DNA from: Thermoplasmatota archaeon | GTDB taxonomy: Archaea > Thermoplasmatota > E2 > DHVEG-1 | Length of the DNA stretch: 64,000 nucleotides | Assembly (NCBI GenBank): GCA_030619765.1 | Contig: JAUXAU010000005.1 | Location: 795-64,794 of the forward strand | Direction: 5' to 3' | Part shown: positions 1 to 64,000 of the stretch, in pieces | Position numbering within the stretch: the first letter of the stretch is position 1 | How the letters are laid out: every line of letters begins with the position of its first letter | Position numbers and translations under genes: made by a program | The notes under the pieces: generated by a model | Databases searched by the model: none | Told to the model about the DNA's origin: nothing | The model's input: the letters and a program-made list of their open reading frames with translations, nothing else

Positions 1-39
1 TCTTATATATAGTATTAGCAAATATTACTCTGATATGGT

Positions 40-993
40 TTGATAAAGATGACTTGCTTAGTTAAAAAAGAAAAACAAGGTATTGATGAAGTCGTTCAAT
101 GTCCTGAATGCGGTAATACACGTTTATCTAGAGACTATAACAGGGGTGAACTTGTCTGCAATGAGTGTGGGCTTGTGATAGATGAAGATTTTATCGATCA
201 TGGGCCTGAATGGCGGGCATTTGACAGTGATCAAAGAGAAAAAAGGGTACGTGTTGGTGCTCCGATGACCCTTACGATTCACGATAAGGGATTAACTACG
301 GATATAGATTGGGCTAACAAAGATTCCTATGGGAAAATGATATCTCCAAGAAATCGTGGGCAATTATATAGACTTCGGAAATGGCAGCGTCGAATACGCA
401 TAGCAAATTCAACGGAGAGAAACCTTGCTCGTGCGCTTTCCTATCTCGATCGGATAGCTTCAAGTATGGGGCTTCCAAGATCAGTCCGTGAAACCGCTGC
501 GATGATTTACCGGAAAGCAGCGTTGAAGAATTTGGTACGTGGTCGAAGTATAGAAGGTGTTGCTGCCGCAGCTTTGTACGCTGCATGCAGACAGTGTCAT
601 GTGCCAAGGACCCTTGATGAGATAAGTAGTGTAGCAGGTATATCAAGAAAGGATATTGGGAGAAACTATCGGTTCGTCACCAAGAAAATCAGATTGAAGC
701 TTCTGCCTACGTCACCTGGGGATTATATTTCACGGTTTTGCAGTGAATTAAAGCTCGGTACCGAGGTTAAAGCAAAAGCTATGGAAATATTGAAATTAGC
801 AACGGAAAAATCCTTGATTAGTGGTAGAAGCCCTGTAGGAAGTACAGCAGCATCTCTCTACATAGCATCTATTCTTTGTGGGGAACGGAGAACACAAAGG
901 GAGATAGCGGATGTAGCAGGCGTCACCGAGGTAACCATTCGAAACAGGTACAAAGAACTGGTAAGGAAACTGGATATAGAGATTGCACTGTAG
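40..993 (+). CDS. tfb: Transcription initiation factor IIB (TFB)
   Basis: N-terminal Zn ribbon CPEC..CNECG, B-reader GPEWRAF, two cyclin repeats (GRSIE, GRSP), C-terminal [13 protein letters not shown]. Confidence 0.98.
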
Positions 994-1003
994 ACCCATC
1001 GTT

Positions 1004-1327
1004 CTATTTGCTTTTCTTCTTAACTAAAAATATTTCAATAGAAGATACGTTAGATGTTCTACCTTCTTCATTGGTGAGATTTTCAGTACTGATTTTTATC
1101 TCTTTTACTTCTGCATCTGTAACAAACCTGTTTCTCACAATTTCTGCAGTATCCACCGCTCTACTTATAGCTCTGCCCCTAGCCTTTATTACAACCTCGT
1201 CTGAACCACCACTGAACTCTGTTATTACTGCAAGCACATAACTCATTGGCGGTTTCTTTCCAACATATACTACGTTTTCATCTGTCCTTTCTTCTGTTGT
1301 TTTTCCTACCATAGATTTTTCCTCCAT
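1004..1327 (-). CDS. albA: Chromatin protein Alba
   Basis: [31 protein letters not shown] and NVSSIEIFL motifs. Confidence 0.97.
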
Positions 1328-1534
1328 TGAACATAGTTGACTACTTCCTGTTGATCTAATATTTCAAATTGCCTCCTATCCTATAAATGCTTCCATTAGA
1401 CCAAACTCTAAGAGTTTTATCCGAATTAGATGAATTTTCATACTCCATCAAAAAATATCTTCGACAACCCCTCCGTGAAATTTTCACCGAATTCCATCAA
1501 TAAAATCTCCATTTCAATCGAGCCTCTTCTCCCA

Positions 1535-1777
1535 TTACAATCCGCTCCTTTTTACCATTTCTCCAAACAACTTCCAACCTCTCATAGTATTCTTACTCAT
1601 ATAGACAAACTTTCCCTTTACCCTATCAAATATAGAGACGATCTCATCATCATCCTCATGTATCGCAACAAGAACCTTGCCGTCGGAATATGCGCCATAT
1701 CGGCCACCGGAAGGAAGTGCATATCCGCCTATCTTCTTCATGTTTTTCCTTACTTCATCCGCGTTCGGTATTTCCAT
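1535..1777 (-). CDS. Hypothetical protein
   Basis: 80-aa ORF co-oriented with the leftward operon. Confidence 0.55.
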   Translation of the reverse strand: MEIPNADEVRKNMKKIGGYALPSGGRYGAYSDGKVLVAIHEDDDEIVSIFDRVKGKFVYMSKNTMRGWKLFGEMVKRSGL

Positions 1778-1856
1778 TTATATCGCCATATCCTATCAAT
1801 GGGAAAAGTTGACTCAACTAATTCGTCAACATGAAGCCCCCCCTACTTTTTTTTAC

Positions 1857-2087
1857 TCAACAAACACAATGGTCGCTTAATTCCATAAACCAAGAACGCC
1901 AGTATGGAGATAAATTGTTGCCTGTTTTTGGATCTGTTCGAGTGTCTGGTTTTTCCTTTTTCGGTGTAATATAAACATCTATACCACCGTGTTTGTTTGT
2001 AATCAGATGAACTTTCATGTTTTTCTTTTTTGCTTCTCTCTCGTATTGTTGAAGAGAGCAATAATTACATTGTGTCAATTCACTCAT
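1857..2087 (-). CDS. Small Cys-rich hypothetical protein
   Basis: CNYC near N-terminus, HCVC at C-terminus; overlaps the stop of the upstream gene. Confidence 0.7.
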   Translation of the reverse strand: MSELTQCNYCSLQQYEREAKKKNMKVHLITNKHGGIDVYITPKKEKPDTRTDPKTGNNLSPYWRSWFMELSDHCVC

Positions 2088-2340
2088 TTTTTAATCCCTC
2101 CATATTATCAACACCACTACTTTTTAATCTCATTAAAAGTTGGAGATAACTCACTGACTTATGAATGGTGTTCAGATCATTGACCTTATTTTTCCAAACA
2201 TTCATAGTCTTGTCATCGAGCGATAAATCCCCAATCAAATCGACTGCTATCATCTTCAAACACTCGACCAGATCATAGTACCCACCGAATCCTTCCTGAG
2301 CTAGAAGATCATCCAGTTTGTTCCAATCTTCACGGTTCAT
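2080..2340 (-). CDS. Hypothetical protein
   Basis: ATGA overlap with the DUF4326 gene; operon packing. Confidence 0.7.
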   Translation of the reverse strand: MNREDWNKLDDLLAQEGFGGYYDLVECLKMIAVDLIGDLSLDDKTMNVWKNKVNDLNTIHKSVSYLQLLMRLKSSGVDNMEGLKNE

Positions 2341-2666
2341 TTTTTATTTACCTCAAAATCCAACTTTTCAACCAATTCAACTAACACATCACCATGGCAC
2401 GCCTCTGGCTTACACCAACAACACAATGTTTTTCCCTCAAGCTCATGGAGACAACCAAGCAGTTTCGGATTATCCTGTAAATATTCTCTGTATAATTCAA
2501 TTGACTTTTGTCTACCATGTTTTTTTACAGAAAATGGATTATGCCATTTCGATTGTTGGAATGGAGTAAAGTAAACAGATCTGCCAATATAAGCATATTT
2601 GTCTGTTTCCTTCAATACTCTATTCCAAAAATCGGTCCCTTTGCCTTTCAAATTAATGACATTCAT
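2337..2666 (-). CDS. DUF4326 domain protein
   Basis: YIGR...SKWHNPF...YREYL...LEGKTLCCWCKPEACHGDVL family signature. Confidence 0.9.
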   Translation of the reverse strand: MNVINLKGKGTDFWNRVLKETDKYAYIGRSVYFTPFQQSKWHNPFSVKKHGRQKSIELYREYLQDNPKLLGCLHELEGKTLCCWCKPEACHGDVLVELVEKLDFEVNKK

Positions 2667-3009
2667 ATGATGGCCTCGCTACCTTTTTAACATCTTCAAC
2701 AGTGTCAAGGAAAATCCTCGTTTGTTCAATTACCCTGTCTCTTTTTGACAGAACTCTGGCACCTCTAAAACGAGGGCTTGGATATTTTTTACACAAGCAA
2801 GAAGGGATATCCAGGTTGCAGTTATCACACCACAAAAAATCTCTGTATTCACTCCAATGAAGCACCGTATCAAATGCTTTGGTACCACATATCGGGCAAG
2901 CATACCCGAGCTCCACAGGAAAGAATAATGACGTTCCAGAGGGTCTTCTACCGAGTAACTCTTCAGCACGTTTGTTTTTACTCTGTTTCTCTTTTGGTGT
3001 CTTATACAT
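2653..3009 (-). CDS. Zn-finger hypothetical protein
   Basis: CPIC...CDNC plus CLC; first ORF downstream of TIGR array 1. Confidence 0.75.
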   Translation of the reverse strand: MYKTPKEKQSKNKRAEELLGRRPSGTSLFFPVELGYACPICGTKAFDTVLHWSEYRDFLWCDNCNLDIPSCLCKKYPSPRFRGARVLSKRDRVIEQTRIFLDTVEDVKKVARPSYECH

Positions 3010-3077
3010 TCAAGGGTCCCTTCTAATATCAGTAATTTGAATAAAAGATGTACGGTTCCTTGCTTCATAATGGTTTG

Positions 3078-3120
3078 TAGCAATAGCTGACTTATTGGTT
3101 CTGGAAGTCAGCCATTGCTA
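3078..3120 (-). terminator. Stem-loop at the 3' end of TIGR array 1 (terminator or processing hairpin)
   Basis: Minus strand TAGCAATGGCTGACTT-11 nt-AAGTCAGCTATTGCTA; 16-bp stem fully paired as RNA on the minus strand (one G.U). Confidence 0.75.
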
Positions 3121-4277
3121 TAGTTCGCAATTATCGAATGGGCTTCATCCATTGCTTGGCTCGCACATTGTTTGTGGGCTTCAACCTTCCATTGGCTCGC
3201 ATTTTCTCCTTGGGCTTCACATTTTATGTGGCTCGCAATTTGTCAGTGGGCTTCACATTTTCACTGGCTCGCATTTTTTTATTGGGCTTCAACATTATAT
3301 TGGCTCGCACGCTTTCTTTGGGCTTCACCTATGTGATGGCTCGCACATCTCAAATGGGTTTCAATTATCAACTGGCTCGCACGTTGTTTATGGGCTTCAA
3401 CCTTCCACTGGCTCGCATTTCCCTATTGGGCTTCAATCATCAAATGGCTCGCATATATTCGATGGGCTTCACATTCCAACTGGCTCGCATATTGGATATG
3501 GTTTTCAAAGTTTTTATGGCTCGCATAAACCCCATGGGCGTCATAAGTTCACTGGCTCGCATCTATGACATGGGCTTCAACGCTTCTATGGCTCGCACGT
3601 TGCAAATGGGCTTCATGTTCTTCATGGCTCGCATCTTTTCCATGGTCTTCAAATCTAGAGTGGCTCGCATATCTCGATTGGGCTTCAACTTTCAACTGGC
3701 TCGCATTTTTCCAATGGGCTTCAACCATCTAATGGCTCGCAGCTTGTCAGTGGGCTTCAATCTTTTCCTGGCTCGCAGTTTTTCAATGGGCTTCAATCTC
3801 TCAGTGGCTCGCATGTCTACCCTGGGCTTCAAACTCCCTATGGCTCGCACTATTACAATGGGCTTCAGTATCCCGATGGCTCGCACTCTCTATATGGGCT
3901 TCGGATGTTACATGGCTCGCATTCACATCATGGGCTTCAGTCCTTTCCTGGCTCGCATATAGTATTTGGGCTTCAATATCCCATTGGCTCGCATTTCTTC
4001 TCTGGGCTTCAATCTTTATATGGCTCGCATATTTCCAATGGGCTTCAAATTGTACATGGCTCGCATTTTCTTCGTGGGCTTCAAATCCAAGATGGCTCGC
4101 ACTTTTGGTTTGGGCTTCAGTTATCAACTGGCTCGCACTATTACGATGGGCTTCAGTATCCCGATGGCTCGCAAATTCCCCCTGGGCTTCATTCTTAGAT
4201 TGGCTCGCATTTATTATCTGGGCTTCAACCCCTTATTGGCTCGCACATTTTATTTGGGTTTCAATCTTTTCTTGGCT
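3121..4277 (-). ncRNA. TIGR array 1 (tandem interspaced guide RNA array), 32 units of 36 nt
   Basis: Strict period TGCGAGCCA-N9-TGAAGCCCA-N9 on the minus strand, 64 variable 9-nt spacers each flanked by CCA and TG (one by CG); begins ~14 nt after the stop of a Nop-domain gene. Confidence 0.93.
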
Positions 4278-4291
4278 ATTTTTAACATCAT

Positions 4292-5176
4292 TTAGAAGTT
4301 GTATTTGCCTTCCCAGTCTACAGCATCTCTCCATGTAGTAACGTCTTTGTGTCCTAATGCCTCTTTCACATAGGGTTCTCTGACATCTAATCCTGCCATT
4401 TCCCTAGCACATCCATAATAATGGGCCAGGAAAAGCTTCCTCGTTACTCTGAGTGCCATGTTATGTGCATGCCCTTTTATGAGTTTGGTATCCTCTTTTT
4501 TGTATGGTTTACCGTATTTGGCTTCTAATTCACCTTCCGGGTATTTTCTGTTCAAATATCTTGTTTTAGCATCGTTGTAACATTTTCTATAGATTCCCTT
4601 GTTTTGTTTCATCAGATTATCACTGATTTTCCATGTAAAGGTCAGCAGACGCGGGTTGAACTTCTGATCCTTGTGTCGTTTAGGTGCTTTTCCATCTCCT
4701 GTTACATCATTGCCTGTATGGCACCATAAACTGGAAGTTGTATGGTATTGTGAACAATCGCCAAATTCTTTTAACAAATTTGCACTGATAACAGGGCCGA
4801 TGCCTCTGATTTTTTCCAGAAACTCGGTGTAGACTTTCTCTTGTAACACATACTCGAGCATCCTATTTTTATATTTGTCTTCGATGTTCTCCGATTCATC
4901 TGCCAGATCCCAGCACATTTGTACATATCTATGTTCATGTTCGGTGATTTCTTTCTTTTCAAGTAAATCATTCCACAGATTGAAAAGTTGCTTGTCTGTA
5001 TATTTCTTTTTGAAGTCTCTGTCTTCCTTTTTTTCTTCTACAGCGTCAAAATCTATTCCTTCTACTTTTTTTCTTATGATGTCTCTTATTCGATTTTTGG
5101 TGCTTATTCTTACTTCTTGCATATCATAGTAGGCACCTGCTACTATCCTGCCTAACATTTTTGTTATATCTGACAT
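4292..5176 (-). CDS. tasA: TIGR-associated Nop-domain protein without nuclease domain (TasA-like)
   Basis: Coiled coil YYDMQEVRI..KNR, IS110/Nop-like IRGIGPVISANLL..GD...SSLWCHTG, YRKCY..AK, KGHAHNMALR..RKLFLAH, PY...LGH. No RuvC/DEDD or HNH motifs. Flanked by TIGR arrays. Confidence 0.88.
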   Translation of the reverse strand: MSDITKMLGRIVAGAYYDMQEVRISTKNRIRDIIRKKVEGIDFDAVEEKKEDRDFKKKYTDKQLFNLWNDLLEKKEITEHEHRYVQMCWDLADESENIEDKYKNRMLEYVLQEKVYTEFLEKIRGIGPVISANLLKEFGDCSQYHTTSSLWCHTGNDVTGDGKAPKRHKDQKFNPRLLTFTWKISDNLMKQNKGIYRKCYNDAKTRYLNRKYPEGELEAKYGKPYKKEDTKLIKGHAHNMALRVTRKLFLAHYYGCAREMAGLDVREPYVKEALGHKDVTTWRDAVDWEGKYNF

Positions 5177-5193
5177 ATCATATCACTCCCTTT

Positions 5194-5239
5194 TGGTTTT
5201 CAATCTTGCATTAACTCCCAGGTGTCTCTCTGGTTTTTA
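5194..5239 (-). repeat. Degenerate TIGR repeat remnant just upstream of tasA
   Basis: Minus strand TAAAAACCA-N10-TGGGAGTTA-N9-TGAAAACCA resembles loop/edge/loop repeats. Confidence 0.5.
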
Positions 5240-5346
5240 CGTTACGAATGACTATCATTCTAGGCCAACAACCATACAATCGGAGATGGGATTACACCCC
5301 TGAATCATACCGCTGCCAGATGCCCATGCCTTATTTAACAAGAGAA

Positions 5347-5508
5347 TCATTTTTTACCCTCTTCATCTAACTTATCAAGGCCGATATTTAAGATAATTCT
5401 CAACAACTCTGAATTATGTTTATACCTTCCAGAATTCATATAGGCCATAAATCGTTTGTATTGACTTTTTGTCGGTCTGACTATTAAACAATGATCGCTT
5501 TCTTCCAT
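5347..5508 (-). CDS. Ribbon-helix-helix (CopG-like) protein, 53 aa; not in the supplied ORF track
   Basis: Hand translation MEESDHCLIVRPTKSQYKRFMAYMNSGRYKHNSELLRIILNIGLDKLDEEGKK fits the strand-helix-GRY.x.SELLR-helix RHH pattern. Confidence 0.7.
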   Translation of the reverse strand: MEESDHCLIVRPTKSQYKRFMAYMNSGRYKHNSELLRIILNIGLDKLDEEGKK

Positions 5509-5537
5509 TTTTCAGTTCTCCTTATTTTTTTATCGTT

Positions 5538-5565
5538 AAACCACCGGATTTTACCCCGGTGGCTT
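5538..5565 (-). terminator. Stem-loop at the 3' end of TIGR array 2
   Basis: Minus strand AAGCCACCGG-GGTAAAAT-CCGGTGGTTT, 10-bp stem with one G.U. Confidence 0.6.
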
Positions 5566-5962
5566 CGCATACCTTTTTTGGACTTCACAATATCAATGGC
5601 TCGCACATTTCCCATGGGCGTCAATACCCTACTGGCTCGCATATGTCAAGTGGGGTTCAAATCTGAAATGGCTCGCATATTGGGCATGGGCTTCAAATCT
5701 AAATTGGCTCGCACTATCACAATGGGCTTCAGTATCCCGATGGCTTGCATCTTTTTATTGGCCTTCAACATTTCATTGGCTCGCACTCTCTATATGGGCT
5801 TCAGATGTTACATGGCTCGCAGATTTTCAATGGGCTTCACTCTTCTATTGGCTCACACATCTCAGATGGACTTCATACACCAATTGGTTCCGCAAGATTT
5901 ATATGGATTTTACATATGCCGTGGCTTGCAGAAGATATATGCATTTTATACCCATTCTGGCG
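5560..5962 (-). ncRNA. TIGR array 2, ~10-11 units with degenerate ends
   Basis: Same edge and loop repeats and 9-nt spacers as array 1; shares spacer pairs with array 1. Confidence 0.9.
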
Positions 5963-6033
5963 GTATGCCCCTTCTTGGCGTTCTTCGTTCCCAAGAACCA
6001 TTCGGGAATACACGATAGCAATATTATAAACTG

Positions 6034-6098
6034 TACAAATGATTAATAAAGGTAACTGTATTATTCATAAAATACATATGGTCATACAATAACAATAG
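6034..6098 (-). promoter_or_regulatory. Left copy of a 65-bp inverted repeat; putative promoter/operator facing TIGR array 2
   Basis: Reverse complement of 7193-7257 with 2 mismatches (53-bp perfect core); contains TTTATTAA on the minus strand and a TGTATT-N8-AATACA palindrome. Confidence 0.75.
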
Positions 6099-6102
6099 GT
6101 AG

Positions 6103-7110
6103 ATGATAAAAATGGCTAACAAAAAAAATAGAACAAGGGTTGGTGTATTGGGTGATGATTTAGATAAGAGAGAGACTACAAAAAAGATTAATTTTATATT
6201 AGAAGGACCTAAAGAAACATGGTATACTATACAAGAAATAGTGGATCTTGGACAGGATAAATACGGATTAAACTTTCCTACAAAAGAGACGATATCTCGA
6301 TATCTAAACTCTATGATGGACGATAAAAAAGTAGAAGTAAAAAAACCAGAGAAAAAAGGGTTAGCATATAAGTGGAGATTGAAAAAACATTTGTATGTGT
6401 ATGAAGATCTGGTATTCGATTACGATCTCAATGTATTAAACGAATTAAAAGACTATATCACACCTCTCCAAAGAGATATGCATAATATTTTAGTATTTGG
6501 TCCAGTAACCATCTGCAACTTCCCTTTGTATGATTTTAAAGAATGTAGAGAAGAAATTAAAGAAGCAGTGGTTATATTGAAAGATGCTACAGATAAATTA
6601 GATGAATTATACATAGGACGGATATTGCATCTTGTTACCAATTATATTGATACACTAAACGAAATGAAGGCTCCTCTCTTGGATAAGCAGTTGATTTCTA
6701 TTTTTACTTCTGGGTTAGAAAATAAAGTACCCTTAGACCATAGATTGTGTAAGTGGGATAAACAGATTAATGAATGGATTAGAGAAACTATACCTGCAGA
6801 TAACGAGGAGGAAAAGAGACTTGTTGTTAGCAAGGATCTCTCATTAGCTAAACTTCTGAAGAGTGAATATTACCCGTCCAAGGGGGATGATGAGGTTTTG
6901 GAACTGATAGCCGATTACCATATTGGAAAAAATATCGGTGATTGTTTCCTTCACTTGTATCTTATGTTATCAGATGTCGTAATGATGCCACATCCCATCG
7001 TTATCGTTCGTAGCAATGTGACAGATCGGAAGGATTTAGCAAATTCTTATTCCAAGAGACGTATATTAGCACGAAAAGGTTTGTTAATTGATAAAAAGAT
7101 TGTGAAATGA
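6103..7110 (+). CDS. Putative transcriptional regulator with N-terminal winged HTH
   Basis: YTIQEIV...PTKETISRYLNSMMDDKKVEV..YKWRL wHTH pattern; enclosed by the inverted repeats. Confidence 0.65.
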   Translation: MIKMANKKNRTRVGVLGDDLDKRETTKKINFILEGPKETWYTIQEIVDLGQDKYGLNFPTKETISRYLNSMMDDKKVEVKKPEKKGLAYKWRLKKHLYVYEDLVFDYDLNVLNELKDYITPLQRDMHNILVFGPVTICNFPLYDFKECREEIKEAVVILKDATDKLDELYIGRILHLVTNYIDTLNEMKAPLLDKQLISIFTSGLENKVPLDHRLCKWDKQINEWIRETIPADNEEEKRLVVSKDLSLAKLLKSEYYPSKGDDEVLELIADYHIGKNIGDCFLHLYLMLSDVVMMPHPIVIVRSNVTDRKDLANSYSKRRILARKGLLIDKKIVK

Positions 7111-7192
7111 GATTATAGCTAATCAGCGGGTTTTTAACCTTGGGTGTATCGGTTTATTAATATCGATAAAATAGAATTGAAATAATTTTTAT

Positions 7193-7257
7193 CTATCGTT
7201 ATTGTATGACCATATGTATTTTATGAATAATACAGTTACCTTTATTAATCCTTTGTA
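7193..7257 (+). promoter_or_regulatory. Right copy of the 65-bp inverted repeat; putative promoter of the rightward operon
   Basis: TTTATTAA at 7241-7248, about 22 nt before the ATG at 7270, which fits leaderless archaeal promoter spacing. Confidence 0.75.
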
Positions 7258-7269
7258 TGATTTTTAAGC

Positions 7270-7455
7270 ATGGTGAAAAGAATCCGGAAAAAAATCATAA
7301 AAATGGGGAAATCCAGGGGTATTACCATTCCCTATACGTACTTCGACCAGTGGCTAATGCAAGATAAGGAAATTACGGGATTTATGGTTGATCTTGGAAA
7401 AAACATCCTGTTACGACCCATCTTTAGCAGGAAGAAAAAAGACTTGGAGGACTAA
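7270..7455 (+). CDS. AbrB/SpoVT-like DNA-binding protein
   Basis: KIIKMGKSRGITIP...ILLRP swapped-hairpin motif. Confidence 0.8.
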   Translation: MVKRIRKKIIKMGKSRGITIPYTYFDQWLMQDKEITGFMVDLGKNILLRPIFSRKKKDLED

Positions 7456-7458
7456 AAA

Positions 7459-8211
7459 ATGCACGAAGAGTTATTCACAATTGCCCAACATTATGGGGAT
7501 AATTGCAGCAATTGTAAAGAAATTTGCTGTGCCAATATGATACTGGATATAGATAGAGAGAACATTAAAGCCATGTCCAAGTACTTGAGAATGCAACCAG
7601 TAGAATTCAGGCGAAAATACACAAAATTATATAATAACCTCTTCAAGGAAGGGGAAATTAAATCCCTCAGTGCAATGGGGAAAAAACAAGCAAAACGAAA
7701 CTCAAGGGTTTTAGTGTTCAACACACATCCTCTTGACTCCGTTGAACTATCAAATGACCAGAGGACTCGGCTTATCGATACTATTGAGGAAATGTCCGGT
7801 GAAAAAGTAGGTAATGCTACTGAGGAAGTGGGTTTTTCTCTTTGTCCTTTTTATGATGAGAAAACCCATATGTGTACAGTACATTCTGTTCGCCCCACTG
7901 CTTGTCAACAGTATCCCTTCAACATTGTCGACAAGGAAACCATCGACATTCGAAAGGTTAACATCTGTGTCATTTCCACAAACTTTCTTCGAAGGTTTCA
8001 AAAGTTTGTGGAAAAAGCAGATACTCCAAATGCACAGAAATATGCTCAACAGGTCAAGGATGACATCCACAATGGTGGATATTCCAACCATTATCATCTA
8101 CCGTTACCTATTGTCCTCTTTTACATTGATTACGAATGCAAAAAACTGGGGATACGTACAAGTCCTAAATTTGAAAGAATTTCAGAGATAGCATTAGAGA
8201 AATGGATATAG
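7459..8211 (+). CDS. YkgJ-family (CxxCxxCC) cysteine-cluster protein
   Basis: CSNCKEICC...CPFY...CTVHSVRPTACQQYPF. Confidence 0.88.
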   Translation: MHEELFTIAQHYGDNCSNCKEICCANMILDIDRENIKAMSKYLRMQPVEFRRKYTKLYNNLFKEGEIKSLSAMGKKQAKRNSRVLVFNTHPLDSVELSNDQRTRLIDTIEEMSGEKVGNATEEVGFSLCPFYDEKTHMCTVHSVRPTACQQYPFNIVDKETIDIRKVNICVISTNFLRRFQKFVEKADTPNAQKYAQQVKDDIHNGGYSNHYHLPLPIVLFYIDYECKKLGIRTSPKFERISEIALEKWI

Positions 8212-8217
8212 ACAGGA

Positions 8218-9771
8218 GTGTGCAACATGAGTGACGTTATCCTAGCTGAGAAACCCATCGCTGCCAAAAAGATGACAGACGTCCTTAACGTAAAAACCGT
8301 GCCAGCAGAAGGTCATCTATTGGAGCTGAAAGCAAAGGAACAAAAATGGATTCCCCCATACTTTGATTTGAAATGGGCTATACGGAAGAAGACCATTGAC
8401 AAATTCAATAGAGTGATTAAACACTTAAAGAACGCCGATAAAATTTACATTGGGACAGATTACGATAATGAAGGGCAATTAATTTCGTATAACCTTTTAA
8501 AAGAAGCCGGAATTGATCCACATTCTGTACATCGAATGAAATTCAGCAGTTTGGAATCAGAGGCATTACAAACTGCTTTTGAGAATACAATCCCTTTTGA
8601 CATGAATATGGCTCTCTGTGCAGAAGTAAGACATCGTCTTGATTGGTATTTTGGGATGAACATCAGCAAGGCTCTCACTGAACTTCTAAAAAAGAAGGAA
8701 ATGGTTCGTAGGTACTATCTGACGCCAGTTGGTAGGGTTCAGACTCCTGTATTGCACATCCTCGTGGCCAAGGAAAAGGAGATCGGTAGATTCGTAGCAA
8801 AAGATGAGTGGGTAATATCGCTGAATGGAGTCTATAATAGTAACAAAATTTTTTCAATAATAAGTTATAAAGCTGATACTGAAGACGATGCGAATAAGTT
8901 TACGGATAGACTGGGTTCTGGTCTTATCGATCGTATTACTACTAGTACCCATGAGATTAAGATTTTCCCTCCGAGTAAGGATTATGTTGTAAAGGAGTGC
9001 TTGAATCAGGGTATTTCTGCACACGTCATCGATTTTATACTGCAGGATTTGTATCAAGATGGATACATCAGCTATCCTCGTACCACATCTGAACAGTACA
9101 AAGTTCACGGAGTTGATACGCAGAAGTACCTTAAACGACTGATTACTGTAATCCCACTGGCAGAGAAGGCTATCGGGAAGGAAGCAAGGGAAGGTAAGGA
9201 AGTTGGTGTGCATCCGGCTATCTATCCGATTGAGGCATATTTTGAGAAGGACCTAAAAGGGGTTGTTTGGAACATTATCGCTGATGCATTTGTAAAATCA
9301 CATCTCCCACCAGAGGAATACACGGTCATAAAAACTTATGTTAATATCAATGGAGAGATTGAACTTGCCTATGACAATCCAGATCTAAACGAGGGAGATG
9401 AATTTGATTTTGTCTACAGCATATCCAAGGGGAAATCATCCCCACCAAGGCGACTAGATCCCCAAAAAGTCTATGAGTGGATGGTCAAAACTGATCTCGG
9501 AACTGTCGATACGAGGACACAGACTCTCACTAAGCTTACAAGGACATATATATTCGAAACCAAGGATGGCATCTACACTTCTTCAAAAGGGATACAGATC
9601 TGTGACATACTTGCAAAACTTTATCCGGATATTATCAACATAGATCTCACAAGAAAGTTTGAGGAAATGATTGAAACGGTAAAGAATGGAGCAAAAGTAG
9701 AGCCGGTTCTTTCTCAAGGAAGAGAGACCGTAAGTGGTATAGTTAAAAAGATAAGAGAAGGTACTGAATAA
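8218..9771 (+). CDS. Type IA DNA topoisomerase (compact, element-encoded)
   Basis: TOPRIM AEKP and DYDNEG, GRVQTP, catalytic ISYPRT, HPAIYP, LGTVDTR; no C-terminal Zn ribbons. Confidence 0.92.
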   Translation: MCNMSDVILAEKPIAAKKMTDVLNVKTVPAEGHLLELKAKEQKWIPPYFDLKWAIRKKTIDKFNRVIKHLKNADKIYIGTDYDNEGQLISYNLLKEAGIDPHSVHRMKFSSLESEALQTAFENTIPFDMNMALCAEVRHRLDWYFGMNISKALTELLKKKEMVRRYYLTPVGRVQTPVLHILVAKEKEIGRFVAKDEWVISLNGVYNSNKIFSIISYKADTEDDANKFTDRLGSGLIDRITTSTHEIKIFPPSKDYVVKECLNQGISAHVIDFILQDLYQDGYISYPRTTSEQYKVHGVDTQKYLKRLITVIPLAEKAIGKEAREGKEVGVHPAIYPIEAYFEKDLKGVVWNIIADAFVKSHLPPEEYTVIKTYVNINGEIELAYDNPDLNEGDEFDFVYSISKGKSSPPRRLDPQKVYEWMVKTDLGTVDTRTQTLTKLTRTYIFETKDGIYTSSKGIQICDILAKLYPDIINIDLTRKFEEMIETVKNGAKVEPVLSQGRETVSGIVKKIREGTE

Positions 9772-9813
9772 TGACAGGAGTAATTCGTCAAAGGAAATAG
9801 AAAAGGTGAAACA

Positions 9814-10164
9814 ATGAATAACGTAAAAGAAAAAACAAGAGATATGGAAGAATTAACCAAGGAATTTTTGAAAAATCCAGAAGCAACCATAAAAAAATGG
9901 AAAGTTGCTGTTCATAAACCACAATGGGACATATGGTTCGTACCATATACTGAATCAGAGACAGGGATTTTTGGGTTTATGCCCTTCAATCCAGGTCCAA
10001 AAATGCTGAATAAAAGTATTGAATTTTTTAGAGATCAATATCAAGCCATCAGCCAACGTTATAACATTACATTTCCTGATGATATTCCACCGCCTGTTGA
10101 GAAAGATATTCAACTAAAACGTATGAGAACAGTGATGAATCATATGAGGAAAACCATGAGGTAG
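9814..10164 (+). CDS. Hypothetical protein
   Basis: AGGTGA ribosome-binding site before ATG; within operon. Confidence 0.7.
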   Translation: MNNVKEKTRDMEELTKEFLKNPEATIKKWKVAVHKPQWDIWFVPYTESETGIFGFMPFNPGPKMLNKSIEFFRDQYQAISQRYNITFPDDIPPPVEKDIQLKRMRTVMNHMRKTMR

Positions 10165-10179
10165 AAGAGATAAATAAAA

Positions 10180-10935
10180 ATGACAACAGTAAATAAATCT
10201 GATAATCAGCAAATCTCATGGGAAGACAAATTGCTATTGTACGATAAACTGAATAAACTGGGAGATAGGCTAGGTGGCGACTGTTTTACTTGCAATTACA
10301 ATTGCTGTACAAACATGATGATAAGGTTAAATAGGAATGAAATAAGCAGCGTAAGTAATTACTTAAAAATATCAAAATCAGAATTCAGGAAAAAATATAC
10401 TCACCTATGTCAAGAAGGTGAATATGCCGTGACCTTCAATGGAAAAAAAAATATAGAAAAACTTACTACTACAAATGAGCAACAAGAGCAAATGATCAAA
10501 GAATGGGCAAACCGGCGGGTTCTGCTATTTGAGATAATTGATCAAGAACATCCATGGCATAAGGGAGGGACGTCAATTTGTCCATTTCTAGAGGAAAATA
10601 AAAGATGCAAGATTCACTCTGTCCGGTTTGGGGATTGTCGCTATTACCCATTTGAAATGGTATTTATGGAGAATGCTCCTTTTCTTCAATTGAGAGACGT
10701 AAACCGATGCCTAAAGACTACAGCAATACTTATCGCTATCAGAATTTTTTTTGATTATTATATGCCCGATGAGGATTTGATTGTCGATCTTAAATCAGTA
10801 ATTGACGTTATGTGGGGTAAAGAGATAGTTCAAGGATTTCCTATTCCTCTGCCAATTATGATGGACTTTGTAGACATGTGCAGTTCATATAATATGAAAG
10901 ATGTAGTTTTAGGAAATAAAGGAGGTGAAAAATAA
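10180..10935 (+). CDS. YkgJ-family (CxxCxxCC) cysteine-cluster protein, paralog 2
   Basis: CFTCNYNCC...CPFL...CKIHSVRFGDCRYYPF. Confidence 0.87.
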   Translation: MTTVNKSDNQQISWEDKLLLYDKLNKLGDRLGGDCFTCNYNCCTNMMIRLNRNEISSVSNYLKISKSEFRKKYTHLCQEGEYAVTFNGKKNIEKLTTTNEQQEQMIKEWANRRVLLFEIIDQEHPWHKGGTSICPFLEENKRCKIHSVRFGDCRYYPFEMVFMENAPFLQLRDVNRCLKTTAILIAIRIFFDYYMPDEDLIVDLKSVIDVMWGKEIVQGFPIPLPIMMDFVDMCSSYNMKDVVLGNKGGEK

Positions 10936-11338
10936 AATGAACAACGTTGGGGAAAAATTAGATAATTCTCTCAAATTGTTAATAAGAGAAGACATAGACC
11001 TCGCTAGAACGAGGGTAGATTCGGATGGTGATCAGTGTTTTTATTTATCTGAAAAAGCGTACAATTTGAAAACAGAGGTTTGCCGAAATGAAGACATCCT
11101 GCGTTTTTCTCAATATTTCTTCGAACAGGAAGGCGTTTCACCAACAAGAGAGAACTTAATTATAGTCTATATTGATTTTGTTGTAATGTGTATTATGGAA
11201 CAAACAAATATTAAAGGCTATCTGAGGAAATACAACATTAAAAACGTTGACGAGGAGGATATTTTTCGGACTTTAGTTTCCTTTTTTTTACTTGATGCAA
11301 GCAAAGAAGGGGTTATTGATTTTAGAAAGATAAAGTGA
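10925..11338 (+). CDS. Hypothetical protein
   Basis: GGAGGTG RBS (true start may be ~10937); within operon. Confidence 0.65.
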   Translation: MKNKMNNVGEKLDNSLKLLIREDIDLARTRVDSDGDQCFYLSEKAYNLKTEVCRNEDILRFSQYFFEQEGVSPTRENLIIVYIDFVVMCIMEQTNIKGYLRKYNIKNVDEEDIFRTLVSFFLLDASKEGVIDFRKIK

Positions 11339-11374
11339 GTGAAAAACATGTTAGAATTGACAGAGGAATGAAAA

Positions 11375-11734
11375 ATGCTAGAGGACAATACCATTCTTAG
11401 GGAAGGGGTGCTCGTATGTCAGGACCCAGTGGGCGATATTATTATTTCGTCAAGGGATCTATGTCAAATGAGTAGAAAAATATATGAGGCAATCTTAACA
11501 CTCCCAAAAGAAAAATTACATGAGATAGATTTGTGTATAATAGATTGGCTCAAAGTTGAATTGCCGAGGGCAGAACAACAATTAAAATTAACAGAGGGGT
11601 TGACTTTCAAAACCATGAAAGATCTTATTCTTACTATAAAATGCGTACTTGCTTTGCTGATGGAAAACAAGTGTATTGAAGTAGTGAACGAATTTGGGAA
11701 ATATATTATCTTTAACGAGAGAGAAAATGGATAA
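11375..11734 (+). CDS. Hypothetical protein
   Basis: Co-oriented ORF within operon. Confidence 0.6.
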   Translation: MLEDNTILREGVLVCQDPVGDIIISSRDLCQMSRKIYEAILTLPKEKLHEIDLCIIDWLKVELPRAEQQLKLTEGLTFKTMKDLILTIKCVLALLMENKCIEVVNEFGKYIIFNERENG

Positions 11735-12122
11735 AAAATCTCAAGAATCTATTAAGGAATCAATACGAATATTACGTATTGGTGGAATAATAGGTATGAA
11801 GGGACTTGGATATTTTTGTAAGACAGGTAGAAAAGAACTTACAAAAATTACTACAGCAGAAGCAGTTATTCAAGATCCTAGGATACCAAAACAGGTTTTT
11901 GTTATTGATCCATTGCCAACACAGTTTCTTCAAGACAGATATGATCTGATTGTAAAACTGGCAAGAGAATTAGGAATAAACGTTATCGATAGATCATTTT
12001 TGGAATCAAAGCCTTTCTGCCACATCTGCAAACGGCATTATGATGAATACGACTGTGTCACAGGATTTCGAGATGGTAGTGCAATATTTACTTGTGAAAG
12101 CTGTTTAAGAGGTGGCAGGTAA
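11727..12122 (+). CDS. Hypothetical protein with C-terminal Zn finger
   Basis: CHIC...CESC; likely start MDKK overlapping the upstream stop. Confidence 0.7.
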   Translation: MDKKSQESIKESIRILRIGGIIGMKGLGYFCKTGRKELTKITTAEAVIQDPRIPKQVFVIDPLPTQFLQDRYDLIVKLARELGINVIDRSFLESKPFCHICKRHYDEYDCVTGFRDGSAIFTCESCLRGGR

Positions 12123-12133
12123 ATGGAGGGGAA

Positions 12134-12352
12134 ATGAAAGCGAAGTGTCCGTATTGCCAAACACCTGTCAACATACGATCAGTGTATAATTTGTGCCGAA
12201 GGCATGGTGATGCCGATGGTATTACAGCAGCAACGGGTTATCATCGATGCCCTGGGTGTAACAAGGTGTTTGAATATTCAACTAGTGAAGTAAAAAGCTG
12301 GGAACAGGTTACTGAAACAACGATGTTGCCGGAGAAAGATAAGGTGAAATAA
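12134..12352 (+). CDS. Small Zn-ribbon protein
   Basis: CPYC...CPGC; GGAGG RBS. Confidence 0.75.
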   Translation: MKAKCPYCQTPVNIRSVYNLCRRHGDADGITAATGYHRCPGCNKVFEYSTSEVKSWEQVTETTMLPEKDKVK

Positions 12353-12844
12353 ATGGAAAAAGATGATATAATAAAACAACAAGAAGAACATGACAAGAGA
12401 AAAAAAATCATTCAAAAGCAGAAGTTGATAAATGACTATGGGCTTAAGATATTTGAAACAACAGCTGAAATGGAGTATAAAGTAAAGTTGGATGATGATG
12501 GGCATATCTTAAATCCATTAACAGATGAGAAGATAGATGAGATCTGCAACATTTTAGGAATCGATGATTTGAAAATGAATGAATGTACACTTGCAATCAC
12601 TGATGCTGATGACATCCAAAAGGCTGCTAAGACAAAAACCAATAGATTTCTTGCCCATTTTGTGAAAGCGAAAGGCAAAGAAGTCATGTTGCTGTCCTGG
12701 GTTGCAGAATATAATACTCCTGATAAGCATATTTTAGAGTTTACAGATAATAGTGTAAAAGGCTGTGAAAAAATAAATGAGTTATTAGTGAAGCATTTAG
12801 GAGATCTAGCTGGTTTTACTGAATTTGTTGAAAAACAAAGGTGA
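12353..12844 (+). CDS. Hypothetical protein
   Basis: AGGTGA RBS; abuts the upstream stop. Confidence 0.75.
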   Translation: MEKDDIIKQQEEHDKRKKIIQKQKLINDYGLKIFETTAEMEYKVKLDDDGHILNPLTDEKIDEICNILGIDDLKMNECTLAITDADDIQKAAKTKTNRFLAHFVKAKGKEVMLLSWVAEYNTPDKHILEFTDNSVKGCEKINELLVKHLGDLAGFTEFVEKQR

Positions 12845-12850
12845 AATAAA

Positions 12851-13816
12851 ATGGATGAAGAGTTGAAACGATTAGAGCAATTCGGGTTACTGAAGATTAG
12901 TAAAATAAACTCGACTGGCGTAAAGTGTCGATTATCTAGTAATTGTATAGAGGGAATACTTAACTCCGTCCAAGGAGTATACACAGGGCATCAATCCTTG
13001 GGTGAAGAACTAAAAAAGATAGCATTAGATAGCATAAAAAATATGATACAGCAAATTAATTTTTGTACTGGAGATTGTTCTAGCTGCAATTTTTTTGCAT
13101 GCAAAATTATTTTCGAGATATGGGAACAAATGGAGAAAGCTGGTGAGGTTAAGCTAAAGACTGGTATGGTTGTTAGGCATCATACCTTGTTAACTTTATC
13201 TGTTGTGGAAGAAAAGGTAAAAGAAGTATTCAAAAGGGATGGGTTTGTTACATCTGCGCTTTTTACTCCTGATAGAATATATTATATGCCACCTTTTGAA
13301 AATGCTACGGAAAAAGAAGACGCATATAAATCCTTGCGTAAAATTATTCAGGATGTAAACCCAGAGAAATACTGGTTTGTGTCTGAAGCATGGCTTGGAT
13401 ATAATATATTTACAGCTCCTTCTGAGGATGAGAATAGAGAAAAAAAAGTAATAATTATAGAATATGGTCGTAGTGATCCAACGGAAGAAAAAACAGTTTT
13501 ATATGATTTGGATTTTGATAATCGTACTTTGGTTAATCGTGAAGAGCATACAGGAAATGAATATGATGATCGTATGAATTTTTATTTGGAAGATGTAGTA
13601 GAGGAAAGAGGACAGCAATTTGTCAAAGAAAAGTTAACCGAGTGGATACATGAACATGAAAAATCAGTTATCGAAGATGCGAAAGAATTCCTTGGTTCAA
13701 ACGATACAGAGTATGTTATCAAAAATATGGTAGAAGCAGCTTTGAATGATGGTATTTTTCCTCCCGGTTTTATTGATAAATATAAGGGAAAACAGGAGAA
13801 AGATAAGACTAATTGA
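12851..13816 (+). CDS. Hypothetical protein
   Basis: 321 aa, AGGTGA RBS; CTGDCSSC and FVSEAW motifs. Confidence 0.75.
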   Translation: MDEELKRLEQFGLLKISKINSTGVKCRLSSNCIEGILNSVQGVYTGHQSLGEELKKIALDSIKNMIQQINFCTGDCSSCNFFACKIIFEIWEQMEKAGEVKLKTGMVVRHHTLLTLSVVEEKVKEVFKRDGFVTSALFTPDRIYYMPPFENATEKEDAYKSLRKIIQDVNPEKYWFVSEAWLGYNIFTAPSEDENREKKVIIIEYGRSDPTEEKTVLYDLDFDNRTLVNREEHTGNEYDDRMNFYLEDVVEERGQQFVKEKLTEWIHEHEKSVIEDAKEFLGSNDTEYVIKNMVEAALNDGIFPPGFIDKYKGKQEKDKTN

Positions 13817-13843
13817 AAAGAGAAAAAAGATAAATGTGAGATA

Positions 13844-14062
13844 ATGAACTGCCCTAACTGTGGATATAAATTCGATGGTCATATGTGTATTGCCGATGAA
13901 AAAGCTGAATTTAGAGATGGTGATATCTCCATTTGTTTAAACTGTGGAGAGGTTCATCAATATAAAAATGGAGTTTTAGAGTTAATTGATATACGGGATC
14001 TCCCAAAAGAAATACAAGAAGAGATATTGAAAATAAATGCGGTTAGACAACTGATGAAATAA
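13844..14062 (+). CDS. Small Zn-finger protein
   Basis: CPNCG...CLNCG. Confidence 0.78.
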   Translation: MNCPNCGYKFDGHMCIADEKAEFRDGDISICLNCGEVHQYKNGVLELIDIRDLPKEIQEEILKINAVRQLMK

Positions 14063-14574
14063 TGACCGAACTCAAACCCCAACTCTATTGTACTAAAAAA
14101 ACCGAAGGACCTATATTCAGGCCTATTGAGAATGATAATTTTATAAAACCAAATGGGGGGATATGGACTTCTACTTATACTCCCAATGAGAAATATCCTA
14201 GTGCATGGTATGAATGGTGTGCTATTGTAAGCCCTGGAAAGGTAGAGCCACCCTGCTATTTTTACATTCTATATCCCAAAGATACAGCAAAGGTATATAC
14301 AATTAATTCTCGCGAGGATCTAAAAAAACTCTATCAAAATGGTTTTGCTTGTACTGATACAGGTATTCCTTTTATAAAATTCCTCGATTTTGTGAAGGTT
14401 GCAAAAGTATATGATGCAATTCATCTCACTGAAAAGGGACAAGTAAGCACTCCCTTCTCATCTGGATCATATAGTCTAGACTGGGATTGTGAATGCACTC
14501 TATGGTTTAGAGATGTCTTTGAAGAGATAAAAAGTATCAATATTACGGAAGTATTAGAGGATGAGGTGAAATAG
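14062..14574 (+). CDS. Conserved phage-type hypothetical protein
   Basis: KPNGGIWTS...W.EWC...YDAIHLT..G...WDCECTLWF pattern; TAATG coupling with the upstream gene. Confidence 0.7.
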   Translation: MTELKPQLYCTKKTEGPIFRPIENDNFIKPNGGIWTSTYTPNEKYPSAWYEWCAIVSPGKVEPPCYFYILYPKDTAKVYTINSREDLKKLYQNGFACTDTGIPFIKFLDFVKVAKVYDAIHLTEKGQVSTPFSSGSYSLDWDCECTLWFRDVFEEIKSINITEVLEDEVK

Positions 14575-14997
14575 TTGGAAGAAAAAAATCAGCGGGTTCT
14601 GCAAGAAGTTGAAACATTATTATCTGATCTATCTACAGAGTTTAATGTACCAATGCCTATGTACTGTGTCTACGATTTATATCCTATGAAACGACTCGGT
14701 GAATTCAAACCCCCTGGATCAGTTTCGAGAGCCAAAATATCTAATCCATTGGTTGGTGTGATACCAAAGGCATGGTTTGTTTCTGCTCGTAAAATATGTT
14801 ATTTAGTGTTGTTTCTCCAGAATAGAAAGTTTGTTGGAAAGGAGAATATTGTCCATGAGTTTTTTCATTATAAACACTATGTCGAGAGTGATTATGACTG
14901 GAGGAATAGAACATCAGAAGAACAGGAACAAGAAGAGAAAAGAACGCAGTCTGAAACAAGAAAATACATGAAGAAACTTAGAGAAAAGGTGAAATAA
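14575..14997 (+). CDS. HExxH zincin-like metallopeptidase domain protein
   Basis: IVHEFFHYKH followed by a downstream EE. Confidence 0.65.
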   Translation: MEEKNQRVLQEVETLLSDLSTEFNVPMPMYCVYDLYPMKRLGEFKPPGSVSRAKISNPLVGVIPKAWFVSARKICYLVLFLQNRKFVGKENIVHEFFHYKHYVESDYDWRNRTSEEQEQEEKRTQSETRKYMKKLREKVK

Positions 14998-15480
14998 ATG
15001 AGATTTAAATCAAAAATAAAGAGGCAACAGAACAATGACGGGATAGGTTACAACATTTTTAAAATACCACAAGCGTTTACTGATGAAGAGGTCTATTTTG
15101 ATAGAGTTATTGCAAATACCCTTCGGAAGATACCAGAAAATGTAAGAGACAAGATTATTATTAATGAAGTAATATTTAATCGTGGAATATCCGAAGATTA
15201 TGGATCAGCAGACGAGTTATGGTTGCGAGTTTCATCAGAGGCAACAGAGATTAGACGTCCTCTCATTACATTAAATTTTACAAAGATGATGAATGACAAT
15301 TTAACTGAATCTGATATGATGTTTCATATTGCGCATGAAATTGCCCATGTTGTTTTAGAACATCATAAACCACGTGAATTTAATATGGAGCAATGGTTAG
15401 CTGATGAACGAGAAGCAGATGAGTTAGCAAAGAAATGGGGGTTTAAAAAACCAAAAAAGAAAAAAGATAAGGTGAAATAG
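14998..15480 (+). CDS. ImmA/IrrE-like HExxH metallopeptidase
   Basis: IAHEIAHVVLEH...EREADELAKKWGF. Confidence 0.8.
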   Translation: MRFKSKIKRQQNNDGIGYNIFKIPQAFTDEEVYFDRVIANTLRKIPENVRDKIIINEVIFNRGISEDYGSADELWLRVSSEATEIRRPLITLNFTKMMNDNLTESDMMFHIAHEIAHVVLEHHKPREFNMEQWLADEREADELAKKWGFKKPKKKKDKVK

Positions 15481-15482
15481 AA

Positions 15483-15776
15483 ATGAAAGGGAATTTTGAT
15501 GGCGCATTCGGATCACCGGGACCTGTTGGATGTATATTTTGCGGGGATAAAAAGGTGCCGGGGTCTTGTTGGCATGGTTCTACAGATATTTTTGTATGTT
15601 ATCAATGCATACGAGAAGGAATGTTAGGACGATTAATTGGAGATGCTATAGCAGATCATAATTGTAGTGAGTTAGATTATGGTACAGTGCATCAGGTGTT
15701 AGAGAGATTATTAACAGCAACTGAGAAGGAAGCGTTATATACAATAATTCATCAAAAGGACATGCTAAAGAAATAG
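15483..15776 (+). CDS. Zn-finger hypothetical protein
   Basis: CIFCG...VCYQC (ClpX Zn-finger-like spacing). Confidence 0.65.
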   Translation: MKGNFDGAFGSPGPVGCIFCGDKKVPGSCWHGSTDIFVCYQCIREGMLGRLIGDAIADHNCSELDYGTVHQVLERLLTATEKEALYTIIHQKDMLKK

Positions 15777-15972
15777 GTATATTATGACGTAATTATATGT
15801 CCGAAACAGCTGATGATTTAGAAAAGCAATTAGCAGCATTAAAAAACAACGTGAGAGGCTTGAAGAGGGAACAAAACAGGAAACAGCTACGGAACGTGCC
15901 CGTCGGATTGCAGATTTTTATGGGATAGACATTAAAGGGTGGAAATTAAAGGAGCCATGTGGTAGCCCGTAT

Positions 15973-16284
15973 TTGAGCATGGTAGTGGATTTGAAAACAA
16001 ATACTATATATCTTTGTTCAGCTTGGATGAAACATGAAACAGATGAGACAGTAGCGTTTTATCTTACCCATGAGGTTTCACATAGAAAAACAAAGGATGA
16101 GGCTCTTGCTACTCTTTATGGCATTGAGATATTAAAGGATAAAATGCCCTCTGATGATCTCAAAAAGAGGGCTAGCATATGGTATGACGATTATAGTGCT
16201 AGGACACCCGAAGAGACGTTTTTATATCCCGCTGATCTTAAGTATTTAGAGAAGATAAGAAAGTATACTACTGGTGAAGAATAG
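15973..16284 (+). CDS. HExxH-motif protein; start uncertain, may extend upstream
   Basis: YLTHEVSH...DEALA. Confidence 0.55.
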   Translation: MSMVVDLKTNTIYLCSAWMKHETDETVAFYLTHEVSHRKTKDEALATLYGIEILKDKMPSDDLKKRASIWYDDYSARTPEETFLYPADLKYLEKIRKYTTGEE

Positions 16285-16407
16285 GTAAAAGAATGAAAAA
16301 ATTAAGAAGAGTAGAAATATGGAGACGTAAAGTTTATCTACCAAAAACGTAATACAGATGAAAAGTGAAGTATAAAATTAACTGAATAAAAATAAGTAGG
16401 TGATTAA

Positions 16408-16764
16408 ATGAAAAGAAAAGCAAGTCGAGAAGATGCGAAACGATTGGAGAAACCTGCTAAAATACCGGAAATACTTGGAAGAGACGACATCGGAGAGGAC
16501 CCTGGACAATCTATAGATTTTGAAATTGTAAAAGATGACAAGGGTCGATTAATTCTACACACAGTAGGGGAACACATAACGACAGAAGATGAATATAACC
16601 GGTATCCTAAACCGTTTTTCGTGTCTAAAGAGTTAAAGGCGTTTTTGAAGGAAGAACTCCTCGACCGTGGAGCTGCTATGAGGAATGACCAAGAGCAGAT
16701 GATATACCTCACCTGTAATCCCCAAGATATAATTCATGATGATGATAACCAGAAAAAAAAATAA
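16408..16764 (+). CDS. Hypothetical protein
   Basis: AGGTGA RBS; last gene of the rightward run. Confidence 0.65.
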   Translation: MKRKASREDAKRLEKPAKIPEILGRDDIGEDPGQSIDFEIVKDDKGRLILHTVGEHITTEDEYNRYPKPFFVSKELKAFLKEELLDRGAAMRNDQEQMIYLTCNPQDIIHDDDNQKKK

Positions 16765-16805
16765 AAAGAGTATTTTATAATATCTCTCCTAGTCTTGGTT
16801 CATTA

Positions 16806-17447
16806 TTAGGATTCTTTTTTATTCTTTTCTTTTTCCTTTCGCATTTCTTTAAATGTCTCACGGAACCATTTATCTACTTCTTCATCGCTGTCGTTACCAG
16901 TGTACTCACCATGTGATGCATCTAAAGTAGAAGATCTCATCCAGTATCCACGTACCCATTTAGGGAAGTCTCTAAGTTTTTCCACCTGTTTACATAATGC
17001 CATCAATGGCATAAGTTCTGTTACTTCTTGGAAACCTAGTATTTCTCTTGTAACAATATATCCACGTTTCATAATGTAGCTTTCGATAGCTTCTTCAATG
17101 ATACGATTTCTAGTGATTTTCATAAGCTCCCATCTTTTAGTGTCCCTCTTGGCTATATCATCCAAAATTTCCACATATTCAGGGGGGAGGGAGATGGTAA
17201 ACTTTCTCCATGGGTTATTTTCTAGTTCCTCTTGTAAATCATCTGCTTCACCTTGTGTGAATTCGATGATTCTATCATCGTCTTGATCGTAGGGTAGAGA
17301 AAGCCGATATTTGCGGTTTCTCTCTTCTTCAGCTGCCTTTTTAAAGAATTGCTTTTTGGTTTCTTCTTTTTCTTCTAACATTTCTAACACCTTGTTAAAT
17401 TGGGTAAGTTTTTTAATAACTTGCCATGTTATTGTATGTGCTATCAA
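16806..17447 (-). CDS. Protein with internal ribbon-helix-helix domain
   Basis: KFTISLPPEYVEILDDIAKR...ITRNRIIEEAIESYI. Confidence 0.7.
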   Translation of the reverse strand: MIAHTITWQVIKKLTQFNKVLEMLEEKEETKKQFFKKAAEEERNRKYRLSLPYDQDDDRIIEFTQGEADDLQEELENNPWRKFTISLPPEYVEILDDIAKRDTKRWELMKITRNRIIEEAIESYIMKRGYIVTREILGFQEVTELMPLMALCKQVEKLRDFPKWVRGYWMRSSTLDASHGEYTGNDSDEEVDKWFRETFKEMRKEKEKNKKES

Positions 17448-17684
17448 GTATTTAATGCTTTCGGTATTTGGCTTGATCGGCGGTGATTAATTGTTATTGG
17501 ACTACAAACAATGTGGATATGCATAAAAAATATGTGAGTATATTTTAATGAAAATTTATTATGGGTAATAAAATAATTAATATATATTTAGTTGGGAGAG
17601 TAGAATGATATTAGTCGATGGTTAAAAATAAAAGAAGGGGAGAGGAGACGAAACTTTTAAATGGTCACAATAATATACTAATAT

Positions 17685-17945
17685 TGCAAATAGTCAGATA
17701 AGAATTAGAATCTGGCAGACTATTGCGAGCCAATGTAAGGATGAAGCCCAATGGAAAAGTGCGAGCCATTATGCAGTTGAAGCCCAGTTGAAATATGCGA
17801 GCCATATAAAGATTGAAGCCCAAGAGTTTCTTGCGTATAGCCAAGATGGCTGTGAAACCCATGGAATTTCTGCGTAGCCAGGATGAATATGAAACCCACT
17901 TGGCACTTGCGTAAACCAACAAACACATGAAGGCCAAAAGATAGT
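17685..17945 (+). ncRNA. TIGR array 3 (orphan), 6 clear units plus 1 degenerate unit
   Basis: TGCGAGCCA-N9-TGAAGCCCA-N9 on the plus strand from 17724; edge repeats vary 9-12 nt; TATA-like TTTTAAA ~25 nt upstream. Confidence 0.9.
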
Positions 17946-17983
17946 ATTGACTAACTTATCAATTTTTAAGTCAGTCAATACTA
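17942..17983 (+). terminator. Stem-loop at the 3' end of TIGR array 3, homologous to the array 1 hairpin
   Basis: TAGTATTGACTAACTTA-8 nt-TAAGTCAGTCAATACTA, 17-bp stem with one mismatch. Confidence 0.75.
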
Positions 17984-18012
17984 ATATTCAATATCAGATA
18001 GGAAAATACTGC

Positions 18013-18174
18013 CTATTGAATTACCTTCCGCAGCCTTAACTCACCAATACCAATGGGTTCAATATCCAACATGTCTCCAGCCTTAAATCTATATAGATCG
18101 CATACTTGCTTCGGAATTGTGATAACGAAGCTACCGTGGACCAATCGTAGTTTTCGTTCCATATGGAAACCCAT
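18013..18174 (-). CDS. AbrB/MazE/SpoVT-family DNA-binding protein
   Basis: RKLRLVHGSFVITIPKQVCDLYRFKAGDML. Confidence 0.85.
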   Translation of the reverse strand: MGFHMERKLRLVHGSFVITIPKQVCDLYRFKAGDMLDIEPIGIGELRLRKVIQ

Positions 18175-18420
18175 AGGGAGAATCACCGTATAAATGTATG
18201 GTATTAAGGAGAGTTTTTTACTTGTTTGGTAACCCATCACTCTATCCTCTTTGTTTTAGAAAAAACCAAAAGAAAAACCCTGCTTGGCATGACTTATTAT
18301 ATAATAAAGACACTAATCATTATATCCTTATGACTGGAGTAAACGACCTTTAAAATCCAGATAAATCAAAACAAGGGGTAAAAACCTCTGTTTCACTTAT
18401 AAATTCTCCTAGAACAGAAT

Positions 18421-18480
18421 ATGGGCCCGCCGAACCGTGAACAGACTAACAGGAGAAAAACCAGGTAAAACATTACAGGT
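18421..18480 (+). repeat. att-like direct repeat R1 containing 12 bp of the tRNA-Pro 3' end
   Basis: 54/60 identical to 22645-22704; contains TGGGCCCGCCGA as in both att sites. Confidence 0.8.
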
Positions 18481-18583
18481 GTTTGATGGTTTTGATTTAG
18501 CAGATTTCGGTTCCGAAGATTTATATATAAAACTTCACTTATTTTATTTAAGATTGAAGTGCTTATCGAGAAGAAGGCATAAG

Positions 18584-21500
18584 ATGAAAAAAGAACTAAT
18601 TGGATTTTTAATCTGTATATTGTTGGTTTCAACAGTTGTTTCACCTGTGGCTGGAACCGTAACTATTTGTAAAAAAACTTTAGCAGAAGAACAAGCTGTT
18701 TTTAACAAATTGTCAAAAAATATGTTGAATGTCCCTGTAAAAATGGTTGATGAAGAAATAGAAAAGTATGAGACTTATGAAAACTCTGGCTCATTTTGGT
18801 TAGATAGAGCATACCACTTGAAGAACCCTTTTCCTGCAACGAACAGGAATGGCAATGATGATGCAGGATATAAGAAGGATGCAGGGGATGAAATTAGTGA
18901 ATCTCTTGCCATATATCCTGGTGAGATGATTGATGATTGGCCGGGTAGAGGAAGAACTGGTAAATTAAACTCCACCGATGAAGATTGGTATTTATTCTCA
19001 GTTTGTGCTGGTCAAGATATCATTATTACTATGACTCCTCCAACAGGTCACAACTATGATATCGGTCTTTGGGACAAAAACGAAAATGAGAAAGCAACTT
19101 CTACAAACTCTGGTAGTGCAACTGAATCAATAACATTCACTGCAGATTATACTGGTAAATGGTACATGAGAGTTCATTATATTAGCGGTACAGGTGAAGG
19201 ACAATACTCTTTTGATGTAACCTTATCTGGACAAAACGATGCAAATACAGGCAATGATGCCGGTGATAATTTTGCCTCTGCAACCTCAATTACAACTGGA
19301 TCATACGAAGGATATCTTGATATGAATGATGAAGAAGATTGGTATAAATTTAATATAAATGAAGGGCAAAACATTCATTTCATATTACTTATGAAAAACT
19401 ACGCTTTGCTATCTGATTTTGATATCTATCTTTATAACCCTAATAGCTCAATGATACACGCTAAAAATTATTATTATGATGATGAACTTTTTTATCCTAT
19501 AGATGAGTCAGGTTACTGGCGGGTAAGAATTAAGATATTTCCAGGTTACACAGACATTCCCGATCCAACAGAATGGGATTATTACACCTATGGTTCTGGT
19601 GCATACAAATTGCAGTTTAATCTGGAATCAACCGTTCCAGACCCACCTAGCCCAATTCCACAGCCACAGATAACACCTATCGCGCAAACCTTCAAGATAG
19701 CAAATGACCCAGATAGTAATAAGGATGAATATGGATATCTAGCGTCAATTCCAGCCTGTAACTATTTAGATGGTGGAGACAGATATCTTGCACCAATTGT
19801 TTATACTGGCGATACGACACTAACAAATTGGTTTGGAACTGTTGATGATACCACTAATTATCTACTAGATGATTGGAACACATATCTTAGTGATCACGGT
19901 AAAACCGCGGTACAATATACTATTCCCTCTGATCCATTACAAGCCGCAGCTGAAATAGCAACACAAAATTGGGCTTCATCAGATTTGGCTGTTGTTGCCG
20001 TTGACGGAAGTGATTACGAGGATACCACTTCACAGGTTCTTCATGAAACAAAAACATTAACACGTAATGCTGAAGTTAAAACCATACCGAACGATAGTAA
20101 TAAAATAAAAAAAATGGGTAGTTCCTATATCTATCCTATGACATTGACGTCAGAATGGGGTGCTATTAATGTATCAATCTACGGACCTAGTATTCCAGGC
20201 GGAGGTATGATTCATATTTACCCATCGTTAATTCAACTCTATCCCAAGTTTATGAGTCTCACAAGCGACTGGTGGCCCGCCTCTGCGGATATACCGAGAT
20301 ATGATATTTATTATCCAGTTACAACACCTGGTATATGGGCAGCTGGAGTAAAAGCTCCTCTAGGGGATTGGGACTTTATAATTACTAAATATGAATGTGA
20401 CAGATATAACATAAAAGTCAATGACGATGACGCTACATTAAAAGCAACAGTAACAACCTCAACACCATCAGATCTTTTAGTGTTCCTAGTTGATCCACAA
20501 GGACATATTAGAGCACCAGATATCCCTGATTGGAATGGAGGACCCATCCTACCAATTCATGAATGGCATGGTTTTGATGATGGTGATCCTTCTACCCCAT
20601 GTGATCCTTGGAGGGATTGGAATCCAGAGCCGCATACTGAGTTTACTGCTGAAGTGCTTCATCCTGAAAAAGGAACATGGACGGCAATTGTTGTACCAAG
20701 GAATGCACAAGGGTCATCCAGCGTTCAATATACAATTAGTGCAGAAATAAGGAAGTTAAATCAGAAGCGTGTAAATGCAGCATTATCTGCTGCGAATGCT
20801 GCAGTAATTGCCTCACAAGAACATGTTCCGCTGTTATATGTCAAAGAAAATAGTGTGCCTGCAGAGACACAAAATGCTTTTGCTACACTTGGTATTAGTA
20901 AAGTCATATTTGTTGAAAATAATGAAATAGGAAACAATGTTCGGAATGACCTGCCGACTTTAGAGGCAGATTTAAAATCTATGCAAGAAATTATAGATTA
21001 TATCAAAGACTATCCATCCTCTGAAAACTATATCACAATTACCTCACTGAAAACGGGAGATGGTTATTTTGCACCGTCTGCTATGATTGCCGCATATCAT
21101 GGTTCACCTGTTCTTCGTTTAGAAGAGGCAAAAAGTGCTGCTTCATCAGTGCCTGTAAATTATAATGTAATTGTAGGTCAGGTGAACAAAAATGTTTACG
21201 ACGTTATGGGCACCCCAACTGGAAAGATGCTCTGGAACAACCCAACAAACATTGAAGAATCTGAAGACACTAGCGATAGCCTTTTCCTAAATCTAGATGA
21301 AGAACCCATACCATTGTTTGGATCAGCAGAATCACCTAATCCTGCAGGTATGGCAAATCGAATAGATACCTGGAGACTTTGGGATGGAGACTACTATCAT
21401 GGAAATCGTGCTCCTGGTCATCTACCAATGTATAAGGAACCTGTTCCCGAATTTAGCAATTTTAAATTATTAATTGAGCTTATCAAGTACTTATTCTCTG

Positions 21501-22573
21501 GTAATAACAGTGATCTCCCACCACTCGGAATGGATGCAAAACGATATTGGAATGAAGAGATGCACAAAGGCATTCACAAATGGATTAATGATTATGGGCT
21601 TAACATAGATGGAAAAGAAGCATTTGTCTTTGTAGCACCGCGTAAGGATATTCGATTAGAGACTCATTCGGTGGTGATGGGTAACAATTCTTATTCTGGG
21701 CATATCCCTGGGGAGACACCAGCATATACATCAGATATAATTGTAAGAAATATTTTATATCCAGCGTTAATCTATGCAAATCCTAACAGGGATGTAACTA
21801 GCACTCAATTTATGAACTATCCTGATGGAGAAACCTGGAAGACAAACGACGGCGTTACCCATCAAGTAAAGTCAAGCCAAGTTCTCAAAAATGTGTTTAT
21901 GTCTCATGGAAGAACTTACGATGGTCATTGTCTGTGGGATGCTCATCTTGAACGTCTGAATGAAGGCGCCAGCGTCATGTACTATTCTGGTCATGGAACA
22001 GGCGGAAGTGGTATTTCTGCTCAGTATCTCCAAACAAATCATTCTAATTATCCGGATCAGATCTGGCCTGATGCTTGGCGAGGCTACATGTATGACAACT
22101 GGAAAACAGCTCGTAATAATGGTATGCGATGGTATAACCCAGAAGCACCAAATCTATATGACTTCATTCACTTCAAATGGATAGATCAGCTGTTAGATAA
22201 TCTCAAAAGTAACGCTGTTTTCTATATGTCTTGTTCAACTGGGCAACATTTTGGACCGCTTGTATATCTAGATCACGGAGCGGTAATGTGGTATGGTAAT
22301 GCCGGCTCTGGACTATGCCCTGAGGCAGATCTTATGGATGACTGGTTCTTCGAAGACGCAATGATGCATGGAGAGCCTGTGGGTCTAGCTTATTCAAAAT
22401 ATGTATGGCTTCACTACCGTGATTTTACAACAGGTGATCCAACATCAATGTATGGTCCATCATCAATGAAGGGTGTTACTACTATTAACTGTATATATGG
22501 AGATCCTAACCTAATTCTCTACAGTCCAGATTGGACTGCACCGGTACCAGTAGATTCTGTCTTAGATGATTAG
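18584..22573 (+). CDS. Large secreted protein with pre-peptidase (PPC-like) repeats and a C-terminal C25 (gingipain-like) cysteine peptidase domain
   Basis: Signal peptide MKKELIGFLICILLVS; repeated DEDWY..F / DxDIYLY modules; YSGHG, YMSCS and IYGDP motifs. Confidence 0.8.
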   Translation: MKKELIGFLICILLVSTVVSPVAGTVTICKKTLAEEQAVFNKLSKNMLNVPVKMVDEEIEKYETYENSGSFWLDRAYHLKNPFPATNRNGNDDAGYKKDAGDEISESLAIYPGEMIDDWPGRGRTGKLNSTDEDWYLFSVCAGQDIIITMTPPTGHNYDIGLWDKNENEKATSTNSGSATESITFTADYTGKWYMRVHYISGTGEGQYSFDVTLSGQNDANTGNDAGDNFASATSITTGSYEGYLDMNDEEDWYKFNINEGQNIHFILLMKNYALLSDFDIYLYNPNSSMIHAKNYYYDDELFYPIDESGYWRVRIKIFPGYTDIPDPTEWDYYTYGSGAYKLQFNLESTVPDPPSPIPQPQITPIAQTFKIANDPDSNKDEYGYLASIPACNYLDGGDRYLAPIVYTGDTTLTNWFGTVDDTTNYLLDDWNTYLSDHGKTAVQYTIPSDPLQAAAEIATQNWASSDLAVVAVDGSDYEDTTSQVLHETKTLTRNAEVKTIPNDSNKIKKMGSSYIYPMTLTSEWGAINVSIYGPSIPGGGMIHIYPSLIQLYPKFMSLTSDWWPASADIPRYDIYYPVTTPGIWAAGVKAPLGDWDFIITKYECDRYNIKVNDDDATLKATVTTSTPSDLLVFLVDPQGHIRAPDIPDWNGGPILPIHEWHGFDDGDPSTPCDPWRDWNPEPHTEFTAEVLHPEKGTWTAIVVPRNAQGSSSVQYTISAEIRKLNQKRVNAALSAANAAVIASQEHVPLLYVKENSVPAETQNAFATLGISKVIFVENNEIGNNVRNDLPTLEADLKSMQEIIDYIKDYPSSENYITITSLKTGDGYFAPSAMIAAYHGSPVLRLEEAKSAASSVPVNYNVIVGQVNKNVYDVMGTPTGKMLWNNPTNIEESEDTSDSLFLNLDEEPIPLFGSAESPNPAGMANRIDTWRLWDGDYYHGNRAPGHLPMYKEPVPEFSNFKLLIELIKYLFSGNNSDLPPLGMDAKRYWNEEMHKGIHKWINDYGLNIDGKEAFVFVAPRKDIRLETHSVVMGNNSYSGHIPGETPAYTSDIIVRNILYPALIYANPNRDVTSTQFMNYPDGETWKTNDGVTHQVKSSQVLKNVFMSHGRTYDGHCLWDAHLERLNEGASVMYYSGHGTGGSGISAQYLQTNHSNYPDQIWPDAWRGYMYDNWKTARNNGMRWYNPEAPNLYDFIHFKWIDQLLDNLKSNAVFYMSCSTGQHFGPLVYLDHGAVMWYGNAGSGLCPEADLMDDWFFEDAMMHGEPVGLAYSKYVWLHYRDFTTGDPTSMYGPSSMKGVTTINCIYGDPNLILYSPDWTAPVPVDSVLDD

Positions 22574-22644
22574 ATATTTAGAGCGATACCTAGCTAAAAT
22601 CAGGAGACTATGATTACAGACAGTCTTTTTCTCCTGGAGAGTTC

Positions 22645-22704
22645 ATGGGCCCGCCGAACCGCAAACAATCTAACAGGAGAAAAACCAGGTAAAACAATAT
22701 AGGT
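22645..22704 (+). repeat. att-like direct repeat R2
   Basis: Copy of R1; overlaps an 11-bp stem TTTTTCTCCTG/CAGGAGAAAAA. Confidence 0.8.
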
Positions 22705-22714
22705 TTTTACGGTT

Positions 22715-23080
22715 TTAATTTTTATCTATCTTTTTCTTAAGATTTATTCCTGCTATTGATGATACAAATTCAATTGATGCATCAAAGATATCCTGATCTT
22801 TCAAATAATCCTCTGATTTGTTCCTATTTATCTGGATCCATTCTCTCATTTTTCTGCCCATGGGTTGAAAATGCACAATCTCTTTCCTTTTTAGTAGTTC
22901 ACTTGCTAATGATTCGGGAACTTTCACACAGACACCCTCCATATAAAGAGAAGCGAAAAGCTTACCTCCGACATAATAAGCAGGATGGCCGTACATCTTT
23001 CCTGGTTTAACGATTGGAATGTTTAGTAAAAACGAATCAAGAACTTCTTTATGTTTTGGATTAAATTGTACTTTTGCCAT
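22715..23080 (-). CDS. TfoX N-terminal/YjbR-like protein
   Basis: GKMYGHPAYYVGGKLFASL...FQPMGRKMREWI. Confidence 0.75.
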   Translation of the reverse strand: MAKVQFNPKHKEVLDSFLLNIPIVKPGKMYGHPAYYVGGKLFASLYMEGVCVKVPESLASELLKRKEIVHFQPMGRKMREWIQINRNKSEDYLKDQDIFDASIEFVSSIAGINLKKKIDKN

Positions 23081-23099
23081 TTTTATTATCCTCCTTCTA

Positions 23100-23621
23100 T
23101 TATGGTTTTTTTGCTGCGCTTCCAGGGCAGATAAACTGCATTTTACATTTTTCACAATCTATCTTATGCAGTATGCCATTAATAGCTACTAATGCAATGA
23201 AAGGAACAAGGTAAACTAATTCATCAATTAGAGATACTTCGTTTATAGCTATCATGGCAATCATTACGATTATTGGTAGACCCATAAGTATCCCCCATGT
23301 TAATCCTGCAAGTTTTCCTCCAAGTTTTTGATCTCCAGTGTTTTTCTTAAATATAGCAGATGAAAGTTTTCCCCAACCGCAATGACACCATTTATCATAA
23401 TAATAACAATTTGTACAGAGATGTTTTCTCAGCATAAAAAATAACATAATCACAGCAAATAAAACATATAGTATTGAAACAAGAGGGAGGCTAATGATCT
23501 TGAGTGGGTACATGCCCAGAAATCCCAATATTATCATTCCAAAAATAAGAACATTCTCACATATAACGTAGCCTCTACTACATTCCTCTACGCCATCTTC
23601 ATACAATTTTTCTTTATTCAT
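23100..23621 (-). CDS. Membrane protein with Cys clusters
   Basis: Four hydrophobic segments; CTNCYYY..WCHCGWG and CEKC...CP. Confidence 0.75.
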   Translation of the reverse strand: MNKEKLYEDGVEECSRGYVICENVLIFGMIILGFLGMYPLKIISLPLVSILYVLFAVIMLFFMLRKHLCTNCYYYDKWCHCGWGKLSSAIFKKNTGDQKLGGKLAGLTWGILMGLPIIVMIAMIAINEVSLIDELVYLVPFIALVAINGILHKIDCEKCKMQFICPGSAAKKP

Positions 23622-23692
23622 AATTTTTATTCCTCCAATCCTGGGAGATATGTAAGTGGTTTTTAAAAATCTAACGTAATTTTTTTTGAATA

Positions 23693-23738
23693 AGTGGGCC
23701 CGCCGAGATTTGAACTCGGGTTACCAGCACCCCAAGCT
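23693..23738 (+). repeat. att site (duplicated 3' half of tRNA-Pro)
   Basis: AGTGGGCCCGCCGAGATTTGAACTCGGGTTACCAGCACCCCAAGCT, identical to 36823-36868. Confidence 0.97.
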
Positions 23739-24591
23739 AGATTATAAGGAGAAAATAATCGCTTCTCAGCAAGATTTGGACAGATATATTACACTTAGAG
23801 AAATAAGTGGTGTATGCAATCGTTGGTTGTACGAACTTAAGTTAATACTCAATGGATATCTATCATACACAAATAAAACAATATCTGAAGATAAAACCCT
23901 AGAATATATCATGGTATTGAAAGATAAGTATTCACCATCTACCTATAGGAAACACGTATACCAAATACGTAAGTTCTTAACACAGCTAAAGATGGAATGG
24001 GCTAATAACATTATACCACCACCAGAACCGAATTACATACCAAAAAGACTTACAAAGGATGATATAATTAATTCACTAGCCTACTTTAAGGAGCACACAT
24101 TCTATAAACAGATAAAAACTATCATATTGCTCGGCTCTACTACAGGTATGAGAGCTGAGGAATTATATCAATTGCAACCAGATGATATTGATTTAGAAAA
24201 TAGAATTGTATACGTTAATCACAATCCAGATAATGGACAAAGCACAAAGACAGGACGGAATAGAATTGCAATATTCAACTTTGAGACAGAAGAGGCATTG
24301 CAAGGATATCTATCTTATTTCAATAATAATAGTGCTCTAAAGTGCCTATTTAATAAGTATCATCTAGAAAGAATATTTCATAATGCACCTATCAAAGTGA
24401 AAGATTTACGTAAGTTCTTCAGCCAGGAGTGGGACAGACGTGGAGGACCAACATCCATTAAGAAAATCCTTATGGGGCACTCATTGAAAGGTGATGTTGA
24501 TTTGATGCATTATAACGCTCAATCAGAAGATGATTTGAAAAAGATATATGATAAGGTGATGGCCGAGGGAGCAGGGCTGAGGGAAGGGTAG
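23695..24591 (+). CDS. int: Tyrosine integrase C-terminal fragment, int(C), SSV1-type split integrase
   Basis: TGMRAEE, TKTG, KDLRK, LMGHS and MHY catalytic motifs; reading frame begins inside the att site (WARRDLNSGYQHPKL). Confidence 0.92.
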   Translation, partial: WARRDLNSGYQHPKLDYKEKIIASQQDLDRYITLREISGVCNRWLYELKLILNGYLSYTNKTISEDKTLEYIMVLKDKYSPSTYRKHVYQIRKFLTQLKMEWANNIIPPPEPNYIPKRLTKDDIINSLAYFKEHTFYKQIKTIILLGSTTGMRAEELYQLQPDDIDLENRIVYVNHNPDNGQSTKTGRNRIAIFNFETEEALQGYLSYFNNNSALKCLFNKYHLERIFHNAPIKVKDLRKFFSQEWDRRGGPTSIKKILMGHSLKGDVDLMHYNAQSEDDLKKIYDKVMAEGAGLREG

Positions 24592-24873
24592 TATAGAGAG
24601 GAAGAGAGGAGTGGAAGGGGATGTGGTAAGGGTAAATAGTGTAACCTGTTGATACCTTACCTTGTTAAAATTAATGGATATAAGTCTAATCGGTTTTAAT
24701 CATTGAATTATTGCTCTAATCTGAGTATTTTATCGTTAAAGTAGAGTCCCCTTTTCATCATTTCTCCAACTCTGCCCCCTTTCTCAATCAAATATTATAA
24801 TTTAATAGTCTAATAAAAAGAAAACATTTTGCAACGAGCTTTCCATTACGTATATAAGTGAGGTTAAATAAAA

Positions 24874-25356
24874 ATGACCGAACTCATAAAATCAAAATAT
24901 ATAAACAAGAAGGCTGGAGAAGACGAAATCAAAGTTAGATTGAAGGAAGAGATAACGGAAATGTATGAAGGATTCCGATACATGGTCGGGAAGATTGGGA
25001 TTGTAGATGTTGAAATGGCAGAGCACGTTCCAAAAGAGGATAAGCCTTTCTACAACCCTTATAAATATGGTTGGGATGCAACAGAAGGAGTATGGGTAAA
25101 ATTCGATGAAGGATTGTATCTGATACCATGTAAATATTTGGATGTGTTAGTCCAGACATCTGTAGAATATGAACTTGTTTTGATGATATCGACTTTTGGT
25201 GCTAATGGCCAAATAAGTAGAAATGATGTGAAGTTAAAAGATTCGGCAAGGACTCGAACCTATGCTTCATTATCAACCTTCGAAATTGGAACGTTATTAT
25301 TCTTTGAGTTAAATAATTATTTATTTGATGGTGAGGGGTGTCGTACACATGAATAA
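24874..25356 (+). CDS. Hypothetical protein
   Basis: 160-aa ORF, GAGG RBS, upstream of the ATPase. Confidence 0.65.
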   Translation: MTELIKSKYINKKAGEDEIKVRLKEEITEMYEGFRYMVGKIGIVDVEMAEHVPKEDKPFYNPYKYGWDATEGVWVKFDEGLYLIPCKYLDVLVQTSVEYELVLMISTFGANGQISRNDVKLKDSARTRTYASLSTFEIGTLLFFELNNYLFDGEGCRTHE

Positions 25357-26782
25357 AACTATAGATGTTATAGATAGAGAATATCCTAAGGAAGTTGGGG
25401 ATGCATTACGAAAAGCATGGATGATAGTTGTTATAGGTAAGATGGGCTCTGGTAAAACCACAGAAGTAACCCGTATTGCAAAGTTTCTGGATAAAGAGGT
25501 TTTGATTATTTCACCAAATCGCCCTGAAGAAGACCTCAAATTATTTGGTTCAAATAAGCTACCCGTACTTGAAAAAGGCAAAAGAGTTAAATCGAGTGTT
25601 GAGAAATTAACCAAGAAAGAAGGAAGAGAGATGACAGTAATATTCGATGATGCACAAGCTCTAACGAAGAGACAACAGGAGTATATGACATCTAAAGGAT
25701 TGCATACTGATTTACGACATAGAAATCTAACACTGATTTTTATATATCACGATTCAAGGTATATTCCTGCACGTGTGTTATACGGTGGAGATTCATTTCT
25801 AATAATCAAGAAAGGAGTATATTTCACTGAACATAAGTTAAGTCAGTATCTTACTGTTAAGAAGATTAGTAGTGTTATTTTGGATTACTGTAACTCTTTT
25901 GGGGAACATGATAGTTTATATCTATTCAAGGATGGGTTTTATTATTATGTTAACGGTAGTGAAATGTTAGGTGAGTTTAGAGCGAGAACTCGAGGATATA
26001 AATTCGATAGGAAATTTGCATATGAATTATTTTACCAAGGTTTTACAATACAAGAAGTGGCAGAAAAGATTGGTTGTGGGGCGGGTACAGCTCGACAAAT
26101 GGCTAAAGAATTGCAGGAGGAAGACAAATCGTTTACCCTTGCACATAGTATGGAAAAGAAACCTGTAAGTGATTTGGGGTTTGGAATTCGGGATAAAAGT
26201 TATCTTATCACTAAACGAATCAAAGAACCATTAAACACAGGAGAAGCTACTGGTGAAAAGATACAAAGAATAGAAAAGATGAAGTGTTCAGAGGATAAAG
26301 GAAATTTGGCTACAAGAGTTATCGGTGATATTCTTGAAGATATTCTGAAAAGGGCTTGGCCAAAATCTGAGAGTAATATAATTCTTATAATTAATGAAGG
26401 GAGAGGGGGTGGTGATATCATATTAGAATTTGATTCTAATCTTGTAGAAGTGGAAATTAAGAATTGGAATTCAAATTCAACCCATAGAAATTTAACTCCG
26501 AGTGATATTAAAAATAAAGTTATACCAAGATTCTCAGATAAAACTTCAATTAGATGGTTATTTGCCTGTGGCGTGAAATGTAATAAAGATGCAAGAATGT
26601 TACTTAGAGAAAATAATGTTCAAATTCTAAACTTAACACGTGAACAGATTACAAATCCAGATTCTGACCAGAGATATAGGTTAAGGAGACGTCTCTGGAA
26701 CTGGTGTAAAAATCTCCCATCTATAGATATTCAAGAATTTGAGCATAGATTAACTCTGGTTCCACCATGGGTGTGGACGTAG
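25349..26782 (+). CDS. P-loop ATPase fused to HTH and PD-(D/E)XK nuclease domains
   Basis: Walker A GKMGSGKTT, Walker B VIFDD, RH + hhhhH (A32/FtsK-like); HTH TIQEVAEKIGCGAGTA; GGDIIL...EVEIKNW. Confidence 0.8.
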   Translation: MNKTIDVIDREYPKEVGDALRKAWMIVVIGKMGSGKTTEVTRIAKFLDKEVLIISPNRPEEDLKLFGSNKLPVLEKGKRVKSSVEKLTKKEGREMTVIFDDAQALTKRQQEYMTSKGLHTDLRHRNLTLIFIYHDSRYIPARVLYGGDSFLIIKKGVYFTEHKLSQYLTVKKISSVILDYCNSFGEHDSLYLFKDGFYYYVNGSEMLGEFRARTRGYKFDRKFAYELFYQGFTIQEVAEKIGCGAGTARQMAKELQEEDKSFTLAHSMEKKPVSDLGFGIRDKSYLITKRIKEPLNTGEATGEKIQRIEKMKCSEDKGNLATRVIGDILEDILKRAWPKSESNIILIINEGRGGGDIILEFDSNLVEVEIKNWNSNSTHRNLTPSDIKNKVIPRFSDKTSIRWLFACGVKCNKDARMLLRENNVQILNLTREQITNPDSDQRYRLRRRLWNWCKNLPSIDIQEFEHRLTLVPPWVWT

Positions 26783-26824
26783 TAGTTTTTGTGTATCCTC
26801 AAACAAATATTTACTATCTATTTT

Positions 26825-26840
26825 GGTTTTTAGCCCAGAA
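26825..26840. repeat. 16-bp motif GGTTTTTAGCCCAGAA, copy 1 (others at 31045-31060 and 31725-31740)
   Basis: Three exact copies, each 10-44 nt past the stop of an MNKKILIGS-family paralog. Confidence 0.85.
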
Positions 26841-26884
26841 TTTTAATGCATAATAAAGGGATTGTCATAATTTGAACATCATTA

Positions 26885-27424
26885 TTAACACCAGTTTGGT
26901 ACAATAGTTAATCTATCAAAGAGTATAAGTATAAAAGCAAGTATTGCCCAAGGAATTGCTGCTAAAATTAAACATATAAGATATTTGGTAATACTAGTAA
27001 ACCTCTCATTGTTATTGTCATAATCTACACTAATTCTTTCTGGGTGACTCCTTAATTGATGAAAAGTATTTATCACTTCATTACGTTCTTCCTTCTGTTG
27101 AAATTTACTAGCAACTAAATTCATTAACTTGTTAAATGTTATATCATCCATTGCACATATCATATCTACCACTTTTTGTTTTATAGCAGTCTTATCATCC
27201 CGCTTTGGAATTGATAAAACGCTTTCTTCTCCCTTTCCAACATATTCACAAGCAATATCCTTGCTCTGTTTATCTATCGCCCTCTTACTTCTAACACTAA
27301 ATAATGGTGATGCTCTGGCAATGGTAGATGATTTAGTAGTTTGATAACCAACTACACCTGTAAACGACACCAGAACAAGTATTACAACTGCGATGATACT
27401 ACCAATGAGTATTTTCTTGTTCAT
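26885..27424 (-). CDS. Secreted/membrane protein, MNKKILIGS family paralog 1
   Basis: Signal peptide, conserved SPLFSVRS.RAID..YVGKG block, C-terminal TM segment. Confidence 0.8.
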   Translation of the reverse strand: MNKKILIGSIIAVVILVLVSFTGVVGYQTTKSSTIARASPLFSVRSKRAIDKQSKDIACEYVGKGEESVLSIPKRDDKTAIKQKVVDMICAMDDITFNKLMNLVASKFQQKEERNEVINTFHQLRSHPERISVDYDNNNERFTSITKYLICLILAAIPWAILAFILILFDRLTIVPNWC

Positions 27425-27447
27425 TCTCTATCATACCTCATAAGTAT

Positions 27448-28995
27448 CTATAAAGGACCTTCCTCAAATTCTGCGTTGATAAAGAATAAGCCTATTCTCC
27501 CTGTATAGTTGTTTGGAAATATTAGTTGTTGAAATCTATATTTCTCATACATAATATAAGTTATACCTGTTGTATGGTCTTCTGCTGAGTTTCCAGCAAA
27601 ATCGTAAGCAATGGGATAAAAGGAGGAATCTTCAATATCATCAAGAAGTAATTCATAAACTCTAACTATAAATGCGAAAAAGGTCACATTTTCCTCAATA
27701 AGTTGTGGATTAAAAATTAATCCTATTACATAACTTCTTGTATGTATAGGTGGATAATTCCACTCATAAGGCTCTTCATAATCAGTACACATCAACAAAC
27801 CATTCTTATAGAACTCTACTCTTTCTACACCACTTGTGGCATCACCGCAATATGCTATAAATATTACATACCATATACCATCTATCTTATCTGAATTCCA
27901 ATAAAAGTCTATCCATGGTTCTGTTTGGTCAATCTTGAAAGATATAAAATCTGGAGTGGATGAGTATCCCTCATCGTCGATGACATACCACCAGAAACTA
28001 TGTGCTCCATCATCGGAGATAACATTAGATTCAGTATACAATATCCAGTCCTCTTCATCAAGTTTATAATAAACTGCATCTATTCCATCAGGATCGGGTA
28101 TCATAGAAATGGTAACGTCACTGACAGCCCAGTCATTTTCTCCCATTTTCTTATTAACAACTACTATAACATAAGCTGGTTTGGTATCTCCTCCCCTGGA
28201 GCAGTTAAGGGGCAACTTCTCTCCAGTCTCATGTTTTTCTCTTCCAACAATTTCAGTTATTGGAACAATACTCTGACTACTTTGATGACTACCTTCCTTA
28301 ACTATACATGCAGAGAACACAGATGATCCAATACCCGATGTAAAGTCGTAATCTGAATTTCCCGCTGCGTCGTATGCTATAGATTTGAATACTGCGGTTT
28401 TAAAGGACGGTGTCCACACGATACTCCATTCGAATGGCGCTGCGTTATCAGTGAACATCAAAATAGTATATAGTAAGAACTCTACGTAATCCATACCGCT
28501 TGTGGCGTCACTGCAAGTTGCTGTAAAAACTACGTTGACATTATCTGGACTTTCCCACGTCAGGTCTACCATAGGTACTGTCTGATCTATCTTGAAATCA
28601 AATGGACCATCCTCCTCCGATTGATTTCCCTCATAATCAACAGCATACCATTCAAGAATATGTTCTCCATCATCGGACGCGATAAACGATTCAGTATATT
28701 CAGTCCATTCTCCACTATCAAAGCGATAATAAATTGCTGCTATCTCATCAGATTCATATGTAATTGTAAACGTAACATCGCTAACGTACCATTCGTTTTC
28801 TCCTATTTCTCCTTCAACCTTAATCGTAATAAGAGATAACCCAGACCTCATTATTACAGAATCATCGGATGGAAGATTTTCTGTTGAAACATGTTTTTCA
28901 ATTACAGTATTTCCAGTTGATGAAACAATACTCACACTAACGAACAAGAGAATAACAGCAAGGGCAATTCCTTTTTGATATTTGATATGCTTCAT
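27448..28995 (-). CDS. Secreted protein with tandem Ig-like domains
   Basis: Signal peptide; duplicated YYx.D..W..YTE...DG.H...FKIDQT.P and DATSG...VEF modules. Confidence 0.8.
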   Translation of the reverse strand: MKHIKYQKGIALAVILLFVSVSIVSSTGNTVIEKHVSTENLPSDDSVIMRSGLSLITIKVEGEIGENEWYVSDVTFTITYESDEIAAIYYRFDSGEWTEYTESFIASDDGEHILEWYAVDYEGNQSEEDGPFDFKIDQTVPMVDLTWESPDNVNVVFTATCSDATSGMDYVEFLLYTILMFTDNAAPFEWSIVWTPSFKTAVFKSIAYDAAGNSDYDFTSGIGSSVFSACIVKEGSHQSSQSIVPITEIVGREKHETGEKLPLNCSRGGDTKPAYVIVVVNKKMGENDWAVSDVTISMIPDPDGIDAVYYKLDEEDWILYTESNVISDDGAHSFWWYVIDDEGYSSTPDFISFKIDQTEPWIDFYWNSDKIDGIWYVIFIAYCGDATSGVERVEFYKNGLLMCTDYEEPYEWNYPPIHTRSYVIGLIFNPQLIEENVTFFAFIVRVYELLLDDIEDSSFYPIAYDFAGNSAEDHTTGITYIMYEKYRFQQLIFPNNYTGRIGLFFINAEFEEGPL

Positions 28996-29020
28996 ATTTA
29001 CTCCTTAATCAAATAGAGAT

Positions 29021-29923
29021 TCAATGAAATTTAACTGTGATAAATTCAATTCGAGGGTCTCCTTGTAATTCAGGATTATAGTAATAACATGGGGTGAAAG
29101 AAATTTTTATGTGTTCAAAACCCGTGAAATTTTCAGGAGGCATGATGAATAGAGGTGCCTCCTTCTCTTCACCTACATCCAAAACTGTTTCAGGTTGGAT
29201 ATAAACCCACCAATCTGGAGATGGAATTTCAATAATTTCAGATTTAACCAAAGTTAAACCATTACCAAGATTTTCTATTGAGATATTTAATTCTCCTATT
29301 TGCCCTGGCGGTATCTCTATTAAATTAGTCTCTGGTGTTATACTTATTATTGGCAGATAATCTGGCACAAACGGGAACTCCTCTTCACCCTCTGAACCAT
29401 GTATCCAAGTGAAAAAACCAAAAGGCCCTTTAATACAAATAGATGCCCCCACTATTTTATAATATGATAATTCAAAAGCAGGTGCCCTTTCATCTAAAGT
29501 GATGCGGATATAGGATTGTTCATGACATGTCTCCCAATCTGTACCAATATAACAGTGTACCATATCGTGAGAAACCGTAATTGAAGCCCATTCAGGTACC
29601 TCCTTTATAGATAATTCAATGGTCATACTCGCCCTTCCACGAAACCATCTTGTTATAATATCGGCGAACATACCAGAAACCTTATAGCTCACATTAAACG
29701 GAAAGAAGTATGCTCCACCTACAGGTTTTATCGGTTCGAGAAAATGCTCTAGGTCGAAATCAAACATTATATTCCCTTTTAAACCGAAAAAGAAGTCCTG
29801 AGGTTCATTTTGAATATCATCTATTGGAGCAACCTTTGAAGTGATACCAGTTGGTATGCAAGATACTCCTATGAACAAGAAGACAACAGCAACTACTACT
29901 CCTTTCTTGATGAGGTTATTCAT
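29021..29923 (-). CDS. Secreted beta-sandwich protein
   Basis: Signal peptide MNNLIKKGVVVAV; ISIENLGNG Ig-like motif. Confidence 0.75.
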   Translation of the reverse strand: MNNLIKKGVVVAVVFLFIGVSCIPTGITSKVAPIDDIQNEPQDFFFGLKGNIMFDFDLEHFLEPIKPVGGAYFFPFNVSYKVSGMFADIITRWFRGRASMTIELSIKEVPEWASITVSHDMVHCYIGTDWETCHEQSYIRITLDERAPAFELSYYKIVGASICIKGPFGFFTWIHGSEGEEEFPFVPDYLPIISITPETNLIEIPPGQIGELNISIENLGNGLTLVKSEIIEIPSPDWWVYIQPETVLDVGEEKEAPLFIMPPENFTGFEHIKISFTPCYYYNPELQGDPRIEFITVKFH

Positions 29924-29926
29924 TCT

Positions 29927-30979
29927 CTATACCACTCCTATGTCATTTGGTTCTTGTGCAGGATTCCAATCAAATTGAACCCAAGGAATATATCCAGATG
30001 GTGGTAACCGTCCAAATATAGGTTTGGGAAAACTTCTTGGTTTATTCCAGTAGTTACCATCCCATTTAATAGTTGAGCGAATATCTCTTAATGCTTTATA
30101 TTCAAACCCAAATGCAAATGCCTCAATTAATAAGTAAGCGAATCGTGCGTTTACAAGATTACCTATAAAGTTATTCTTGGTTATTTTGCAATTAAAACAA
30201 TTCATAGCAATAATACCGTAAAAACTGTATGAAATATTATTTAGAGAGATTACGTCATTAATACAATAAGAACCTGTTATTATACCCCACGTATTACTTG
30301 TTAAGGTATTTCCAAATATACTATTGTTATTGGAATACCAAACTAAATTTATTCCTGCTATGCAGTCTTTTATTATATTTCCAGATATGTTATTGTTTTT
30401 TCCTCTGTATAATACAATGCCTGAGTTGCATGTAATAGTGTTAGCGAAGATAGTATTGTATTCGCCATCATAGATATTAATTCCATTAGATGTGTTCTCA
30501 TTAAAAATATTATTTGCTATGATATTGTAATCTGATTGAATATTTAATAAATTGGTAGTTGTATTAATGATTTTATAACTTACAATTGTGAAACCACTTA
30601 CAATAACTCCATCAGCAGTTATATTAACAACGATTTCACCCCCACTCCCATTAATAACTGTAGTCTCTTTGTTCTCTCCTTTTAAAGTAATAGATTTATC
30701 CACTTCCAGATTCTCATTATACGGTGAACTATCATCGTAAACAAAAACCATATCACCATTTTCTGAATCGTTGATAGCATCCTGTATCTTCGTATAGTTA
30801 TTGGGTCCACTGCCACCGACATACAAAGTGTCACCGTCAAAGGACACGGTAGATGGCTTTTCTACTATGTTAGTGCCAGTAGATGGAATAACACTTACAC
30901 TAACGAACAAGAGTATAACTGCAACTACTACTCCTTTCTTGATGAGGTTATTTCTTTTCATAACTTTCCCCCTCTTCAT
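29927..30979 (-). CDS. NosD-like right-handed beta-helix secreted protein
   Basis: LYVGGSGPNNYTKIQDAI, Asn-rich NNNISGN repeats, GNYW, DWNPAQEP. Confidence 0.88.
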   Translation of the reverse strand: MKRGKVMKRNNLIKKGVVVAVILLFVSVSVIPSTGTNIVEKPSTVSFDGDTLYVGGSGPNNYTKIQDAINDSENGDMVFVYDDSSPYNENLEVDKSITLKGENKETTVINGSGGEIVVNITADGVIVSGFTIVSYKIINTTTNLLNIQSDYNIIANNIFNENTSNGINIYDGEYNTIFANTITCNSGIVLYRGKNNNISGNIIKDCIAGINLVWYSNNNSIFGNTLTSNTWGIITGSYCINDVISLNNISYSFYGIIAMNCFNCKITKNNFIGNLVNARFAYLLIEAFAFGFEYKALRDIRSTIKWDGNYWNKPRSFPKPIFGRLPPSGYIPWVQFDWNPAQEPNDIGVV

Positions 30980-31070
30980 ATTAATAATGCAGAACTAATA
31001 TATTTGTTTAACTGACGTTTTATACAATAATTCCTGCCAATTTTGGTTTTTAGCCCAGAAGAATCAGCAT

Positions 31071-31685
31071 CTAAAGAGGACACGCCACAGTTGGACAAGC
31101 ACCTACTGAGGTAGCAGGAAAACAACCAAAAAGATGTGTAAGCCGTCCAAGTATAAAAACAAATAAATTATTAAAAATGCCTGATAAAATCATTAAAATT
31201 TTACATGGCAAAAACCAAGGCACCCGACATGAAAGAAACTCATTGGTATCAAGGGGAGTATCCTTCGTGTCAAAATAATTTATATCATTTGGATTTTCCC
31301 TTATATAAAAGAGAGCCTGTAATACATCTGATGTTTCTGTATCAGTCATCTGCTCTCTGTTTTTCAGGTTGAGAATAATTCGTGGAACGAGATTGCGGAA
31401 TGCTTTGTCGTCCATTTTACTAATAATGTCTATAGTCTTTTGAACCTGCTCTGTTCTCTTCATTTTGCTTGAGAACTGGATATTGGTTGCCTCTCCCTTT
31501 CCAACATAATCACAAGCAATATCCTTACTATCTCTGTCTATCGCTCTCTTACTTCTAACACTGAAAAGTGGCGATGCTCTAGCTAAAGTAGTTGATGTGG
31601 TTTGATACCCTACTACACCTGTAAATGACACCAGAACAAGTATTGCAACTGCTATGATACTACCAACGAGTATCTTTTTGTCCAT
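31071..31685 (-). CDS. Secreted/membrane protein, MNKKILIGS family paralog 2
   Basis: N-terminal ~65 aa nearly identical to paralogs 1 and 3. Confidence 0.8.
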   Translation of the reverse strand: MDKKILVGSIIAVAILVLVSFTGVVGYQTTSTTLARASPLFSVRSKRAIDRDSKDIACDYVGKGEATNIQFSSKMKRTEQVQKTIDIISKMDDKAFRNLVPRIILNLKNREQMTDTETSDVLQALFYIRENPNDINYFDTKDTPLDTNEFLSCRVPWFLPCKILMILSGIFNNLFVFILGRLTHLFGCFPATSVGACPTVACPL

Positions 31686-31762
31686 ATTCTTTCCCCATAT
31701 AATTCATAGATGTTCTATTATTTAGGTTTTTAGCCCAGAAGAACCTAAGATATGATTAGATA

Positions 31763-32335
31763 TTAATTAAGACATTCCATAGTTTCACAAGGATAATGTC
31801 CGCCACTTGTATTTAATAGTGCTCGGTATATCACAATAAATATTCCAATTAATGCTAAAAACATTGTAAAAACCCCACAAAAAGGAACCCAATTTCCAAA
31901 AGTATAACCCTCAATCATATATATAGAATCATGCTTAACCTTTTCTGGATTGGTTCTCAATTGATGTAGTGCCATTACAATTTCATCAATATTCTCAATT
32001 TCTTTATCATTATGCAGACGATTTCTTGCCATTTCTACAAATATATTAAATGATTTTTCGTCCATTCCTTTGATTATATCAAGTCCCTTCTGGAATAATT
32101 TGTTTCTACTATTCAATATGGGGAGTGGAAAACTTACTGCTTCTCCCTTCCCGACATAATCACAAGCAATATCCTTGCTTTCTTCGTCTATCGCCCTACT
32201 GCTTCTAACACTAAACAATGGTGATGCTCTGGCAATAGTTGAAGATGTAGTTTGAAACCCAACAACACCTGTGAGTGATACCAGAACTAGTATTACAACT
32301 GCGATGATACTACCAATGAGTATCTTTTTATTCAT
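31763..32335 (-). CDS. Secreted/membrane protein, MNKKILIGS family paralog 3
   Basis: Shares the N-terminal block; divergent C-terminus with a TM segment. Confidence 0.8.
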   Translation of the reverse strand: MNKKILIGSIIAVVILVLVSLTGVVGFQTTSSTIARASPLFSVRSSRAIDEESKDIACDYVGKGEAVSFPLPILNSRNKLFQKGLDIIKGMDEKSFNIFVEMARNRLHNDKEIENIDEIVMALHQLRTNPEKVKHDSIYMIEGYTFGNWVPFCGVFTMFLALIGIFIVIYRALLNTSGGHYPCETMECLN

Positions 32336-32341
32336 ATTCTA

Positions 32342-33403
32342 TCATACTCCTAAATCATATGGTTCTCGTGCTGGTCGCCAGTCGAAATTACGAATCAATG
32401 TTCCTGGAATATGATATGGGAGAAATTGTAGAAAATTAAATCTGAATCCAATCCAGTCATCCCAATAGTTACCTTCGTTACCTTTATTCCACTGGTTTAT
32501 ACCTTTATCATAAGCACTTTGATTATTGTTAAAGAAATTATTATGATAAATTAAATTGATAGAGCTATACCATTTCTGCAGCCATATGCCCCTCCAGCTA
32601 TTTGAAATATTATTCTTAGAAATTGTATTGCAAGTGGAATTATAGATATATATTCCCTGACTGTTGCTTGAGACAGTATTGTTTGAAATTATATTTCTAT
32701 TGCTGGAATAAAGTGTTACTATACCCACTCCATTTAGATTTATGACGTTTCCTAAGATGTTATTTTTAATACACTTAGTTACAAATCTTATACCAACAGA
32801 GTTATTGAGGATAATATTCTGTGTGAAGATATTGTTATTAGAATACCATGCTCGTATTCCAGCAACAAGGTTATTCAAGATATTATTATCTGAGATAATA
32901 TTATTGTTAGAATAATGTAGACGTAAACCCTCTCCTAAATTATTTGAAATCGTATTACCAGATATGGTGTTGTAATTAGAATCTATCTCAATCCCTGCGT
33001 CGGTAACTGGAGAAGACAAGCTACAATTTTGTATTGTAAACCCACTAATTGTTACATTATCAGCAGAAATAAAAATGACATCATCTTTTTCTCCACCATC
33101 AATAATGGTTGTATCTCTATCCTCACCAATAAGATTAATAGACTTGTCAACTACCACATTTTCATAATAAGGCGATGAATCATCATAGACAAACACCGTA
33201 TCCCCATCAAAGGCATCGTCTATTGCATCCTGAATCTTCGTGTAATTTCCTGTTCCATTCCCACCAACATATAAGATATTGTCATCGAAGGACACGGTAG
33301 ATGACTGTTCTAATACGTTAATTCCAGTTGAGGGAATAACACTCACACTAACGAACAATAGTACAATAGCAACTACTACTCCCTTCTTGATGAGGTTATT
33401 CAC
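32342..33403 (-). CDS. NosD-like right-handed beta-helix secreted protein
   Basis: YVGGNGTGNYTKIQDAID, Asn ladders, GNYWDD, DWRPAREP. Confidence 0.88.
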   Translation of the reverse strand: MNNLIKKGVVVAIVLLFVSVSVIPSTGINVLEQSSTVSFDDNILYVGGNGTGNYTKIQDAIDDAFDGDTVFVYDDSSPYYENVVVDKSINLIGEDRDTTIIDGGEKDDVIFISADNVTISGFTIQNCSLSSPVTDAGIEIDSNYNTISGNTISNNLGEGLRLHYSNNNIISDNNILNNLVAGIRAWYSNNNIFTQNIILNNSVGIRFVTKCIKNNILGNVINLNGVGIVTLYSSNRNIISNNTVSSNSQGIYIYNSTCNTISKNNISNSWRGIWLQKWYSSINLIYHNNFFNNNQSAYDKGINQWNKGNEGNYWDDWIGFRFNFLQFLPYHIPGTLIRNFDWRPAREPYDLGV

Positions 33404-33518
33404 ACTCTTTCCCCCATTATAACCTATAGTGGTTCTTGTATTTAGTTTTTATCTACTGTTGGTTATATTTGATGCTTGTTCCATAAACATTTATATACCC
33501 AAGCATCTATAGATATAA

Positions 33519-35012
33519 TTGGGAGGAATAATTAAAGTGAAGCATATCATCCCAATACTGGTTATCCTGTTGCTGTTATCATCTGGTTTTGTAGGTGTGT
33601 CAAATACGGCAGATGAGGTAACTGTTTTAGAAGACCCTCCAGGCATTGTATGGAGTAAAACATATGGCGGAGTTGATGGTGATTATGCCATGTCTGTTCA
33701 GCAGACTAAAGATGGTGGGTATATCGTTGGAGGATATACCGCATCATATGGTGCAGGTGATTTAGATGCATGGTTGATTAAGACAGATAGTGAGGGAAAT
33801 GAATTATGGAGTAAAACCTATGGGGGAGAATTTGCAGATGGTGCACTTTGTGTAATCGAGACAAATGATGGTGGCTATGCAATTGCGGGCTATGCAGAGT
33901 ATTCTCAAGGTAATTTTGAATTATGGATTATAAAAACTTATGAAAATGGGACGGAGGTATGGAGTAAAAGATATAGAAAGGGAAATAGGGTTTTTGGAAA
34001 TTGCATAATCGAAACTGAATATGGATATGTAGTTGTGGCAAAAGCGAGTGGTGATGTGTGGCTTGTGGGAACCGATGAAAATGGGGAGATGGTCTGGAAT
34101 AACACTTTTGGAGGAGCGGGAGGCGATACAGGAGATGCAGTGATCCAAGACGATTATGGGGACTATGTAATTGTAGGAACAACGTATTCTTTTGGTGAAG
34201 GTGATCCCGACATATGGCTCATAAAAACAAATGAAACTGGAGAGGAGCTTTGGAATAAAACTTTTGGCGGAGCGGGACACGATACAGGGGGAGATATTAT
34301 CCAAACATATGATGGTGGATTTGCTATTACTGGTAGCCTTACCCCATATACTGGGGGGTGGAGAGATGTTTGTCTCATTAAAACTGACAAATATGGAAAT
34401 GAAACCTGGACAAATCTATATGGAGGAGACGACTTGGATTATGGAAAATCTCTCATACAAACTATAGATGGGGATTATCTCATAGCGGGAATAACACATT
34501 CCTATGGACCCAAAGGTTTTAACGCTTGGATGATAAAAGCCGATGAAAATGGAAGCGAACTATGGAATGTGAGCCTTGGTGGCTGGAGTGACGACCATGG
34601 AAATTCTGTTACACAATCAAATGATGGAGGGTTTATAATCGCTGGAAAATATAGAAGGTTTGGTAGTTTCGATGATGCTTGGTTAATAAAAATCGGGCAC
34701 AGACCTATTGTGACAATTGATAAACCAATAAATGGGCTTTATTTCATGGATTTTTTGATTAGGCCTTATTTATTTCGAAGTCCTTTGATAATTGGGTCTA
34801 TTAACGTAGAAGTTGATGCATCTGATAGTAAATACGATATTGACAGGGTGGAGTTCTACATCGATGATGAATTTCAAGCAAATGATTCTACAGACCCCTA
34901 TAGCTGGAAATGGAATATGATGTCATTTTCCAGGCATACATTAAAAGTCACTGCGTTTAACACAAATGAAACCAGTGCCAGTGATGAAATGACGGTGTGG
35001 AAGTTCTTGTGA
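33519..35012 (+). CDS. Secreted beta-propeller repeat protein with C-terminal Ig-like (Big) domain
   Basis: Repeated W.KTYGG...D...QT.DGG...DAWLIKTD..G; C-terminal VEFYID...PYSWKW. Confidence 0.85.
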   Translation: MGGIIKVKHIIPILVILLLLSSGFVGVSNTADEVTVLEDPPGIVWSKTYGGVDGDYAMSVQQTKDGGYIVGGYTASYGAGDLDAWLIKTDSEGNELWSKTYGGEFADGALCVIETNDGGYAIAGYAEYSQGNFELWIIKTYENGTEVWSKRYRKGNRVFGNCIIETEYGYVVVAKASGDVWLVGTDENGEMVWNNTFGGAGGDTGDAVIQDDYGDYVIVGTTYSFGEGDPDIWLIKTNETGEELWNKTFGGAGHDTGGDIIQTYDGGFAITGSLTPYTGGWRDVCLIKTDKYGNETWTNLYGGDDLDYGKSLIQTIDGDYLIAGITHSYGPKGFNAWMIKADENGSELWNVSLGGWSDDHGNSVTQSNDGGFIIAGKYRRFGSFDDAWLIKIGHRPIVTIDKPINGLYFMDFLIRPYLFRSPLIIGSINVEVDASDSKYDIDRVEFYIDDEFQANDSTDPYSWKWNMMSFSRHTLKVTAFNTNETSASDEMTVWKFL

Positions 35013-35566
35013 TTCTTGGAGAGGTTTCCATTGTTGCAGAAGATACTGGATGTTTTGAGGTTGAATATTGGATAAAGAAGTTGGTATAAAACTACGGATT
35101 GAATCAAATGAACTGTAGAAAGTGTAATAAGAAATTATCCCCAGATGAAGAACAGAACAGAATCTGTTTTGAATGTTTGTATGATGCAAAAGATAACCAT
35201 ACTAATATTATTGATGCCTGAGCCGTTCTAAATATTTTCAGCGTAACGTTTACAAATGTATGCACAACTAAGTTACTATGGGAGAATAGATGCTTTTAGA
35301 TACCTTAACGCAATCGAGGATTTCACGGTTTCAACAGAGGGTGTATAACGGTATAGCTGTTAGTATGTGTATTGCTTAACGGAATATAGGCTATTGGTGG
35401 AGGGTATAGTGATGTTTTTAGATTGTAACAAATACGGGCTTGTAACATTAAGTAACGGATTATGTAACACTAAACATATATCAGATGAAACAATACTGAG
35501 TATTACTCAATAGTATAAACTCATTGATAATTTATTATTAGATTCTAATCAATCATAAGGGGATTA

Positions 35567-36385
35567 ATGATGCCAATTAATGATGCTGAATACAATTCCT
35601 TAATTGGACGATTAAGGGCATATACAGAAGATTTAGAAGTAACTTATACTGCACCAAGTCAAAGAAATACTAAACTAGGAAATATTGGTGAGAAATTTGT
35701 AGGATACTGTATTTGTCATAGCCTATGGAAGTTAGGTTATCCAATACATTTTGGTGGCTTACCTCACTCATATCATTTGTTATCTAAATTTGGTGCAGAT
35801 GATGTAGGCCGGGGTGGTGTTGATTTTAAATTAATCATATCGAACTTAGATGAAGAAAGTTATGGGCTTTTAATTGAATCAAAGAATTGGAATCACTATT
35901 CAATATCAAACACAGAATTTAATGGACAAATCCGTAATAGATTTACTAGACTAGATGATAATAATGAATATCAATGGATAGTAACAATGAACACCAGAAA
36001 CATAGATAATATTAGGACAAGATGTGAAGATAATAATATTCATATATTACCGATGAGGGACCAGATTACACCAGAAAATATCTCATTAGATAATATTATG
36101 AGACCGTTGTTTAGTGATTTCATAGATGAATTTACTACCCTAATTATGACTTTAGCTCCAGAACAGTCATATCCAGAGATTGCTGTTGAAGATTTTGGAG
36201 AAGATAGAACAGGTTTAATCATTCAAGATTTATTGTTGGGTGTACCATATCCAATAATAGAACAAAGATATACTCGCTCCAGAGCATATATCTCTGGATT
36301 GGCATCATACATTAGGAGTTGGAATATCCCATTACCAGATAGGAGAAGGAGGGATTGGCGAAGGATATGGGAGTTGCAGGAGTAG
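35567..36385 (+). CDS. PD-(D/E)XK-family nuclease with C-terminal HTH-like segment
   Basis: GNIGEKFV...GVDFKL...LIESKNW. Confidence 0.72.
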   Translation: MMPINDAEYNSLIGRLRAYTEDLEVTYTAPSQRNTKLGNIGEKFVGYCICHSLWKLGYPIHFGGLPHSYHLLSKFGADDVGRGGVDFKLIISNLDEESYGLLIESKNWNHYSISNTEFNGQIRNRFTRLDDNNEYQWIVTMNTRNIDNIRTRCEDNNIHILPMRDQITPENISLDNIMRPLFSDFIDEFTTLIMTLAPEQSYPEIAVEDFGEDRTGLIIQDLLLGVPYPIIEQRYTRSRAYISGLASYIRSWNIPLPDRRRRDWRRIWELQE

Positions 36386-36629
36386 GTGGTTTGGAGCTAG
36401 GTAGTGTATATAGAGTAAAGAGAATTGAATTAGTAGTGATGGATGCTATACTAAATAGTGTTAAGGAGTGATACTTTACCTCAACTTTGAGCATCTATCT
36501 TATGAAATATGGTACAAGATTCGTATGCAATTAAGTTACCTATTTGGTAGTTGTTTTAATTAATGCTGAGGTATGCCTATAGTCTGGTAGCAAATAGATT
36601 TATATATACTATATTCATACTGAGTATTC

Positions 36630-36905
36630 ATGTCAAAGATTAGGACTTGTATTACAATAGAGGAAGAAGTCTTTAATAAAGCAAAGGCTAAGGGTATCAA
36701 CATAAGCTCCTTTGTAGATATAGAGCTAAGGAGATTTCTTGCTCTAACAGAAGGAAAACATATCGATTATGGTTCACAATCTGAATACCAAGGTAATGAG
36801 AAAGATAACATAGACGAAGATGAGTGGGCCCGCCGAGATTTGAACTCGGGTTACCAGCACCCCAAGCTGGAAGGATGCCAAGCTACCCCACGGGCCCAGA
36901 GATAG
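36630..36905 (+). CDS. int: Integrase N-terminal fragment, int(N), with RHH/CcdA-like domain; reads into the att/tRNA
   Basis: RTCITIEEEVFNKAKAKGINISSFVD RHH pattern, then WARRDLNSGYQHPKL in frame with int(C). Confidence 0.88.
   Translation: MSKIRTCITIEEEVFNKAKAKGINISSFVDIELRRFLALTEGKHIDYGSQSEYQGNEKDNIDEDEWARRDLNSGYQHPKLEGCQATPRAQR
36825..36897 (-). tRNA. tRNA-Pro(GGG)
   Basis: GGGCCCG/CGGGCCC acceptor stem, anticodon arm CCAGC-TTGGGGT-GCTGG, T arm CCGAG-TTCAAAT-CTCGG; no encoded CCA. Confidence 0.96.
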
Positions 36906-36988
36906 GCCTATACATCTAATTTTTATTGAAAAACTTATTTGTAGATTTTGGAAAGATTTAATATTGTATTTTGGATGAGTTTTCATTC

Positions 36989-37300
36989 ATGGATGCAACC
37001 GATCTATTAGGTTTGACGGCAGGAGCCATAACATCTTTAGGTTTCATGCCCCAATTGATTCGAGGTTATAGAACCAAGAAACTTGATGATATATCGTATT
37101 ATATGCCATTGACATTAGCATTTGGTATGTCGTTGTGGTTGCTCTATGGCATTGTTGTAGAAAAATTACCCATAATTGTTGCAAATGGTTTTGGAATCAG
37201 CTGCTGTTTCATTCTCATAATTATGAAAAGGATGTACTCTCCTGCAGATTCTATGGTACCAGATACAAATGGAGAAGAATCGTCTCGGGAGGAAAAATGA
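36989..37300 (+). CDS. SemiSWEET/PQ-loop transporter
   Basis: AGAITSLGFMPQLIR...DDIS...LWLLYG...PIIVAN. Confidence 0.9.
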   Translation: MDATDLLGLTAGAITSLGFMPQLIRGYRTKKLDDISYYMPLTLAFGMSLWLLYGIVVEKLPIIVANGFGISCCFILIIMKRMYSPADSMVPDTNGEESSREEK

Positions 37301-38292
37301 AAGAAAACCTTCCAAAAGGACCATTTAGTTTCCTTTTTTCTTGGCGACCTTTTCCAATTTATGAATTGGTAAGTTATGTACTAATGTTTGCTAGTGTACC
37401 AATGTTGGCGTATGGATTACATACATATGATTGGGAGATTATAAAAACAATTATTTTAACGATATTAGCTCTCTACTCTGGTTTCCTTGCAGCACTTATA
37501 TGGAATGATATTACAGATATTGATATCGATGCTGTTGTTCATCCAGATCGGCCACTACCTGGAGGTAGGGTAAGCTCAAAAAAATTCTTTATGGTAGCAC
37601 TGATATTCTCGGCTATAACATTTACGTTTTCAATTCTCGTTAGCATATGGTGTTTCATATTAGTTGGAGCAGCAGCCTTATTTGTAACATTTCATAATAA
37701 ATACCTGAAAAAAATTGTAAAGATTCCTGCATACTCTGAAATCTTCACTCCCTTACAGTGGGTTGTCGTTGCGATATTTGGATTCCTTGCGATATGGACT
37801 GTACTCCCACAAACTGCAGATTTTATTTTCACACTGCCGCTATTTGGAACTATTTCAACAAGTGGTTCAGAGATTCAAAATATGATCCTTCTTGTTCTTT
37901 TTACATACTTAGCAGATAACGCTCATGATTTACCAGAAGGAATACATGATGTAGAAGGAGACCGTAAACTAGGAGTAAAAACATACGCTACCTCTTTTGG
38001 AGAAAAAACTGCAGCAAAAATCTCCTTCTCCATGTTTGTACTTTCAGGTGTATTGGGTGTATTATTATACATAAGAACACTACTTTCTCCAATATTCTTG
38101 GTACTGTTTCTAATAGTATGGATACTCACGCTCCGTTGGTATTATAAACTCTTAAAATTGGAAAAGAAAAATAGGGCGGAGTTGGGAAAAATTGTTGGGA
38201 GAAAAGGCTACAACTATCTTCTTATGGTATATAATTTAGTATTTTTAGATGTAATATTACAAGTTATTAACTATCACTTTAACATAGTTTGA
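37297..38292 (+). CDS. UbiA-family prenyltransferase
   Basis: NDITDIDID..HPDRPLPGG and DVEGDRKLGVKT motifs; multiple TM segments. Confidence 0.9.
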   Translation: MKENLPKGPFSFLFSWRPFPIYELVSYVLMFASVPMLAYGLHTYDWEIIKTIILTILALYSGFLAALIWNDITDIDIDAVVHPDRPLPGGRVSSKKFFMVALIFSAITFTFSILVSIWCFILVGAAALFVTFHNKYLKKIVKIPAYSEIFTPLQWVVVAIFGFLAIWTVLPQTADFIFTLPLFGTISTSGSEIQNMILLVLFTYLADNAHDLPEGIHDVEGDRKLGVKTYATSFGEKTAAKISFSMFVLSGVLGVLLYIRTLLSPIFLVLFLIVWILTLRWYYKLLKLEKKNRAELGKIVGRKGYNYLLMVYNLVFLDVILQVINYHFNIV

Positions 38293-38509
38293 ATTTTTAA
38301 AATGCGCCTGCACTATTTCAAGAGTATCTATTATGAGCATTCCATTTTTTTATATCTTCTCAGATTATGTAAAAATACAGGATATAATGCAATCATATCA
38401 GTTATAATTAGAGGAAATTATTAAAAAATGTTTTGTCTAGAGAACCTGTGATAAAGGAATTAATCCAGCAATTTATTTTATACTAAAAAATCCTAAGGGA
38501 AAAATGTCT

Positions 38510-39430
38510 TTATTGTTTCAATAATTTTACCATTAATGCCATTTGTGTCCACATGCGATTTTCAGCCTCATCAATAATCACAGATTGGTTTCCATGAGCC
38601 AATTCTTTTGTAACTTCCTCTCCATAGTATATGGGCATACAATGCATGAAAATAGCATCTTTCTTGGCTTTATTCATAATATCTTGTGTTATTGTATATT
38701 CTTTTAAATCAGCCATTATTTGTTGTCTTTCTTTTTCATACCAGAGCGATACCCATGTGTCCGTAGCTATTATGTCAGCGTTTTTGACGGCATCAATATC
38801 ATCTGTTATAGTTACTTGTAGGTTTTTCTTTTCAGCTATCTTATTTGCCTGGTCAACGAAGTATTTTGATGGCCAATGTTTCTTGTGCGAAATAACGGTT
38901 ACATTCATTCCGACAAGCGTACATCCTAAGAGGTAGGAATGCGTTAGGTTGTCGTCTCCATCTCCAATAAAAACAAAATTCAGCCCATGTAATCGTCCTT
39001 TCATTTCTTTAATAGTCATCAGATCAGCTAGTATCTGGCAGGGGTGTTCATCCATATCTAGCCCGTTTATTATAGGTACAGTAGCATATTTGGCAAATTC
39101 ATGTAAATCTTCTTTTTTTAAAGGTCTATACATTATGATGTTGACGTATCTTGATAATACCAAAGCAATATCTTCAACGGATTCTCTCTCACCTATTTTG
39201 ATATCGTCTTTGTTCAGAAATACTGCATGACCGCCCAATAGGGTCGTACCTACTTCAAAAGAAGCTCTGGTTCGTGTCGACGCTCTTTCGAATATCATAG
39301 CAAGTATTTTGCCCTTCAAATATTGAAACGTTTGACCATTTGTAGCATCTTGTTTTAATTTGATTCCTAGATCAATGATGTCTTCTATGTCATCTTTGAC
39401 ATCTAATATGGAGAGCACATTTTTTTTCAT
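38510..39430 (-). CDS. argF: Ornithine carbamoyltransferase-family enzyme
   Basis: STRT, HPCQ, MHCMP, EAENR; the SMG loop reads SLW. Confidence 0.8.
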   Translation of the reverse strand: MKKNVLSILDVKDDIEDIIDLGIKLKQDATNGQTFQYLKGKILAMIFERASTRTRASFEVGTTLLGGHAVFLNKDDIKIGERESVEDIALVLSRYVNIIMYRPLKKEDLHEFAKYATVPIINGLDMDEHPCQILADLMTIKEMKGRLHGLNFVFIGDGDDNLTHSYLLGCTLVGMNVTVISHKKHWPSKYFVDQANKIAEKKNLQVTITDDIDAVKNADIIATDTWVSLWYEKERQQIMADLKEYTITQDIMNKAKKDAIFMHCMPIYYGEEVTKELAHGNQSVIIDEAENRMWTQMALMVKLLKQ

Positions 39431-39700
39431 AGACCCTGACAGGTGAAAAGCCCCTACTGTATTAAAATCTTTAGTATTCCCTTCTGTTCAACTACATTGG
39501 ACTATTAAATATTTTTAGAGATTTATAACCGACAAATCCATTGTGATACAGATCCCAATAAGAAAAAGATATGAAATCACAGAAAATATCTGATATCTAA
39601 AAATTAGAATTTCGAATACTTTCGCTCAAAGAATAGGCTCGTACCGACGATAATAAAAACTTTAAATCCCATAAACTTACTCATCGATGTCCTAATAAAG

Positions 39701-40705
39701 GTGTCAACATTGAAAGCAATTTCAAAATCAAATTTTACTATTAAAGATAAACTTTTTGCTCATTTGGAGACATGGAGACCATATACTGTATTATGGTGTG
39801 GACTTGTCAGTTTAGCAGGATCATGCATTGCCTTTGGTAATCTTCCTCCTTTAAAAATTGCAATTCTTGCTTTATTTGTACCTATGATGGGTTGGACGGC
39901 AGGACTATATCTTGCAGATTTTATAGATAGAAAACTAGATGCTATACAGAAACCACATAGGCCTATTCCCTCGGGTAGAATTAAACCAATGGAAGCACTT
40001 GCAATAGGTGGTATATTTGCAATAACCGGATTTATCCTATCGTTTCTACTTAGTCTAAACAATATCATACTGGTATTTATAGTGGCACTACTCGTGCTTT
40101 TTTATGCAAAAATTTCAAAATCCCGAGGGATAATAGGAAACTTAAATAGAGGAATAGTTACAGTTGCTGCATATTTTTTTGGAGTGTTCTCTATAAACCA
40201 ATCTATCCAATCAATTCCCATCTACATCTGGCTACTAGCAATTGTATTCCTGTTTCATGATACCAACAGCAATCTTGTTGGTGCGATAAGAGATCGTGAG
40301 GGGGATAAAAAAGGAGGTTACATAACTATACCTGTAAAATATGGTATAAAAAAATCCATATTCATTTCACTAGCTTTAACTATTGTTTGGTTTTTCCTTG
40401 CACTGTTCTTACCTTATTATTTTGAATTTTTAAAAATCGAATTTTATCTAGTAATGATAATCGACGTTTTAATTTTAATTTCTCTCTATGTTTACTTATT
40501 TAAGTCAATAACAAAATATTCAAGAGAAAAAGCCTTAAAATTTCATGAATTCTTTGTAATAGAACGTATAACTCTAGCATCAGCTTTCATATTTGGTATT
40601 GTAAATATCTACATTGCAGTGATTATTTACCTTTACGCACTTCTAGCTACCGGCGTTTCCCAATATTTACTTAGAAAAAGATATGAATTCAAGGAGATTC
40701 CATGA
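39701..40705 (+). CDS. UbiA-family prenyltransferase (DGGGP synthase-like)
   Basis: DFIDRKLDAIQKPHRPIPSGR; DREGDKKGG. Confidence 0.88.
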   Translation: MSTLKAISKSNFTIKDKLFAHLETWRPYTVLWCGLVSLAGSCIAFGNLPPLKIAILALFVPMMGWTAGLYLADFIDRKLDAIQKPHRPIPSGRIKPMEALAIGGIFAITGFILSFLLSLNNIILVFIVALLVLFYAKISKSRGIIGNLNRGIVTVAAYFFGVFSINQSIQSIPIYIWLLAIVFLFHDTNSNLVGAIRDREGDKKGGYITIPVKYGIKKSIFISLALTIVWFFLALFLPYYFEFLKIEFYLVMIIDVLILISLYVYLFKSITKYSREKALKFHEFFVIERITLASAFIFGIVNIYIAVIIYLYALLATGVSQYLLRKRYEFKEIP

Positions 40706-41649
40706 TGAAATGTCTTGTTACTGGTGCAGTGGGTTTTATTGGAGGTGCATTAGTAAAAAGACTGGTTAAAGAGGGATATGAAGTAATAGGACTAATTCAT
40801 AAAGCTAAACCGAAAAATTACGAAAAAAATTCAGAATATGTAGAAGGTGATATAACAGAAATTGATTTCATAAAGCCTTTTGTTAAGAATGCTGATTTTG
40901 TTTTTCACTGTGCTGCGATGGTAAAGGACTACGGCCCTAAGGAGATTTTTTATAAAGTAAATCTTGAAGGCACAAAAAACCTTGTTAAAGCGTCTGAAGA
41001 ATTTGGAATTAAAAAATTCATTTTTCTGAGTCATATCAGACATAAATCTGAAAAAAGTGTTAGTTACTATAGTGAAACAAAAAAATTAGCTGAGCAATAC
41101 CTTATAGAAAAATATCGACAGGATGGTTTTCCTGCGATCATAATTCGCCCAGGAAATGTATACGGCCCGGGGGCAACAACGTGGGTTTTAAGACCTCTTA
41201 AATCTATTCAAAAAAACCGGATCTCCTTAGTAGATCATGGAAATGGTATTTTCCTGCATACCTATATTGACAATCTATTAGATGCAATAATTGCTGCATT
41301 AAATGAGCCAAAAGCTTTAGGTGAAACAATAGATATTACTGATGGGGACAATAATACCACCTGGCGTGAATACTTTAACACTATTGCAAAAATAGCTGGT
41401 AAACCCCCCATTAAAAGGAACATGTCTAAGAAAAATGCGTTATTTGTTGGTAAGTTGATGATGTTTTCAAATAAAGTATTTAAAATTAAGCCATGGGTTA
41501 CACCGATGGCAGTAAGGGTTCTTACTAATCAGAATAAAGTTTCAATTCAAAAAGCAAAATCTGTTTTGGGTTATATGCCCAAGATAGATTATCACGGAGG
41601 AATGGAACAAATTGAAAAATGGCTTAAAAATGAGGGCTATATCCCTTGA
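40702..41649 (+). CDS. NAD-dependent epimerase/dehydratase (extended SDR)
   Basis: TGAVGFIGG, YSETK, RPGNVYGP. Confidence 0.92.
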   Translation: MMKCLVTGAVGFIGGALVKRLVKEGYEVIGLIHKAKPKNYEKNSEYVEGDITEIDFIKPFVKNADFVFHCAAMVKDYGPKEIFYKVNLEGTKNLVKASEEFGIKKFIFLSHIRHKSEKSVSYYSETKKLAEQYLIEKYRQDGFPAIIIRPGNVYGPGATTWVLRPLKSIQKNRISLVDHGNGIFLHTYIDNLLDAIIAALNEPKALGETIDITDGDNNTTWREYFNTIAKIAGKPPIKRNMSKKNALFVGKLMMFSNKVFKIKPWVTPMAVRVLTNQNKVSIQKAKSVLGYMPKIDYHGGMEQIEKWLKNEGYIP

Positions 41650-41720
41650 TTAAAAACCTCTAAACTTGCTTTTTGGTTTGAGAATAATCCTGATATCAAG
41701 ATGACGGTAATGCTATACAT

Positions 41721-42365
41721 TTGATGGAGGTTAATAAGATTACATCAAAATTGGTACGATTTCTCCTAGAAAAAATCGGCATAAAACTTGATGCTCATAA
41801 ATTAAAAAAATTTATTGATTTAGGTTTTATAATCGTCGAAAAAATACTGGTCAAATTCTGGAAGTTATATCCTTTATATTTTGACTTTTATGATGAAATG
41901 ACAGAAAATGAAATCAACCTAGCTAACATTTCAAAAGACGATGCGATCTTACATATCGGGTCTGGATCTATTCCTGCCACATCAATTCTTCTTGCAAAAA
42001 AATCAGGAGCACAGGTTACTAGTATAGATAATAACCCTCGCTCAGTAAAAGAGGCAGTTTCCTGTGTTTTGGAATCTGGTGTTGCTGATAAGGTTCAAAT
42101 TCAACACGCAGAGGCAAATCATTTTCCAGTTGACAAGTTTGACGTTATTGTTGTCTCTCAAGGAATAAGATCATACAAGACGCTTTTACAACATCTTTCT
42201 AGGGCTATGAAGAGTGATGCCCGTGTGATTTTTAGGACCAGCTCTTCTCCTAGTGGTGAAATTGTTCAAAATGATCTGTTTCTCAAAGACATATTTAAGA
42301 TTGGCAAAATAGTAGCACAAAAAAAGAACGCCTTACTTATTTCTATCCTATTATTAAAAAAATAA
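41721..42365 (+). CDS. Class I SAM-dependent methyltransferase-fold protein (nicotianamine synthase-like)
   Basis: LHIGSGSIPATSILL...SID. Confidence 0.75.
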   Translation: MMEVNKITSKLVRFLLEKIGIKLDAHKLKKFIDLGFIIVEKILVKFWKLYPLYFDFYDEMTENEINLANISKDDAILHIGSGSIPATSILLAKKSGAQVTSIDNNPRSVKEAVSCVLESGVADKVQIQHAEANHFPVDKFDVIVVSQGIRSYKTLLQHLSRAMKSDARVIFRTSSSPSGEIVQNDLFLKDIFKIGKIVAQKKNALLISILLLKK

Positions 42366-42377
42366 TTTTTATTCCCA

Positions 42378-43673
42378 TTATTTTATTTGAATAATTTCCA
42401 TTAGTCTTTTAACTGCTTTTTTTGCTCCATCCTCTTTTTGCAGTTTTTCTGATAATTTTTTAGAATTTTTTAGATAAGTGTCATAATTATCGAAAATTTT
42501 ATTGATTGATCGCACTAGTTCACGGGGTTTGAAATATTTCCATGATAACCTTATAGCACATCCATTTCTAACGAGATTATCTATGTTATATTGATGTTCC
42601 ATCAGCATAGGTATGCATATCGCTGGTTTCCCTGAATACGCTATTGTATATATCGTGCCACGACCTCCATGTGTAATAGCCAGGTCTACCTTCTTTAAGA
42701 TTTTATCCAATGATACAAACTCTTTGAATAAGATATTTTCATTTGTTTCAGGTAGTTTATCCTTATTCTTGGGATTTGAATAAACAGCTATTACATTATA
42801 GTCAGATTCATTTAGAGTTTCTACAATTTTTAAAAGTAATCTGTCGAACTTGTAAGCACTTCCCATAACAAGTACGATAGATTTCCCCGGCCTTTTCAGA
42901 TGGTTTATAACATCAAAATCTATTTTGTTTTTTTGTTCTTTAAATAAATCTCCTGCAACAAGAGGACCGATATAATTTTCCAAGGGAAAATCTTCAGATG
43001 GTTGTATCCCTAAAAAATTTATATCATCACAAACAAGAGTGTGATCACCAAAAAAGATGTCATTACAGTATTTGAAAGATCGAACCTGATATTTTGTAGC
43101 AACCTTGTTAAATTCTTTGACAAACCTTTTATTATTTAACAAATACCATTTTGCAATTCGATTTTTTAGCGATTTAGGTAACAGTTTTGTAAAGAAATTT
43201 TCGTAGCTCTCAGGAAATGTTGCAAAACCTGATTTGAAGTAAGGTGGTGTAGTTGTCCCAGAAGTGACAACAACAAGTGGTATTTTTAAAGCCCTAGCGG
43301 AGATACTACAAGTTGCATTAAACGCACTCACAATTAAATCGATCCTGCTTTTTGTGAATGCCTCAATTTCCTCCTTAACTGCTCTTTCAATGATTCTTTC
43401 CTTGAATTGGCGAACCATTATTTTTTCAAACGGTACCCCTTTTCTATATAGTTGTACTAGTTCATCTTGGTACTCTCCCATAAGATTACCTAATCTAACT
43501 ACTTTACATCCAATATTCTCTGCTAAATATTCGTATTTTCCTTCGTGACTAAAGAAAATCGCTTTTCCACCTATCTCCATATATGATTTTGCAATTTTAA
43601 CTAAGGGAATGGTTTCTCCCATACTGGAAAAGCATGGGAAAAACCCTATCAGCGGTTTTCCTGTATGAATCAT
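42378..43673 (-). CDS. GT-B glycosyltransferase (GT1/GT28-like)
   Basis: ITHGGRGT...PAICIP..MEHQYN. Confidence 0.88.
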   Translation of the reverse strand: MIHTGKPLIGFFPCFSSMGETIPLVKIAKSYMEIGGKAIFFSHEGKYEYLAENIGCKVVRLGNLMGEYQDELVQLYRKGVPFEKIMVRQFKERIIERAVKEEIEAFTKSRIDLIVSAFNATCSISARALKIPLVVVTSGTTTPPYFKSGFATFPESYENFFTKLLPKSLKNRIAKWYLLNNKRFVKEFNKVATKYQVRSFKYCNDIFFGDHTLVCDDINFLGIQPSEDFPLENYIGPLVAGDLFKEQKNKIDFDVINHLKRPGKSIVLVMGSAYKFDRLLLKIVETLNESDYNVIAVYSNPKNKDKLPETNENILFKEFVSLDKILKKVDLAITHGGRGTIYTIAYSGKPAICIPMLMEHQYNIDNLVRNGCAIRLSWKYFKPRELVRSINKIFDNYDTYLKNSKKLSEKLQKEDGAKKAVKRLMEIIQIK

Positions 43674-43726
43674 ATCTTTACTTCACCATTTTAATTTTCA
43701 TAATATTTGACATATCAAAGCTATGA

Positions 43727-44509
43727 TTATAATGATATGAAATCATTTTTTATTAATCCAATACCTGCCCATTTTTGATCATAATTTTTTACAATTTTTA
43801 TATTATCATATTTTGATTCTATTTCATTCCAGAATTTATTTACTTCAACGCCTCTAACTTTGCATTCGATTATATCATGAAGTGCGATCGTACCATTTCT
43901 TTTAACAAGTAAACTATATATTTCAAAGTCCTTTTTTACTCCTTTGTATGTGTGATCACCATCTATAAACAAAAAATCAATTTCTCTTCCATCCAAAATA
44001 GCTTTAACCGCTTCTAAAGTTTCCTTTTTGTGAGAGTTTCCTCTAATTAAATGAATTTGCTGGTTTTTTGATGCAAATGACTTATATAAAGGTGTCCTTG
44101 CTATAGAATAACCCCCACCAAATCCCCCCCCAGGCAAATCAATACTTATAATAACGGCATCTTTAGAAGCTATACGAGAGAACAAAAACAATGTACCACC
44201 ACTTTCTGTTCCAATTTCAAGTATATATTTTGGTTTTTCTTTTTCAATTTTTTTTAAAAGTTCTAAAAGTTCATAACGAACTTGTAGAGGCGTAATAAGC
44301 CCATGACAAAATGTATAAGTAAAGTTAATTAATTTATCTAAATCATTTTTTGTATTAATTTTCCTAATTTTATTCATTGCATACGGGAGGATAGGAATAA
44401 ATAAGAAATGTTTCCAGATATAACTCAGAATTATCCTAACAGCTGTCGAAAACTCTTCTTCTCTAAGAAATTCAACTGCGAATTTTAATAGTTGAAACAT
44501 AATATTCAT
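43727..44509 (-). CDS. SAM-dependent methyltransferase (Methyltransf_24-like)
   Basis: LEIGTESGGT, DFLFIDGDHTYKGVKKD, IALHD. Confidence 0.9.
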   Translation of the reverse strand: MNIMFQLLKFAVEFLREEEFSTAVRIILSYIWKHFLFIPILPYAMNKIRKINTKNDLDKLINFTYTFCHGLITPLQVRYELLELLKKIEKEKPKYILEIGTESGGTLFLFSRIASKDAVIISIDLPGGGFGGGYSIARTPLYKSFASKNQQIHLIRGNSHKKETLEAVKAILDGREIDFLFIDGDHTYKGVKKDFEIYSLLVKRNGTIALHDIIECKVRGVEVNKFWNEIESKYDNIKIVKNYDQKWAGIGLIKNDFISL

Positions 44510-44557
44510 ACTCTTAAATCATTTACAATTAAACTTCGCCATCGAATGACAATTATA

Positions 44558-45661
44558 TCATTTGAAACAGGATGGATCTTCTCTACACAATGCTTCAAAA
44601 GGATCTTCATCATTATCTTTACTAGTTGTAAATGCTAACCCTCTACAGCCAATACATTGGGAAAGATGCTCGCAATTCCTACATTTACCTTGTAGATATT
44701 TGTCAATATTTCTAGCTCTTTTAAAGAACGGGAGTTCGATTATTTCCTTCAGTGAATAGTTCTTAATATTTGCAATATTTACCTGAATATCAGAACAAGG
44801 CCGAACAAAACCTTCAACCGTTATATATAGATTATACATGACTTGAAAACAGCCGGAAGCCAAAAGAGGGGTATAAGGAAGCCAATCATATCCATATTCA
44901 CTCCTGTCAAGTTCCAGTATTTGTAATTTTAGTTTTTTCCACTCCTCCCGACTAAGGAGAAGATTATTAACCTCATCACCTCTTTCATTTGGAATCATCA
45001 TCTCCAAATTAGGGAAAATCTTTCTATCTCTACAAAACTTCCATATTGCTGGAACACTGGGAGCATTTTGCTTATTGACAAGAAATGAAGCACCAAGTTT
45101 AAGTCTTTGTTCATCTTTAAAATTTAGATAACCAACATCTATAAGATTTTGTAACCCTCGCATAATGTTTTTATATGCACCTTTTACACAAGACATCTCA
45201 TCTTGAATTTTTTCATCAAGAGAATCAAGTTTGATAATTACAGATACATTATGATCGAGTAGAAATTGCGCTAAATCTTTTGTCATTGTTTGATTATTTG
45301 TAAATATAACAGGTATCAGGTTTATTGAATGTACATATTTAACAAGATCTCGGAATCTTGGATAAATTGTCGGTTCTCCACCGCCGATAATTACAATCGA
45401 TTCAGCTTTTAGATCTTTGGCCTGATTAATAACATCGATTATTTCTTCGTATTTAATTTCGTTTGGAAGGGCCTTACCACCTGCACTATAACAATAACTA
45501 CATCGTAAATTACACTTTAAACTAGTTTCAACCCTAATAGATAAAATTTGGCCATTATCTCTAACCTCTCTAGCTCTTTCTGGAGAAAAATAATAGCCTT
45601 CTAGTTTTGGGGCATCTCTTAACTTCTTTTTTACAACCTTTTCGTCGTCTTTCGATTTCAC
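44558..45661 (-). CDS. Radical SAM protein with SPASM domain
   Basis: CNLRCSYC, GGGEP, C-terminal CRNC..CIGCRG. Confidence 0.93.
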   Translation of the reverse strand: MKSKDDEKVVKKKLRDAPKLEGYYFSPERAREVRDNGQILSIRVETSLKCNLRCSYCYSAGGKALPNEIKYEEIIDVINQAKDLKAESIVIIGGGEPTIYPRFRDLVKYVHSINLIPVIFTNNQTMTKDLAQFLLDHNVSVIIKLDSLDEKIQDEMSCVKGAYKNIMRGLQNLIDVGYLNFKDEQRLKLGASFLVNKQNAPSVPAIWKFCRDRKIFPNLEMMIPNERGDEVNNLLLSREEWKKLKLQILELDRSEYGYDWLPYTPLLASGCFQVMYNLYITVEGFVRPCSDIQVNIANIKNYSLKEIIELPFFKRARNIDKYLQGKCRNCEHLSQCIGCRGLAFTTSKDNDEDPFEALCREDPSCFK

Positions 45662-45950
45662 TTGATTTCCCCTCTTAAATTTTATTTTTTCATTGTATTC
45701 TTATTGGCTATTTTAATAATTATGAAATATACGGTATATAAATGTTTGTAAAAAAGCTCATCTATTTCTGTGGTACCAAAAAAATAATTTCATTAGGAAT
45801 AGATGATAATTATATAAACGATAAAAACGATAGCTTAAAATAAGAAAAAATTGTCTGAGCGAGGGATATAACATCATAGAAAAATTTGGCCCCTTTGTAA
45901 AATCAAAGTTAGAAGAAAAACCAACTACTCAAAAAACCATTTTTAAATCA

Positions 45951-47252
45951 GTGTTTAGTAAGTTTGTTAGAAAGTATATGGAGGAATATAAATGGCTAAA
46001 ACTAAAAAAATCAATTAAATACGCCTATAATACTTCCCCGTTTTACCATGATCTTTTCAAAAAAAATAATCTGAAGCCTAGTGATATTAAATCATTTAAA
46101 GATATGAATAAAATTCCTTTTACAACCGCTGATGATTTACAAGAAAAAACAAAATCTTTTTTTTCAGTTCCAGAAGATAAATTTGTAACAGTTTTTACTT
46201 CAGCTGGTACCACTGGTAAACCAAAAAAAGCATATTTTACAAAAAAGGATATTGATAAGATAATAACTTCAACTATCACTGGATTGCAGCTCATGTATAG
46301 TATTACACCTAGGGATGTTGTTCGTTTATCATTCGAAATAGGATATGGTGCAGAAATCTCAGGGAGCAGGTATTGTATGAATAAAGCATATGAAGGAATT
46401 GGTGCGTTAACAGTTGCCCCTAGTAGATTAAGAGTTGAGGAAGAACTAGAAATTTTTAAAGATTATAAACCAACAATTTTCATGGATGTTTCTTCACGTG
46501 TCAATTATCTTACAAATGAAATGAAAAAAATTTATGATTTAAAAAAATTGGGTGTTAAAAAAATACTTATTGGGGCTGAGCCGACACCAAATGCGATGAG
46601 GAAGTTTATTGAAGAAAGTTGGAATGCAGATGTTTTCATAGGATATGGTACAACAGAAACTGGTGTACTTCAAGCTGGTGAGTGTGAGGAAAAGAATGGT
46701 ATGCATCTCAATGAATTTAATTTCTTCACCGAAGTTGTTGATCCAGCGACAGGTGAAATTTTAGAAGATGGGAACCTTGGTGAATTTATTTTTACAACTT
46801 ATGATCGCGAGGGAATGCCATTAATTCGCTATAGAACACGTGATCTTGGGAGGATACTACCTGAGATGTGTCCGTGCGGTTTACCGTTTAAAAGAATGGT
46901 AATTAAAGGAAGAGTTGATGATATGATTTCAATTGGTGCTGGCGACAATCTGTATACACGGCGTTTTGATGATATTCTCTTTGAAATACCAGAGGTCATC
47001 GAATACCAGGTTATTCTTAATAGAAAAAATATCAAAGATGAAATCACCATAGTTGTGGAAACTGAAATAATTAAAGATTCATTACGCGAAAGAATTTTAG
47101 AAGCTATCATGGAAATGCCTGAGATAAATTCAGGTGTTCTTAGTTCAAAAACTATTGAAAAACCTGAGATCAAACTTGTTAAGCCAAATACTTTTGATAG
47201 AAACTCCACTAAACAAAGAAGACTTATAGATAACAGAAATCTATACGATTAA
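45951..47252 (+). CDS. Phenylacetate-CoA ligase-family (PaaK-like) adenylating enzyme
   Basis: TSAGTTGKPK, GYGTTE, PLIRYRTRD, GRVDD. Confidence 0.88.
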   Translation: MFSKFVRKYMEEYKWLKLKKSIKYAYNTSPFYHDLFKKNNLKPSDIKSFKDMNKIPFTTADDLQEKTKSFFSVPEDKFVTVFTSAGTTGKPKKAYFTKKDIDKIITSTITGLQLMYSITPRDVVRLSFEIGYGAEISGSRYCMNKAYEGIGALTVAPSRLRVEEELEIFKDYKPTIFMDVSSRVNYLTNEMKKIYDLKKLGVKKILIGAEPTPNAMRKFIEESWNADVFIGYGTTETGVLQAGECEEKNGMHLNEFNFFTEVVDPATGEILEDGNLGEFIFTTYDREGMPLIRYRTRDLGRILPEMCPCGLPFKRMVIKGRVDDMISIGAGDNLYTRRFDDILFEIPEVIEYQVILNRKNIKDEITIVVETEIIKDSLRERILEAIMEMPEINSGVLSSKTIEKPEIKLVKPNTFDRNSTKQRRLIDNRNLYD

Positions 47253-48565
47253 TTGTATGTCTTTGTTTTTGTATTTATTTTGGAGCTATTGATTCTCCTA
47301 AAACCACATTTTATCTTTGGATATGGCATTAGTTGAAATTTAGTAAACATTTTTTTCCCAAGGTGGCTAGAGTGTAAATCAACTGACATACCAACGCCCT
47401 TAGGTGGGAGTAAAAAATCAAATTTTAAAGAATTATGACCAAGGATTGATGGCTGCCGTTGAATTTCAATTTTACAGTCACCCTGAAGCTTCACAGTTCT
47501 CTCATTATCAGTGTAGACACCCTCAATTCGACCGGGCATTTCACATATTATGTAAGCTTTATAGAAATTACCTTTTCTATACGGAGAAATATATTCAAAG
47601 TTCTCAGTTGTCATCCAGACTCGTAGATTTATTTTTTTGTCATTTAGCTGCCCGCATAGTTCAATGTCACAGGGGTAATACATATCATATTTTTTGATGT
47701 ATAGGAGTTTGTTATAATGAAATTGCACATTGCAAAAATCCCAGAATTCTTTTCCGTCAGGGGTTATAGATAATACGCCAAACGCAGGCCCTTCAGTTAA
47801 CCAAAACATGGAATTACCGTAGAATACACTCCAATTATTATCAAAAACACCCCAAAACCAGTCGTTTCCCATAATGTTATTATCAGTTGCAAATCCAATT
47901 CGTCGTGGAAATCCTGGTCTGCGTTGTGATAGCCACCAGGCAACAAGTCTTGCATATATGGAAATGGTTTGTTTGATTCCTGAGAGTTTTTGAAACGGGT
48001 TTTTATATGACCAGTTACCATAGGCATGTTCAAGATATCCCTTCCCCTTAATGTTGTACGATTTATCTCCTATATTTAACTTTCCAGAGATATCACAATT
48101 AAGTAGCCATCCATATCTATAATAATCAAATCCTATTGGCAGGAAACCATTTGTGATATTCTGTGCACTCCAATGAGGTAATGATTGGGCCTTGTAACCA
48201 ATATCTGCCATAAACTCTTGTTTGCCATCGTCAATATGAACATGATAATTGGGATATAACCCATTATATGAAGATTTCTTATATGATACTTCAACCTTGT
48301 TTTTCTTATGAGACAGCTTGTTAACATCATCGTTAAAGTTTTGATGGATGACACATTTCCTATTTGTCATATCAAAAAGAGTATGAGCAATAAAACATGA
48401 AGGCGTCTCCTGTTCATATGCCATCGTCGTTTTTAGAGTCCACTTTCTATTGTCCTCTAGGGTTTTGAATAAGCTCTCAAAACACCACCATTCTTTCATA
48501 GACGGGTGGTGATCCCCCTCATCTTGAGGAGTCCATGGATTTTTTAACTTGACTTTTTCTATCAT
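47249..48565 (-). CDS. CrtC/AttH-like lipocalin-fold protein (putative hydratase/cyclase)
   Basis: DEGDH...EWW, GKGYLEHAYG, DWFW. Confidence 0.65.
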   Translation of the reverse strand: MIEKVKLKNPWTPQDEGDHHPSMKEWWCFESLFKTLEDNRKWTLKTTMAYEQETPSCFIAHTLFDMTNRKCVIHQNFNDDVNKLSHKKNKVEVSYKKSSYNGLYPNYHVHIDDGKQEFMADIGYKAQSLPHWSAQNITNGFLPIGFDYYRYGWLLNCDISGKLNIGDKSYNIKGKGYLEHAYGNWSYKNPFQKLSGIKQTISIYARLVAWWLSQRRPGFPRRIGFATDNNIMGNDWFWGVFDNNWSVFYGNSMFWLTEGPAFGVLSITPDGKEFWDFCNVQFHYNKLLYIKKYDMYYPCDIELCGQLNDKKINLRVWMTTENFEYISPYRKGNFYKAYIICEMPGRIEGVYTDNERTVKLQGDCKIEIQRQPSILGHNSLKFDFLLPPKGVGMSVDLHSSHLGKKMFTKFQLMPYPKIKCGFRRINSSKINTKTKTYN

Positions 48566-48615
48566 AGTTTTACAATGTATAATAGTCCAACGTTTAAATA
48601 CAATTAAGAAACATA

Positions 48616-49935
48616 TCAGAAATTAAAATCTCGTTTATAATATCGTCTATAGGAAACACCTGTAGCAGCTGGTATAATACCAGAGAATTTTTTTGTAGTC
48701 ACCATAATTTTTGAAATCTTTTTCAACAAATTATATGATGAATAAAACTCCTTTGCTACCATCCTTGCACCTTCCAATAGCTCTTTTTCAGTCATGTTTT
48801 TAGGCTTAAAAACAACATTAACCTGATTATAGAGAGACCAATCCCTTGTAAGTATTCTTCCGTCCCGTTCAAGCCTATCAAACAATGGTGTACCAGGATA
48901 AGGAGTAAGAATATTTAACTCAAGGACATCCAAATCCCAGTCATTAATGGTCTCAAGCGTTGTATCAAAAATATCAGGCGTATCCTCATCAAATCCAAAA
49001 ATAATTCCACCCTGAATCGTCATATCATGGTCATGGACTCTTTTTATCATTTTTTTAAAATCCTTTACTTTGTTATGGGTTTTTTTAATATTGTTAAGTG
49101 CCTCTTGATTCACCGATTCAAAACCAACAAACCATTCAACACAACCTGATTTTCTCGCGAGTTCTAAAAATTCTTTATCAACTTTACCAAGAATATCAGA
49201 CGTGCCATTTGCCGCCCACCCTTTATGTATTTTCTGTCGAATCATCTCCTTAAAAAGCTCCATAGCATACTTTCGGTGTAACGTAAGATGAGGATCATGA
49301 AATATAAACAACTTATTCGGCATATTTTTTATTTCCTCAACAACAGCTTTAACCGGACGTTGCTTCACGACATTTCCACAAAAACTACTAATAGCACAAA
49401 ACTCACATCGATTAGAACAACCCCTTGTGGTCTGTAAGGCACCTAAAAACGGGTTATGCTTAATGAGATCTCTCCTTAGCGGAGGCACTATAGATATATC
49501 AAAATCATGATTCCTCTCATAAATTGGTTTTAATTTACCCTTCCCAAAATCTTTAATTACCTGAGGCCAACTAGCCTCAGCCATCCCCATAACAACACTA
49601 TCAGCATGTTGTCTCGCTTCCTCAGGCATTGCCGTTGGATGATATCCACCAAGGACAACAGTTTTCCCACGTTTTCTAAATTCATCAGCAATTTGATAAA
49701 CACGAGGAGCTGTCATCGTATAACAAGTTATACCAACTAAATCCACATCTTCATCAAAATCAATCGGATCATAATTCTCATTAATAATTTTCACTGAATG
49801 GCTCCTAGGAGTTAATGCGGCAAGATGCGGAAGGGTAATAATAGGATAGCCGGAAACTATCGTTCTCCATGACCCTCTATCCTTAAAGGTGATAACACCA
49901 TGTTCAATCCTTGGGAACACAAGTAAGATATTCAT
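48616..49935 (-). CDS. Cobalamin-binding radical SAM protein
   Basis: B12-binding VVLGGYHPT; TRGCSNRCEFC; GFES; TPYPGT. Confidence 0.93.
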   Translation of the reverse strand: MNILLVFPRIEHGVITFKDRGSWRTIVSGYPIITLPHLAALTPRSHSVKIINENYDPIDFDEDVDLVGITCYTMTAPRVYQIADEFRKRGKTVVLGGYHPTAMPEEARQHADSVVMGMAEASWPQVIKDFGKGKLKPIYERNHDFDISIVPPLRRDLIKHNPFLGALQTTRGCSNRCEFCAISSFCGNVVKQRPVKAVVEEIKNMPNKLFIFHDPHLTLHRKYAMELFKEMIRQKIHKGWAANGTSDILGKVDKEFLELARKSGCVEWFVGFESVNQEALNNIKKTHNKVKDFKKMIKRVHDHDMTIQGGIIFGFDEDTPDIFDTTLETINDWDLDVLELNILTPYPGTPLFDRLERDGRILTRDWSLYNQVNVVFKPKNMTEKELLEGARMVAKEFYSSYNLLKKISKIMVTTKKFSGIIPAATGVSYRRYYKRDFNF

Positions 49936-49962
49936 ACGAATTCAACTATTATTTCAATTTCT

Positions 49963-51255
49963 TTAAATTTGTAATTTTTCCCTTTTATAGAATGACCTCA
50001 TAGTTAAATTACCGCCAAATGTCATTATCGATTTTATCGGACCACGATTACGAGGGTTGAAACTCCGTTTTAAACAATTTTTAACTGAATAGAACTCTGC
50101 AGCGACCTCTCTGATTCCCTCAAAGAGTTCTTTCTCAGTCATCTTTTTTGGCTTGAAATTAACAGTACCCTCTGCATATCGAGACCAATCGTACGATGTT
50201 ATCCTTCCCTCTTTTTCCAGTCGTTCAAATAACCGTGTACCAGGATATGGTGTCACAATACTAAACGATACCTCATCTAAATCCCATTCATACATCGCCT
50301 TAAGTGTCTCACGAAATGTATCTGGAGTGTCATTATCAAATCCAAACATAAAGAATCCTACCACGTTCATCCCATGATCTCGGATTTTTTTAATAGCTTT
50401 CTCATAATTCTCCACTTTATTAGTTCGTTTTCCAGCTTGATTTATGTTTTCTTGAGAAATAGATTCAACGCCCATATACCATTTATAGACCCCTGCCTCA
50501 CTAGATATTCTTAATAACTCATCATCTCTTGATAAAACATTAATATTGCCAAAACAATGTAATTTTTTATTTAACGATGACATTTCTCGAAACAACGATT
50601 TTGAATAAGAAGGGCTAATTGTTAACGAAGCGTCTGCAAAAAATATGACTTTTGATTTAATGGTTTTCATCTCATTGATAATATGATCCACTAATCTTCC
50701 TCGGAAGCGTGGTCCTTCTACTTTTTGCATTGCACAAAATTCACATCCTGTTGGACATCCACGTGATGCCTGAATAGCCTCCATATAAGTATATATACCA
50801 ATGTCATGCCGTGCAGGAGGAATAAGTTCAGGTTCCACAAGTTTATCTGCTTTATAGAATGGTTTGAGTTTTCCATTTTCCAGATCTTTTAAAAGTTGAG
50901 GCCATGTAAGCTCTGCTTCACCCATTACTACGCTATCTGCATGCTGTTTTGCCTCTTCCGGCAATAATGATGCATGGTATCCACCAAAAACAACCTTCAC
51001 CCCTTGTTTTCTGAATACATCTGAGATTTCGTATCCTCGTAAAGAGTTATAGGTAAGACAGGAGATACCTATAAGATCGTAGTTTTTGTTGAAGTTAACT
51101 GTTTCATAACGTTCATCTACGATTTCTACCGCGTGTTCTCTAGGAGTTATCGCTGCTATTTGCTGGAGAGTCAAGGAAGGATATGAAAATTTAGAAAAAA
51201 AACTTCTTTTCACATTAGTATGAGGCATTATCAGCAGTATTTTCATAGGGCTCAT
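49963..51255 (-). CDS. Cobalamin-binding radical SAM protein, paralog
   Basis: VVFGGYHAS; SRGCPTGCEFC; TPYPGT. Confidence 0.93.
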   Translation of the reverse strand: MSPMKILLIMPHTNVKRSFFSKFSYPSLTLQQIAAITPREHAVEIVDERYETVNFNKNYDLIGISCLTYNSLRGYEISDVFRKQGVKVVFGGYHASLLPEEAKQHADSVVMGEAELTWPQLLKDLENGKLKPFYKADKLVEPELIPPARHDIGIYTYMEAIQASRGCPTGCEFCAMQKVEGPRFRGRLVDHIINEMKTIKSKVIFFADASLTISPSYSKSLFREMSSLNKKLHCFGNINVLSRDDELLRISSEAGVYKWYMGVESISQENINQAGKRTNKVENYEKAIKKIRDHGMNVVGFFMFGFDNDTPDTFRETLKAMYEWDLDEVSFSIVTPYPGTRLFERLEKEGRITSYDWSRYAEGTVNFKPKKMTEKELFEGIREVAAEFYSVKNCLKRSFNPRNRGPIKSIMTFGGNLTMRSFYKREKLQI

Positions 51256-51637
51256 CTTTCGGGATGTTTATACTGTATATTAACATTTTCCTGTTTAGAT
51301 TTTTTTATCCTTATATGTTGATATACCATTTTCTTGAAAATATCAGTAAATCTTCATGAAATATCTCCATATGATGTAAGCAACCATTTAAAATTTTCTA
51401 GATTGAAGAGAACAATCAAGGGAGATTTTTTTCCTAGAATCATTGTAATAGCATTCTATTGAAAACATTTTTTAATATCGCTCTTTTCTATCAGATTTTT
51501 CTTCGAAATGATTTTTTGGGTAATCTATCACTCTTTATTAAAACCTGCTCTTTAGGAATTTTGGTAATAACTGTAAAGAAAACTATTAATAATAAATATA
51601 GTGAAATAATATATAAAAATAAATAGTTTGGTGGAGA

Positions 51638-52927
51638 ATGAAAATTAAGCTAAAAAAGATTGATGCCGTAATAGTGGTAGCATTGATAGTAGTTGCAGGA
51701 CTTTTTTTGTATAGAGCAGGTTATATTTCTTTACCACTATTTGATGGGGAAGTTACTCCACCAGAAGACGGAAATGTAACGACTCCGCCACCAGAAATAC
51801 CAACTCCGCCAACTTCTTTTATACCCTCTTTCAGGAGAGATGTTTCACCTGAGGATGAGGGAGTGCATTATGATAAAATTCGTATATCTAGAGAATGGTG
51901 GTACTTTGGAGCAGTATTTAACGATGAGGATAGTGAATTAAAGGATTGGTCTGTGTCAATAAGCTTTAATCATATGGCTCTAGGTGATTTACTTGGAACA
52001 TTAAAACCAGATCTTCTAGTAGTCACATTACATGGCGAGAATGGAGAAACGTTTGGAGGTATGGTCAATAAAAAGAGGTATCTTGGAATTTTAAACTCTG
52101 GTACTCTTATGGCAAGTTCTCCAGGAGTAAACGTAGAATTTGAGGATTCGTGGGCTGAAGGCGAATATCCAAACTGGCATGTCCATGCCGAAGATAAAGA
52201 TATAGATAACACTCATGAAATTGTCATAGATTTAGATTATAAAACAAGTTCGCTCCCTATATGGACAATCGGTACTAGAGCTTTTGATAAATCAAAAAGC
52301 AGTATTGCAAATTATCTATTTACAGGATGTGAAGTTACTGGTACAGTAGAAATCGATGGCGAGGAATTTATAGTAAAAGGAACTGGACATCATGAACATG
52401 CGTGGTCTCCAAAAGCTGTAACAAAGGGATTAATCAATGGATGGGACTGGTTTCATGTGACATTGGACAATGGATGGAACATCTATGAAAGTAATTATTA
52501 TCCAACACCTCAGTTTGTATCTACTAAAACATCTAGAATAAACCCGTTTGGTACCTTACTTATAACCACGGATAATGGGGAGACTATGACAGAACTGAAA
52601 AATGTTGATCTAAAAATAACAAGAGAAGATAATAAGATATTTCCGTTTGTAAGAATGCCAGCAGATTTCAGTATAACTGCAAAACCTAGTTTAAATCCCA
52701 TTTATGTTATAAGTCAATCATTATTGTATGGAACAAACACAAAATTGGATGTAAATATTGAAATAGAAAATTCATACAATAAAGTATGGAAATTTCCTAC
52801 CTATGTGGGAATGAAAATTGGAGCTTGTGTGATTGAAGGCACATTATCGTGGTCTGATGATGAAGGTGAACATCAAATACCCATAAATGGAATAGGTGTT
52901 TCTTGGAGTATGCGTGCGTTGTTATAG
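51638..52927 (+). CDS. Membrane-anchored CrtC/AttH-like lipocalin-fold protein
   Basis: N-terminal TM plus Pro-rich linker; DEGVH...EWWYF, GHHEHAW, GWDWF. Confidence 0.7.
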   Translation: MKIKLKKIDAVIVVALIVVAGLFLYRAGYISLPLFDGEVTPPEDGNVTTPPPEIPTPPTSFIPSFRRDVSPEDEGVHYDKIRISREWWYFGAVFNDEDSELKDWSVSISFNHMALGDLLGTLKPDLLVVTLHGENGETFGGMVNKKRYLGILNSGTLMASSPGVNVEFEDSWAEGEYPNWHVHAEDKDIDNTHEIVIDLDYKTSSLPIWTIGTRAFDKSKSSIANYLFTGCEVTGTVEIDGEEFIVKGTGHHEHAWSPKAVTKGLINGWDWFHVTLDNGWNIYESNYYPTPQFVSTKTSRINPFGTLLITTDNGETMTELKNVDLKITREDNKIFPFVRMPADFSITAKPSLNPIYVISQSLLYGTNTKLDVNIEIENSYNKVWKFPTYVGMKIGACVIEGTLSWSDDEGEHQIPINGIGVSWSMRALL

Positions 52928-52931
52928 TCTT

Positions 52932-53315
52932 TTACTTAATTTCAACAGTTCCATTATCAGCATCTAATAATACAGTGTCCCCATCTTTTATTTTTTCAAT
53001 TTCTATTTGGTCAACACAGGGAATCCCTGCCAAAATAACACCCGTCGCTACTATTGTTTCTGTTTCCTTATTAATGATTCCACTTGGTGCAACCCCATTC
53101 TTCTTTAACCCGTAGATAACATACGATCCAACTGTCGAACCCTTACCACATGGAAAAACAAGTATCTTATCTTCTACAGATCTTCCCTCCAGCGGGTGGC
53201 CTTTTTCGATAACGATGCCAGTTTTTATATCTATTCCACCATAGAAACCAATAGGCTCCTCTGAAACAATAGCTACGCTCTCGATTTTTCCAGGGGATAT
53301 CATTCTTCCCTTCAT
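52932..53315 (-). CDS. Phosphomevalonate dehydratase small subunit (AcnX swivel domain, DUF126)
   Basis: GGID..TG...GHPL...GKGSTVGS. Confidence 0.92.
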   Translation of the reverse strand: MKGRMISPGKIESVAIVSEEPIGFYGGIDIKTGIVIEKGHPLEGRSVEDKILVFPCGKGSTVGSYVIYGLKKNGVAPSGIINKETETIVATGVILAGIPCVDQIEIEKIKDGDTVLLDADNGTVEIK

Positions 53316-54496
53316 AATTGCGCCTCTATTAGCTTGTTTATATTTGCAAAAACAACTTCCTGTTTACAAAAGCCTGGCAAATAATTTGCCGCTTTACCGG
53401 AGTTTACACCTGTGGTTTTATATCCCATTTTCTCAATAGGTGAAACAACCATGCAAGTATCAGCAACAACGTAACCTCCAGCCTTCTCGATTATTTCGGT
53501 GAAACCCATTCTATCTGCTGCCTCTTTCATCATTCTTGAAGTACATATCCAAATGGGTTTCTTCAAACGTTTATCTTTAAGCTTGCCTGCAAGCGTTGAA
53601 ATCTCCCTAAGAGATGCATGCGGACATCCTAGAATTACAACATCTGGGTCTTTACCAGAATTCAGTTTCTCATAGGTTTCATCAAGTTCTCTTTTTCCAA
53701 CGTTTATTGTTTCCAAACCATTTTTTTCAACCAGATCCGCCTCCGGCGTTAATTCCTCGACGTGATACAATGCAACTGCTCCTGAGGCAGCCATCGCAGC
53801 ACCAAGTGCCTTTAACTGATCTGTGTTTGCATTTTTTATTCCTATAAAGTACGGAATCTTATTTTTAACCTGCTTACCAACAAAATAACCAAGAGCACCA
53901 AAATCAGCATTAAAGTCCAAGTCAGCGTCCACCTTAACTTTAATGTTAGGTTGACGTTTTTCCCAGAGATGCAATCCATAGTTTGGTGTTCTATTGCAAA
54001 TAGCAGCAGCAAGAGCAGAAGGTCCCCCTTCTCTATTGGTTCTTGCTCCAATTACTGAATTAGAAAATGAAACCGCAGAAGATTCTGACCAGGCTATATG
54101 TTCTCTAAAACGTGGTAAATTACCAGCAAGATACGGTGTACAGGTAGAGGTGACTACAATACCCATGTTTTTGAATGCATCCATTATCCTCAGCTGATTC
54201 TTTGCAAAATCTTTTGGAAAACCTATTTTCTCCCAATTCTCAAGATCCATTCCTGCAGGATTGAGATAGGTAAGTACCTTTACCTTGGCGCCTTTTGATG
54301 CCATGTCTTCTAAGAACTCTATACCTGGATCACTAATGGATTTGTAAGAAACACCTGCAACCTGAACAGATCCTACAGGTATCATCTTATCAGCACCGTA
54401 TATCTCTCCCAATCGTACAAGTAGCCTAAACAATCTCTCTTCTACTTCCCCTTCATCGCCATCAAGAATTTTCTCTTCTTCTTTAGTTAAATACAT
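53312..54496 (-). CDS. Phosphomevalonate dehydratase large subunit (aconitase X)
   Basis: GVSYKS, TCTPY, WSESSA...GARTNREGG, GCPH, DTCMVV. Confidence 0.93.
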   Translation of the reverse strand: MYLTKEEEKILDGDEGEVEERLFRLLVRLGEIYGADKMIPVGSVQVAGVSYKSISDPGIEFLEDMASKGAKVKVLTYLNPAGMDLENWEKIGFPKDFAKNQLRIMDAFKNMGIVVTSTCTPYLAGNLPRFREHIAWSESSAVSFSNSVIGARTNREGGPSALAAAICNRTPNYGLHLWEKRQPNIKVKVDADLDFNADFGALGYFVGKQVKNKIPYFIGIKNANTDQLKALGAAMAASGAVALYHVEELTPEADLVEKNGLETINVGKRELDETYEKLNSGKDPDVVILGCPHASLREISTLAGKLKDKRLKKPIWICTSRMMKEAADRMGFTEIIEKAGGYVVADTCMVVSPIEKMGYKTTGVNSGKAANYLPGFCKQEVVFANINKLIEAQL

Positions 54497-54804
54497 TTCT
54501 CTAACTCCTTACAATTTTCAACTAATTTCTTGATATCATCTTTTGTCGCACTATCTATATGAATACCACCGATTACAACTACCTTGGTGCCATATTTCTT
54601 ACATGCTGTCTCGGCAATTGGTTTTAAAACAATATCGTCGTAATGCCCTGCTAAACGTATGATCTGAGGTTCTTTATTTGGTTCGCAGAAAACAATTCCT
54701 CCAATATGAGATCGTTCACCTCCACCTAGAATATAGAGGAGATCATCACCAATCTTTTTCTCCTCAAGCCACACTTTGAATTTACCATCACCTGAGGTAA
54801 TCAT
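54487..54804 (-). CDS. LpdD-like protein (putative prenyl-FMN chaperone)
   Basis: GGERSHIGG...GHYD...GGIHID; lies next to ubiD. Confidence 0.65.
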   Translation of the reverse strand: MITSGDGKFKVWLEEKKIGDDLLYILGGGERSHIGGIVFCEPNKEPQIIRLAGHYDDIVLKPIAETACKKYGTKVVVIGGIHIDSATKDDIKKLVENCKELEKCI

Positions 54805-56098
54805 CTATATCAACTTTTTTGTATCTAACAACCTCATATTTACTTTTATCAACATGAGGTGGAATCGTTGCATCAACGCCTATCTTTGTCGTGAGAGTTT
54901 TCTTCCCCGCTTCATGTTTACCTGAGGGATCAAGAGAGCTACCCGGTTGATCGAGTTTTATAATCAAGTCCTTATCACCCTGAAATCTTGTTGCAATAGC
55001 CCATTCAATGGCATTTGGATTGTAAATGTCAACATTCTCATCAACGATGACCACATGTTTCATACTTTTATGACCATTAAATGCAGCTTCAATAGCTTTT
55101 TTCCCATCATCAGGATGCTTCTTCTCTATCTGAACAACACCATGAAGCCATGAACCACCACCCATTGTTACAAGCACATTTTTACAGTTTACTACTTTAC
55201 TTACTTCGTTATAAATTGTTGGTTCTTTTGGCATACCCATGAGCATTTTGTGTTCCAGCCTACCAGGAATCAACGCTTGATACATTGCATCCTTTCTATG
55301 TGTTATACAATCAACGACAAAAACAGGCTCTTGTCGTTCAAAATCCCTTGTTTCAGTAAGGTCAACAAAGGGACCCTCGCGATCGAGCTCCTTCGTAAGT
55401 CTTCCTTCTATAACGAATTCTGATTCAGCTGGAACTTCAAGATCTTTTGTTATACATTTAACCATGGGTGTTTTATCAAGAGCATTTGCTATGGAAAATT
55501 CATCAACACCGGAAGGCGGTCCAAGTGAAGCTGCAATCATAACCGCTACAGAGTTACCAATACATACTGCCATCTCTAGATCTCCCTCGAGTTTGTCGTA
55601 AGTGGTACGAGTTTGCCTATTTTTAATGAGACGCGCAGTGAATTTGTTTTTACCAATTTCCATTAAACGATGATATGACACGTTTCTACCAGTATCAGGA
55701 TCTTTTATCGTTGAAACTGTAGCCGAGGCATATCTGCCACCATCATCATCTAAATGATAGAGAAGTGGGATTTTACTTAGGTCAGGATCTTTTATTATCA
55801 CTTCTTGACATGGCGCTTTATCTATTATCTCTGGTTCTTTTGGATTGCGAAGCGATTCAACAAGGCTAAACAAAAGTTTATCCTTAGTTGTCCCAAGACC
55901 TTTGGCAATAACATCTCTATTTGAGGTAATACCACTAAAAACCTGGAAATCAAATCCTTTAACATTCTCAAAAATTACTGGTTTTTCATTAAGAGAATAC
56001 ATGATATTTGCTATTTCATAATTTGTAGATACTTCTTTTTTTATACGTATCAATTTATTGTCCTTTTCAAGTGTGGATAGAAAATCACGAAGATTCAT
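54788..56098 (-). CDS. UbiD-family anhydromevalonate phosphate decarboxylase
   Basis: NVSYHRL, EFVIEG, EGPFVD, EWAIATRFQ, GSSLDPS; in operon with mvk and AcnX genes. Confidence 0.9.
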   Translation of the reverse strand: MNLRDFLSTLEKDNKLIRIKKEVSTNYEIANIMYSLNEKPVIFENVKGFDFQVFSGITSNRDVIAKGLGTTKDKLLFSLVESLRNPKEPEIIDKAPCQEVIIKDPDLSKIPLLYHLDDDGGRYASATVSTIKDPDTGRNVSYHRLMEIGKNKFTARLIKNRQTRTTYDKLEGDLEMAVCIGNSVAVMIAASLGPPSGVDEFSIANALDKTPMVKCITKDLEVPAESEFVIEGRLTKELDREGPFVDLTETRDFERQEPVFVVDCITHRKDAMYQALIPGRLEHKMLMGMPKEPTIYNEVSKVVNCKNVLVTMGGGSWLHGVVQIEKKHPDDGKKAIEAAFNGHKSMKHVVIVDENVDIYNPNAIEWAIATRFQGDKDLIIKLDQPGSSLDPSGKHEAGKKTLTTKIGVDATIPPHVDKSKYEVVRYKKVDIDDYLR

Positions 56099-57048
56099 TA
56101 CTCGATACCGCCCCGGGATGCACCTATTACTGTCTTCATGGTTTGAAATCCCTCTTTTTCAATGGCATTTGTCACCTTTTCTTGCAGTTCTTTACCTGGC
56201 GTCAAAGCGATCATGTTCCCCCCTAAGCCGCCACCGGTAAGTTTCGATCCAAGAGCACCGTGCTCTCGTGCAACATTTACAAGAAAATCAAGTTCCCTCG
56301 ATGAAACTTCTATCTGTTGCAATAGTTTATGATTTTCATTCATGAGCTTTCCAACTTCTTTATAGTCCCCCTCACGCAAAGCTCTTTTTGCTAAATATGC
56401 TATATTTTCAGTTCTATCAAATATCTCCTTATATTTCTCAGGGTTTTTCTCTTTCCTCTCTCTAACACCAGCAACTGCAGCAGATGTGTTTGCAACTTTG
56501 CCAGTATTACCTATTACGATTTCAATGGGGTTAGAGATCGGGATTTTTTCTATGATATTATTTTCTCCTTTTTGAAACCAAATAAGCCCTCCATAAGTTG
56601 ATGCGGTGTTGTCGACTCCTGATGGAGTACCGTGATATCCTTTCTCTCCTTCATATGATATATCATTAATTTCGTCATCTGATAGATTGAGGTTATAATA
56701 ATCTGAGAGGGCTCTCCCAATTGCCACACACGAAGCTGCACTGGCACCGATGCCGCTTGCTGCATAAAGATTTCCATTCAACGTAATTTTGATTCCATTT
56801 TTGGACGTGTCAATGCCCATTTTCTTCAAAATTCTATTAATGGAATCATATTGTTGGTCAATTTTTTCTTCTTTGTAATTCGGGGTTGCATTCCGATTAT
56901 CTTCTAGTATTAACGTAGGTTGATCATATGGTTCTATTTTAGCAACCGTATATTTGCCTATTGCAGTAACAATTGATGGTATCCCATATACTACAAAGTG
57001 CTCATTAAATAAAATGGCCTTCCCAAAGCCGATGCCTTGACCTTTCAT
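56098..57048 (-). CDS. mvk: Mevalonate kinase
   Basis: GKAILFNEHFVVYG, SGIGASAA, HGTPSGVD, KLTGGGLGG. Confidence 0.93.
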   Translation of the reverse strand: MKGQGIGFGKAILFNEHFVVYGIPSIVTAIGKYTVAKIEPYDQPTLILEDNRNATPNYKEEKIDQQYDSINRILKKMGIDTSKNGIKITLNGNLYAASGIGASAASCVAIGRALSDYYNLNLSDDEINDISYEGEKGYHGTPSGVDNTASTYGGLIWFQKGENNIIEKIPISNPIEIVIGNTGKVANTSAAVAGVRERKEKNPEKYKEIFDRTENIAYLAKRALREGDYKEVGKLMNENHKLLQQIEVSSRELDFLVNVAREHGALGSKLTGGGLGGNMIALTPGKELQEKVTNAIEKEGFQTMKTVIGASRGGIE

Positions 57049-57241
57049 AATTATCCCATTGATTATCTCAAATTTTTTGGTTACAACATTAAATAGGTAT
57101 ATTATTTTTATGGAATCGAATGTCTTGCAGTTGTATGTGGAGGAAAGGAAGGTTTATTCCCATTAATCCTTAAGCCTGTTAGTCGGCGATGTTTTTTTCA
57201 AAAATTATAAATTATATTTATTAATGATCATCTAAACACAT

Positions 57242-60200
57242 TTATTGTGTATGTCGAATAAGTTCCGTTTTTCTAGTTTCTGTTAAAGAAAGAAGGAAAC
57301 CAATAAATCCTTTAAGAACGGTTGTAATTAAAAAACCCATTATGGATAGAACAAAAATTTTTTCTCCTTCTATTGAAAAAAAAGTTGAAAACAATAAAAT
57401 CGCGGTATATTCGCGAACTCCTAGACCAGCGAAAGAAATCGGTATAAAACCTGCAGCATTAGCAATAGGATATAACAAAAGAAAATAAAGATAAGGAATG
57501 TTCAATCCAAGTGCTAAGACAATGATATATTCCTGAGTAAAGATAATGATCCAGGTAAAAGCCCCTAAAATAAGAGGGAAAATTAATCTTTTTATACTTG
57601 GAAAATCCTTGTAAAATGTATCAATAAATCTATTAAGATGATTTCTTAATTTTTTTGGGGTGAAATACCTTACAAGAGAATACAAAAGTTTTTCTCCTCT
57701 TTCTTTTTTAATGAAATATAAAAGTATTATGCTCAAAATAATAATCCAAATGACGGTTATATAGAATAATTCGGGGAATAATCCAATAATTATTAACCCT
57801 CCGATAACCATCATTATATAAAGAGAAAGTGTACGAATTACTGTATCAATAAATACATTTATAAAAAGTTTACCATAGGGTTCCCCAGTATATTCTTTCA
57901 TGTGAGGGACTTTTATGAGTTGGCCAATATATCCTGGTGAGATGGTTCCGTAAAAATATCCTATTAAATGTATCTTAAGAGATCGAAAGTAAGGAATTTT
58001 TATTTTTTGCTCCTTTTGAACTAATTGCCAGGCATAGTTTCTAATAATCAGAACAGGAATTGTTAGAAAAACTGAGATAATTATATATGTTGGTGGAATT
58101 GAAAGAAATGCATCAATTATTTCTCCGACATCTAAACTATAAATGAGAAAAATGAATATAGTAATGCCAATAAATGGAAGAATTTTTTTGGCTTTGTTAA
58201 AATTTTTTTTCGACAATAGTTTGACTGATAAAAGATTTCGCTTAAAATTTAATATCACAATGATTAAGATAATAATCGCCGATAGAATATACAAATAAAA
58301 TCCAATGGCGGGCCCCCAACTGCAATACAACGCTTCATACGTTCCTTCTCCCGGTATAACAATATTAACGTTTCCTTGCCCAATAAAATCACCGACATCT
58401 ACTTTTGCAAACTCAGACATTGTAATCGAAAACAATACAAGTGAGGCAACCAAGATTAAACCCGCAGAAGAGGTAGATAGCAATGAAAACCGTTTTTTAC
58501 CATATCGATTGAAAACAATACTCACAATTAAGAACAGACAACTGACAATTGTTAATAATGGTAGAACACTCATAACATGTACGAATATCTCTGGGAGATA
58601 CTCGATCTCTCCACCAATAACATTTTGTGAGACAGTTAAAGTGACAAGATTTACGGGATGTAAAAACATACTGGTTGTTGTTTCTACATTAGAAACGGAA
58701 CCATGTAGTATCCACCATGGGCTTATAGTTGATATGATTGCTAGTGTTATTGCGAATATTTTCAGGAAGGATTTGATTTCTTTTTTTCTTAGGGTTAGAT
58801 ATGTGCCTATTAATAAAAAAATTGCAGAAGAGCATATTATGATAATGGGAAAAATCGGCTCTTCTGTTGTTATTAGATTAAAAGTTCTTTCGCTAATAAC
58901 GTTGATTTTTCTTTCGCTTATTAAATTCTCATCGAGATAAACTTCGGCTTTGTAGTTTCCCGGTGGTAGTGAAAATTGCGAAAGACCTTTTTCGCTACCA
59001 TTTTTTTGTACTTTGTTACCTTCTCTTATTATCATTATATTTGCGTCTTTTAATGGAGTGCCTCTAGAATTAAATGTATATACTTTTATGTTAAATTCAG
59101 CTGGAAAAACAAGATTAATCTTTTCATCTGAGCTAATTTCTATGTTTTGTTCTTCTGAAAATGATTTATACTGTAAGTTAAGTTGGTAATTAGCTGGAAT
59201 TAGATTTGAAAAAAGAAAATTACTTGCCGGAAGTTTTTCTGCAGATATTACTGTCGGTTCAGCCATTTCCTTGCTAGTAAGAACTGGATTGAGATCAATT
59301 TCTGGGGGTAATCCCCAGGTATCTAAAATTTTTAATGTAAGATGATATCGTTCAATATTCATTGATTTTTTTATTGGAACTACGGTTCTAATGCTCCTTA
59401 ATTTTACAGGTTCCTCATGTATTACAAAACCATTGTATAATACCTTAAGATTGTAGCTACTTAAAATACTGGATGGTGCTTTTATTAAAGCTTGACCATT
59501 ATCATCAGTGATGCTTTTTGATATGGGGGTATCATCCTTTAATAAAATCACTTTTGCATCTTTTACACCTTCTTCGTTCTGATCAAATACGTTAACGTAA
59601 ACAGACCTCTCAGGTTTACAAAAAACACGTGTTTTAGTGTCTTCTTGTACGTCTACAATTGTAAATCCTATGTATTTTCTATCTTTTCCAATTGTAGGAT
59701 TTTCTTTGTAGATTTTCACAAGATATCTACCGGGTTCCAGATTTTGGAACCTTAGTTTTTTGAAAAATGTAAGATTTTTCCAGTCAAAGATTCCTAACGC
59801 TAATTTGATTTTCTGAATAAGCGTTGTATCATCAAAACTTGGAAGCGGATTTGTCGATATCCGTCTGGCTATTCCTGTTGACATGATGTTTTCATTATGG
59901 TATAATTCTGCGCTGATGTAGGATAGATTTTTACCGGTTAGCACGGATAGAGGGAATCCCATTGGAACTGATGGTGCTATGTGGAGAAATATTGTTAGGG
60001 AGTAGGTTTCTTTTTCTTTAATGTTTTCTGTGATTTCTTCTATTTTTGATGGTCTAATTTTTGAGAGTTTTTGGAATATGTCTGCTTCCTGTTTTACGGC
60101 TTGGTAGCCTCCAATCTCGGTAGAGAAAAATTCTACATCGAACTCTACGGTAAACCCTTCAGAAATTTCAAGATCATGGGGATATCCTTTTTCATAGGAA

Positions 60201-61486
60201 TTTCTACCCAGTTGTAAAGAGGCCACTTTATTTTCAATTCCTGGTAGATTAGGATATCCTGATTCGTATACTTTCAGTTGTATTCCGTCTCTTTCATCTG
60301 TTCCAGATTTTACTACACTGTTCGAACTTAGGATAAGAGCATGAGCAATTCCAGATTGGCCCTCGTCAAATGAAACCCATGTTTTATTTCCAAGATCTAC
60401 ATCATGACGGGTATCAACTATAGAGATATCCCAATCGCCATCGTTATATTGAGGATCGGGATCCAACCTATATTCTCTGATTATATCGTCTTCTGTGTAT
60501 ACGTGAAGATACGGGAATATTTTTCCAAAATTCAACTCTTTTATTGCATTGCTTCTGATACCACCGCAGTTAATGCTGGCGAACATCCCATCATAGTTTG
60601 CATTAGGTGTAACTCTACATTCTTTTAACGTATCGTGTTTTACATGAATGAATATACTCCTGTTCTCATTGGGACAATAGTAATATTTGTATATTGCAGT
60701 TGTTTGGATGTCCTCTCGATACGTTCCACTAATTATTCCAAACTCAATCATGAGATTACCATCCACAAAAATTTCCTTAGAAATAAGTCGTTCAATCGTG
60801 GAACTATAATCGCCTACTTCTGTACCATAGTAGTACCAAAAATCGAAAGATGCTATTACCTCACCATTGCTAGGAACAACTTTATCTGATTTCGACTTCA
60901 ATTTGGTTACCTGTTGCGCGATACCTTTTCCCATAATGTTTCCGTCTTGAGCAACTGCATAAACGACAAACCCCTCTTCAGATATCTCGTAATGATTTGA
61001 TTTTAAAAAATAGCCTGGAAAAGGTTCATACTGATAATAAGATTCTTTGATTTCAACCCGATCTGGATAATTTGGACCAGATTTTTCATTTTCGTCATAA
61101 TATACATAATAACGTTCATTACCATTGGCATCCTCAGGAATTAGAAAAACAAGACTACAGGCTTCTATGTGATTATCATCAGAATAATTTAGATCATATA
61201 TTTGGGATTCTATCTCTTTTAGATTTCCGTTTTCTTGAAAAACAACTCTTACAGAATGTTTTTTTTCGTTTTTTGCCCAACAAAGATCGTCAAATTCTAT
61301 TCGAGTGTCAATTGGCTGATGTTTTGCAATTTCTGTACTGGTATCTATTGGAATTACTATCTCCTGTTTAAAGGACCAATCATTATCCCACGTCGACGAA
61401 TCAACTTCTAATGAACCAACTGGTAAAATTAGTAAAAATATTAAATTTACCAGTAATAAGGATACGGATAGCTTCTTTAAAATCAA
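57242..61486 (-). CDS. Large membrane protein with extracellular domains and a C-terminal lysylphosphatidylglycerol-synthase-TM (flippase-like) domain
   Basis: Signal peptide, carboxypeptidase-regulatory-like repeats, C-terminal multi-TM region with ISPGYIG and PISFAGLGVRE. Confidence 0.75.
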   Translation of the reverse strand: MILKKLSVSLLLVNLIFLLILPVGSLEVDSSTWDNDWSFKQEIVIPIDTSTEIAKHQPIDTRIEFDDLCWAKNEKKHSVRVVFQENGNLKEIESQIYDLNYSDDNHIEACSLVFLIPEDANGNERYYVYYDENEKSGPNYPDRVEIKESYYQYEPFPGYFLKSNHYEISEEGFVVYAVAQDGNIMGKGIAQQVTKLKSKSDKVVPSNGEVIASFDFWYYYGTEVGDYSSTIERLISKEIFVDGNLMIEFGIISGTYREDIQTTAIYKYYYCPNENRSIFIHVKHDTLKECRVTPNANYDGMFASINCGGIRSNAIKELNFGKIFPYLHVYTEDDIIREYRLDPDPQYNDGDWDISIVDTRHDVDLGNKTWVSFDEGQSGIAHALILSSNSVVKSGTDERDGIQLKVYESGYPNLPGIENKVASLQLGRNSYEKGYPHDLEISEGFTVEFDVEFFSTEIGGYQAVKQEADIFQKLSKIRPSKIEEITENIKEKETYSLTIFLHIAPSVPMGFPLSVLTGKNLSYISAELYHNENIMSTGIARRISTNPLPSFDDTTLIQKIKLALGIFDWKNLTFFKKLRFQNLEPGRYLVKIYKENPTIGKDRKYIGFTIVDVQEDTKTRVFCKPERSVYVNVFDQNEEGVKDAKVILLKDDTPISKSITDDNGQALIKAPSSILSSYNLKVLYNGFVIHEEPVKLRSIRTVVPIKKSMNIERYHLTLKILDTWGLPPEIDLNPVLTSKEMAEPTVISAEKLPASNFLFSNLIPANYQLNLQYKSFSEEQNIEISSDEKINLVFPAEFNIKVYTFNSRGTPLKDANIMIIREGNKVQKNGSEKGLSQFSLPPGNYKAEVYLDENLISERKINVISERTFNLITTEEPIFPIIIICSSAIFLLIGTYLTLRKKEIKSFLKIFAITLAIISTISPWWILHGSVSNVETTTSMFLHPVNLVTLTVSQNVIGGEIEYLPEIFVHVMSVLPLLTIVSCLFLIVSIVFNRYGKKRFSLLSTSSAGLILVASLVLFSITMSEFAKVDVGDFIGQGNVNIVIPGEGTYEALYCSWGPAIGFYLYILSAIIILIIVILNFKRNLLSVKLLSKKNFNKAKKILPFIGITIFIFLIYSLDVGEIIDAFLSIPPTYIIISVFLTIPVLIIRNYAWQLVQKEQKIKIPYFRSLKIHLIGYFYGTISPGYIGQLIKVPHMKEYTGEPYGKLFINVFIDTVIRTLSLYIMMVIGGLIIIGLFPELFYITVIWIIILSIILLYFIKKERGEKLLYSLVRYFTPKKLRNHLNRFIDTFYKDFPSIKRLIFPLILGAFTWIIIFTQEYIIVLALGLNIPYLYFLLLYPIANAAGFIPISFAGLGVREYTAILLFSTFFSIEGEKIFVLSIMGFLITTVLKGFIGFLLSLTETRKTELIRHTQ

Positions 61487-61708
61487 CTTCTCACAATTCC
61501 ATTTGGCTGACTTTTATTAAAAAAATAATATCTCATTATTATTTAAATCTATTTAACTTAAATAAATATCATTTTTATTCTCATTCTATAATTGGATATG
61601 TGCCAAAAAAATAAATTATATTTTTATTTTAAATTTTATCAGAATTTTTTTTTTGATACCTTAAAAATAGTTAGGCTCTATATATCAGAAGATTTATACA
61701 CATTTAAA

Positions 61709-62281
61709 ATGAAAGAAGTGCTTCGCCAAAAAATGTTGAAGAAAAGAAGCGATGTACCTAAATCAAAGATATTAGAAAAAAGTAATCAAATAAAAAAAAG
61801 ACTTTTTAAAATAAAAGAGTTCAATCAGGCGAGTGCAATTCTCTTTTACGCTTCTTATGATAATGAGGTTTATACTCACAATATGATAAAGGAATGTATA
61901 TCAAAGGGGAAACATGTAATTGTACCAGTCACCAGCAAAGAGAACAGAAGTTTAATTTTATCTAAACTAGAAAACTGGGAGGATCTTGAATGTGGTGTTT
62001 ATGGTATTTTAGAACCTGGAAAAGAACATGTGAAAGAAGTCTCTCTCGATGTGATTGATCTCATTGTTATTCCCGGTGTCGCCTTTGATGAGCGCGGCTA
62101 TAGGATTGGACACGGGATGGGTTACTATGACGGCCTATTGGTAAATTCTACAAAGGCTAATCACATTGGATTGGCTTTTGAGTTTCAGTTAGTAGATGAA
62201 ATACCCATAGAATATCATGATATGAAAGTAGATAAAATTGTTACTGAAGAAAGAATAATCACTTGTAGCGATGCTATGTGA
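61709..62281 (+). CDS. 5-formyltetrahydrofolate cyclo-ligase
   Basis: GILEP, IPGVAFDERGYRIGHGMGYYD, HDMKVDKIVTE. Confidence 0.95.
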   Translation: MKEVLRQKMLKKRSDVPKSKILEKSNQIKKRLFKIKEFNQASAILFYASYDNEVYTHNMIKECISKGKHVIVPVTSKENRSLILSKLENWEDLECGVYGILEPGKEHVKEVSLDVIDLIVIPGVAFDERGYRIGHGMGYYDGLLVNSTKANHIGLAFEFQLVDEIPIEYHDMKVDKIVTEERIITCSDAM

Positions 62282-63404
62282 CTATCTCTTTTAGCTTATC
62301 CCTCTCTATCGCTTTTTTTATCTCCATTGCTATCCTTTCACCATAGCTTATTGACTCACCGTAAAGATAACCAGAATGCGGCGTGAAACGAGTCAGCGGA
62401 CTGCCAGGTATTCTCATTGAAACATCAAAAACTACCATTTCTTCTTTTCCTTTATCCGCAGCAATGGCACCCTGAAGCGCAAATGGACCAATTATGCCAG
62501 GAGGATATTCCTTTTTAGTGGTTTTAACAAATTTTTCACCAAGTGTAAATATTTTCTCAATAATGGATTCCTTAGTTGTCGCTGCGATATGACCAGTCTC
62601 GATTATTTTAGGTTTCATATGTTTAAGAACTTCCAGTTGTTCATTTGCAGGAAGCCGGATAAGACCATCAAGATTAGTTTGTCTTCTCGTATCTGTGCCC
62701 ATTATCTCAAGCTCGTCATCAATTACTGAATAGAAATAATTGAAATTAATCTGCGCACCAATAACATATTCCTCAATGACTGCTTTTTCAAGCGCTTTTT
62801 TTGTTATCATTCTCTTGGCAAGCATTTCATCAGATTTTTTCTTATAATCATCATAATTTGTTGCATAGAAAAAAGCTCTTTCATAGCCTCGAATAGCTTC
62901 ATTCACTTTTATTATTACAAGCCTATCAATATCCTTTGGTGATTTGAATATCTTGGGAAACCGTATACCTGCCTTTTCTAAAAGATAATATTGATTCTTT
63001 GGAACATCCCTTTCCTCGAGTTTTAGCATAGAACGGGTTCCGTAAATTGGAACCATGAAATTTTTTTCTATATCATTAAAGTCGAAATAAACCCAGAAAT
63101 ATCTGTTATGTATAAAGATAGCATTTTCCTTTCTCAATTGCTCCTGAACTTTTGGTTTTGTAATATCTGAGAACTTGTCAAGAACTATTGTCTCATCAAC
63201 ACAACCTTTCCCATCTCCACGAGTTTTATAATACTTAGTATAAGTTTTCTCCCTTCCCTTCTGGCAGACTGCAATAGTCCTAAAACCAAGCCTTTTACTA
63301 CCTCTACAAACATCAAGACCAGAATGTCCACCTAAAACGCCAATAGTAATATTATCTTTATCATAAGAATCGACTAATTTCTGAATTTGTTTTCTTTCTA
63401 TCAT
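62274..63404 (-). CDS. purP: Formate-dependent AICAR transformylase (PurP family)
   Basis: GVLGGHSGLD, ERAFF, EEYVIG, IIGPFALQ, FDVSMRIPG. Confidence 0.88.
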   Translation of the reverse strand: MIERKQIQKLVDSYDKDNITIGVLGGHSGLDVCRGSKRLGFRTIAVCQKGREKTYTKYYKTRGDGKGCVDETIVLDKFSDITKPKVQEQLRKENAIFIHNRYFWVYFDFNDIEKNFMVPIYGTRSMLKLEERDVPKNQYYLLEKAGIRFPKIFKSPKDIDRLVIIKVNEAIRGYERAFFYATNYDDYKKKSDEMLAKRMITKKALEKAVIEEYVIGAQINFNYFYSVIDDELEIMGTDTRRQTNLDGLIRLPANEQLEVLKHMKPKIIETGHIAATTKESIIEKIFTLGEKFVKTTKKEYPPGIIGPFALQGAIAADKGKEEMVVFDVSMRIPGSPLTRFTPHSGYLYGESISYGERIAMEIKKAIERDKLKEIVT

Positions 63405-63462
63405 AATAGCACTCCTCCCACGTATCGATAATAGGTTTTTCTTTTTTAGTTTGTTGGAATTA

Positions 63463-63999
63463 TTATCCTTTGAACCGCGGTCTCTTTGACAAGTAAAGGG
63501 GCAGTGGCAATGTCTGCTGTGGGAAATCCTTTACTTGTTTAATTAATAAATTATGTAACTCATTTATTGAATAGGATTTATTATTTTCTCCTATGCTTTC
63601 ACCTCTAAATCTAGGTACAAATATTTTCCCTTCTCTCTCTTTATCGCCAACTACAATGATTACGGGGATCCATTCTTTTTCCGCATCACGTACCTTTCGA
63701 CTTACACTTTCTTCCCTGTCATCTATATCTGATCTTATGTGATAATATGGAGAAATCTTGTTTAGTACATCAACAAATTGTTCACAATCAGAGATAAATT
63801 CATCTTTTACAGGAATAAATCGAATCTGTGTTGGAGAGATCCACAATGGAAGCATGGGTTTTTTACCTTGCTTCATTTTTATAGCTTCACGTTCAAGAAG
63901 TGCATAAACACAACGATCAATGCTACCAGAAATACTGGTATGTAAAATGTAGGGATGTTGTTTTTCACCTTTTTCATCAGCAAAGGAGATGTCAAATAG
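63463..63999 (-). CDS. thrS: Threonyl-tRNA synthetase, C-terminal part (gene runs off the window)
   Basis: Motif 3 ILHTSISGSIDRCVYALLE, PLWISPTQIR, anticodon domain DDREESVSRKVRDAEKEWIP. Confidence 0.93.
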   Translation of the reverse strand, partial: LFDISFADEKGEKQHPYILHTSISGSIDRCVYALLEREAIKMKQGKKPMLPLWISPTQIRFIPVKDEFISDCEQFVDVLNKISPYYHIRSDIDDREESVSRKVRDAEKEWIPVIIVVGDKEREGKIFVPRFRGESIGENNKSYSINELHNLLIKQVKDFPQQTLPLPLYLSKRPRFKG

Positions 64000-64000
64000 T

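Follow-up and report, generated by a model that had tools for sequence, protein, structure and literature searches.

Three guide arrays around a solo tas gene

The window analysed here, a stretch of 64,000 nt of DNA from an uncultured Thermoplasmatota archaeon (host assembly completeness 88.8%), contains a tasA gene with an array of short alternating repeats on either side of it, and a third array farther along on the opposite strand. The features of the locus are as follows.

3078–3120, minus strand: terminal hairpin of array A1, immediately following the 3'-truncated edge repeat and with a stem of 16 bp (MFE -22.7 kcal/mol, z -5.56; 0 of 200 shuffles as good)
3125–4281, minus strand: TIGR array A1, 32 units of 36 nt, from pattern matches and a TRF period of 36
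4292–5176, minus strand: tasA, encoding a solo Nop-domain Tas protein of 294 aa, coiled-coil in its N-terminal half and RNA-binding in its C-terminal half
5347–5508, minus strand: small open reading frame of 53 aa between A2 and tasA, of doubtful membership in the system
5538–5565, minus strand: hairpin at the end of array A2; it overlaps the 3'-truncated edge TGCGA (MFE -18.5 kcal/mol, z -4.29; 1 of 200 shuffles as good)
5565–5930, minus strand: TIGR array A2, upstream of tasA, about 10 units (8 canonical and 2 degenerate 5' units)
17724–17941, plus strand: TIGR array A3, 3 canonical and then 3 degenerate units
17942–17983, plus strand: terminal hairpin of array A3 (MFE -18.3 kcal/mol, z -7.41; 0 of 200 shuffles as good)

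The 36-nt unit consists, in strict register, of the edge repeat TGCGAGCCA, spacer A (9 nt), the loop repeat TGAAGCCCA and spacer B (9 nt), and both repeats open with UG (box D) and close with CCA (box C). We searched the window for the 27-nt composite TGCGAGCCA-N9-TGAAGCCCA (edge 9-mer, N9, loop 9-mer), allowing up to two mismatches, and obtained 42 matches, compared with a mean of 0.00 and a maximum of 0 in 100 dinucleotide-preserving shuffles. The matches are divided among A1 (31; 3139–4245, minus), A2 (8; 5579–5857, minus) and A3 (3; 17724–17822, plus), and TRF reported a period of 36 at all three arrays. An initial annotation of this DNA had described a 36-nt period made of two constant and two variable 9-mers, with spacers framed CCA-N9-TG, and both descriptions hold. 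Elsewhere, too, tas homologues are found next to arrays of this architecture, with other repeat sequences, and in each of the 16 related loci checked the best lag beside the homologue was 36.

A1 contains 32 units, exactly the number first read downstream of tasA. [quoted passage not shown] Upstream of tasA, where 10 to 11 units had been estimated, the lower figure stands for A2 if its two degenerate units are counted; one of these has the loop TAAAATCCA and the other a 10-nt edge, TGCGGAACCA. A2 ends in a truncated edge repeat, TGCGA, at 5569–5565. The initial annotation had also counted a third array, which lies outside the positions given there (3078–6098), 12.5 kb from tasA and inverted relative to it. 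Its degenerate units measure 39, 37 and ~38 nt and have edge repeats with 1–3 extra bases, and a truncated edge repeat is not clear at its end. Together the three arrays hold ~48 units, close to the ~49 guides of the initial count. A tblastn search of the fetched loci with the 53-aa reading frame found nothing at E < 0.1, and none of the Pfam families scored above the cut-off.

This organisation can be set beside that of dual-repeat TIGR arrays, which Faure et al. describe as having two distinct alternating short repeats (8–12 nt), 9-nt spacers and a 36-nt unit (PMC12045711); the published rule is that both TIGR repeats have a UG start (box D) and a CCA end (box C).

The TasA protein

The 294-aa reading frame, which the initial annotation had assigned to the TIGR-Tas family and proposed for HMM search and structure prediction, is real, and a curated HMM, PDB sequences and the predicted fold agree on the assignment. 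Its product scored 138 bits against the NCBIfam model NF052498 TIGR_Tas_endo (curated cut-off 100; E 4.3e-40), and phmmer against the PDB returned TaTasR (9mty_A; E 1.2e-23) and TasH (E 2e-18). The AlphaFold model (pLDDT 88.8, pTM 0.81) contains helices only, with zero strands. In a Foldseek search of the PDB the best 10 matches, with E from 1e-9 to 1e-7, were without exception chains of TasH or TasR; IS621 and ISCro4 came next (E ~3e-3), and Nop5 and Prp31 were weaker (Nop5 E 0.3 or worse). Identity in the structural alignments to TaTasR and SpTasH was 18–25%.

No Pfam nuclease family was found in TasA, the sole Pfam match being a sub-threshold one to Transposase_20 (E 0.0013), and the phmmer alignment with TasR begins at TasR residue 121, behind the RuvC domain. 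As judged from Pfam, the model and the TasR alignment, TasA has neither a RuvC nor an HNH nuclease domain and is of the TasA subtype, in keeping with what had been read from the sequence at first. The curated NCBIfam model labels such proteins "RNA-guided endonuclease", and the protein encoded here is without a nuclease domain.

Y269 and H276, two residues on a C-terminal loop in the Nop domain, correspond in the alignment to Y289 and H296 of SpTasH, which are described as the pair that cuts pre-tigRNA. All 20 close homologues compared have the histidine of position 276, whereas position 269 is Y or F; because Tyr269 is replaced by Phe in some of these proteins, self-processing may not be universal in the clade. 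A predicted TasA homodimer scored 0.56, compared with 0.00 for the best of 3 controls, a score that may reflect the predictor's acquaintance with the solved TasR and TasH dimers. Among proteins of solved structure, that mark was attained by 20 of the 30 that pair two copies of one chain and by 1 of the 23 that are single chains. At least 98% of contacts recurred between runs, partner pLDDT was at least 80, and the predicted interface spans residues 2–43 and 77–108.

All sequence-testable defining features of a dual-repeat TIGR-TasA system are present, and this identity is supported. The locus is a genuine member of the TIGR-Tas family, for which more than 20,000 loci have been reported; it is another example of a known system and represents no new kind.

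The mobile element and the search for guide targets

The locus lies in an element of at least 26 kb that carries an integrase gene, a primase-MCM (PriCT/MCM) gene and 17-nt direct repeats, and that is divided between two contigs in the assembly. The integrase and PriCT/MCM genes are at its left end, and it also encodes a topoisomerase IA-like protein. The two copies of the direct repeat are:

18259–18275, plus strand: right-hand direct repeat GAAAAAACCAAAAGAAA, a single copy of which occurs in the closed same-genus genome G002, where both flanks adjoin
contig C110, ~73070–73090: left copy of the direct repeat, adjoining the integrase gene

The element is absent from the closed genomes of the same genus that were compared, including G002. 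None of 29 island proteins was found beside tas in relatives; one of the 29, a DUF4326 protein, has a match in one related locus (L056), distant from the tas gene there. Together with the lag of 36 beside tas in the related loci, this supports a self-contained module. The same host genome contains a second, different TIGR-TasA system in another element, on contig C16, where a 216-aa gene directly upstream of tasA2 gives a faint hint of ParB (E 0.055, far below cut-off).

Spacers A and B share a position-specific rule: positions 4–7 are nearly all purines and U is almost excluded at position 5, and C makes up 7.7% of spacer bases overall. A composition bias of this strength is not predicted by simple random capture from foreign DNA. 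In a set of 338 guides taken from 44 related loci the rule can be made out only faintly, and none of the parsed guides is common to those loci and this one. It is possible, if improbable, that the guides are something other than a random sample of invader DNA and that the purine rule is selected, in which case the 18-bp sites read by TasA would be of a limited kind, a purine-rich half followed by a pyrimidine-rich half. One reading would be that purine-rich RNA and pyrimidine-rich DNA form stable 9-bp hybrids, opening AT-rich DNA without ATP; another would be that new guides are made or filtered within the array by some process, instead of being captured. Either, if true, bears on the origin and the targets of TIGR spacers.

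We scanned the host assembly, with the arrays masked, for sites matching 44 guides, and found 0 matches at 0–1 mismatch, 38 at 2 mismatches and 494 at 3, compared with 1.8, 35.4 and 468, respectively, per 44 re-paired control guides. Because the matches to the host equal those of the re-paired controls, neither self-regulation nor a particular target is supported. Three scans of viral contigs for the 18-mers, a search that the initial annotation had suggested, gave 0 and 2 matches for the true guides and 1 for the control geometry, which is chance level, and no viral contig was matched by a second guide. A search of related elements for targets found none.

We consider it likely that this dual-repeat TIGR-TasA system, carried as cargo by the integrated mobile element, 26 kb or more in length, acts by RNA-guided DNA binding or repression against other mobile elements. 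The initial reading of TasA as a binder or repressor has a precedent, because a 2026 preprint presents nuclease-free TasA orthologues as RNA-guided repressors. The same activity could instead make the TasA-tigRNAs a bank of repressors of the element's own promoters or those of the host, with a few mismatches tolerated, a proposal we hold to be unlikely. TasA orthologues repress transcription in that preprint, including that of a native chromosomal gene once retargeted. TasR accepts mismatches at spacer edges and gaps of 1–2 bp between half-sites, so that imperfect sites could count. Three guides occur more than once when all arrays are taken together, and could be retained for function. However, the host scan, which took in the element itself, gave control-level matches at each degree of mismatch and none at 0–1, and the absence of any guide in common with the 44 related loci speaks against conserved regulatory targets.

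Faure et al. raise bending or tethering of DNA as a role for TasA, citing a 180-degree bend and ParB-linked tasA operons (PMC12045711). TasA could accordingly be an RNA-guided DNA-bending or tethering factor that aids an integrase, a replication initiator or a partition protein, and no stand-alone blocker. The element does encode an integrase, the primase-MCM protein and the topoisomerase IA-like protein, and the gene upstream of tasA2 on C16 has its hint of ParB. We nevertheless find this distinctly unlikely: in related loci tas has no conserved neighbour, a ParB-like gene is absent beside the tasA of this locus, and neither the att repeats nor other sites in the element were matched by a guide in the host assembly scan.

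It is very unlikely that the arrays encode box C/D-like guides for 2'-O-methylation, with TasA as a Nop5 paralogue, and we rejected a box C/D sRNP. It is true that the host is archaeal and that both the Nop fold and the box C/D analogy are real; but the complementarity of the spacers to rRNA does not exceed that expected. Against host 16S and 23S rRNA, the 76 distinct spacers had 0 perfect complementary sites, compared with 0.63 ± 0.87 for shuffled spacers, and 22 sites with at most one mismatch, compared with 24.1 ± 4.6. The repeats have UG and CCA motifs and not long K-turn boxes, the model of TasA starts with a coiled coil and lacks a fibrillarin-recruiting N-terminal domain, Nop5 chains are far weaker fold matches than Tas chains, and TasR has no action on RNA substrates.

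Scarcely credible is the idea that tasA is a decayed IS110-family transposase among unrelated satellite DNA or repeat-protein code: despite the weak Transposase_20 match, the name "transposase" given to homologues in the sources and the open frames that cross the arrays on both strands, the IS110 model NF033542 with a cut-off of 140, gave 25.9 bits, unlike the Tas model, which passes, Pfam DEDD_Tnp_IS110 was not seen and neither a DEDD/RuvC-like domain nor a beta strand appears in the model, the array frames are broken (the longest, 274 aa, covers part of A1 only) and would be shifted by the 1–3 nt insertions in A2 and A3 units, and the 36-nt architecture recurs beside tas homologues with other repeat sequences. 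CRISPR-Cas was also rejected: two alternating 9-nt repeats with 9-nt spacers are found here, not a single repeat of ~25–36 nt with spacers of comparable length, and Cas families are absent among the island proteins scanned.

Proposed mechanism and relation to known systems

For the likely role in RNA-guided blocking of other elements, we infer the following steps by homology with characterised TasR, TasH and TasA proteins. The arrays would be transcribed as precursors, A1 probably together with tasA, because it begins 10 nt after the stop codon, and A2 and A3 presumably from promoters of their own; a search for RNA runs containing this stretch turned up none. A TasA dimer, joined via its N-terminal coiled coil, would bind the UG and CCA motifs, and Tyr269/His276 would cleave the edge repeats, with UGCG(A) on one side of the cut and (A)GCCA on the other, yielding 36-nt tigRNAs. 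Each RNP would then open an 18-bp DNA site composed of spacer A and the reverse complement of spacer B, pairing 9 nt with each DNA strand and requiring no PAM; this geometry, given in the initial annotation, agrees with a derivation from published cut sites. Having no nuclease, the RNP would remain bound and so block transcription or replication; for the dual-repeat TasA of this locus, such binding and repression is an extrapolation from distant orthologues. In the least certain step, the guides would most likely be directed at other mobile elements or viruses of the host lineage, in a competition between elements, because matches in the host assembly do not exceed chance.

TIGR-Tas was described in 2025, and the Discussion sections of published work treat its natural roles, its targets and the mode of spacer gain as open, one reason stated being that most TIGR loci lie on short metagenomic contigs. 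The present locus leaves the picture of what TIGR-Tas is unchanged. Its natural setting is, however, unusually complete: a defined element bearing att repeats as well as integrase and replication genes, in a largely complete host assembly, together with closed same-genus genomes that lack the element, a repertoire of ~48 guides and a second TIGR-TasA system. It is well suited to the question of whether archaeal mobile elements use nuclease-free TasA in conflict with one another.

By published description, not by protein alignment, there is a close likeness to dual-repeat TIGR-TasA systems such as FpTIGR of Flavonifractor plautii, whose FpTasA binds 36-nt RNAs (Faure et al., Science 2025, PMC12045711). 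Features in common are a Nop-domain Tas protein that stands alone, units of 36 nt (edge, 9-nt A, loop and 9-nt B), UG...CCA repeats, arrays on both sides of tas, truncated edge repeats, a terminal hairpin and a location in a mobile element. Compared with those systems, the repertoire here is larger, with 32 units in one array (the commonest size given by Faure et al., PMC12045711, is 5 to 15 units) and ~48 in total, the third array is 12.5 kb off on the opposite strand, the host is a member of the Thermoplasmatota and the spacers are strongly purine-biased.

TaTasR (Thermoproteota archaeon; PDB 9mty) and SpTasH (Salicola phage CGphi29; PDB 9w03, 9w04 and others) have homologous coiled-coil and Nop domains and share the UG/CCA repeat logic, and the Tyr/His pair of TasH aligns here; unlike them, TasA has neither RuvC nor HNH, and cleavage is not expected. 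MbTasA and PlTasA, compared by description only, are the functional precedent as nuclease-free RNA-guided DNA binders (bioRxiv 2026.09.09.750476 / 2026.08.11.744272): MbTasA is reported to bind target DNA and reversibly repress a reporter, and appears in the stem-loop section of its preprint, and PlTasA is reported to bind DNA and to use stem-loop guides. By contrast, the locus described here has dual-repeat arrays, and its TasA keeps the Y/H pair. IS621, ISCro4 and the archaeal Nop5 of box C/D sRNPs have the Nop-type RNA-binding fold in common with TasA, and their guides, too, are in two parts bordered by box C/D-like motifs. Unlike the IS110 recombinases and Nop5, TasA has neither a DEDD catalytic nor a fibrillarin-binding domain, and its guides are laid out in arrays, whereas those of IS110 elements come as a single bridge RNA and those of Nop5 from dispersed sRNA genes.

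Repeat architecture and the Tas protein

The three arrays A1, A2 and A3 are built on a 36-nt unit in which the edge repeat TGCGAGCCA is followed by 9 variable nt (spacer A), the loop repeat TGAAGCCCA and a further 9 variable nt (spacer B).

TIGR arrays and tas gene in the window
3125-4281, minus strand: A1, 32 units, edge repeat of the first unit 5'-truncated; ends in TGCGA
4292-5176, minus strand: tasA open reading frame, 294 aa
5565-5930, minus strand: A2, 8 canonical and 2 degenerate units; ends in TGCGA
17724-17941, plus strand: A3, 3 canonical and 3 degenerate units, with 1-3 extra bases in the edge repeats of the degenerate units

The initial annotation had described a 36-nt period with two alternating constant 9-mers, with 32 units downstream and roughly 10-11 units upstream of tasA and approximately 49 guides overall, and this description holds up well. 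In particular, a 27-nt composite pattern (up to 2 mismatches) matched 42 times (31 in A1, 8 in A2 and 3 in A3) but not once in any of 100 dinucleotide-preserving shuffles, and TRF reported period 36 at all three arrays; reading the arrays in register gives approximately 48 guides over A1, A2 and A3, close to the total first proposed. The TGCGA that closes A1 and A2 is a 3'-truncated edge repeat, A1 starts 10 nt after the tasA stop codon, and a strong hairpin follows each array (z -5.56 for A1, -4.29 for A2 and -7.41 for A3). Dual-repeat TIGR arrays are described as having two alternating repeats of 8-12 nt, 9-nt spacers, a truncated edge repeat at either end of the array and a terminator (Faure et al., Science 2025, PMC12045711), and the structures in that paper give a UG start and a CCA end for both repeats; A1-A3 agree with this description in repeat plan, 9-nt spacers, terminal hairpin and the UG/CCA rule, and A1 and A2 also in truncated edges. 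The edge repeats of the three distal A3 units (17832-17941) are interrupted by extra bases at, or close to, the point where processing is presumed to occur (TGCG-TAT-AGCCA, TGCG-T-AGCCA and TGCG-TA-AACCA), and these units look like decaying, or uncuttable, ones.

Rfam had no match in the TIGR locus, neither at its gathering threshold nor with the E limit relaxed to 1, and the 176-nt stretch between a 53-aa open reading frame (5347..5508) and tasA has no notable structure (z -1.17). TATA-like boxes are visible by eye upstream of A2; our scan for sigma-70 promoters and terminators used bacterial models, which are uninformative for an archaeal host. The impression that the 53-aa frame encodes a ribbon-helix-helix protein found support from no family, and tblastn of this frame against the fetched loci gave no match at E below 0.1. 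Two metatranscriptome runs yielded no contigs for this stretch, which is uninformative on expression. One DNA run (share 0.13) contains short contigs whose likeness to tasA and the arrays is 85-99%; several have unit-skipping joints whose sides, at less than about 33 letters, are too short for a conclusion on array variation. In the same run, the summed contig depth reaches 81 and 52 in the two bins that span 5889-6102, against at most 10 elsewhere; the piece of approximately 40 nt concerned (about 5970-6012) is bounded by loose ends on both sides and is not repeated in its own genome or in the fetched loci.

A comparison of 4292-5176 with profile HMMs and known structures had been suggested as a check, and both place the product with the Tas proteins. 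TasA passes the curated NCBIfam model NF052498 (138 bits, cut-off 100, E 4.3e-40), whereas it scores 25.9 bits against an IS110 model with a cut-off of 140, and its sole Pfam match, to Transposase_20, is sub-threshold (19.5 bits, cut-off 21.3). The best matches among PDB sequences are 9mty_A (E 1.2e-23), from an entry titled as a TIGR-TasR complex, and TasH (E 2e-18). An AlphaFold model made with 46 homologues (pLDDT 88.8, pTM 0.81) consists of helices only. When the PDB is searched with it by Foldseek, TasH and TasR chains fill the first 10 places (E 1e-9 to 1e-7, TM 0.50-0.69), with weaker matches to the IS621 and ISCro4 recombinases (E about 3e-3) and to Nop5 and Prp31 (E 0.3 or worse). The alignment with TasR starts at TasR residue 121, and the RuvC domain has no counterpart in the 294-aa protein; because the alignment begins behind that domain, we assign the protein to TasA, the type lacking RuvC and HNH that had originally been proposed. 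The model name of NF052498 reads 'TIGR-Tas system RNA-guided endonuclease', and several sources call homologues 'transposase'; since TasA lacks the catalytic domain of a nuclease as well as that of a transposase, such automatic names will mislead.

SpTasH cuts pre-tigRNA with Y289 and H296, and these residues align with Y269 and H276 of TasA. H276 does not vary among close homologues (20 of 20), and position 269 is either Tyr or Phe. A preprint describes the Y/H pair as a typical feature of dual-repeat systems that stem-loop ones lack. TasA is also predicted to form a homodimer (0.56, versus 0.00 for the best of 3 controls) through an interface of helices 2-43 and 77-108; the mark for a homodimer was reached by 20 of 30 proteins solved as one-chain pairs and by 1 of 23 solved as single chains, and the runs agreed in at least 98% of contacts, with a partner pLDDT of at least 80. 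Because dimers of TasR and TasH have already been solved, we take this prediction as a likeness rather than as independent proof.

Relatives of the module and the integrated element

At E up to 1e-3, TasA has 117 homologues, most of them 290-320 aa long and from metagenomes; the closest non-self match is 83% identical, and the few names given by the sources read 'transposase' (Cloacimonadota, Odinarchaeota). The loci that we fetched comprise 58 from viral contigs, 3 from MAGs labelled bacterial (Cloacimonadota, Anaerolineales and Saccharibacteria) and 64 from metagenomes. Lag 36 gave the highest self-similarity among lags 30-45 in all 16 loci examined (peak 0.44-0.75), in most cases directly beside the tas homologue, and the repeats vary by locus on a constant plan (AGCGAGTCA/AGAAAACCA, CGCGAGCCA/CGAAAACCA, TGTGAACCA/TGAAA.CCA and others). 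With a crude detector, 46 of the 64 metagenome loci showed one or more stretches of 36-nt periodicity, although some of these are low-complexity false positives and many of the contigs are shorter than 3 kb. Of 29 proteins encoded by the surrounding element, none recurs beside tas elsewhere, the single match being a DUF4326 protein in one fetched locus (L056) that lies far from its tas gene, and the module therefore consists of tasA plus its arrays. Among 400 other genomes sampled from the phylum, 7 had a match to the Tas profile at E up to 1e-5, and only one of these (G244) also has 36/39-nt periodicity beside the match, the other matches resembling longer IS110-type frames or lying on very short contigs; such systems are thus rarely found in the genomes searched. 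Our literature search, catalogues apart (table S1 of Faure et al. and TIGRSafari), found no report of TIGR-Tas in the Thermoplasmatota lineage.

The assembly (3.17 Mb in 134 contigs, 35.7% G+C, 88.8% completeness, 3.4% contamination) encodes an RpoB that is 87-95% identical to proteins whose source is labelled Thermoplasmatota or Thermoplasmata archaeon. Positions 1330-18258 of the window have no match in 30 relatives. In the closed genome G002, of the same genus, the homologue of C110:...73092 directly joins the homologue of window 18259-18433, which is followed by tRNA-Pro (window 36825), and a 17-nt direct repeat, GAAAAAACCAAAAGAAA, that occurs at about 73070-73090 of contig C110 and at window 18259-18275 is present in a single copy in G002. 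The empty site and the direct repeat together place the TIGR locus within an insertion of at least 26 kb, made up of a 7.2-kb tail of C110, a contig gap and C96:1-19052.

Genes at the left end of the element
C110: tyrosine integrase, 404 aa
C110: PriCT/MCM protein, more than 997 aa

Within the window the element carries, in order, TFB and Alba; DUF4326; A1, tasA and A2; a 335-aa open reading frame; two CxxCxxCC genes and a topoisomerase IA-like gene; a Peptidase_M78-like gene; and A3. A PHROGs scan of 10 element proteins detected no virion or packaging gene, and the element may be either a provirus or an integrated plasmid.

The TFB-Alba pair (window 40-1327), inside the element, has DNA copies 71-85% identical on at least seven other contigs of the genome (C19, C90, C67, C24, C30, C76 and C38), and further copies at several places in relatives; element-borne cassettes of a transcription factor and a chromatin protein may be common in the genus. 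No family of Pfam, PHROGs or NCBIfam matches the 335-aa frame (6103-7110). Contig C86 carries a DNA copy of it that is 79% identical, and 78-nt inverted repeats (6024-6101 and 7190-7267, 91% complementary) flank it; frame and repeats may be an unrecognized insertion element just upstream of A2. A second integrated element adjoins the first. There, an integrase frame (23686-24591) has at its start 46 nt (23693-23738) identical to the 3' portion of tRNA-Pro, and we take the frame to be a split integrase gene of the SSV type; the intact tRNA-Pro lies at 36825-36897, a 12-nt remnant of its sequence at 18422-18433, and in G002 and G003 the flank 18259-18433 directly abuts tRNA-Pro.

The same genome has a second, different TIGR-TasA system on contig C16 (C16:24731-26959, fetched as L142:7232-9460). 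Its tasA2 encodes 239 aa, 26% identical to TasA, passes NF052498 with 158 bits and is followed by a 22-unit array with edge repeat AGCGAGYCA and loop repeat AGAAAACCA. A 216-aa gene, with no more than a faint ParB signal (E 0.055, far below the cut-off), ends 2 nt before tasA2. Because genes for a DnaB-type helicase and a DnaG-type primase follow, we place this system on another mobile element. Its 21 usable guides had no host match above the control level in the whole assembly.

Spacer bias and searches for targets

Spacers of 44 guides are markedly rich in purines and poor in C: they contain 40.7% A, 7.7% C, 24.5% G and 27.1% T, compared with 32.3% A, 17.8% C, 17.7% G and 32.2% T in the same-strand sequence of the window. 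Spacers A and B share a bias that depends on position: 95% of bases are purines at position 5 in spacer A, as are 90% at position 7 in spacer B, and T makes up 3% at position 5 in either spacer. A set of 338 unique guides, taken from those 44 of the 125 fetched loci with four or more strict units, shows the bias only faintly (at positions 4-7 purines are 59-64%, and T is 41% at position 1), and their spacers otherwise follow local composition. The bias is not residual identity from recent duplication: neighboring units, with 11.1 differences in 18 positions, are about as dissimilar as distant ones (11.4), which speaks against duplication followed by divergence, and only 3 unit pairs lie within 5 differences, with 1.0 expected. 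One idea, based on nucleic-acid thermodynamics, is that the bias may stem from a preference for hybrids of purine-rich RNA on pyrimidine-rich DNA. The main texts of the two TIGR papers make no mention of spacer composition.

TasR cuts 5' of the nucleotide paired to spacer base five and leaves 8-nt 3' overhangs (Faure et al., PMC12045711). From these published cut sites we infer that a target reads, on one strand, spacer A and then the reverse complement of spacer B, because the opposite order would give 5' overhangs; the initial annotation had the same geometry. The resulting 18-mers of 44 guides, searched against the whole assembly with the arrays masked, gave 0 matches at 0-1 mismatch, 38 at 2 and 494 at 3. 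For comparison, 440 re-paired controls, scaled to 44, gave 0.1, 1.7, 35.4 and 468.3 at 0, 1, 2 and 3 mismatches, and a reversed-geometry control gave 1 at 1, 36 at 2 and 465 at 3. The guides are no different from either control, with no sign in the assembly of self-targeting above chance. Complementarity to host 16S and 23S rRNA showed no enrichment (0 perfect sites, 0.63 expected).

Searches beyond the genome had a similar outcome. Matches of the window's guides in 962 kb of fetched related and viral loci stayed at the control level, as did matches of the 338 guides of relatives in the window's own genome; the only exact matches in this cross-target search were to two loci fetched by the scan itself, and no guide recurs in any related locus. 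The proposal that searches with such 18-mers might point to targets met with no success in a viral collection: three exact-pattern scans returned 0, 2 and 1 matches, the last in the control geometry, and the matched contigs (L131 and L132) had no second guide. In a collection of this size, some exact 18-mer matches would arise by chance. A 2026 preprint states the same problem with natural targets for the TIGR-Tas family as a whole (bioRxiv 2026.09.09.750476).

Putative role and comparison with known systems

In orthologous systems, the 36-nt RNAs that Tas proteins bind are cut inside the edge repeat, and each of their two spacers pairs with a different DNA strand of an 18-bp site, with no PAM (Faure et al., PMC12045711). 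TasH cuts its own precursor with the Y/H pair. Nuclease-free TasA is a tight binder of its target and a reversible repressor of transcription (bioRxiv 2026.09.09.750476). By homology, TasA of the window would most likely do likewise with its approximately 48 guides, and a mechanism as binder or repressor is likely. The most plausible class of target, as a reasoned guess, is other elements or viruses, with which the system would compete, because it resides on an integrated self-replicating element and its guides have no host matches.

The identity of the locus as TIGR-TasA is near certain: all defining features of dual-repeat TIGR-TasA that sequence can test are found in it, whereas it lacks a defining feature of each of the IS110, box C/D and CRISPR systems. 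The locus is a further example of the already known TIGR-Tas systems, set apart by its large repertoire, by an inverted array (A3) at a distance, by its place on an archaeal integrated element with defined borders, by the bias of its spacers and by the presence of another TIGR-TasA system in the genome.

Follow-up and report, generated by a model that had tools for sequence, protein, structure and literature searches.

TIGR-Tas systems have been portrayed as fully programmable DNA binders that need no motif; where their spacers come from and what they naturally target are open questions. In the main text of Faure et al. 2025 (PMC12045711), the repeats of TIGR arrays are defined by a box D (UG) and a box C (CCA), spacer position 5 is the base registered by the C-5 rule, and the cut made by TasR and TasH falls beside the nucleotide that pairs with this base. 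A two-nucleotide seed by the cut has the closest contact with the coiled coil, according to the same text. For TasH, a lone mismatch at position 5 was described as leaving the whole spacer A heteroduplex unresolved (PMC13421893, main text). DNA binding and transcriptional repression by TasA proteins are reported in the main text of one preprint (bioRxiv 10.64898/2026.09.09.750476), and that of another reports that spacer B is the second to pair and does so more slowly (bioRxiv 10.64898/2026.08.11.744272). A base bias at position 5 was not found in the main texts of the TIGR-Tas literature searched, among them Faure et al. 2025, Xu et al. 2026, the TasH mismatch paper and application preprints.

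The window, a stretch of 64,000 nucleotides, is part of contig C96 of a 3.17-Mb host assembly (134 contigs, 35.7% G+C). A TFIIB/TFB gene is found at 40-993 (Pfam E 9e-51), about 2 kb from the first array, and a fibrillarin gene is located elsewhere in the host genome (contig C126:3992-4633; E 2e-78). These two genes show the host to be an archaeon with its own box C/D machinery beside the TIGR-TasA system.

When the window was analyzed with Tandem Repeats Finder, arrays with a 36-nt period were observed at about 3140-4270, 5630-5875 and 17724-17823. Array 1 (3125..4276, minus strand) consists of 32 units of 36 nt in perfect register. Read on the minus strand, each unit is built of UGCGAGCCA and UGAAGCCCA, in this order and each followed by a spacer of 9 nt. 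The array begins with a 5'-truncated repeat (GCCA) and ends with a 3'-truncated one (UGCGA). As it is UGCGAGCCA that is truncated at both ends, UGCGAGCCA was taken as the edge repeat, the spacer that follows it as spacer A, UGAAGCCCA as the loop repeat and the spacer after it as spacer B. On the minus strand, each of the two repeats opens with UG and closes with CCA, corresponding to boxes D and C. Dual-repeat TIGR arrays are characterized by two distinct repeats of 8-12 nt that alternate, spacers of about 9 nt and a 36-nt unit, and array 1 agrees with this in its 9+9+9+9 nt arrangement and exact 36-nt register. The edge repeat UGCGAGCCA has an extra predicted pair, C3-G6, which is replaced by U3-A6 in the UGUGAACCA of the relatives, a covariation seen at the sequence level; the loop repeats are unable to form this position 3/6 pair. 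Box C/D sRNAs carry the consensus boxes RUGAUGA (box C) and CUGA (box D), which form K-turns. The array repeats contain neither canonical box, which sets them apart from box C/D sRNAs, and Rfam gave no matches at E up to 1 in the window between 2900 and 6100.

An inverted repeat with 16-nt arms (94% complementary) is located directly downstream of array 1 (3078..3120, minus strand); it is hairpin-like and may be a terminator. Directly 3' of array 2, a G+C-rich hairpin followed by TTT was read by eye (5538..5563, minus strand). Neither hairpin was flagged in a simple consensus terminator scan of this archaeal DNA. A 53-aa ORF without a family match lies between array 2 and tasA (5347..5508, minus strand), and a DUF4326 gene is found downstream of array 1 (2337-2666, minus strand). 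When nine window proteins were sought beside TasA in 64 loci of relatives, only one match (DUF4326) was obtained, so that no conserved partner gene was found; the 53-aa ORF was absent beside TasA in these loci.

The tasA gene (4292..5176, minus strand) has array 2 on one side and array 1 on the other, all three sharing a strand, and encodes a Nop-domain protein of 294 aa. In Pfam, this protein gave a weak match to the IS110 C-terminal domain and none to HNH, RuvC or any other catalytic domain. A total of 117 homologues were found, and a profile built from the window TasA and 33 of them matched chain 9mty_A, a solved structure whose deposition names an IS110 C-terminal-domain protein (E 1e-45), as well as TasH chains (E 1e-25), the alignment covering TasH residues 84-302 and not the N-terminal part. 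The protein is therefore assigned, as a Tas homologue predicted to lack HNH and RuvC domains and adjoining an array, to the nuclease-less Tas proteins (TasA), and the locus belongs to the dual-repeat TIGR-TasA kind, which was first described in 2025. TasA occurs only sporadically in the host phylum. Of 401 genomes, three, counting that of the window, contained a match with E of 1e-10 or lower, and the two matches outside the window's genome are weak.

Position 5 is the central spacer base and lies five nucleotides after box C (CCA). The initial annotation had named the fifth guide position as the registered site of box C/D guides (D+5 rule); in TIGR arrays it is the base of the C-5 rule in the main text of Faure et al. 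2025 (PMC12045711). Among the 64 spacers of array 1, position 5 is A in 40, G in 16, C in 8 and U in none. These counts are exactly those given in the initial annotation, whose further counts were also reproduced in full (26/32 B spacers carry A at position 7, 19/32 A spacers have a final U and 27/32 B spacers a final purine).

The spacers of array 1 are purine-rich on the guide strand (42% A, 25% G, 25.3% U and 8% C), and from position 1 to 9 U occurs 29, 28, 18, 8, 0, 13, 8, 20 and 22 times out of 64. The absence of U at position 5 (U5) is thus placed within a purine-rich core, yet it lies below the neighbouring positions. When positions 2-8 were shuffled within spacers, 13.6 U5 were expected (exact P of zero, 8e-8), in line with the initial claim that the spacers are not random at this position. 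Shuffling of positions 4-7 only gave an expectation of 7.2 (P 1.3e-4). For de-duplication, one spacer was kept per set within Hamming distance 3; 30 spacers remained, still with no U5 (P 2e-4 for positions 2-8 and 3.5e-3 for positions 4-7). The zero could in principle be the tail of a gradient, that is, a local compositional extreme of a purine- or A-rich core at positions 4-7. Such a reading gains from the low U over these four positions (8, 0, 13 and 8 of 64), from purines making up 66% of spacer bases, from the rise of P under the narrower shuffle and the strict de-duplication, and from the post hoc choice of the column. The arrays of relatives, described below, bear on it directly.

Shared ancestry, in which the 64 spacers would descend from a few duplicated units that lacked U5 by chance, was also considered. 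Units 3/11 and 24/30 of array 1 are clear duplicates, and units are duplicated between arrays 1, 2 and 3 as well. Only these two unit pairs, and perhaps 16/25, are closer than column-shuffled arrays predict, however, and the other close spacer pairs are as numerous as in such shuffled arrays. Apart from two or three duplicated units, the likeness of array 1 spacers is therefore explained by column composition. Because the U5 deficit also survives de-duplication and recurs in unrelated arrays (see below), we regard shared ancestry as very improbable. From the shuffle, de-duplication and column-shuffle tests together, we conclude that the U5 gap is real, exceeds composition and is not a by-product of recent duplication; the bias named in the initial annotation persists after correction for both.

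Array 2 (5565..5930, minus strand) comprises about 10 units with degenerate leading units and a 3'-truncated edge repeat (UGCGA) at its end. Array 3 (17724..17945, plus strand) has three well-formed units followed by three with altered edge repeats. Each of these arrays contains one U5, in both cases in the last well-formed unit. Three position-5 exceptions had originally been listed for arrays 2 and 3; two were counted here. No U5 was found in the degenerate units of arrays 2 and 3 after they were re-registered by eye. When the three arrays were pooled, U5 was present in 2 of 88 spacers against 20.7 expected.

At 17832-17945, the loop repeats of array 3 are kept and the edge repeats carry insertions of 1-3 nt (10-12 nt, not 9), so that the 3' part of this array looks like a decaying tail. 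Several units are shared among the arrays. In a comparison of 3885-3956 with 5749-5856, unit 10 of array 1 was the same as unit 3 of array 2 in both spacers, and unit 11 of array 1 was one base apart from unit 5 of array 2, which has an additional unit in between. Spacer A of the third unit of array 3 (17796-17831) is the same as spacer A of unit 7 of array 1 (4029). Whole units common to the three arrays point to unit-level copying or recombination between them.

An antisense reading frame extends through almost the whole of array 1 (3138-4295, plus strand), and UUA, CUA and UCA are absent at guide positions 2-4. If this frame constrained the spacers, a guide U5 would become the third-codon A needed for TAA and TGA. 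Across array 1, one stop was counted against 7.2 expected by column shuffling, and none of 2000 shuffles was as low, as such a constraint would predict. However, this shuffle already holds U5 at zero, and the stop deficit arises at guide positions 2-4 (0 against 5.9). Stop avoidance would bar only a minority of U5 contexts, the U profile of array 1 has no 3-base period, and the relatives show no stop avoidance (33 against 38.5). The antisense frame was therefore rejected as the cause of the U5 deficit on the origin of the stop deficit at positions 2-4 and on the relatives, and we consider it scarcely credible.

Two further candidates were analyzed and rejected. A closing pair between the spacer bases that flank the repeats (A9-B1, and B9 with the next A1) showed no excess of pairing in the window or in the clade of its relatives, and no adjacent-position dependency or UG pseudo-box was significant.

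As position 5 was chosen after inspection of the window, clean evidence can come only from arrays outside it. An alignment-based search yielded 51 TasA-clade loci (44 metagenome, 5 genome and 2 viral) whose TasA shares 37-64% identity with that of the window; the five genome loci came from the alignment-based scan of genome contigs, in which a single-sequence scan had detected no TasA relative. Spacers were taken only between an edge-type and a loop-type repeat with at most one mismatch to the consensus set, and identical repeat-spacer-repeat strings were removed. In this way, 40 of the 51 loci gave 478 spacers.

In spacer B of the clade, U5 was found in 37 of 246 spacers (15%) against 68.4 expected, and none of 100,000 simulations was as low, while A5 was enriched (145 against 108.4 expected). 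After removal within Hamming distance 2, 24 U5 remained against 39.1 expected (P 7e-4). Among the 30 loci with at least three B spacers, 25 were below the U5 expectation (sign test P 3e-4), and each of the three repeat subtypes showed the dip. Among the central cells of the clade, U5 and A5 of spacer B stand out as the most extreme. The order of bases at this position is A > G > C > U, with G (42/246) and C (22/246) at or below the levels of the flanking positions. In spacer A, no significant depletion of U5 was observed (64/232, 28%, against 72.1 expected; P 0.11), whereas A5 was enriched (112 against 93.6 expected; P 0.004).

The dip in spacer B is limited to a single position, with 25, 15 and 26% U at positions 4, 5 and 6, and in a bootstrap over clade loci U5 minus the mean of U4 and U6 ranged from -0.17 to -0.05. 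A dip at position 5 that recurs in independent loci without depletion of the flanks speaks against a compositional gradient, and we now rate the compositional extreme set out above as rather improbable.

Within the clade, U5 was equally frequent in B spacers by perfect repeats (18/118) and by mutated ones (19/128), that is, no relaxation was seen. The effect was absent in the 31 GC-rich B spacers, but the trend with spacer GC content is non-monotonic and the numbers are small. U5 was less common in interior units (28/164) than at chain ends (33/108; P 0.011).

Other positions of the clade spacers are not uniform either. U makes up about 50% at spacer position 1, spacer A tends toward a final U and spacer B toward a final A or G. 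In the window and in loci L185-L235, these semi-conserved positions 1 and 9 seem to extend the recognition of the repeats and not to be part of the guide content. In spacer A of the clade, A7 is enriched (105 against 83), and G7 (19 against 34) and A8 (59 against 83) are depleted.

Viral arrays were analyzed in two sets. For the first, two pattern scans gave 154 viral loci, of which 23 with UGCGAGCCA-type arrays yielded 365 spacers; the TasA match, where found, was 22-45% identical to the window TasA. U5 showed no effect in this set (88 against 93.2 expected; 45 against 47.9 and 43 against 45.3) and was present in about 24% of spacers. The scan for UG...CCA with 9-nt repeats and spacers also returned matches not of the UGCGAGCCA type. 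These were rejected as TIGR arrays, being mostly collagen-like coding repeats with a 9-nt period that show CC at "spacer" positions 7-8, and 702 such "spacers" were dropped. Likewise, four UG....CCA 9-mers at 18-nt spacing in viral contigs L044-L184 are mostly collagen-like and represent a trap for motif-based TIGR searches.

The second viral set was collected once the hypothesis was fixed and consists of 42 further loci, 26 of which gave 507 new spacers. Here U5 was depleted, with 101 observed against 127.6 expected in total (spacer A, 55 against 66.3, P 0.04; spacer B, 46 against 61.3, P 0.008), and 20 of the 26 loci were below expectation (P 0.009). A5 was not enriched in these 507 spacers. 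The relaxation at array ends seen in the clade was not replicated (U5 in 53/230 interior and 21/120 end spacers). Spacers A and B of the more distant viral arrays both have G as their last base. The arrays of cultured phages (Salicola CGphi29, Microcystis Mvi-JY20 and Ralstonia RSL1) were too small for statistics.

The host genome contains a second TIGR-Tas locus of a different type (L239, contig C16:24048-27596), with a 239-aa Tas-like ORF at 1336-2055 of the locus (profile E 2.7e-29) and an array downstream of it at about 2090-2900. This array has about 20 units with the repeats AGCGAG[CT]CA and AGAAAACCA and is similar to the array type of the Salicola phage TasH (8-nt spacers and a conserved A). 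U5 was found in 6 of its 40 spacers.

Taken together, the composition-corrected test outside the window was positive for spacer B of the clade and for the second viral set, and negative for the first viral set and for spacer A of the clade. U5 is disfavoured to a varying degree in this repeat family, most strongly in the TasA clade of the window and in spacer B, and it is nowhere forbidden. The initial wording that the base is "never U" does not hold as a requirement in view of the U5 frequencies of the clade (15% in spacer B, 28% in spacer A), the first viral set (about 24%) and the C16 array (6/40). The avoidance of U5 is a preference, not a prohibition, and the array of the window is the extreme case of a graded preference in its TasA clade.

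We propose, with about even confidence, that the cause of this preference is selection on working guides, which would disfavour U and favour A at the central, registered base pair. Guide segments would then be under a position-specific constraint at position 5, where uridine is disfavoured and adenine (or purine) favoured. Units with U5 would perform worse in target engagement by the TasA-tigRNA complex or in tigRNA persistence and would be lost, so that natural guides would have been filtered for performance at a sensitive central pair. The order A > G > C > U in spacer B of the clade points to an adenine- or purine-specific or a U-specific feature. Plain duplex stability is a poor fit as the cause of the U5 deficit, since neither G nor C is enriched at position 5. 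The rU:dA pair is a notably weak one. Candidates for the physical cause would be this weak rU:dA pair in the seed of an AT-rich hybrid of only 9 bp, the way in which the RNP stacks the central base or reads it out strand-specifically, or a U-specific liability of the RNA. The stronger effect in spacer B could arise because spacer B pairs second and more slowly, which would make it the more demanding half.

The bias may instead have been present when the spacers were born. The unit-making process or the natural targets would carry T opposite position 5, with A on the displaced strand, and the column would record origin and not performance. The origin of spacers and their targets are stated to be unknown in the main texts of PMC12045711 and bioRxiv 10.64898/2026.09.09.750476, and the base order in spacer B of the clade resembles base choice more than pair strength. 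The difference between interior and end units would have favoured ongoing selection; as it failed to replicate, an acquisition or target footprint is still a live rival. On the other side, no neighbouring position co-varies with position 5 and there is no flanking motif, and a single internal base would be an odd footprint for an integration that takes its measure from the ends. Conserved adaptation genes were likewise not found next to TasA.

Self-targeting was also analyzed. When 43 distinct spacer pairs were compared with the 3.17-Mb host assembly in both target architectures, no perfect match was found and self-targeting was rejected. Targets with at most one mismatch numbered at most one in either architecture, the same as in the control, which also speaks against a target motif as the source of the bias. 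With at most two mismatches there were 36 and 37 matches against 53 in the control arrangement, and thus no excess. On balance, we consider an origin of the bias in acquisition or targets unlikely. The initial annotation had suggested such a motif or, alternatively, a base-specific activity at the paired nucleotide, and neither is backed by the locus, in which no catalytic domain of TasA (Pfam), no conserved neighbour gene and no flanking motif were found.

A bolder reading is that TasA complexes of this clade discriminate the orientation of the central A:T pair because something is read or done at the registered nucleotide, in the manner of the box C/D D+5 rule, or that the unit-making process breaks DNA at this point. 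As an example, a recruited enzyme might have as its substrate the target T, or else the A left exposed when the strand is displaced. We see this as a long shot. If it were true, the position-5 column would be the first sequence footprint of the origin of TIGR spacers or of a hidden TasA-linked activity.

If the preference holds, it would provide a practical design rule (A rather than U at position 5), evidence at the sequence level for the reported asymmetry between the two spacers, and a concrete column by which selection on guide performance could be separated from an acquisition footprint in the large published catalogue of roughly 65,000 dual-repeat tigRNAs (TIGRSafari). If the bias reflects only a mild effect on performance, it is a refinement and not a new principle.

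Compared with other guided systems, TIGR-TasA shares with the box C/D sRNP a Nop-domain dimer, a bipartite guide and a fixed register at the fifth nucleotide (D+5 rule), whereas its repeats lack the C/D consensus boxes and the target of TIGR-Tas is DNA. We know of no base preference at the registered position of C/D guides. Guides of Cas9 and Cas12 show position-dependent base effects; for example, U-rich seeds perform poorly. The likeness is that base identity affects guide performance with complementarity unchanged, and the difference is that the Cas9 and Cas12 effects come from engineered libraries while the TIGR signal is observed in natural arrays and at a single central position. The bridge RNA of IS110 has a core dinucleotide, a strict central requirement that is tied to strand exchange. 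IS110 resembles the present system in a related Nop-like RNA-binding domain and in a sequence requirement that is fixed at the centre, where the chemistry takes place, but its core is strict, whereas the position-5 preference of TIGR arrays is statistical and has no known chemistry.

Among the TIGR-Tas systems themselves, the C-5 rule and the seed described for TasR and TasH in the main texts of PMC12045711 and PMC13421893 place the biased column at the cut-registering base, which lies in the mismatch-sensitive seed or next to it. In those texts, mismatches were tested and not the best matched base, and the TasA of the window differs in having no nuclease. The closest systems are the dual-repeat TIGR-TasA loci (Faure et al. 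2025, PMC12045711; Xu et al. 2026, bioRxiv 10.64898/2026.09.09.750476), which have the same 36-nt units, 9-nt repeats and spacers and UG...CCA repeats, the same shortening of the edge repeat where an array begins and ends, a solo-Nop tas gene flanked by arrays and a Tas protein homologous to solved Tas structures. The locus of the window shows no architectural difference from them, and what is new, judged against the main texts searched, is the base preference at spacer position 5 in natural arrays.

What the first reader, a model, noticed from the sequence alone, without database searches (positions are those of the whole stretch)
17685..17983. Third, orphan TIGR array 12 kb away, in opposite orientation at the far end of the island
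Seen: the same repeats on the plus strand with a TATA-like box upstream and a terminal hairpin, but no adjacent tas gene. One spacer A (TATAAAGAT) is identical to one in array 1 (unit at 3985) but has a different spacer B. Edge repeats vary in length here (TGCGTATAGCCA, TGCGTAGCCA, TGCGTAAACCA) while the loop repeat stays 9 nt. Inference: these guides are loaded in trans by the single TasA, and half-units can be reassorted.
Basis: partly seen in the sequence, partly recalled or inferred. Interest (0 to 1): 0.75.

Follow-up and report, generated by a model that had tools for sequence, protein, structure and literature searches.

The report
Chimeric satellite TIGR guide array
A small extra guide-RNA array sits at the far end of the mobile element that carries a TIGR-TasA system in a sediment archaeon, and it mixes two repeat types, linking the TasA locus to guide arrays scattered elsewhere in the same genome.

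Summary
Window 17685-17983 (+) is a real dual-repeat TIGR array. It has a BRE/TATA-like promoter, one degenerate first unit, six regular units and a strong terminal hairpin. It lies 12.5 kb from the only tas gene of the element (4292-5176, -), a 294-aa nuclease-free TasA.

New findings:
- The element is an integrase-bearing insertion, and array 3 ends 275 bp before its right attachment repeat.
- The "variable" edge repeats are not random decay. They belong to a second repeat class, with 10-13-nt edges built as the two edge halves plus a 1-4-nt linker. This class forms at least six Tas-less arrays elsewhere in this genome.
- Array 3 is a chimera: class II promoter and first edge, three class I units, then three class II-like units.
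- The unit that shares spacer A with array 1 sits exactly at the class I to class II junction, which fits a crossover in the loop repeat.
- Across 78 units in the genome, half-spacers shared with unrelated partners are about 3-4 times more common than chance predicts.

Loading in trans by TasA is plausible but untested: no RNA data and no targets were found. A second Tas gene (TasParB-TasA) exists on another contig. This scan had already noted distal or orphan TIGR arrays on other DNA.

The parts
17649..17662 (+). BRE-like CGAAA plus TATA-like box of array 3
   Evidence: Sequence. The TTAAA core lies 28 nt before the first edge. Five Tas-less arrays of the genome show the same geometry at 25-28 nt. 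The 43 nt at 17651-17693 are 86% identical to the promoter of the array on contig C52.
17685..17723 (+). Unit 0: a degenerate first unit with a 12-nt edge, 9-nt spacer, decayed loop and 9-nt spacer. The transcription start is predicted at its first bases.
   Evidence: Register read. The edge differs by one base from the first edge of the contig C13 array. The start site is inferred from the TATA distance.
17724..17831 (+). Units 1-3, class I (9-nt edge, 36-nt period). Unit 3 carries the spacer A shared with array 1.
17832..17945 (+). Units 4-6, class II-like (edges of 12, 10 and 11 nt; loops with a variant centre). No 3' edge half follows the last spacer B.
17942..17983 (+). Terminal hairpin with a T5 run in its loop; probable terminator
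   Evidence: I3.: -18.3 kcal/mol, z = -4.29, and 1 of 200 shuffles folds as well.
17675..17704 (+). Left copy of an imperfect direct repeat that brackets the array body. The right copy is at 17978-18004.
   Evidence: D6, D9; 26 of 27 aligned bases identical with 3 gaps; score 34 against 15.4 +/- 2.5 in shuffles; 0 of 2000 shuffles reach it.
17978..18004 (+). Right copy of the flanking direct repeat
4292..5176 (-). tasA: 294 aa, coiled coil plus Nop domain, no nuclease domain
   Evidence: TasR 9mty E 1.2e-23; TasH E 2e-18. (all-helical model, pLDDT 86.7). (top 10 structure matches are all TasR or TasH). (116 homologues).
3121..4278 (-). Array 1: 32 units, class I, directly after the tasA stop codon
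5560..5930 (-). Array 2: 10 units, class I with degenerate 5' units, upstream of tasA, ending in a hairpin
18259..18278 (.). Right attachment repeat (attR core) of the TIGR-bearing integrated element. The left copy is on contig C110 at about 73073-73090, next to a tyrosine integrase.
16806..17447 (-). 213-aa ORF divergent from the array 3 promoter. It has a weak ribbon-helix-helix match and may be a regulator.
   Evidence: RHH_3 E 0.0024, below the curated cut-off. No paralogue in the genome.
18013..18240 (-). 75-aa AbrB/MazE-like ORF between array 3 and attR
   Evidence: PF04014 E 5.6e-4, below the cut-off. Paralogues on contigs C60 and C115.

Best explanation
Array 3 is a genuine satellite TIGR array with its own transcription signals. 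It lies at the attR-proximal end of the same integrated mobile element that encodes TasA.

Shown:
- Its anatomy: promoter-like box, seven units and a hairpin.
- Its chimeric make-up: class II-type promoter and first edge, three class I units, three class II-like units.
- Its position 275 bp from the element's right attachment repeat.
- A nuclease-free TasA with a conserved Tyr/His processing pair 12.5 kb away.

Inferred:
- Transcription starts at the first edge repeat and stops at the hairpin.
- TasA dimers bind each unit through the UG and CCA boxes. They cut the precursor between the two halves of the edge repeat.
- The 1-3 extra bases of units 4-6 lie exactly at that cut site, so they are tolerated or trimmed.
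- About five usable guides of 36-39 nt result.
- These guides steer TasA, which has no nuclease, to 18-bp DNA sites. Spacer A pairs with one strand and spacer B with the other. TasA then binds or represses the target, most likely on competing mobile elements.
- The class I units entered a class II array by recombination within the short repeats. One crossover in a loop repeat created the unit with array 1's spacer A and a foreign spacer B.
For: Array and boxes:
- The array is real and beyond chance.
- All 12 repeats of units 1-6 start with TG and end with CCA, the boxes that contact Tas in the TasR structure (Faure et al., PMC12045711, passages).
- All differences from consensus lie in the repeat centres.

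Promoter and terminator:
- Promoter geometry is shared with five other arrays: TTAAA lies 25-28 nt before the first edge.
- The promoter is 86% identical to that of the C52 array.
- The hairpin folds with z = -4.29.

TasA:
- It matches the Nop parts of TasR and TasH.
- The model is all-helical, and its 10 best structure matches are TasR or TasH.
- Y269 and H276 align with the catalytic Y289 and H296 of SpTasH (PMC13421893, passages). H276 is invariant in 30 homologues.
- Only two Tas genes are found in the genome. The other one has its own, different array.

Mixed edges:
- Edges with 0-4 inserted bases occur within single Tas-adjacent arrays in metagenome loci L059-L063.
- They also occur in own contig C110.

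Same element.

Half-unit exchange.
Against: - No expression data exist, and no RNA run holds the region.
- No target was found for any guide in the organism's own genome.
- The last unit lacks a 3' edge half, and the first unit is decayed.
- The edge of unit 6 loses the inner C-G pair.
- The published view of dual-repeat systems is a fixed 36-nt guide that places the cut site within reach of the Tyr/His pair (Xu et al. preprint, sections read). Units of 37-39 nt may therefore be processed poorly.
- The Tas proteins next to variable-edge arrays in metagenomes are only 21-27% identical to this TasA.
- The genome is 88.8% complete, so a class II-specific Tas could be unassembled.
Confidence: 0.55

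Rival explanations
1. Array 3 is a non-functional relic. It is a short recombination product or decaying fragment left at the element's end, and it is no longer transcribed or used.
For: - It has only 6-7 units, against 32 and 10 next to tasA.
- Its ends are degenerate: unit 0 is decayed and no terminal edge half follows the last spacer B.
- It is bracketed by an imperfect direct repeat that suggests a rearrangement.
- A related sediment contig keeps the upstream region but departs from the window exactly after the first edge.
- No targets were found.
Against: - All box motifs are intact in 12 of 12 repeats.
- The promoter lies at the same distance as in five other arrays and is 86% conserved with C52.
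- The hairpin is strong.
- Variation is confined to positions that make no base-specific contact in the TasR structure (PMC12045711).
Confidence: 0.25
2. The array is functional, but at least its class II-like units are served by another Tas protein. This could be the TasParB-linked TasA on contig C16 or a Tas gene in the unassembled 11% of the genome. The class I/II mixture would then be a by-product of recombination.
For: - A second Tas gene exists: 239 aa and about 30-32% identical over the 186-residue aligned stretch.
- Class II-like variable-edge arrays in metagenome loci L060, L062 and L063 lie beside Tas proteins of another clade.
- Completeness is 88.8%.
Against: - The C16 Tas gene has its own adjacent array of about 22 units. 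Its repeats differ at box positions (AGCGAGYCA and GAAAACCA types).
- Class I and class II edges share both half-sites and differ only by the linker.
- Both classes sit under one promoter in array 3, and they are also mixed in the C110 array.
- A profile search finds no third Tas gene.
Confidence: 0.13
3. The repeats are not guide RNAs at all. They would be a cluster of archaeal box C/D sRNAs or protein-binding iterons near the attachment site.
For: Tas proteins and box C/D Nop5 are related, and clustered sRNA genes exist in archaea (PMC12045711 discussion). The array lies 275 bp from attR.
Against: - No Rfam family matches at the gathering threshold in the window.
- At E <= 1 in 17500-18100 there is only one chance hairpin hit.
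- The units are identical in design and sequence to the arrays that flank tasA.
- The 36-nt period with 9-nt variable parts fits tigRNAs, not sRNAs of 50-60 nt with 12-nt guides (the sRNA figures are recalled).
Confidence: 0.03

Closest known systems
Dual-repeat TIGR-TasA systems (e.g. FpTIGR of Flavonifractor plautii; Faure et al. 2025, PMC12045711)
   Same: - Alternating edge and loop repeats that begin with UG and end with CCA.
- 9-nt spacers A and B and a 36-nt period.
- An array ending in a hairpin.
- A nuclease-free Nop-domain effector with the Tyr/His processing pair.
   Different: - Array 3 is 12.5 kb from tasA, on the other strand, with its own promoter.
- Half of its units have edges of 10-12 nt (period 37-39).
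- It combines two repeat classes.
- The published catalogue searched only 10 kb or less around tas genes, and its seeds require 4-bp repeat centres (Xu et al. preprint, methods passages). Arrays of this kind would therefore be missed.
TasParB-TasA loci with 10-nt repeats (Faure et al. [quoted passage not shown]
   Same: A nuclease-free TasA and repeats longer than 9 nt. A locus of this type (ParB-like ORF plus 239-aa Tas plus array) exists in the same genome on contig C16.
   Different: The repeats of the C16 array differ from both classes in array 3. No ParB-like gene lies near array 3. The ParB-like label rests on my reading of a conserved motif in the ORF, and Pfam gave no match.
Stem-loop TIGR arrays and the 'intermediate' arrays of Faure et al.
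   Same: Variable-length sequence between the box D of one unit and the box C of the next. Processing occurs at linkers.
   Different: The extra bases here number only 1-4 and form no palindromic stem. This TasA keeps the Tyr/His loop that stem-loop Tas proteins lack (Xu et al., section read).
Orphan CRISPR arrays and virus-borne mini-CRISPR arrays that use Cas proteins encoded elsewhere (recalled from general knowledge; no paper read here)
   Same: Guide arrays without an adjacent effector gene, carried by mobile elements, and presumed to borrow an effector in trans.
   Different: A different RNA-guided system: Nop-domain Tas, dual 9-nt spacers, and no adaptation genes.

Membership tests
Dual-repeat TIGR array | Two distinct alternating repeats of 8-12 nt separated by about 9-nt spacers, repeated in tandem | tested here: met
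   Six units with 9-nt spacers. Edges are 9, 9, 9, 12, 10 and 11 nt, and all loops are 9 nt.
Dual-repeat TIGR array | Both repeats start with UG (box D) and end with CCA (box C) | tested here: met
   12 of 12 repeats in units 1-6. Unit 0 fails: its edge ends TCA and its loop is decayed. The box definitions come from PMC12045711 and the yeast preprint.
Dual-repeat TIGR array | The centre of the edge repeat has complementary terminal bases; the loop centre does not | tested here: met
   The edge centre runs C...G in 5 of 6 edges (the unit 6 edge has C...A). Loop centres run A...C. I read this. The rule comes from the Xu et al. methods.
Dual-repeat TIGR array | Located directly upstream or downstream of a tas gene | tested here: not met
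   The nearest tas gene is 12.5 kb away on the other strand. It is in the same integrated element.
Dual-repeat TIGR array | [quoted passage not shown] | tested here: inconclusive
   A hairpin is present, but no recognisable edge half follows the last spacer B.
Dual-repeat TIGR array | Transcribed and processed into about 36-nt tigRNAs bound by Tas | not testable with these tools
   No RNA run is listed for the region.
TasA (solo-Nop Tas protein) | Nop domain homologous to those of TasR and TasH | tested here: met
   phmmer gives 9mty_A at 1.2e-23 and the TasH chains at 2e-18. Foldseek's 10 best matches are TasR or TasH, with E from 1.9e-9 to 5e-7.
TasA (solo-Nop Tas protein) | No RuvC or HNH nuclease domain | tested here: met
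   The protein has 294 aa. Its residues 16-66 align weakly to residues 121-167 of the 331-aa TasR chain and residues 112-279 to 167-315, so the first 120 or so TasR residues, taken here as its nuclease part, have no counterpart. The model has helices only and no strands. Pfam finds no nuclease family.
TasA (solo-Nop Tas protein) | Tyr/His processing pair of dual-repeat Tas proteins | tested here: met
   Y269 and H276 align with SpTasH Y289 and H296. H276 is invariant in 30 sequences. Tyr is the majority residue at its column but is not in the 90% list.
Archaeal box C/D sRNA cluster | Match to a C/D sRNA covariance model, with RUGAUGA and CUGA boxes and guides of about 12 nt | tested here: not met
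   No Rfam match. The unit length and boxes differ. The box consensus is recalled.

The most novel reading that the evidence does not exclude
TIGR arrays may diversify without any adaptation machinery. Recombination within the 9-nt repeats would shuffle half-units, so that new spacer A/B pairs, and hence new 18-bp specificities, arise combinatorially. In this archaeon a single TasA carried by one integrated element may also serve a genome-wide network of at least seven promoter-bearing arrays on other mobile elements, whose edge repeats tolerate a 0-4-nt linker at the processing site. Array 3 would be the physical record of exchange between the effector-linked arrays and the effector-less ones.
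Probability: 0.3. Interest if true: 0.8.

Novelty: new variant of a known kind. Interest (0 to 1): 0.6.

Why it matters
Two open questions about TIGR-Tas systems were stated in both papers I read. How do arrays gain new spacer pairs when no adaptation genes exist? And what do nuclease-free TasA systems do in nature?

This locus offers a concrete, testable example for both.
- It has a junction unit that looks like a crossover product.
- It shows a statistical excess of shared half-spacers.
- One effector gene shares a genome with many promoter-bearing arrays that have no effector of their own.

It also shows that arrays can lie beyond the 10-kb window of the published catalogue, and can have edge repeats of mixed length. 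Catalogues may therefore undercount arrays. The rule of a fixed 36-nt guide for dual-repeat systems may also be looser than stated.

Tried and rejected
Targets:
- I compared the guides with the organism's own genome in both possible strand arrangements, using the other arrangement as the control.
- Arrays 1-3, no gap: no exact hit. With 2 mismatches there were 37 hits against 40 for the control. This call included one mis-registered unit of array 1, and that unit gave the only 1-mismatch hit in the favoured arrangement. The correctly registered first unit of array 1 was never searched.
- Arrays 1-3, gaps of 1-2 bp: 4 against 6 one-mismatch hits, none from array 3.
- The 31 class II guides: no exact hit; 3 against 8 one-mismatch hits.
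- All of this is at chance level.
- I did not scan public virus collections for 18-mers, because chance hits are expected at that length. Xu et al. make the same point in their discussion.

Expression: no RNA holder is listed for 8400-18300.

Relatives of the element:
- A 321-aa island protein found nothing in viral contigs or metagenome contigs.
- Neither repeat class occurs as an exact unit in the 117 other genomes of the order.
- The class II unit pattern gave 0 viral loci.
- In species-representative genomes it gave four single chance matches with no arrays and no Tas gene.
- The position of array 3 in relatives therefore could not be compared.

Sediment run X1 (DNA contigs, 5% of the sampled words):
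- It holds relatives of 11.5-14.5 kb and of 17496-17696 at about 86-90% identity.
- One 531-nt contig leaves the window right after the first edge and joins the hairpin on the opposite strand.
- This could be an empty or different array, or an assembly fold-back at the palindrome. I draw no conclusion from it.

Other checks:
- MAFFT did not align the two flanks of the array convincingly. A local alignment did.
- Contig C52 shares only the promoter and repeats with the element, and no proteins.
- Literature: the terms 'TIGR array' plus 'orphan' gave no relevant paper. 'Orphan' does not occur in Faure et al.. Neither 'orphan' nor 'in trans' occurs in the Xu preprint. bioRxiv supplements were not available, so array tables there may list distal arrays.

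Full report
**What is there.** Window 17685-17983 holds tandem units on the + strand.
- A parse of all three repeat regions of the window gave 31 + 10 + 6 units. One further first unit of array 1 is visible.
- Array 3 has units starting at 17724, 17760 and 17796 with the 9-nt edge TGCGAGCCA and the 9-nt loop TGAAGCCCA.
- It has three more units at 17832, 17871 and 17908 with edges of 12, 10 and 11 nt and 9-nt loops whose centres vary.
- All spacers are 9 nt.
- The edge word occurs 42 times in the 3,170,404-base genome, and 40 of these lie in the three arrays. Chance is therefore excluded.
- The stretch 17685-17723, just before unit 1, has the register of a seventh, decayed unit: a 12-nt edge, 9 nt, a degenerate loop, then 9 nt.
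- The array ends in a hairpin at 17942-17983 with 17-nt arms. As RNA it folds at -18.3 kcal/mol, z = -4.29, with five T in the loop. No edge half follows the last spacer B.

**The effector.** The ORF at 4292-5176 (-) encodes 294 aa.
- Pfam gives only a sub-threshold Transposase_20 match. PHROGs gives a 'transposase' family at 5e-37.
- Against solved structures it matches the Nop part of TIGR-TasR (9mty, E 1.2e-23, residues 112-279 to 167-315) and TasH (E 2e-18).
- An AlphaFold model built from 30 homologues (pLDDT 86.7, pTM 0.81) contains helices only. Its 10 best Foldseek matches are TasR and TasH chains, followed by IS621 recombinase and Nop5.
- It is therefore a nuclease-free TasA.
- Y269 and H276 align with Y289 and H296 of SpTasH, the residues reported to cut pre-tigRNA (PMC13421893, passages read). 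H276 is invariant in the 30-sequence alignment.
- The clade is well populated: 116 homologues at E <= 1e-5, the best at 83% identity.
- Protein and profile searches of the whole genome find one more Tas gene only, on contig C16. That gene is 239 aa, follows a 216-aa ORF that I read as ParB-like (Pfam gave no match), and is followed by its own array of about 22 units with different repeats.

**The edge-length variation is a second repeat class.** A motif scan of the genome found further arrays on contigs C11, C13, C52, C54, C78 and C110.
- Their usual edge is TGCGTAGCCA (10 nt) and their loops are TGAAAYCCA.
- At array ends the edges reach 11-13 nt.
- All of these edges read as the two halves of the class I edge (TGCG and AGCCA) with 1-4 bases between them.
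- None of these arrays has a Tas gene nearby by tblastn.
- Units 4-6 of array 3 are of this type.
- The first edge of array 3 differs by one base from the first edge of the C13 array.
- Its promoter and first edge (17651-17693) are 86% identical to those of the C52 array.
- Array 3 is thus class II at both ends, with three class I units in the middle.
- Mixing occurs elsewhere too. The C110 array holds one 9-nt class I edge and one class I loop, and C78 holds one class I loop.

**Promoters.** In array 3 and in five Tas-less arrays, a TTAAA core preceded by an A-rich stretch lies 25-28 nt before the first edge repeat. For array 2 the distance is 20 nt. Archaeal TATA boxes are usually centred about 26 bp upstream of the start site (recalled). 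On that basis transcription would begin at the first edge repeat. This step is an inference.

**Where the array lies.**
- In the same-genus genome G055, the DNA homologous to own contig C110 up to about 73092 continues directly into the homologue of window 18259-18433, and then into tRNA-Pro (window 36825 onward).
- The junction carries a 17-nt exact repeat (19 of 20 bases) that is present both at C110 about 73073-73090 and at window 18259-18278.
- A 404-aa tyrosine integrase lies just inside the left copy (PF00589, E 7.5e-15).
- The TIGR locus is therefore part of an integrated element of at least 26 kb. This spans C110 73.1-80.3 kb, a contig gap, and C96 up to window 18258.
- Array 3 ends 275 bp before the right end, with only a 75-aa AbrB/MazE-like ORF between them.
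- The element is specific to this genome. A TasA homologue occurs in 3 of 118 genomes of the order, including this one, and in 0 of 5 other genomes of the genus.
- Exact class I and class II units occur only in this genome: 31 and 10 matches, against 0 in the other 117.

**Comparison with public DNA.**
- Thirteen viral contigs hold an exact class I unit. Nine of them have a Tas homologue at 23-45% identity.
- Their arrays keep the 9-nt edge while the loop centre varies freely. Linker length is 0 in nearly all units, for example 29 of 32 in L054.
- L054 has four arrays around one tas gene.
- Six metagenome contigs hold a class II unit.
- In L059-L063 the linker varies from 0 to 4 nt within one array. 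L060, L062 and L063 also carry a Tas homologue at 21-27% identity, and L059 has a weak match to the C16 Tas only.
- One Tas protein can therefore plausibly use edges of mixed length.
- L058 couples a class II array to a CxxCxxCC-domain gene like those of the element. It ends in a hairpin like that of array 2.
- According to passages of their methods, Xu et al. seed arrays on repeat centres of exactly 4 bp, extend at 4-5 bp, and scan at most 10 kb on each side of tas. Array 3 lies outside both limits.

**Half-unit sharing.**
- Unit 3 of array 3 has the spacer A of the array 1 unit at 4029-3994, while their spacers B differ at 9 of 9 positions.
- The chance of at least one exact half-spacer match between array 3 and arrays 1 and 2 is 0.016 by letter shuffling, with 0.019 pairs expected.
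- This unit is the last class I unit, directly before the first long edge. A crossover in its loop repeat would produce exactly this pattern. That reading is an inference.
- Over all 78 parsed units of classes I and II, 18 pairs share a half-spacer within one mismatch. Eight are whole-unit duplicates. Ten have an unrelated other half.
- The expectation for half-only pairs is 2.5 (letter shuffle; 0 of 2000 reach 10) or 3.4 (column shuffle; P = 0.007).
- Compositional bias and convergent targeting remain possible alternative causes.

**Other structure.** A direct repeat brackets the array body: 17675-17704 against 17978-18004, with 26 of 27 aligned bases identical and 3 gaps. None of 2000 shuffles scores as high. 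It suggests that the array body arose or moved by recombination at the first-edge region. I cannot say more than that.

**Function.**
- Nuclease-free TasA proteins bind DNA targets under tigRNA guidance and repress transcription (Xu et al. preprint, sections read).
- Spacer A pairs with one strand and spacer B with the other, adjacent to each other (Faure et al., sections read).
- From the reported 8-nt 3' overhangs and the 'C - 5' rule, I derived the target as spacer A followed by the reverse complement of spacer B.
- No guide of any array matches the organism's own genome above the control arrangement. The targets are unknown and are probably other mobile elements.
- Nothing here shows expression.

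**Verdict.**
- Reassortment of half-units gains statistical support.
- The idea of a single TasA and of merely 'variable' edges needs correction.
- Earlier notes of this scan had already flagged Tas-less TIGR arrays in this genome and distal mini-arrays in phages. I confirmed the former only in part.
- The taxon label (Thermoplasmatota, Marine Benthic Group D) comes from those notes and not from my own calls. My calls show only that TFIIB and Alba genes make it an archaeon.

Noticed in passing
L002 (own contig C16 24045-27578): ORFs at 687-1337 and 1339-2058, array at about 2100-2900: A second TIGR system in the same genome. A 216-aa ORF, ParB-like by my reading of its motif (no Pfam match), is followed by a 239-aa Tas protein (about 30-32% identical to TasA over the aligned stretch). 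After that comes an array of about 22 units with different repeats, then a DnaB-like gene.
   Followed up: partly
Own contigs C11 about 9290-9680 (-), C13 about 10400-10540 (-), C52 28111-28545 (+), C54 about 3990-4110 (-), C78 about 1000-1130 (+), C110 about 21590-21960 (+): Six Tas-less TIGR arrays of the 10-nt-edge class. Five of them have a TATA-like box 25-28 nt before the first edge. C11, C13 and C54 share a conserved upstream block, so they probably belong to one family of small mobile elements.
   Followed up: partly
window 6024-7267: 78-nt inverted repeats (91% complementary) at 6024-6101 and 7190-7267 enclose a 335-aa ORF with no family match. The ORF has paralogues on contigs C86 (79% nt identity) and C123. 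This looks like an insertion-sequence-like element that landed about 100 nt upstream of array 2.
   Followed up: partly
window 18434-36824: A second, separate insertion relative to same-genus genomes G055 and G056, next to tRNA-Pro (36824-36897). It holds a 1378-aa PPC-domain protein flanked by 78-nt direct repeats (18421-18498 and 22645-22721, 87% identical), a tyrosine integrase (23686-24591), and NosD/beta-helix and Big_7 proteins.
   Followed up: partly
window 40-1327: The TFIIB gene and the neighbouring Alba gene recur as a pair at about 70-85% identity on many contigs of this genome (13 and 10 tblastn places) and in same-genus genomes. The pair may be a module of a family of integrated elements.
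   Followed up: no
window 5347-5508 (-): A 53-aa ORF lies between the terminator of array 2 and tasA. It has no family match and no paralogue. It could be a small regulator of tasA.
   Followed up: no
window 17496-17696 and 17983: A sediment DNA contig (run X1) is about 88% identical over 17496-17696. It leaves the window exactly at the end of the first edge repeat and joins the terminal hairpin on the opposite strand. A relative may have an empty or different array there, or this may be an assembly artefact at the palindrome.
   Followed up: no
window 3121-5930: Arrays 1 and 2 share whole duplicated units (for example, one unit is identical in both arrays and another is present three times with point changes). 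Array 2 begins with three degenerate units, one of which has a 10-nt edge.
   Followed up: partly
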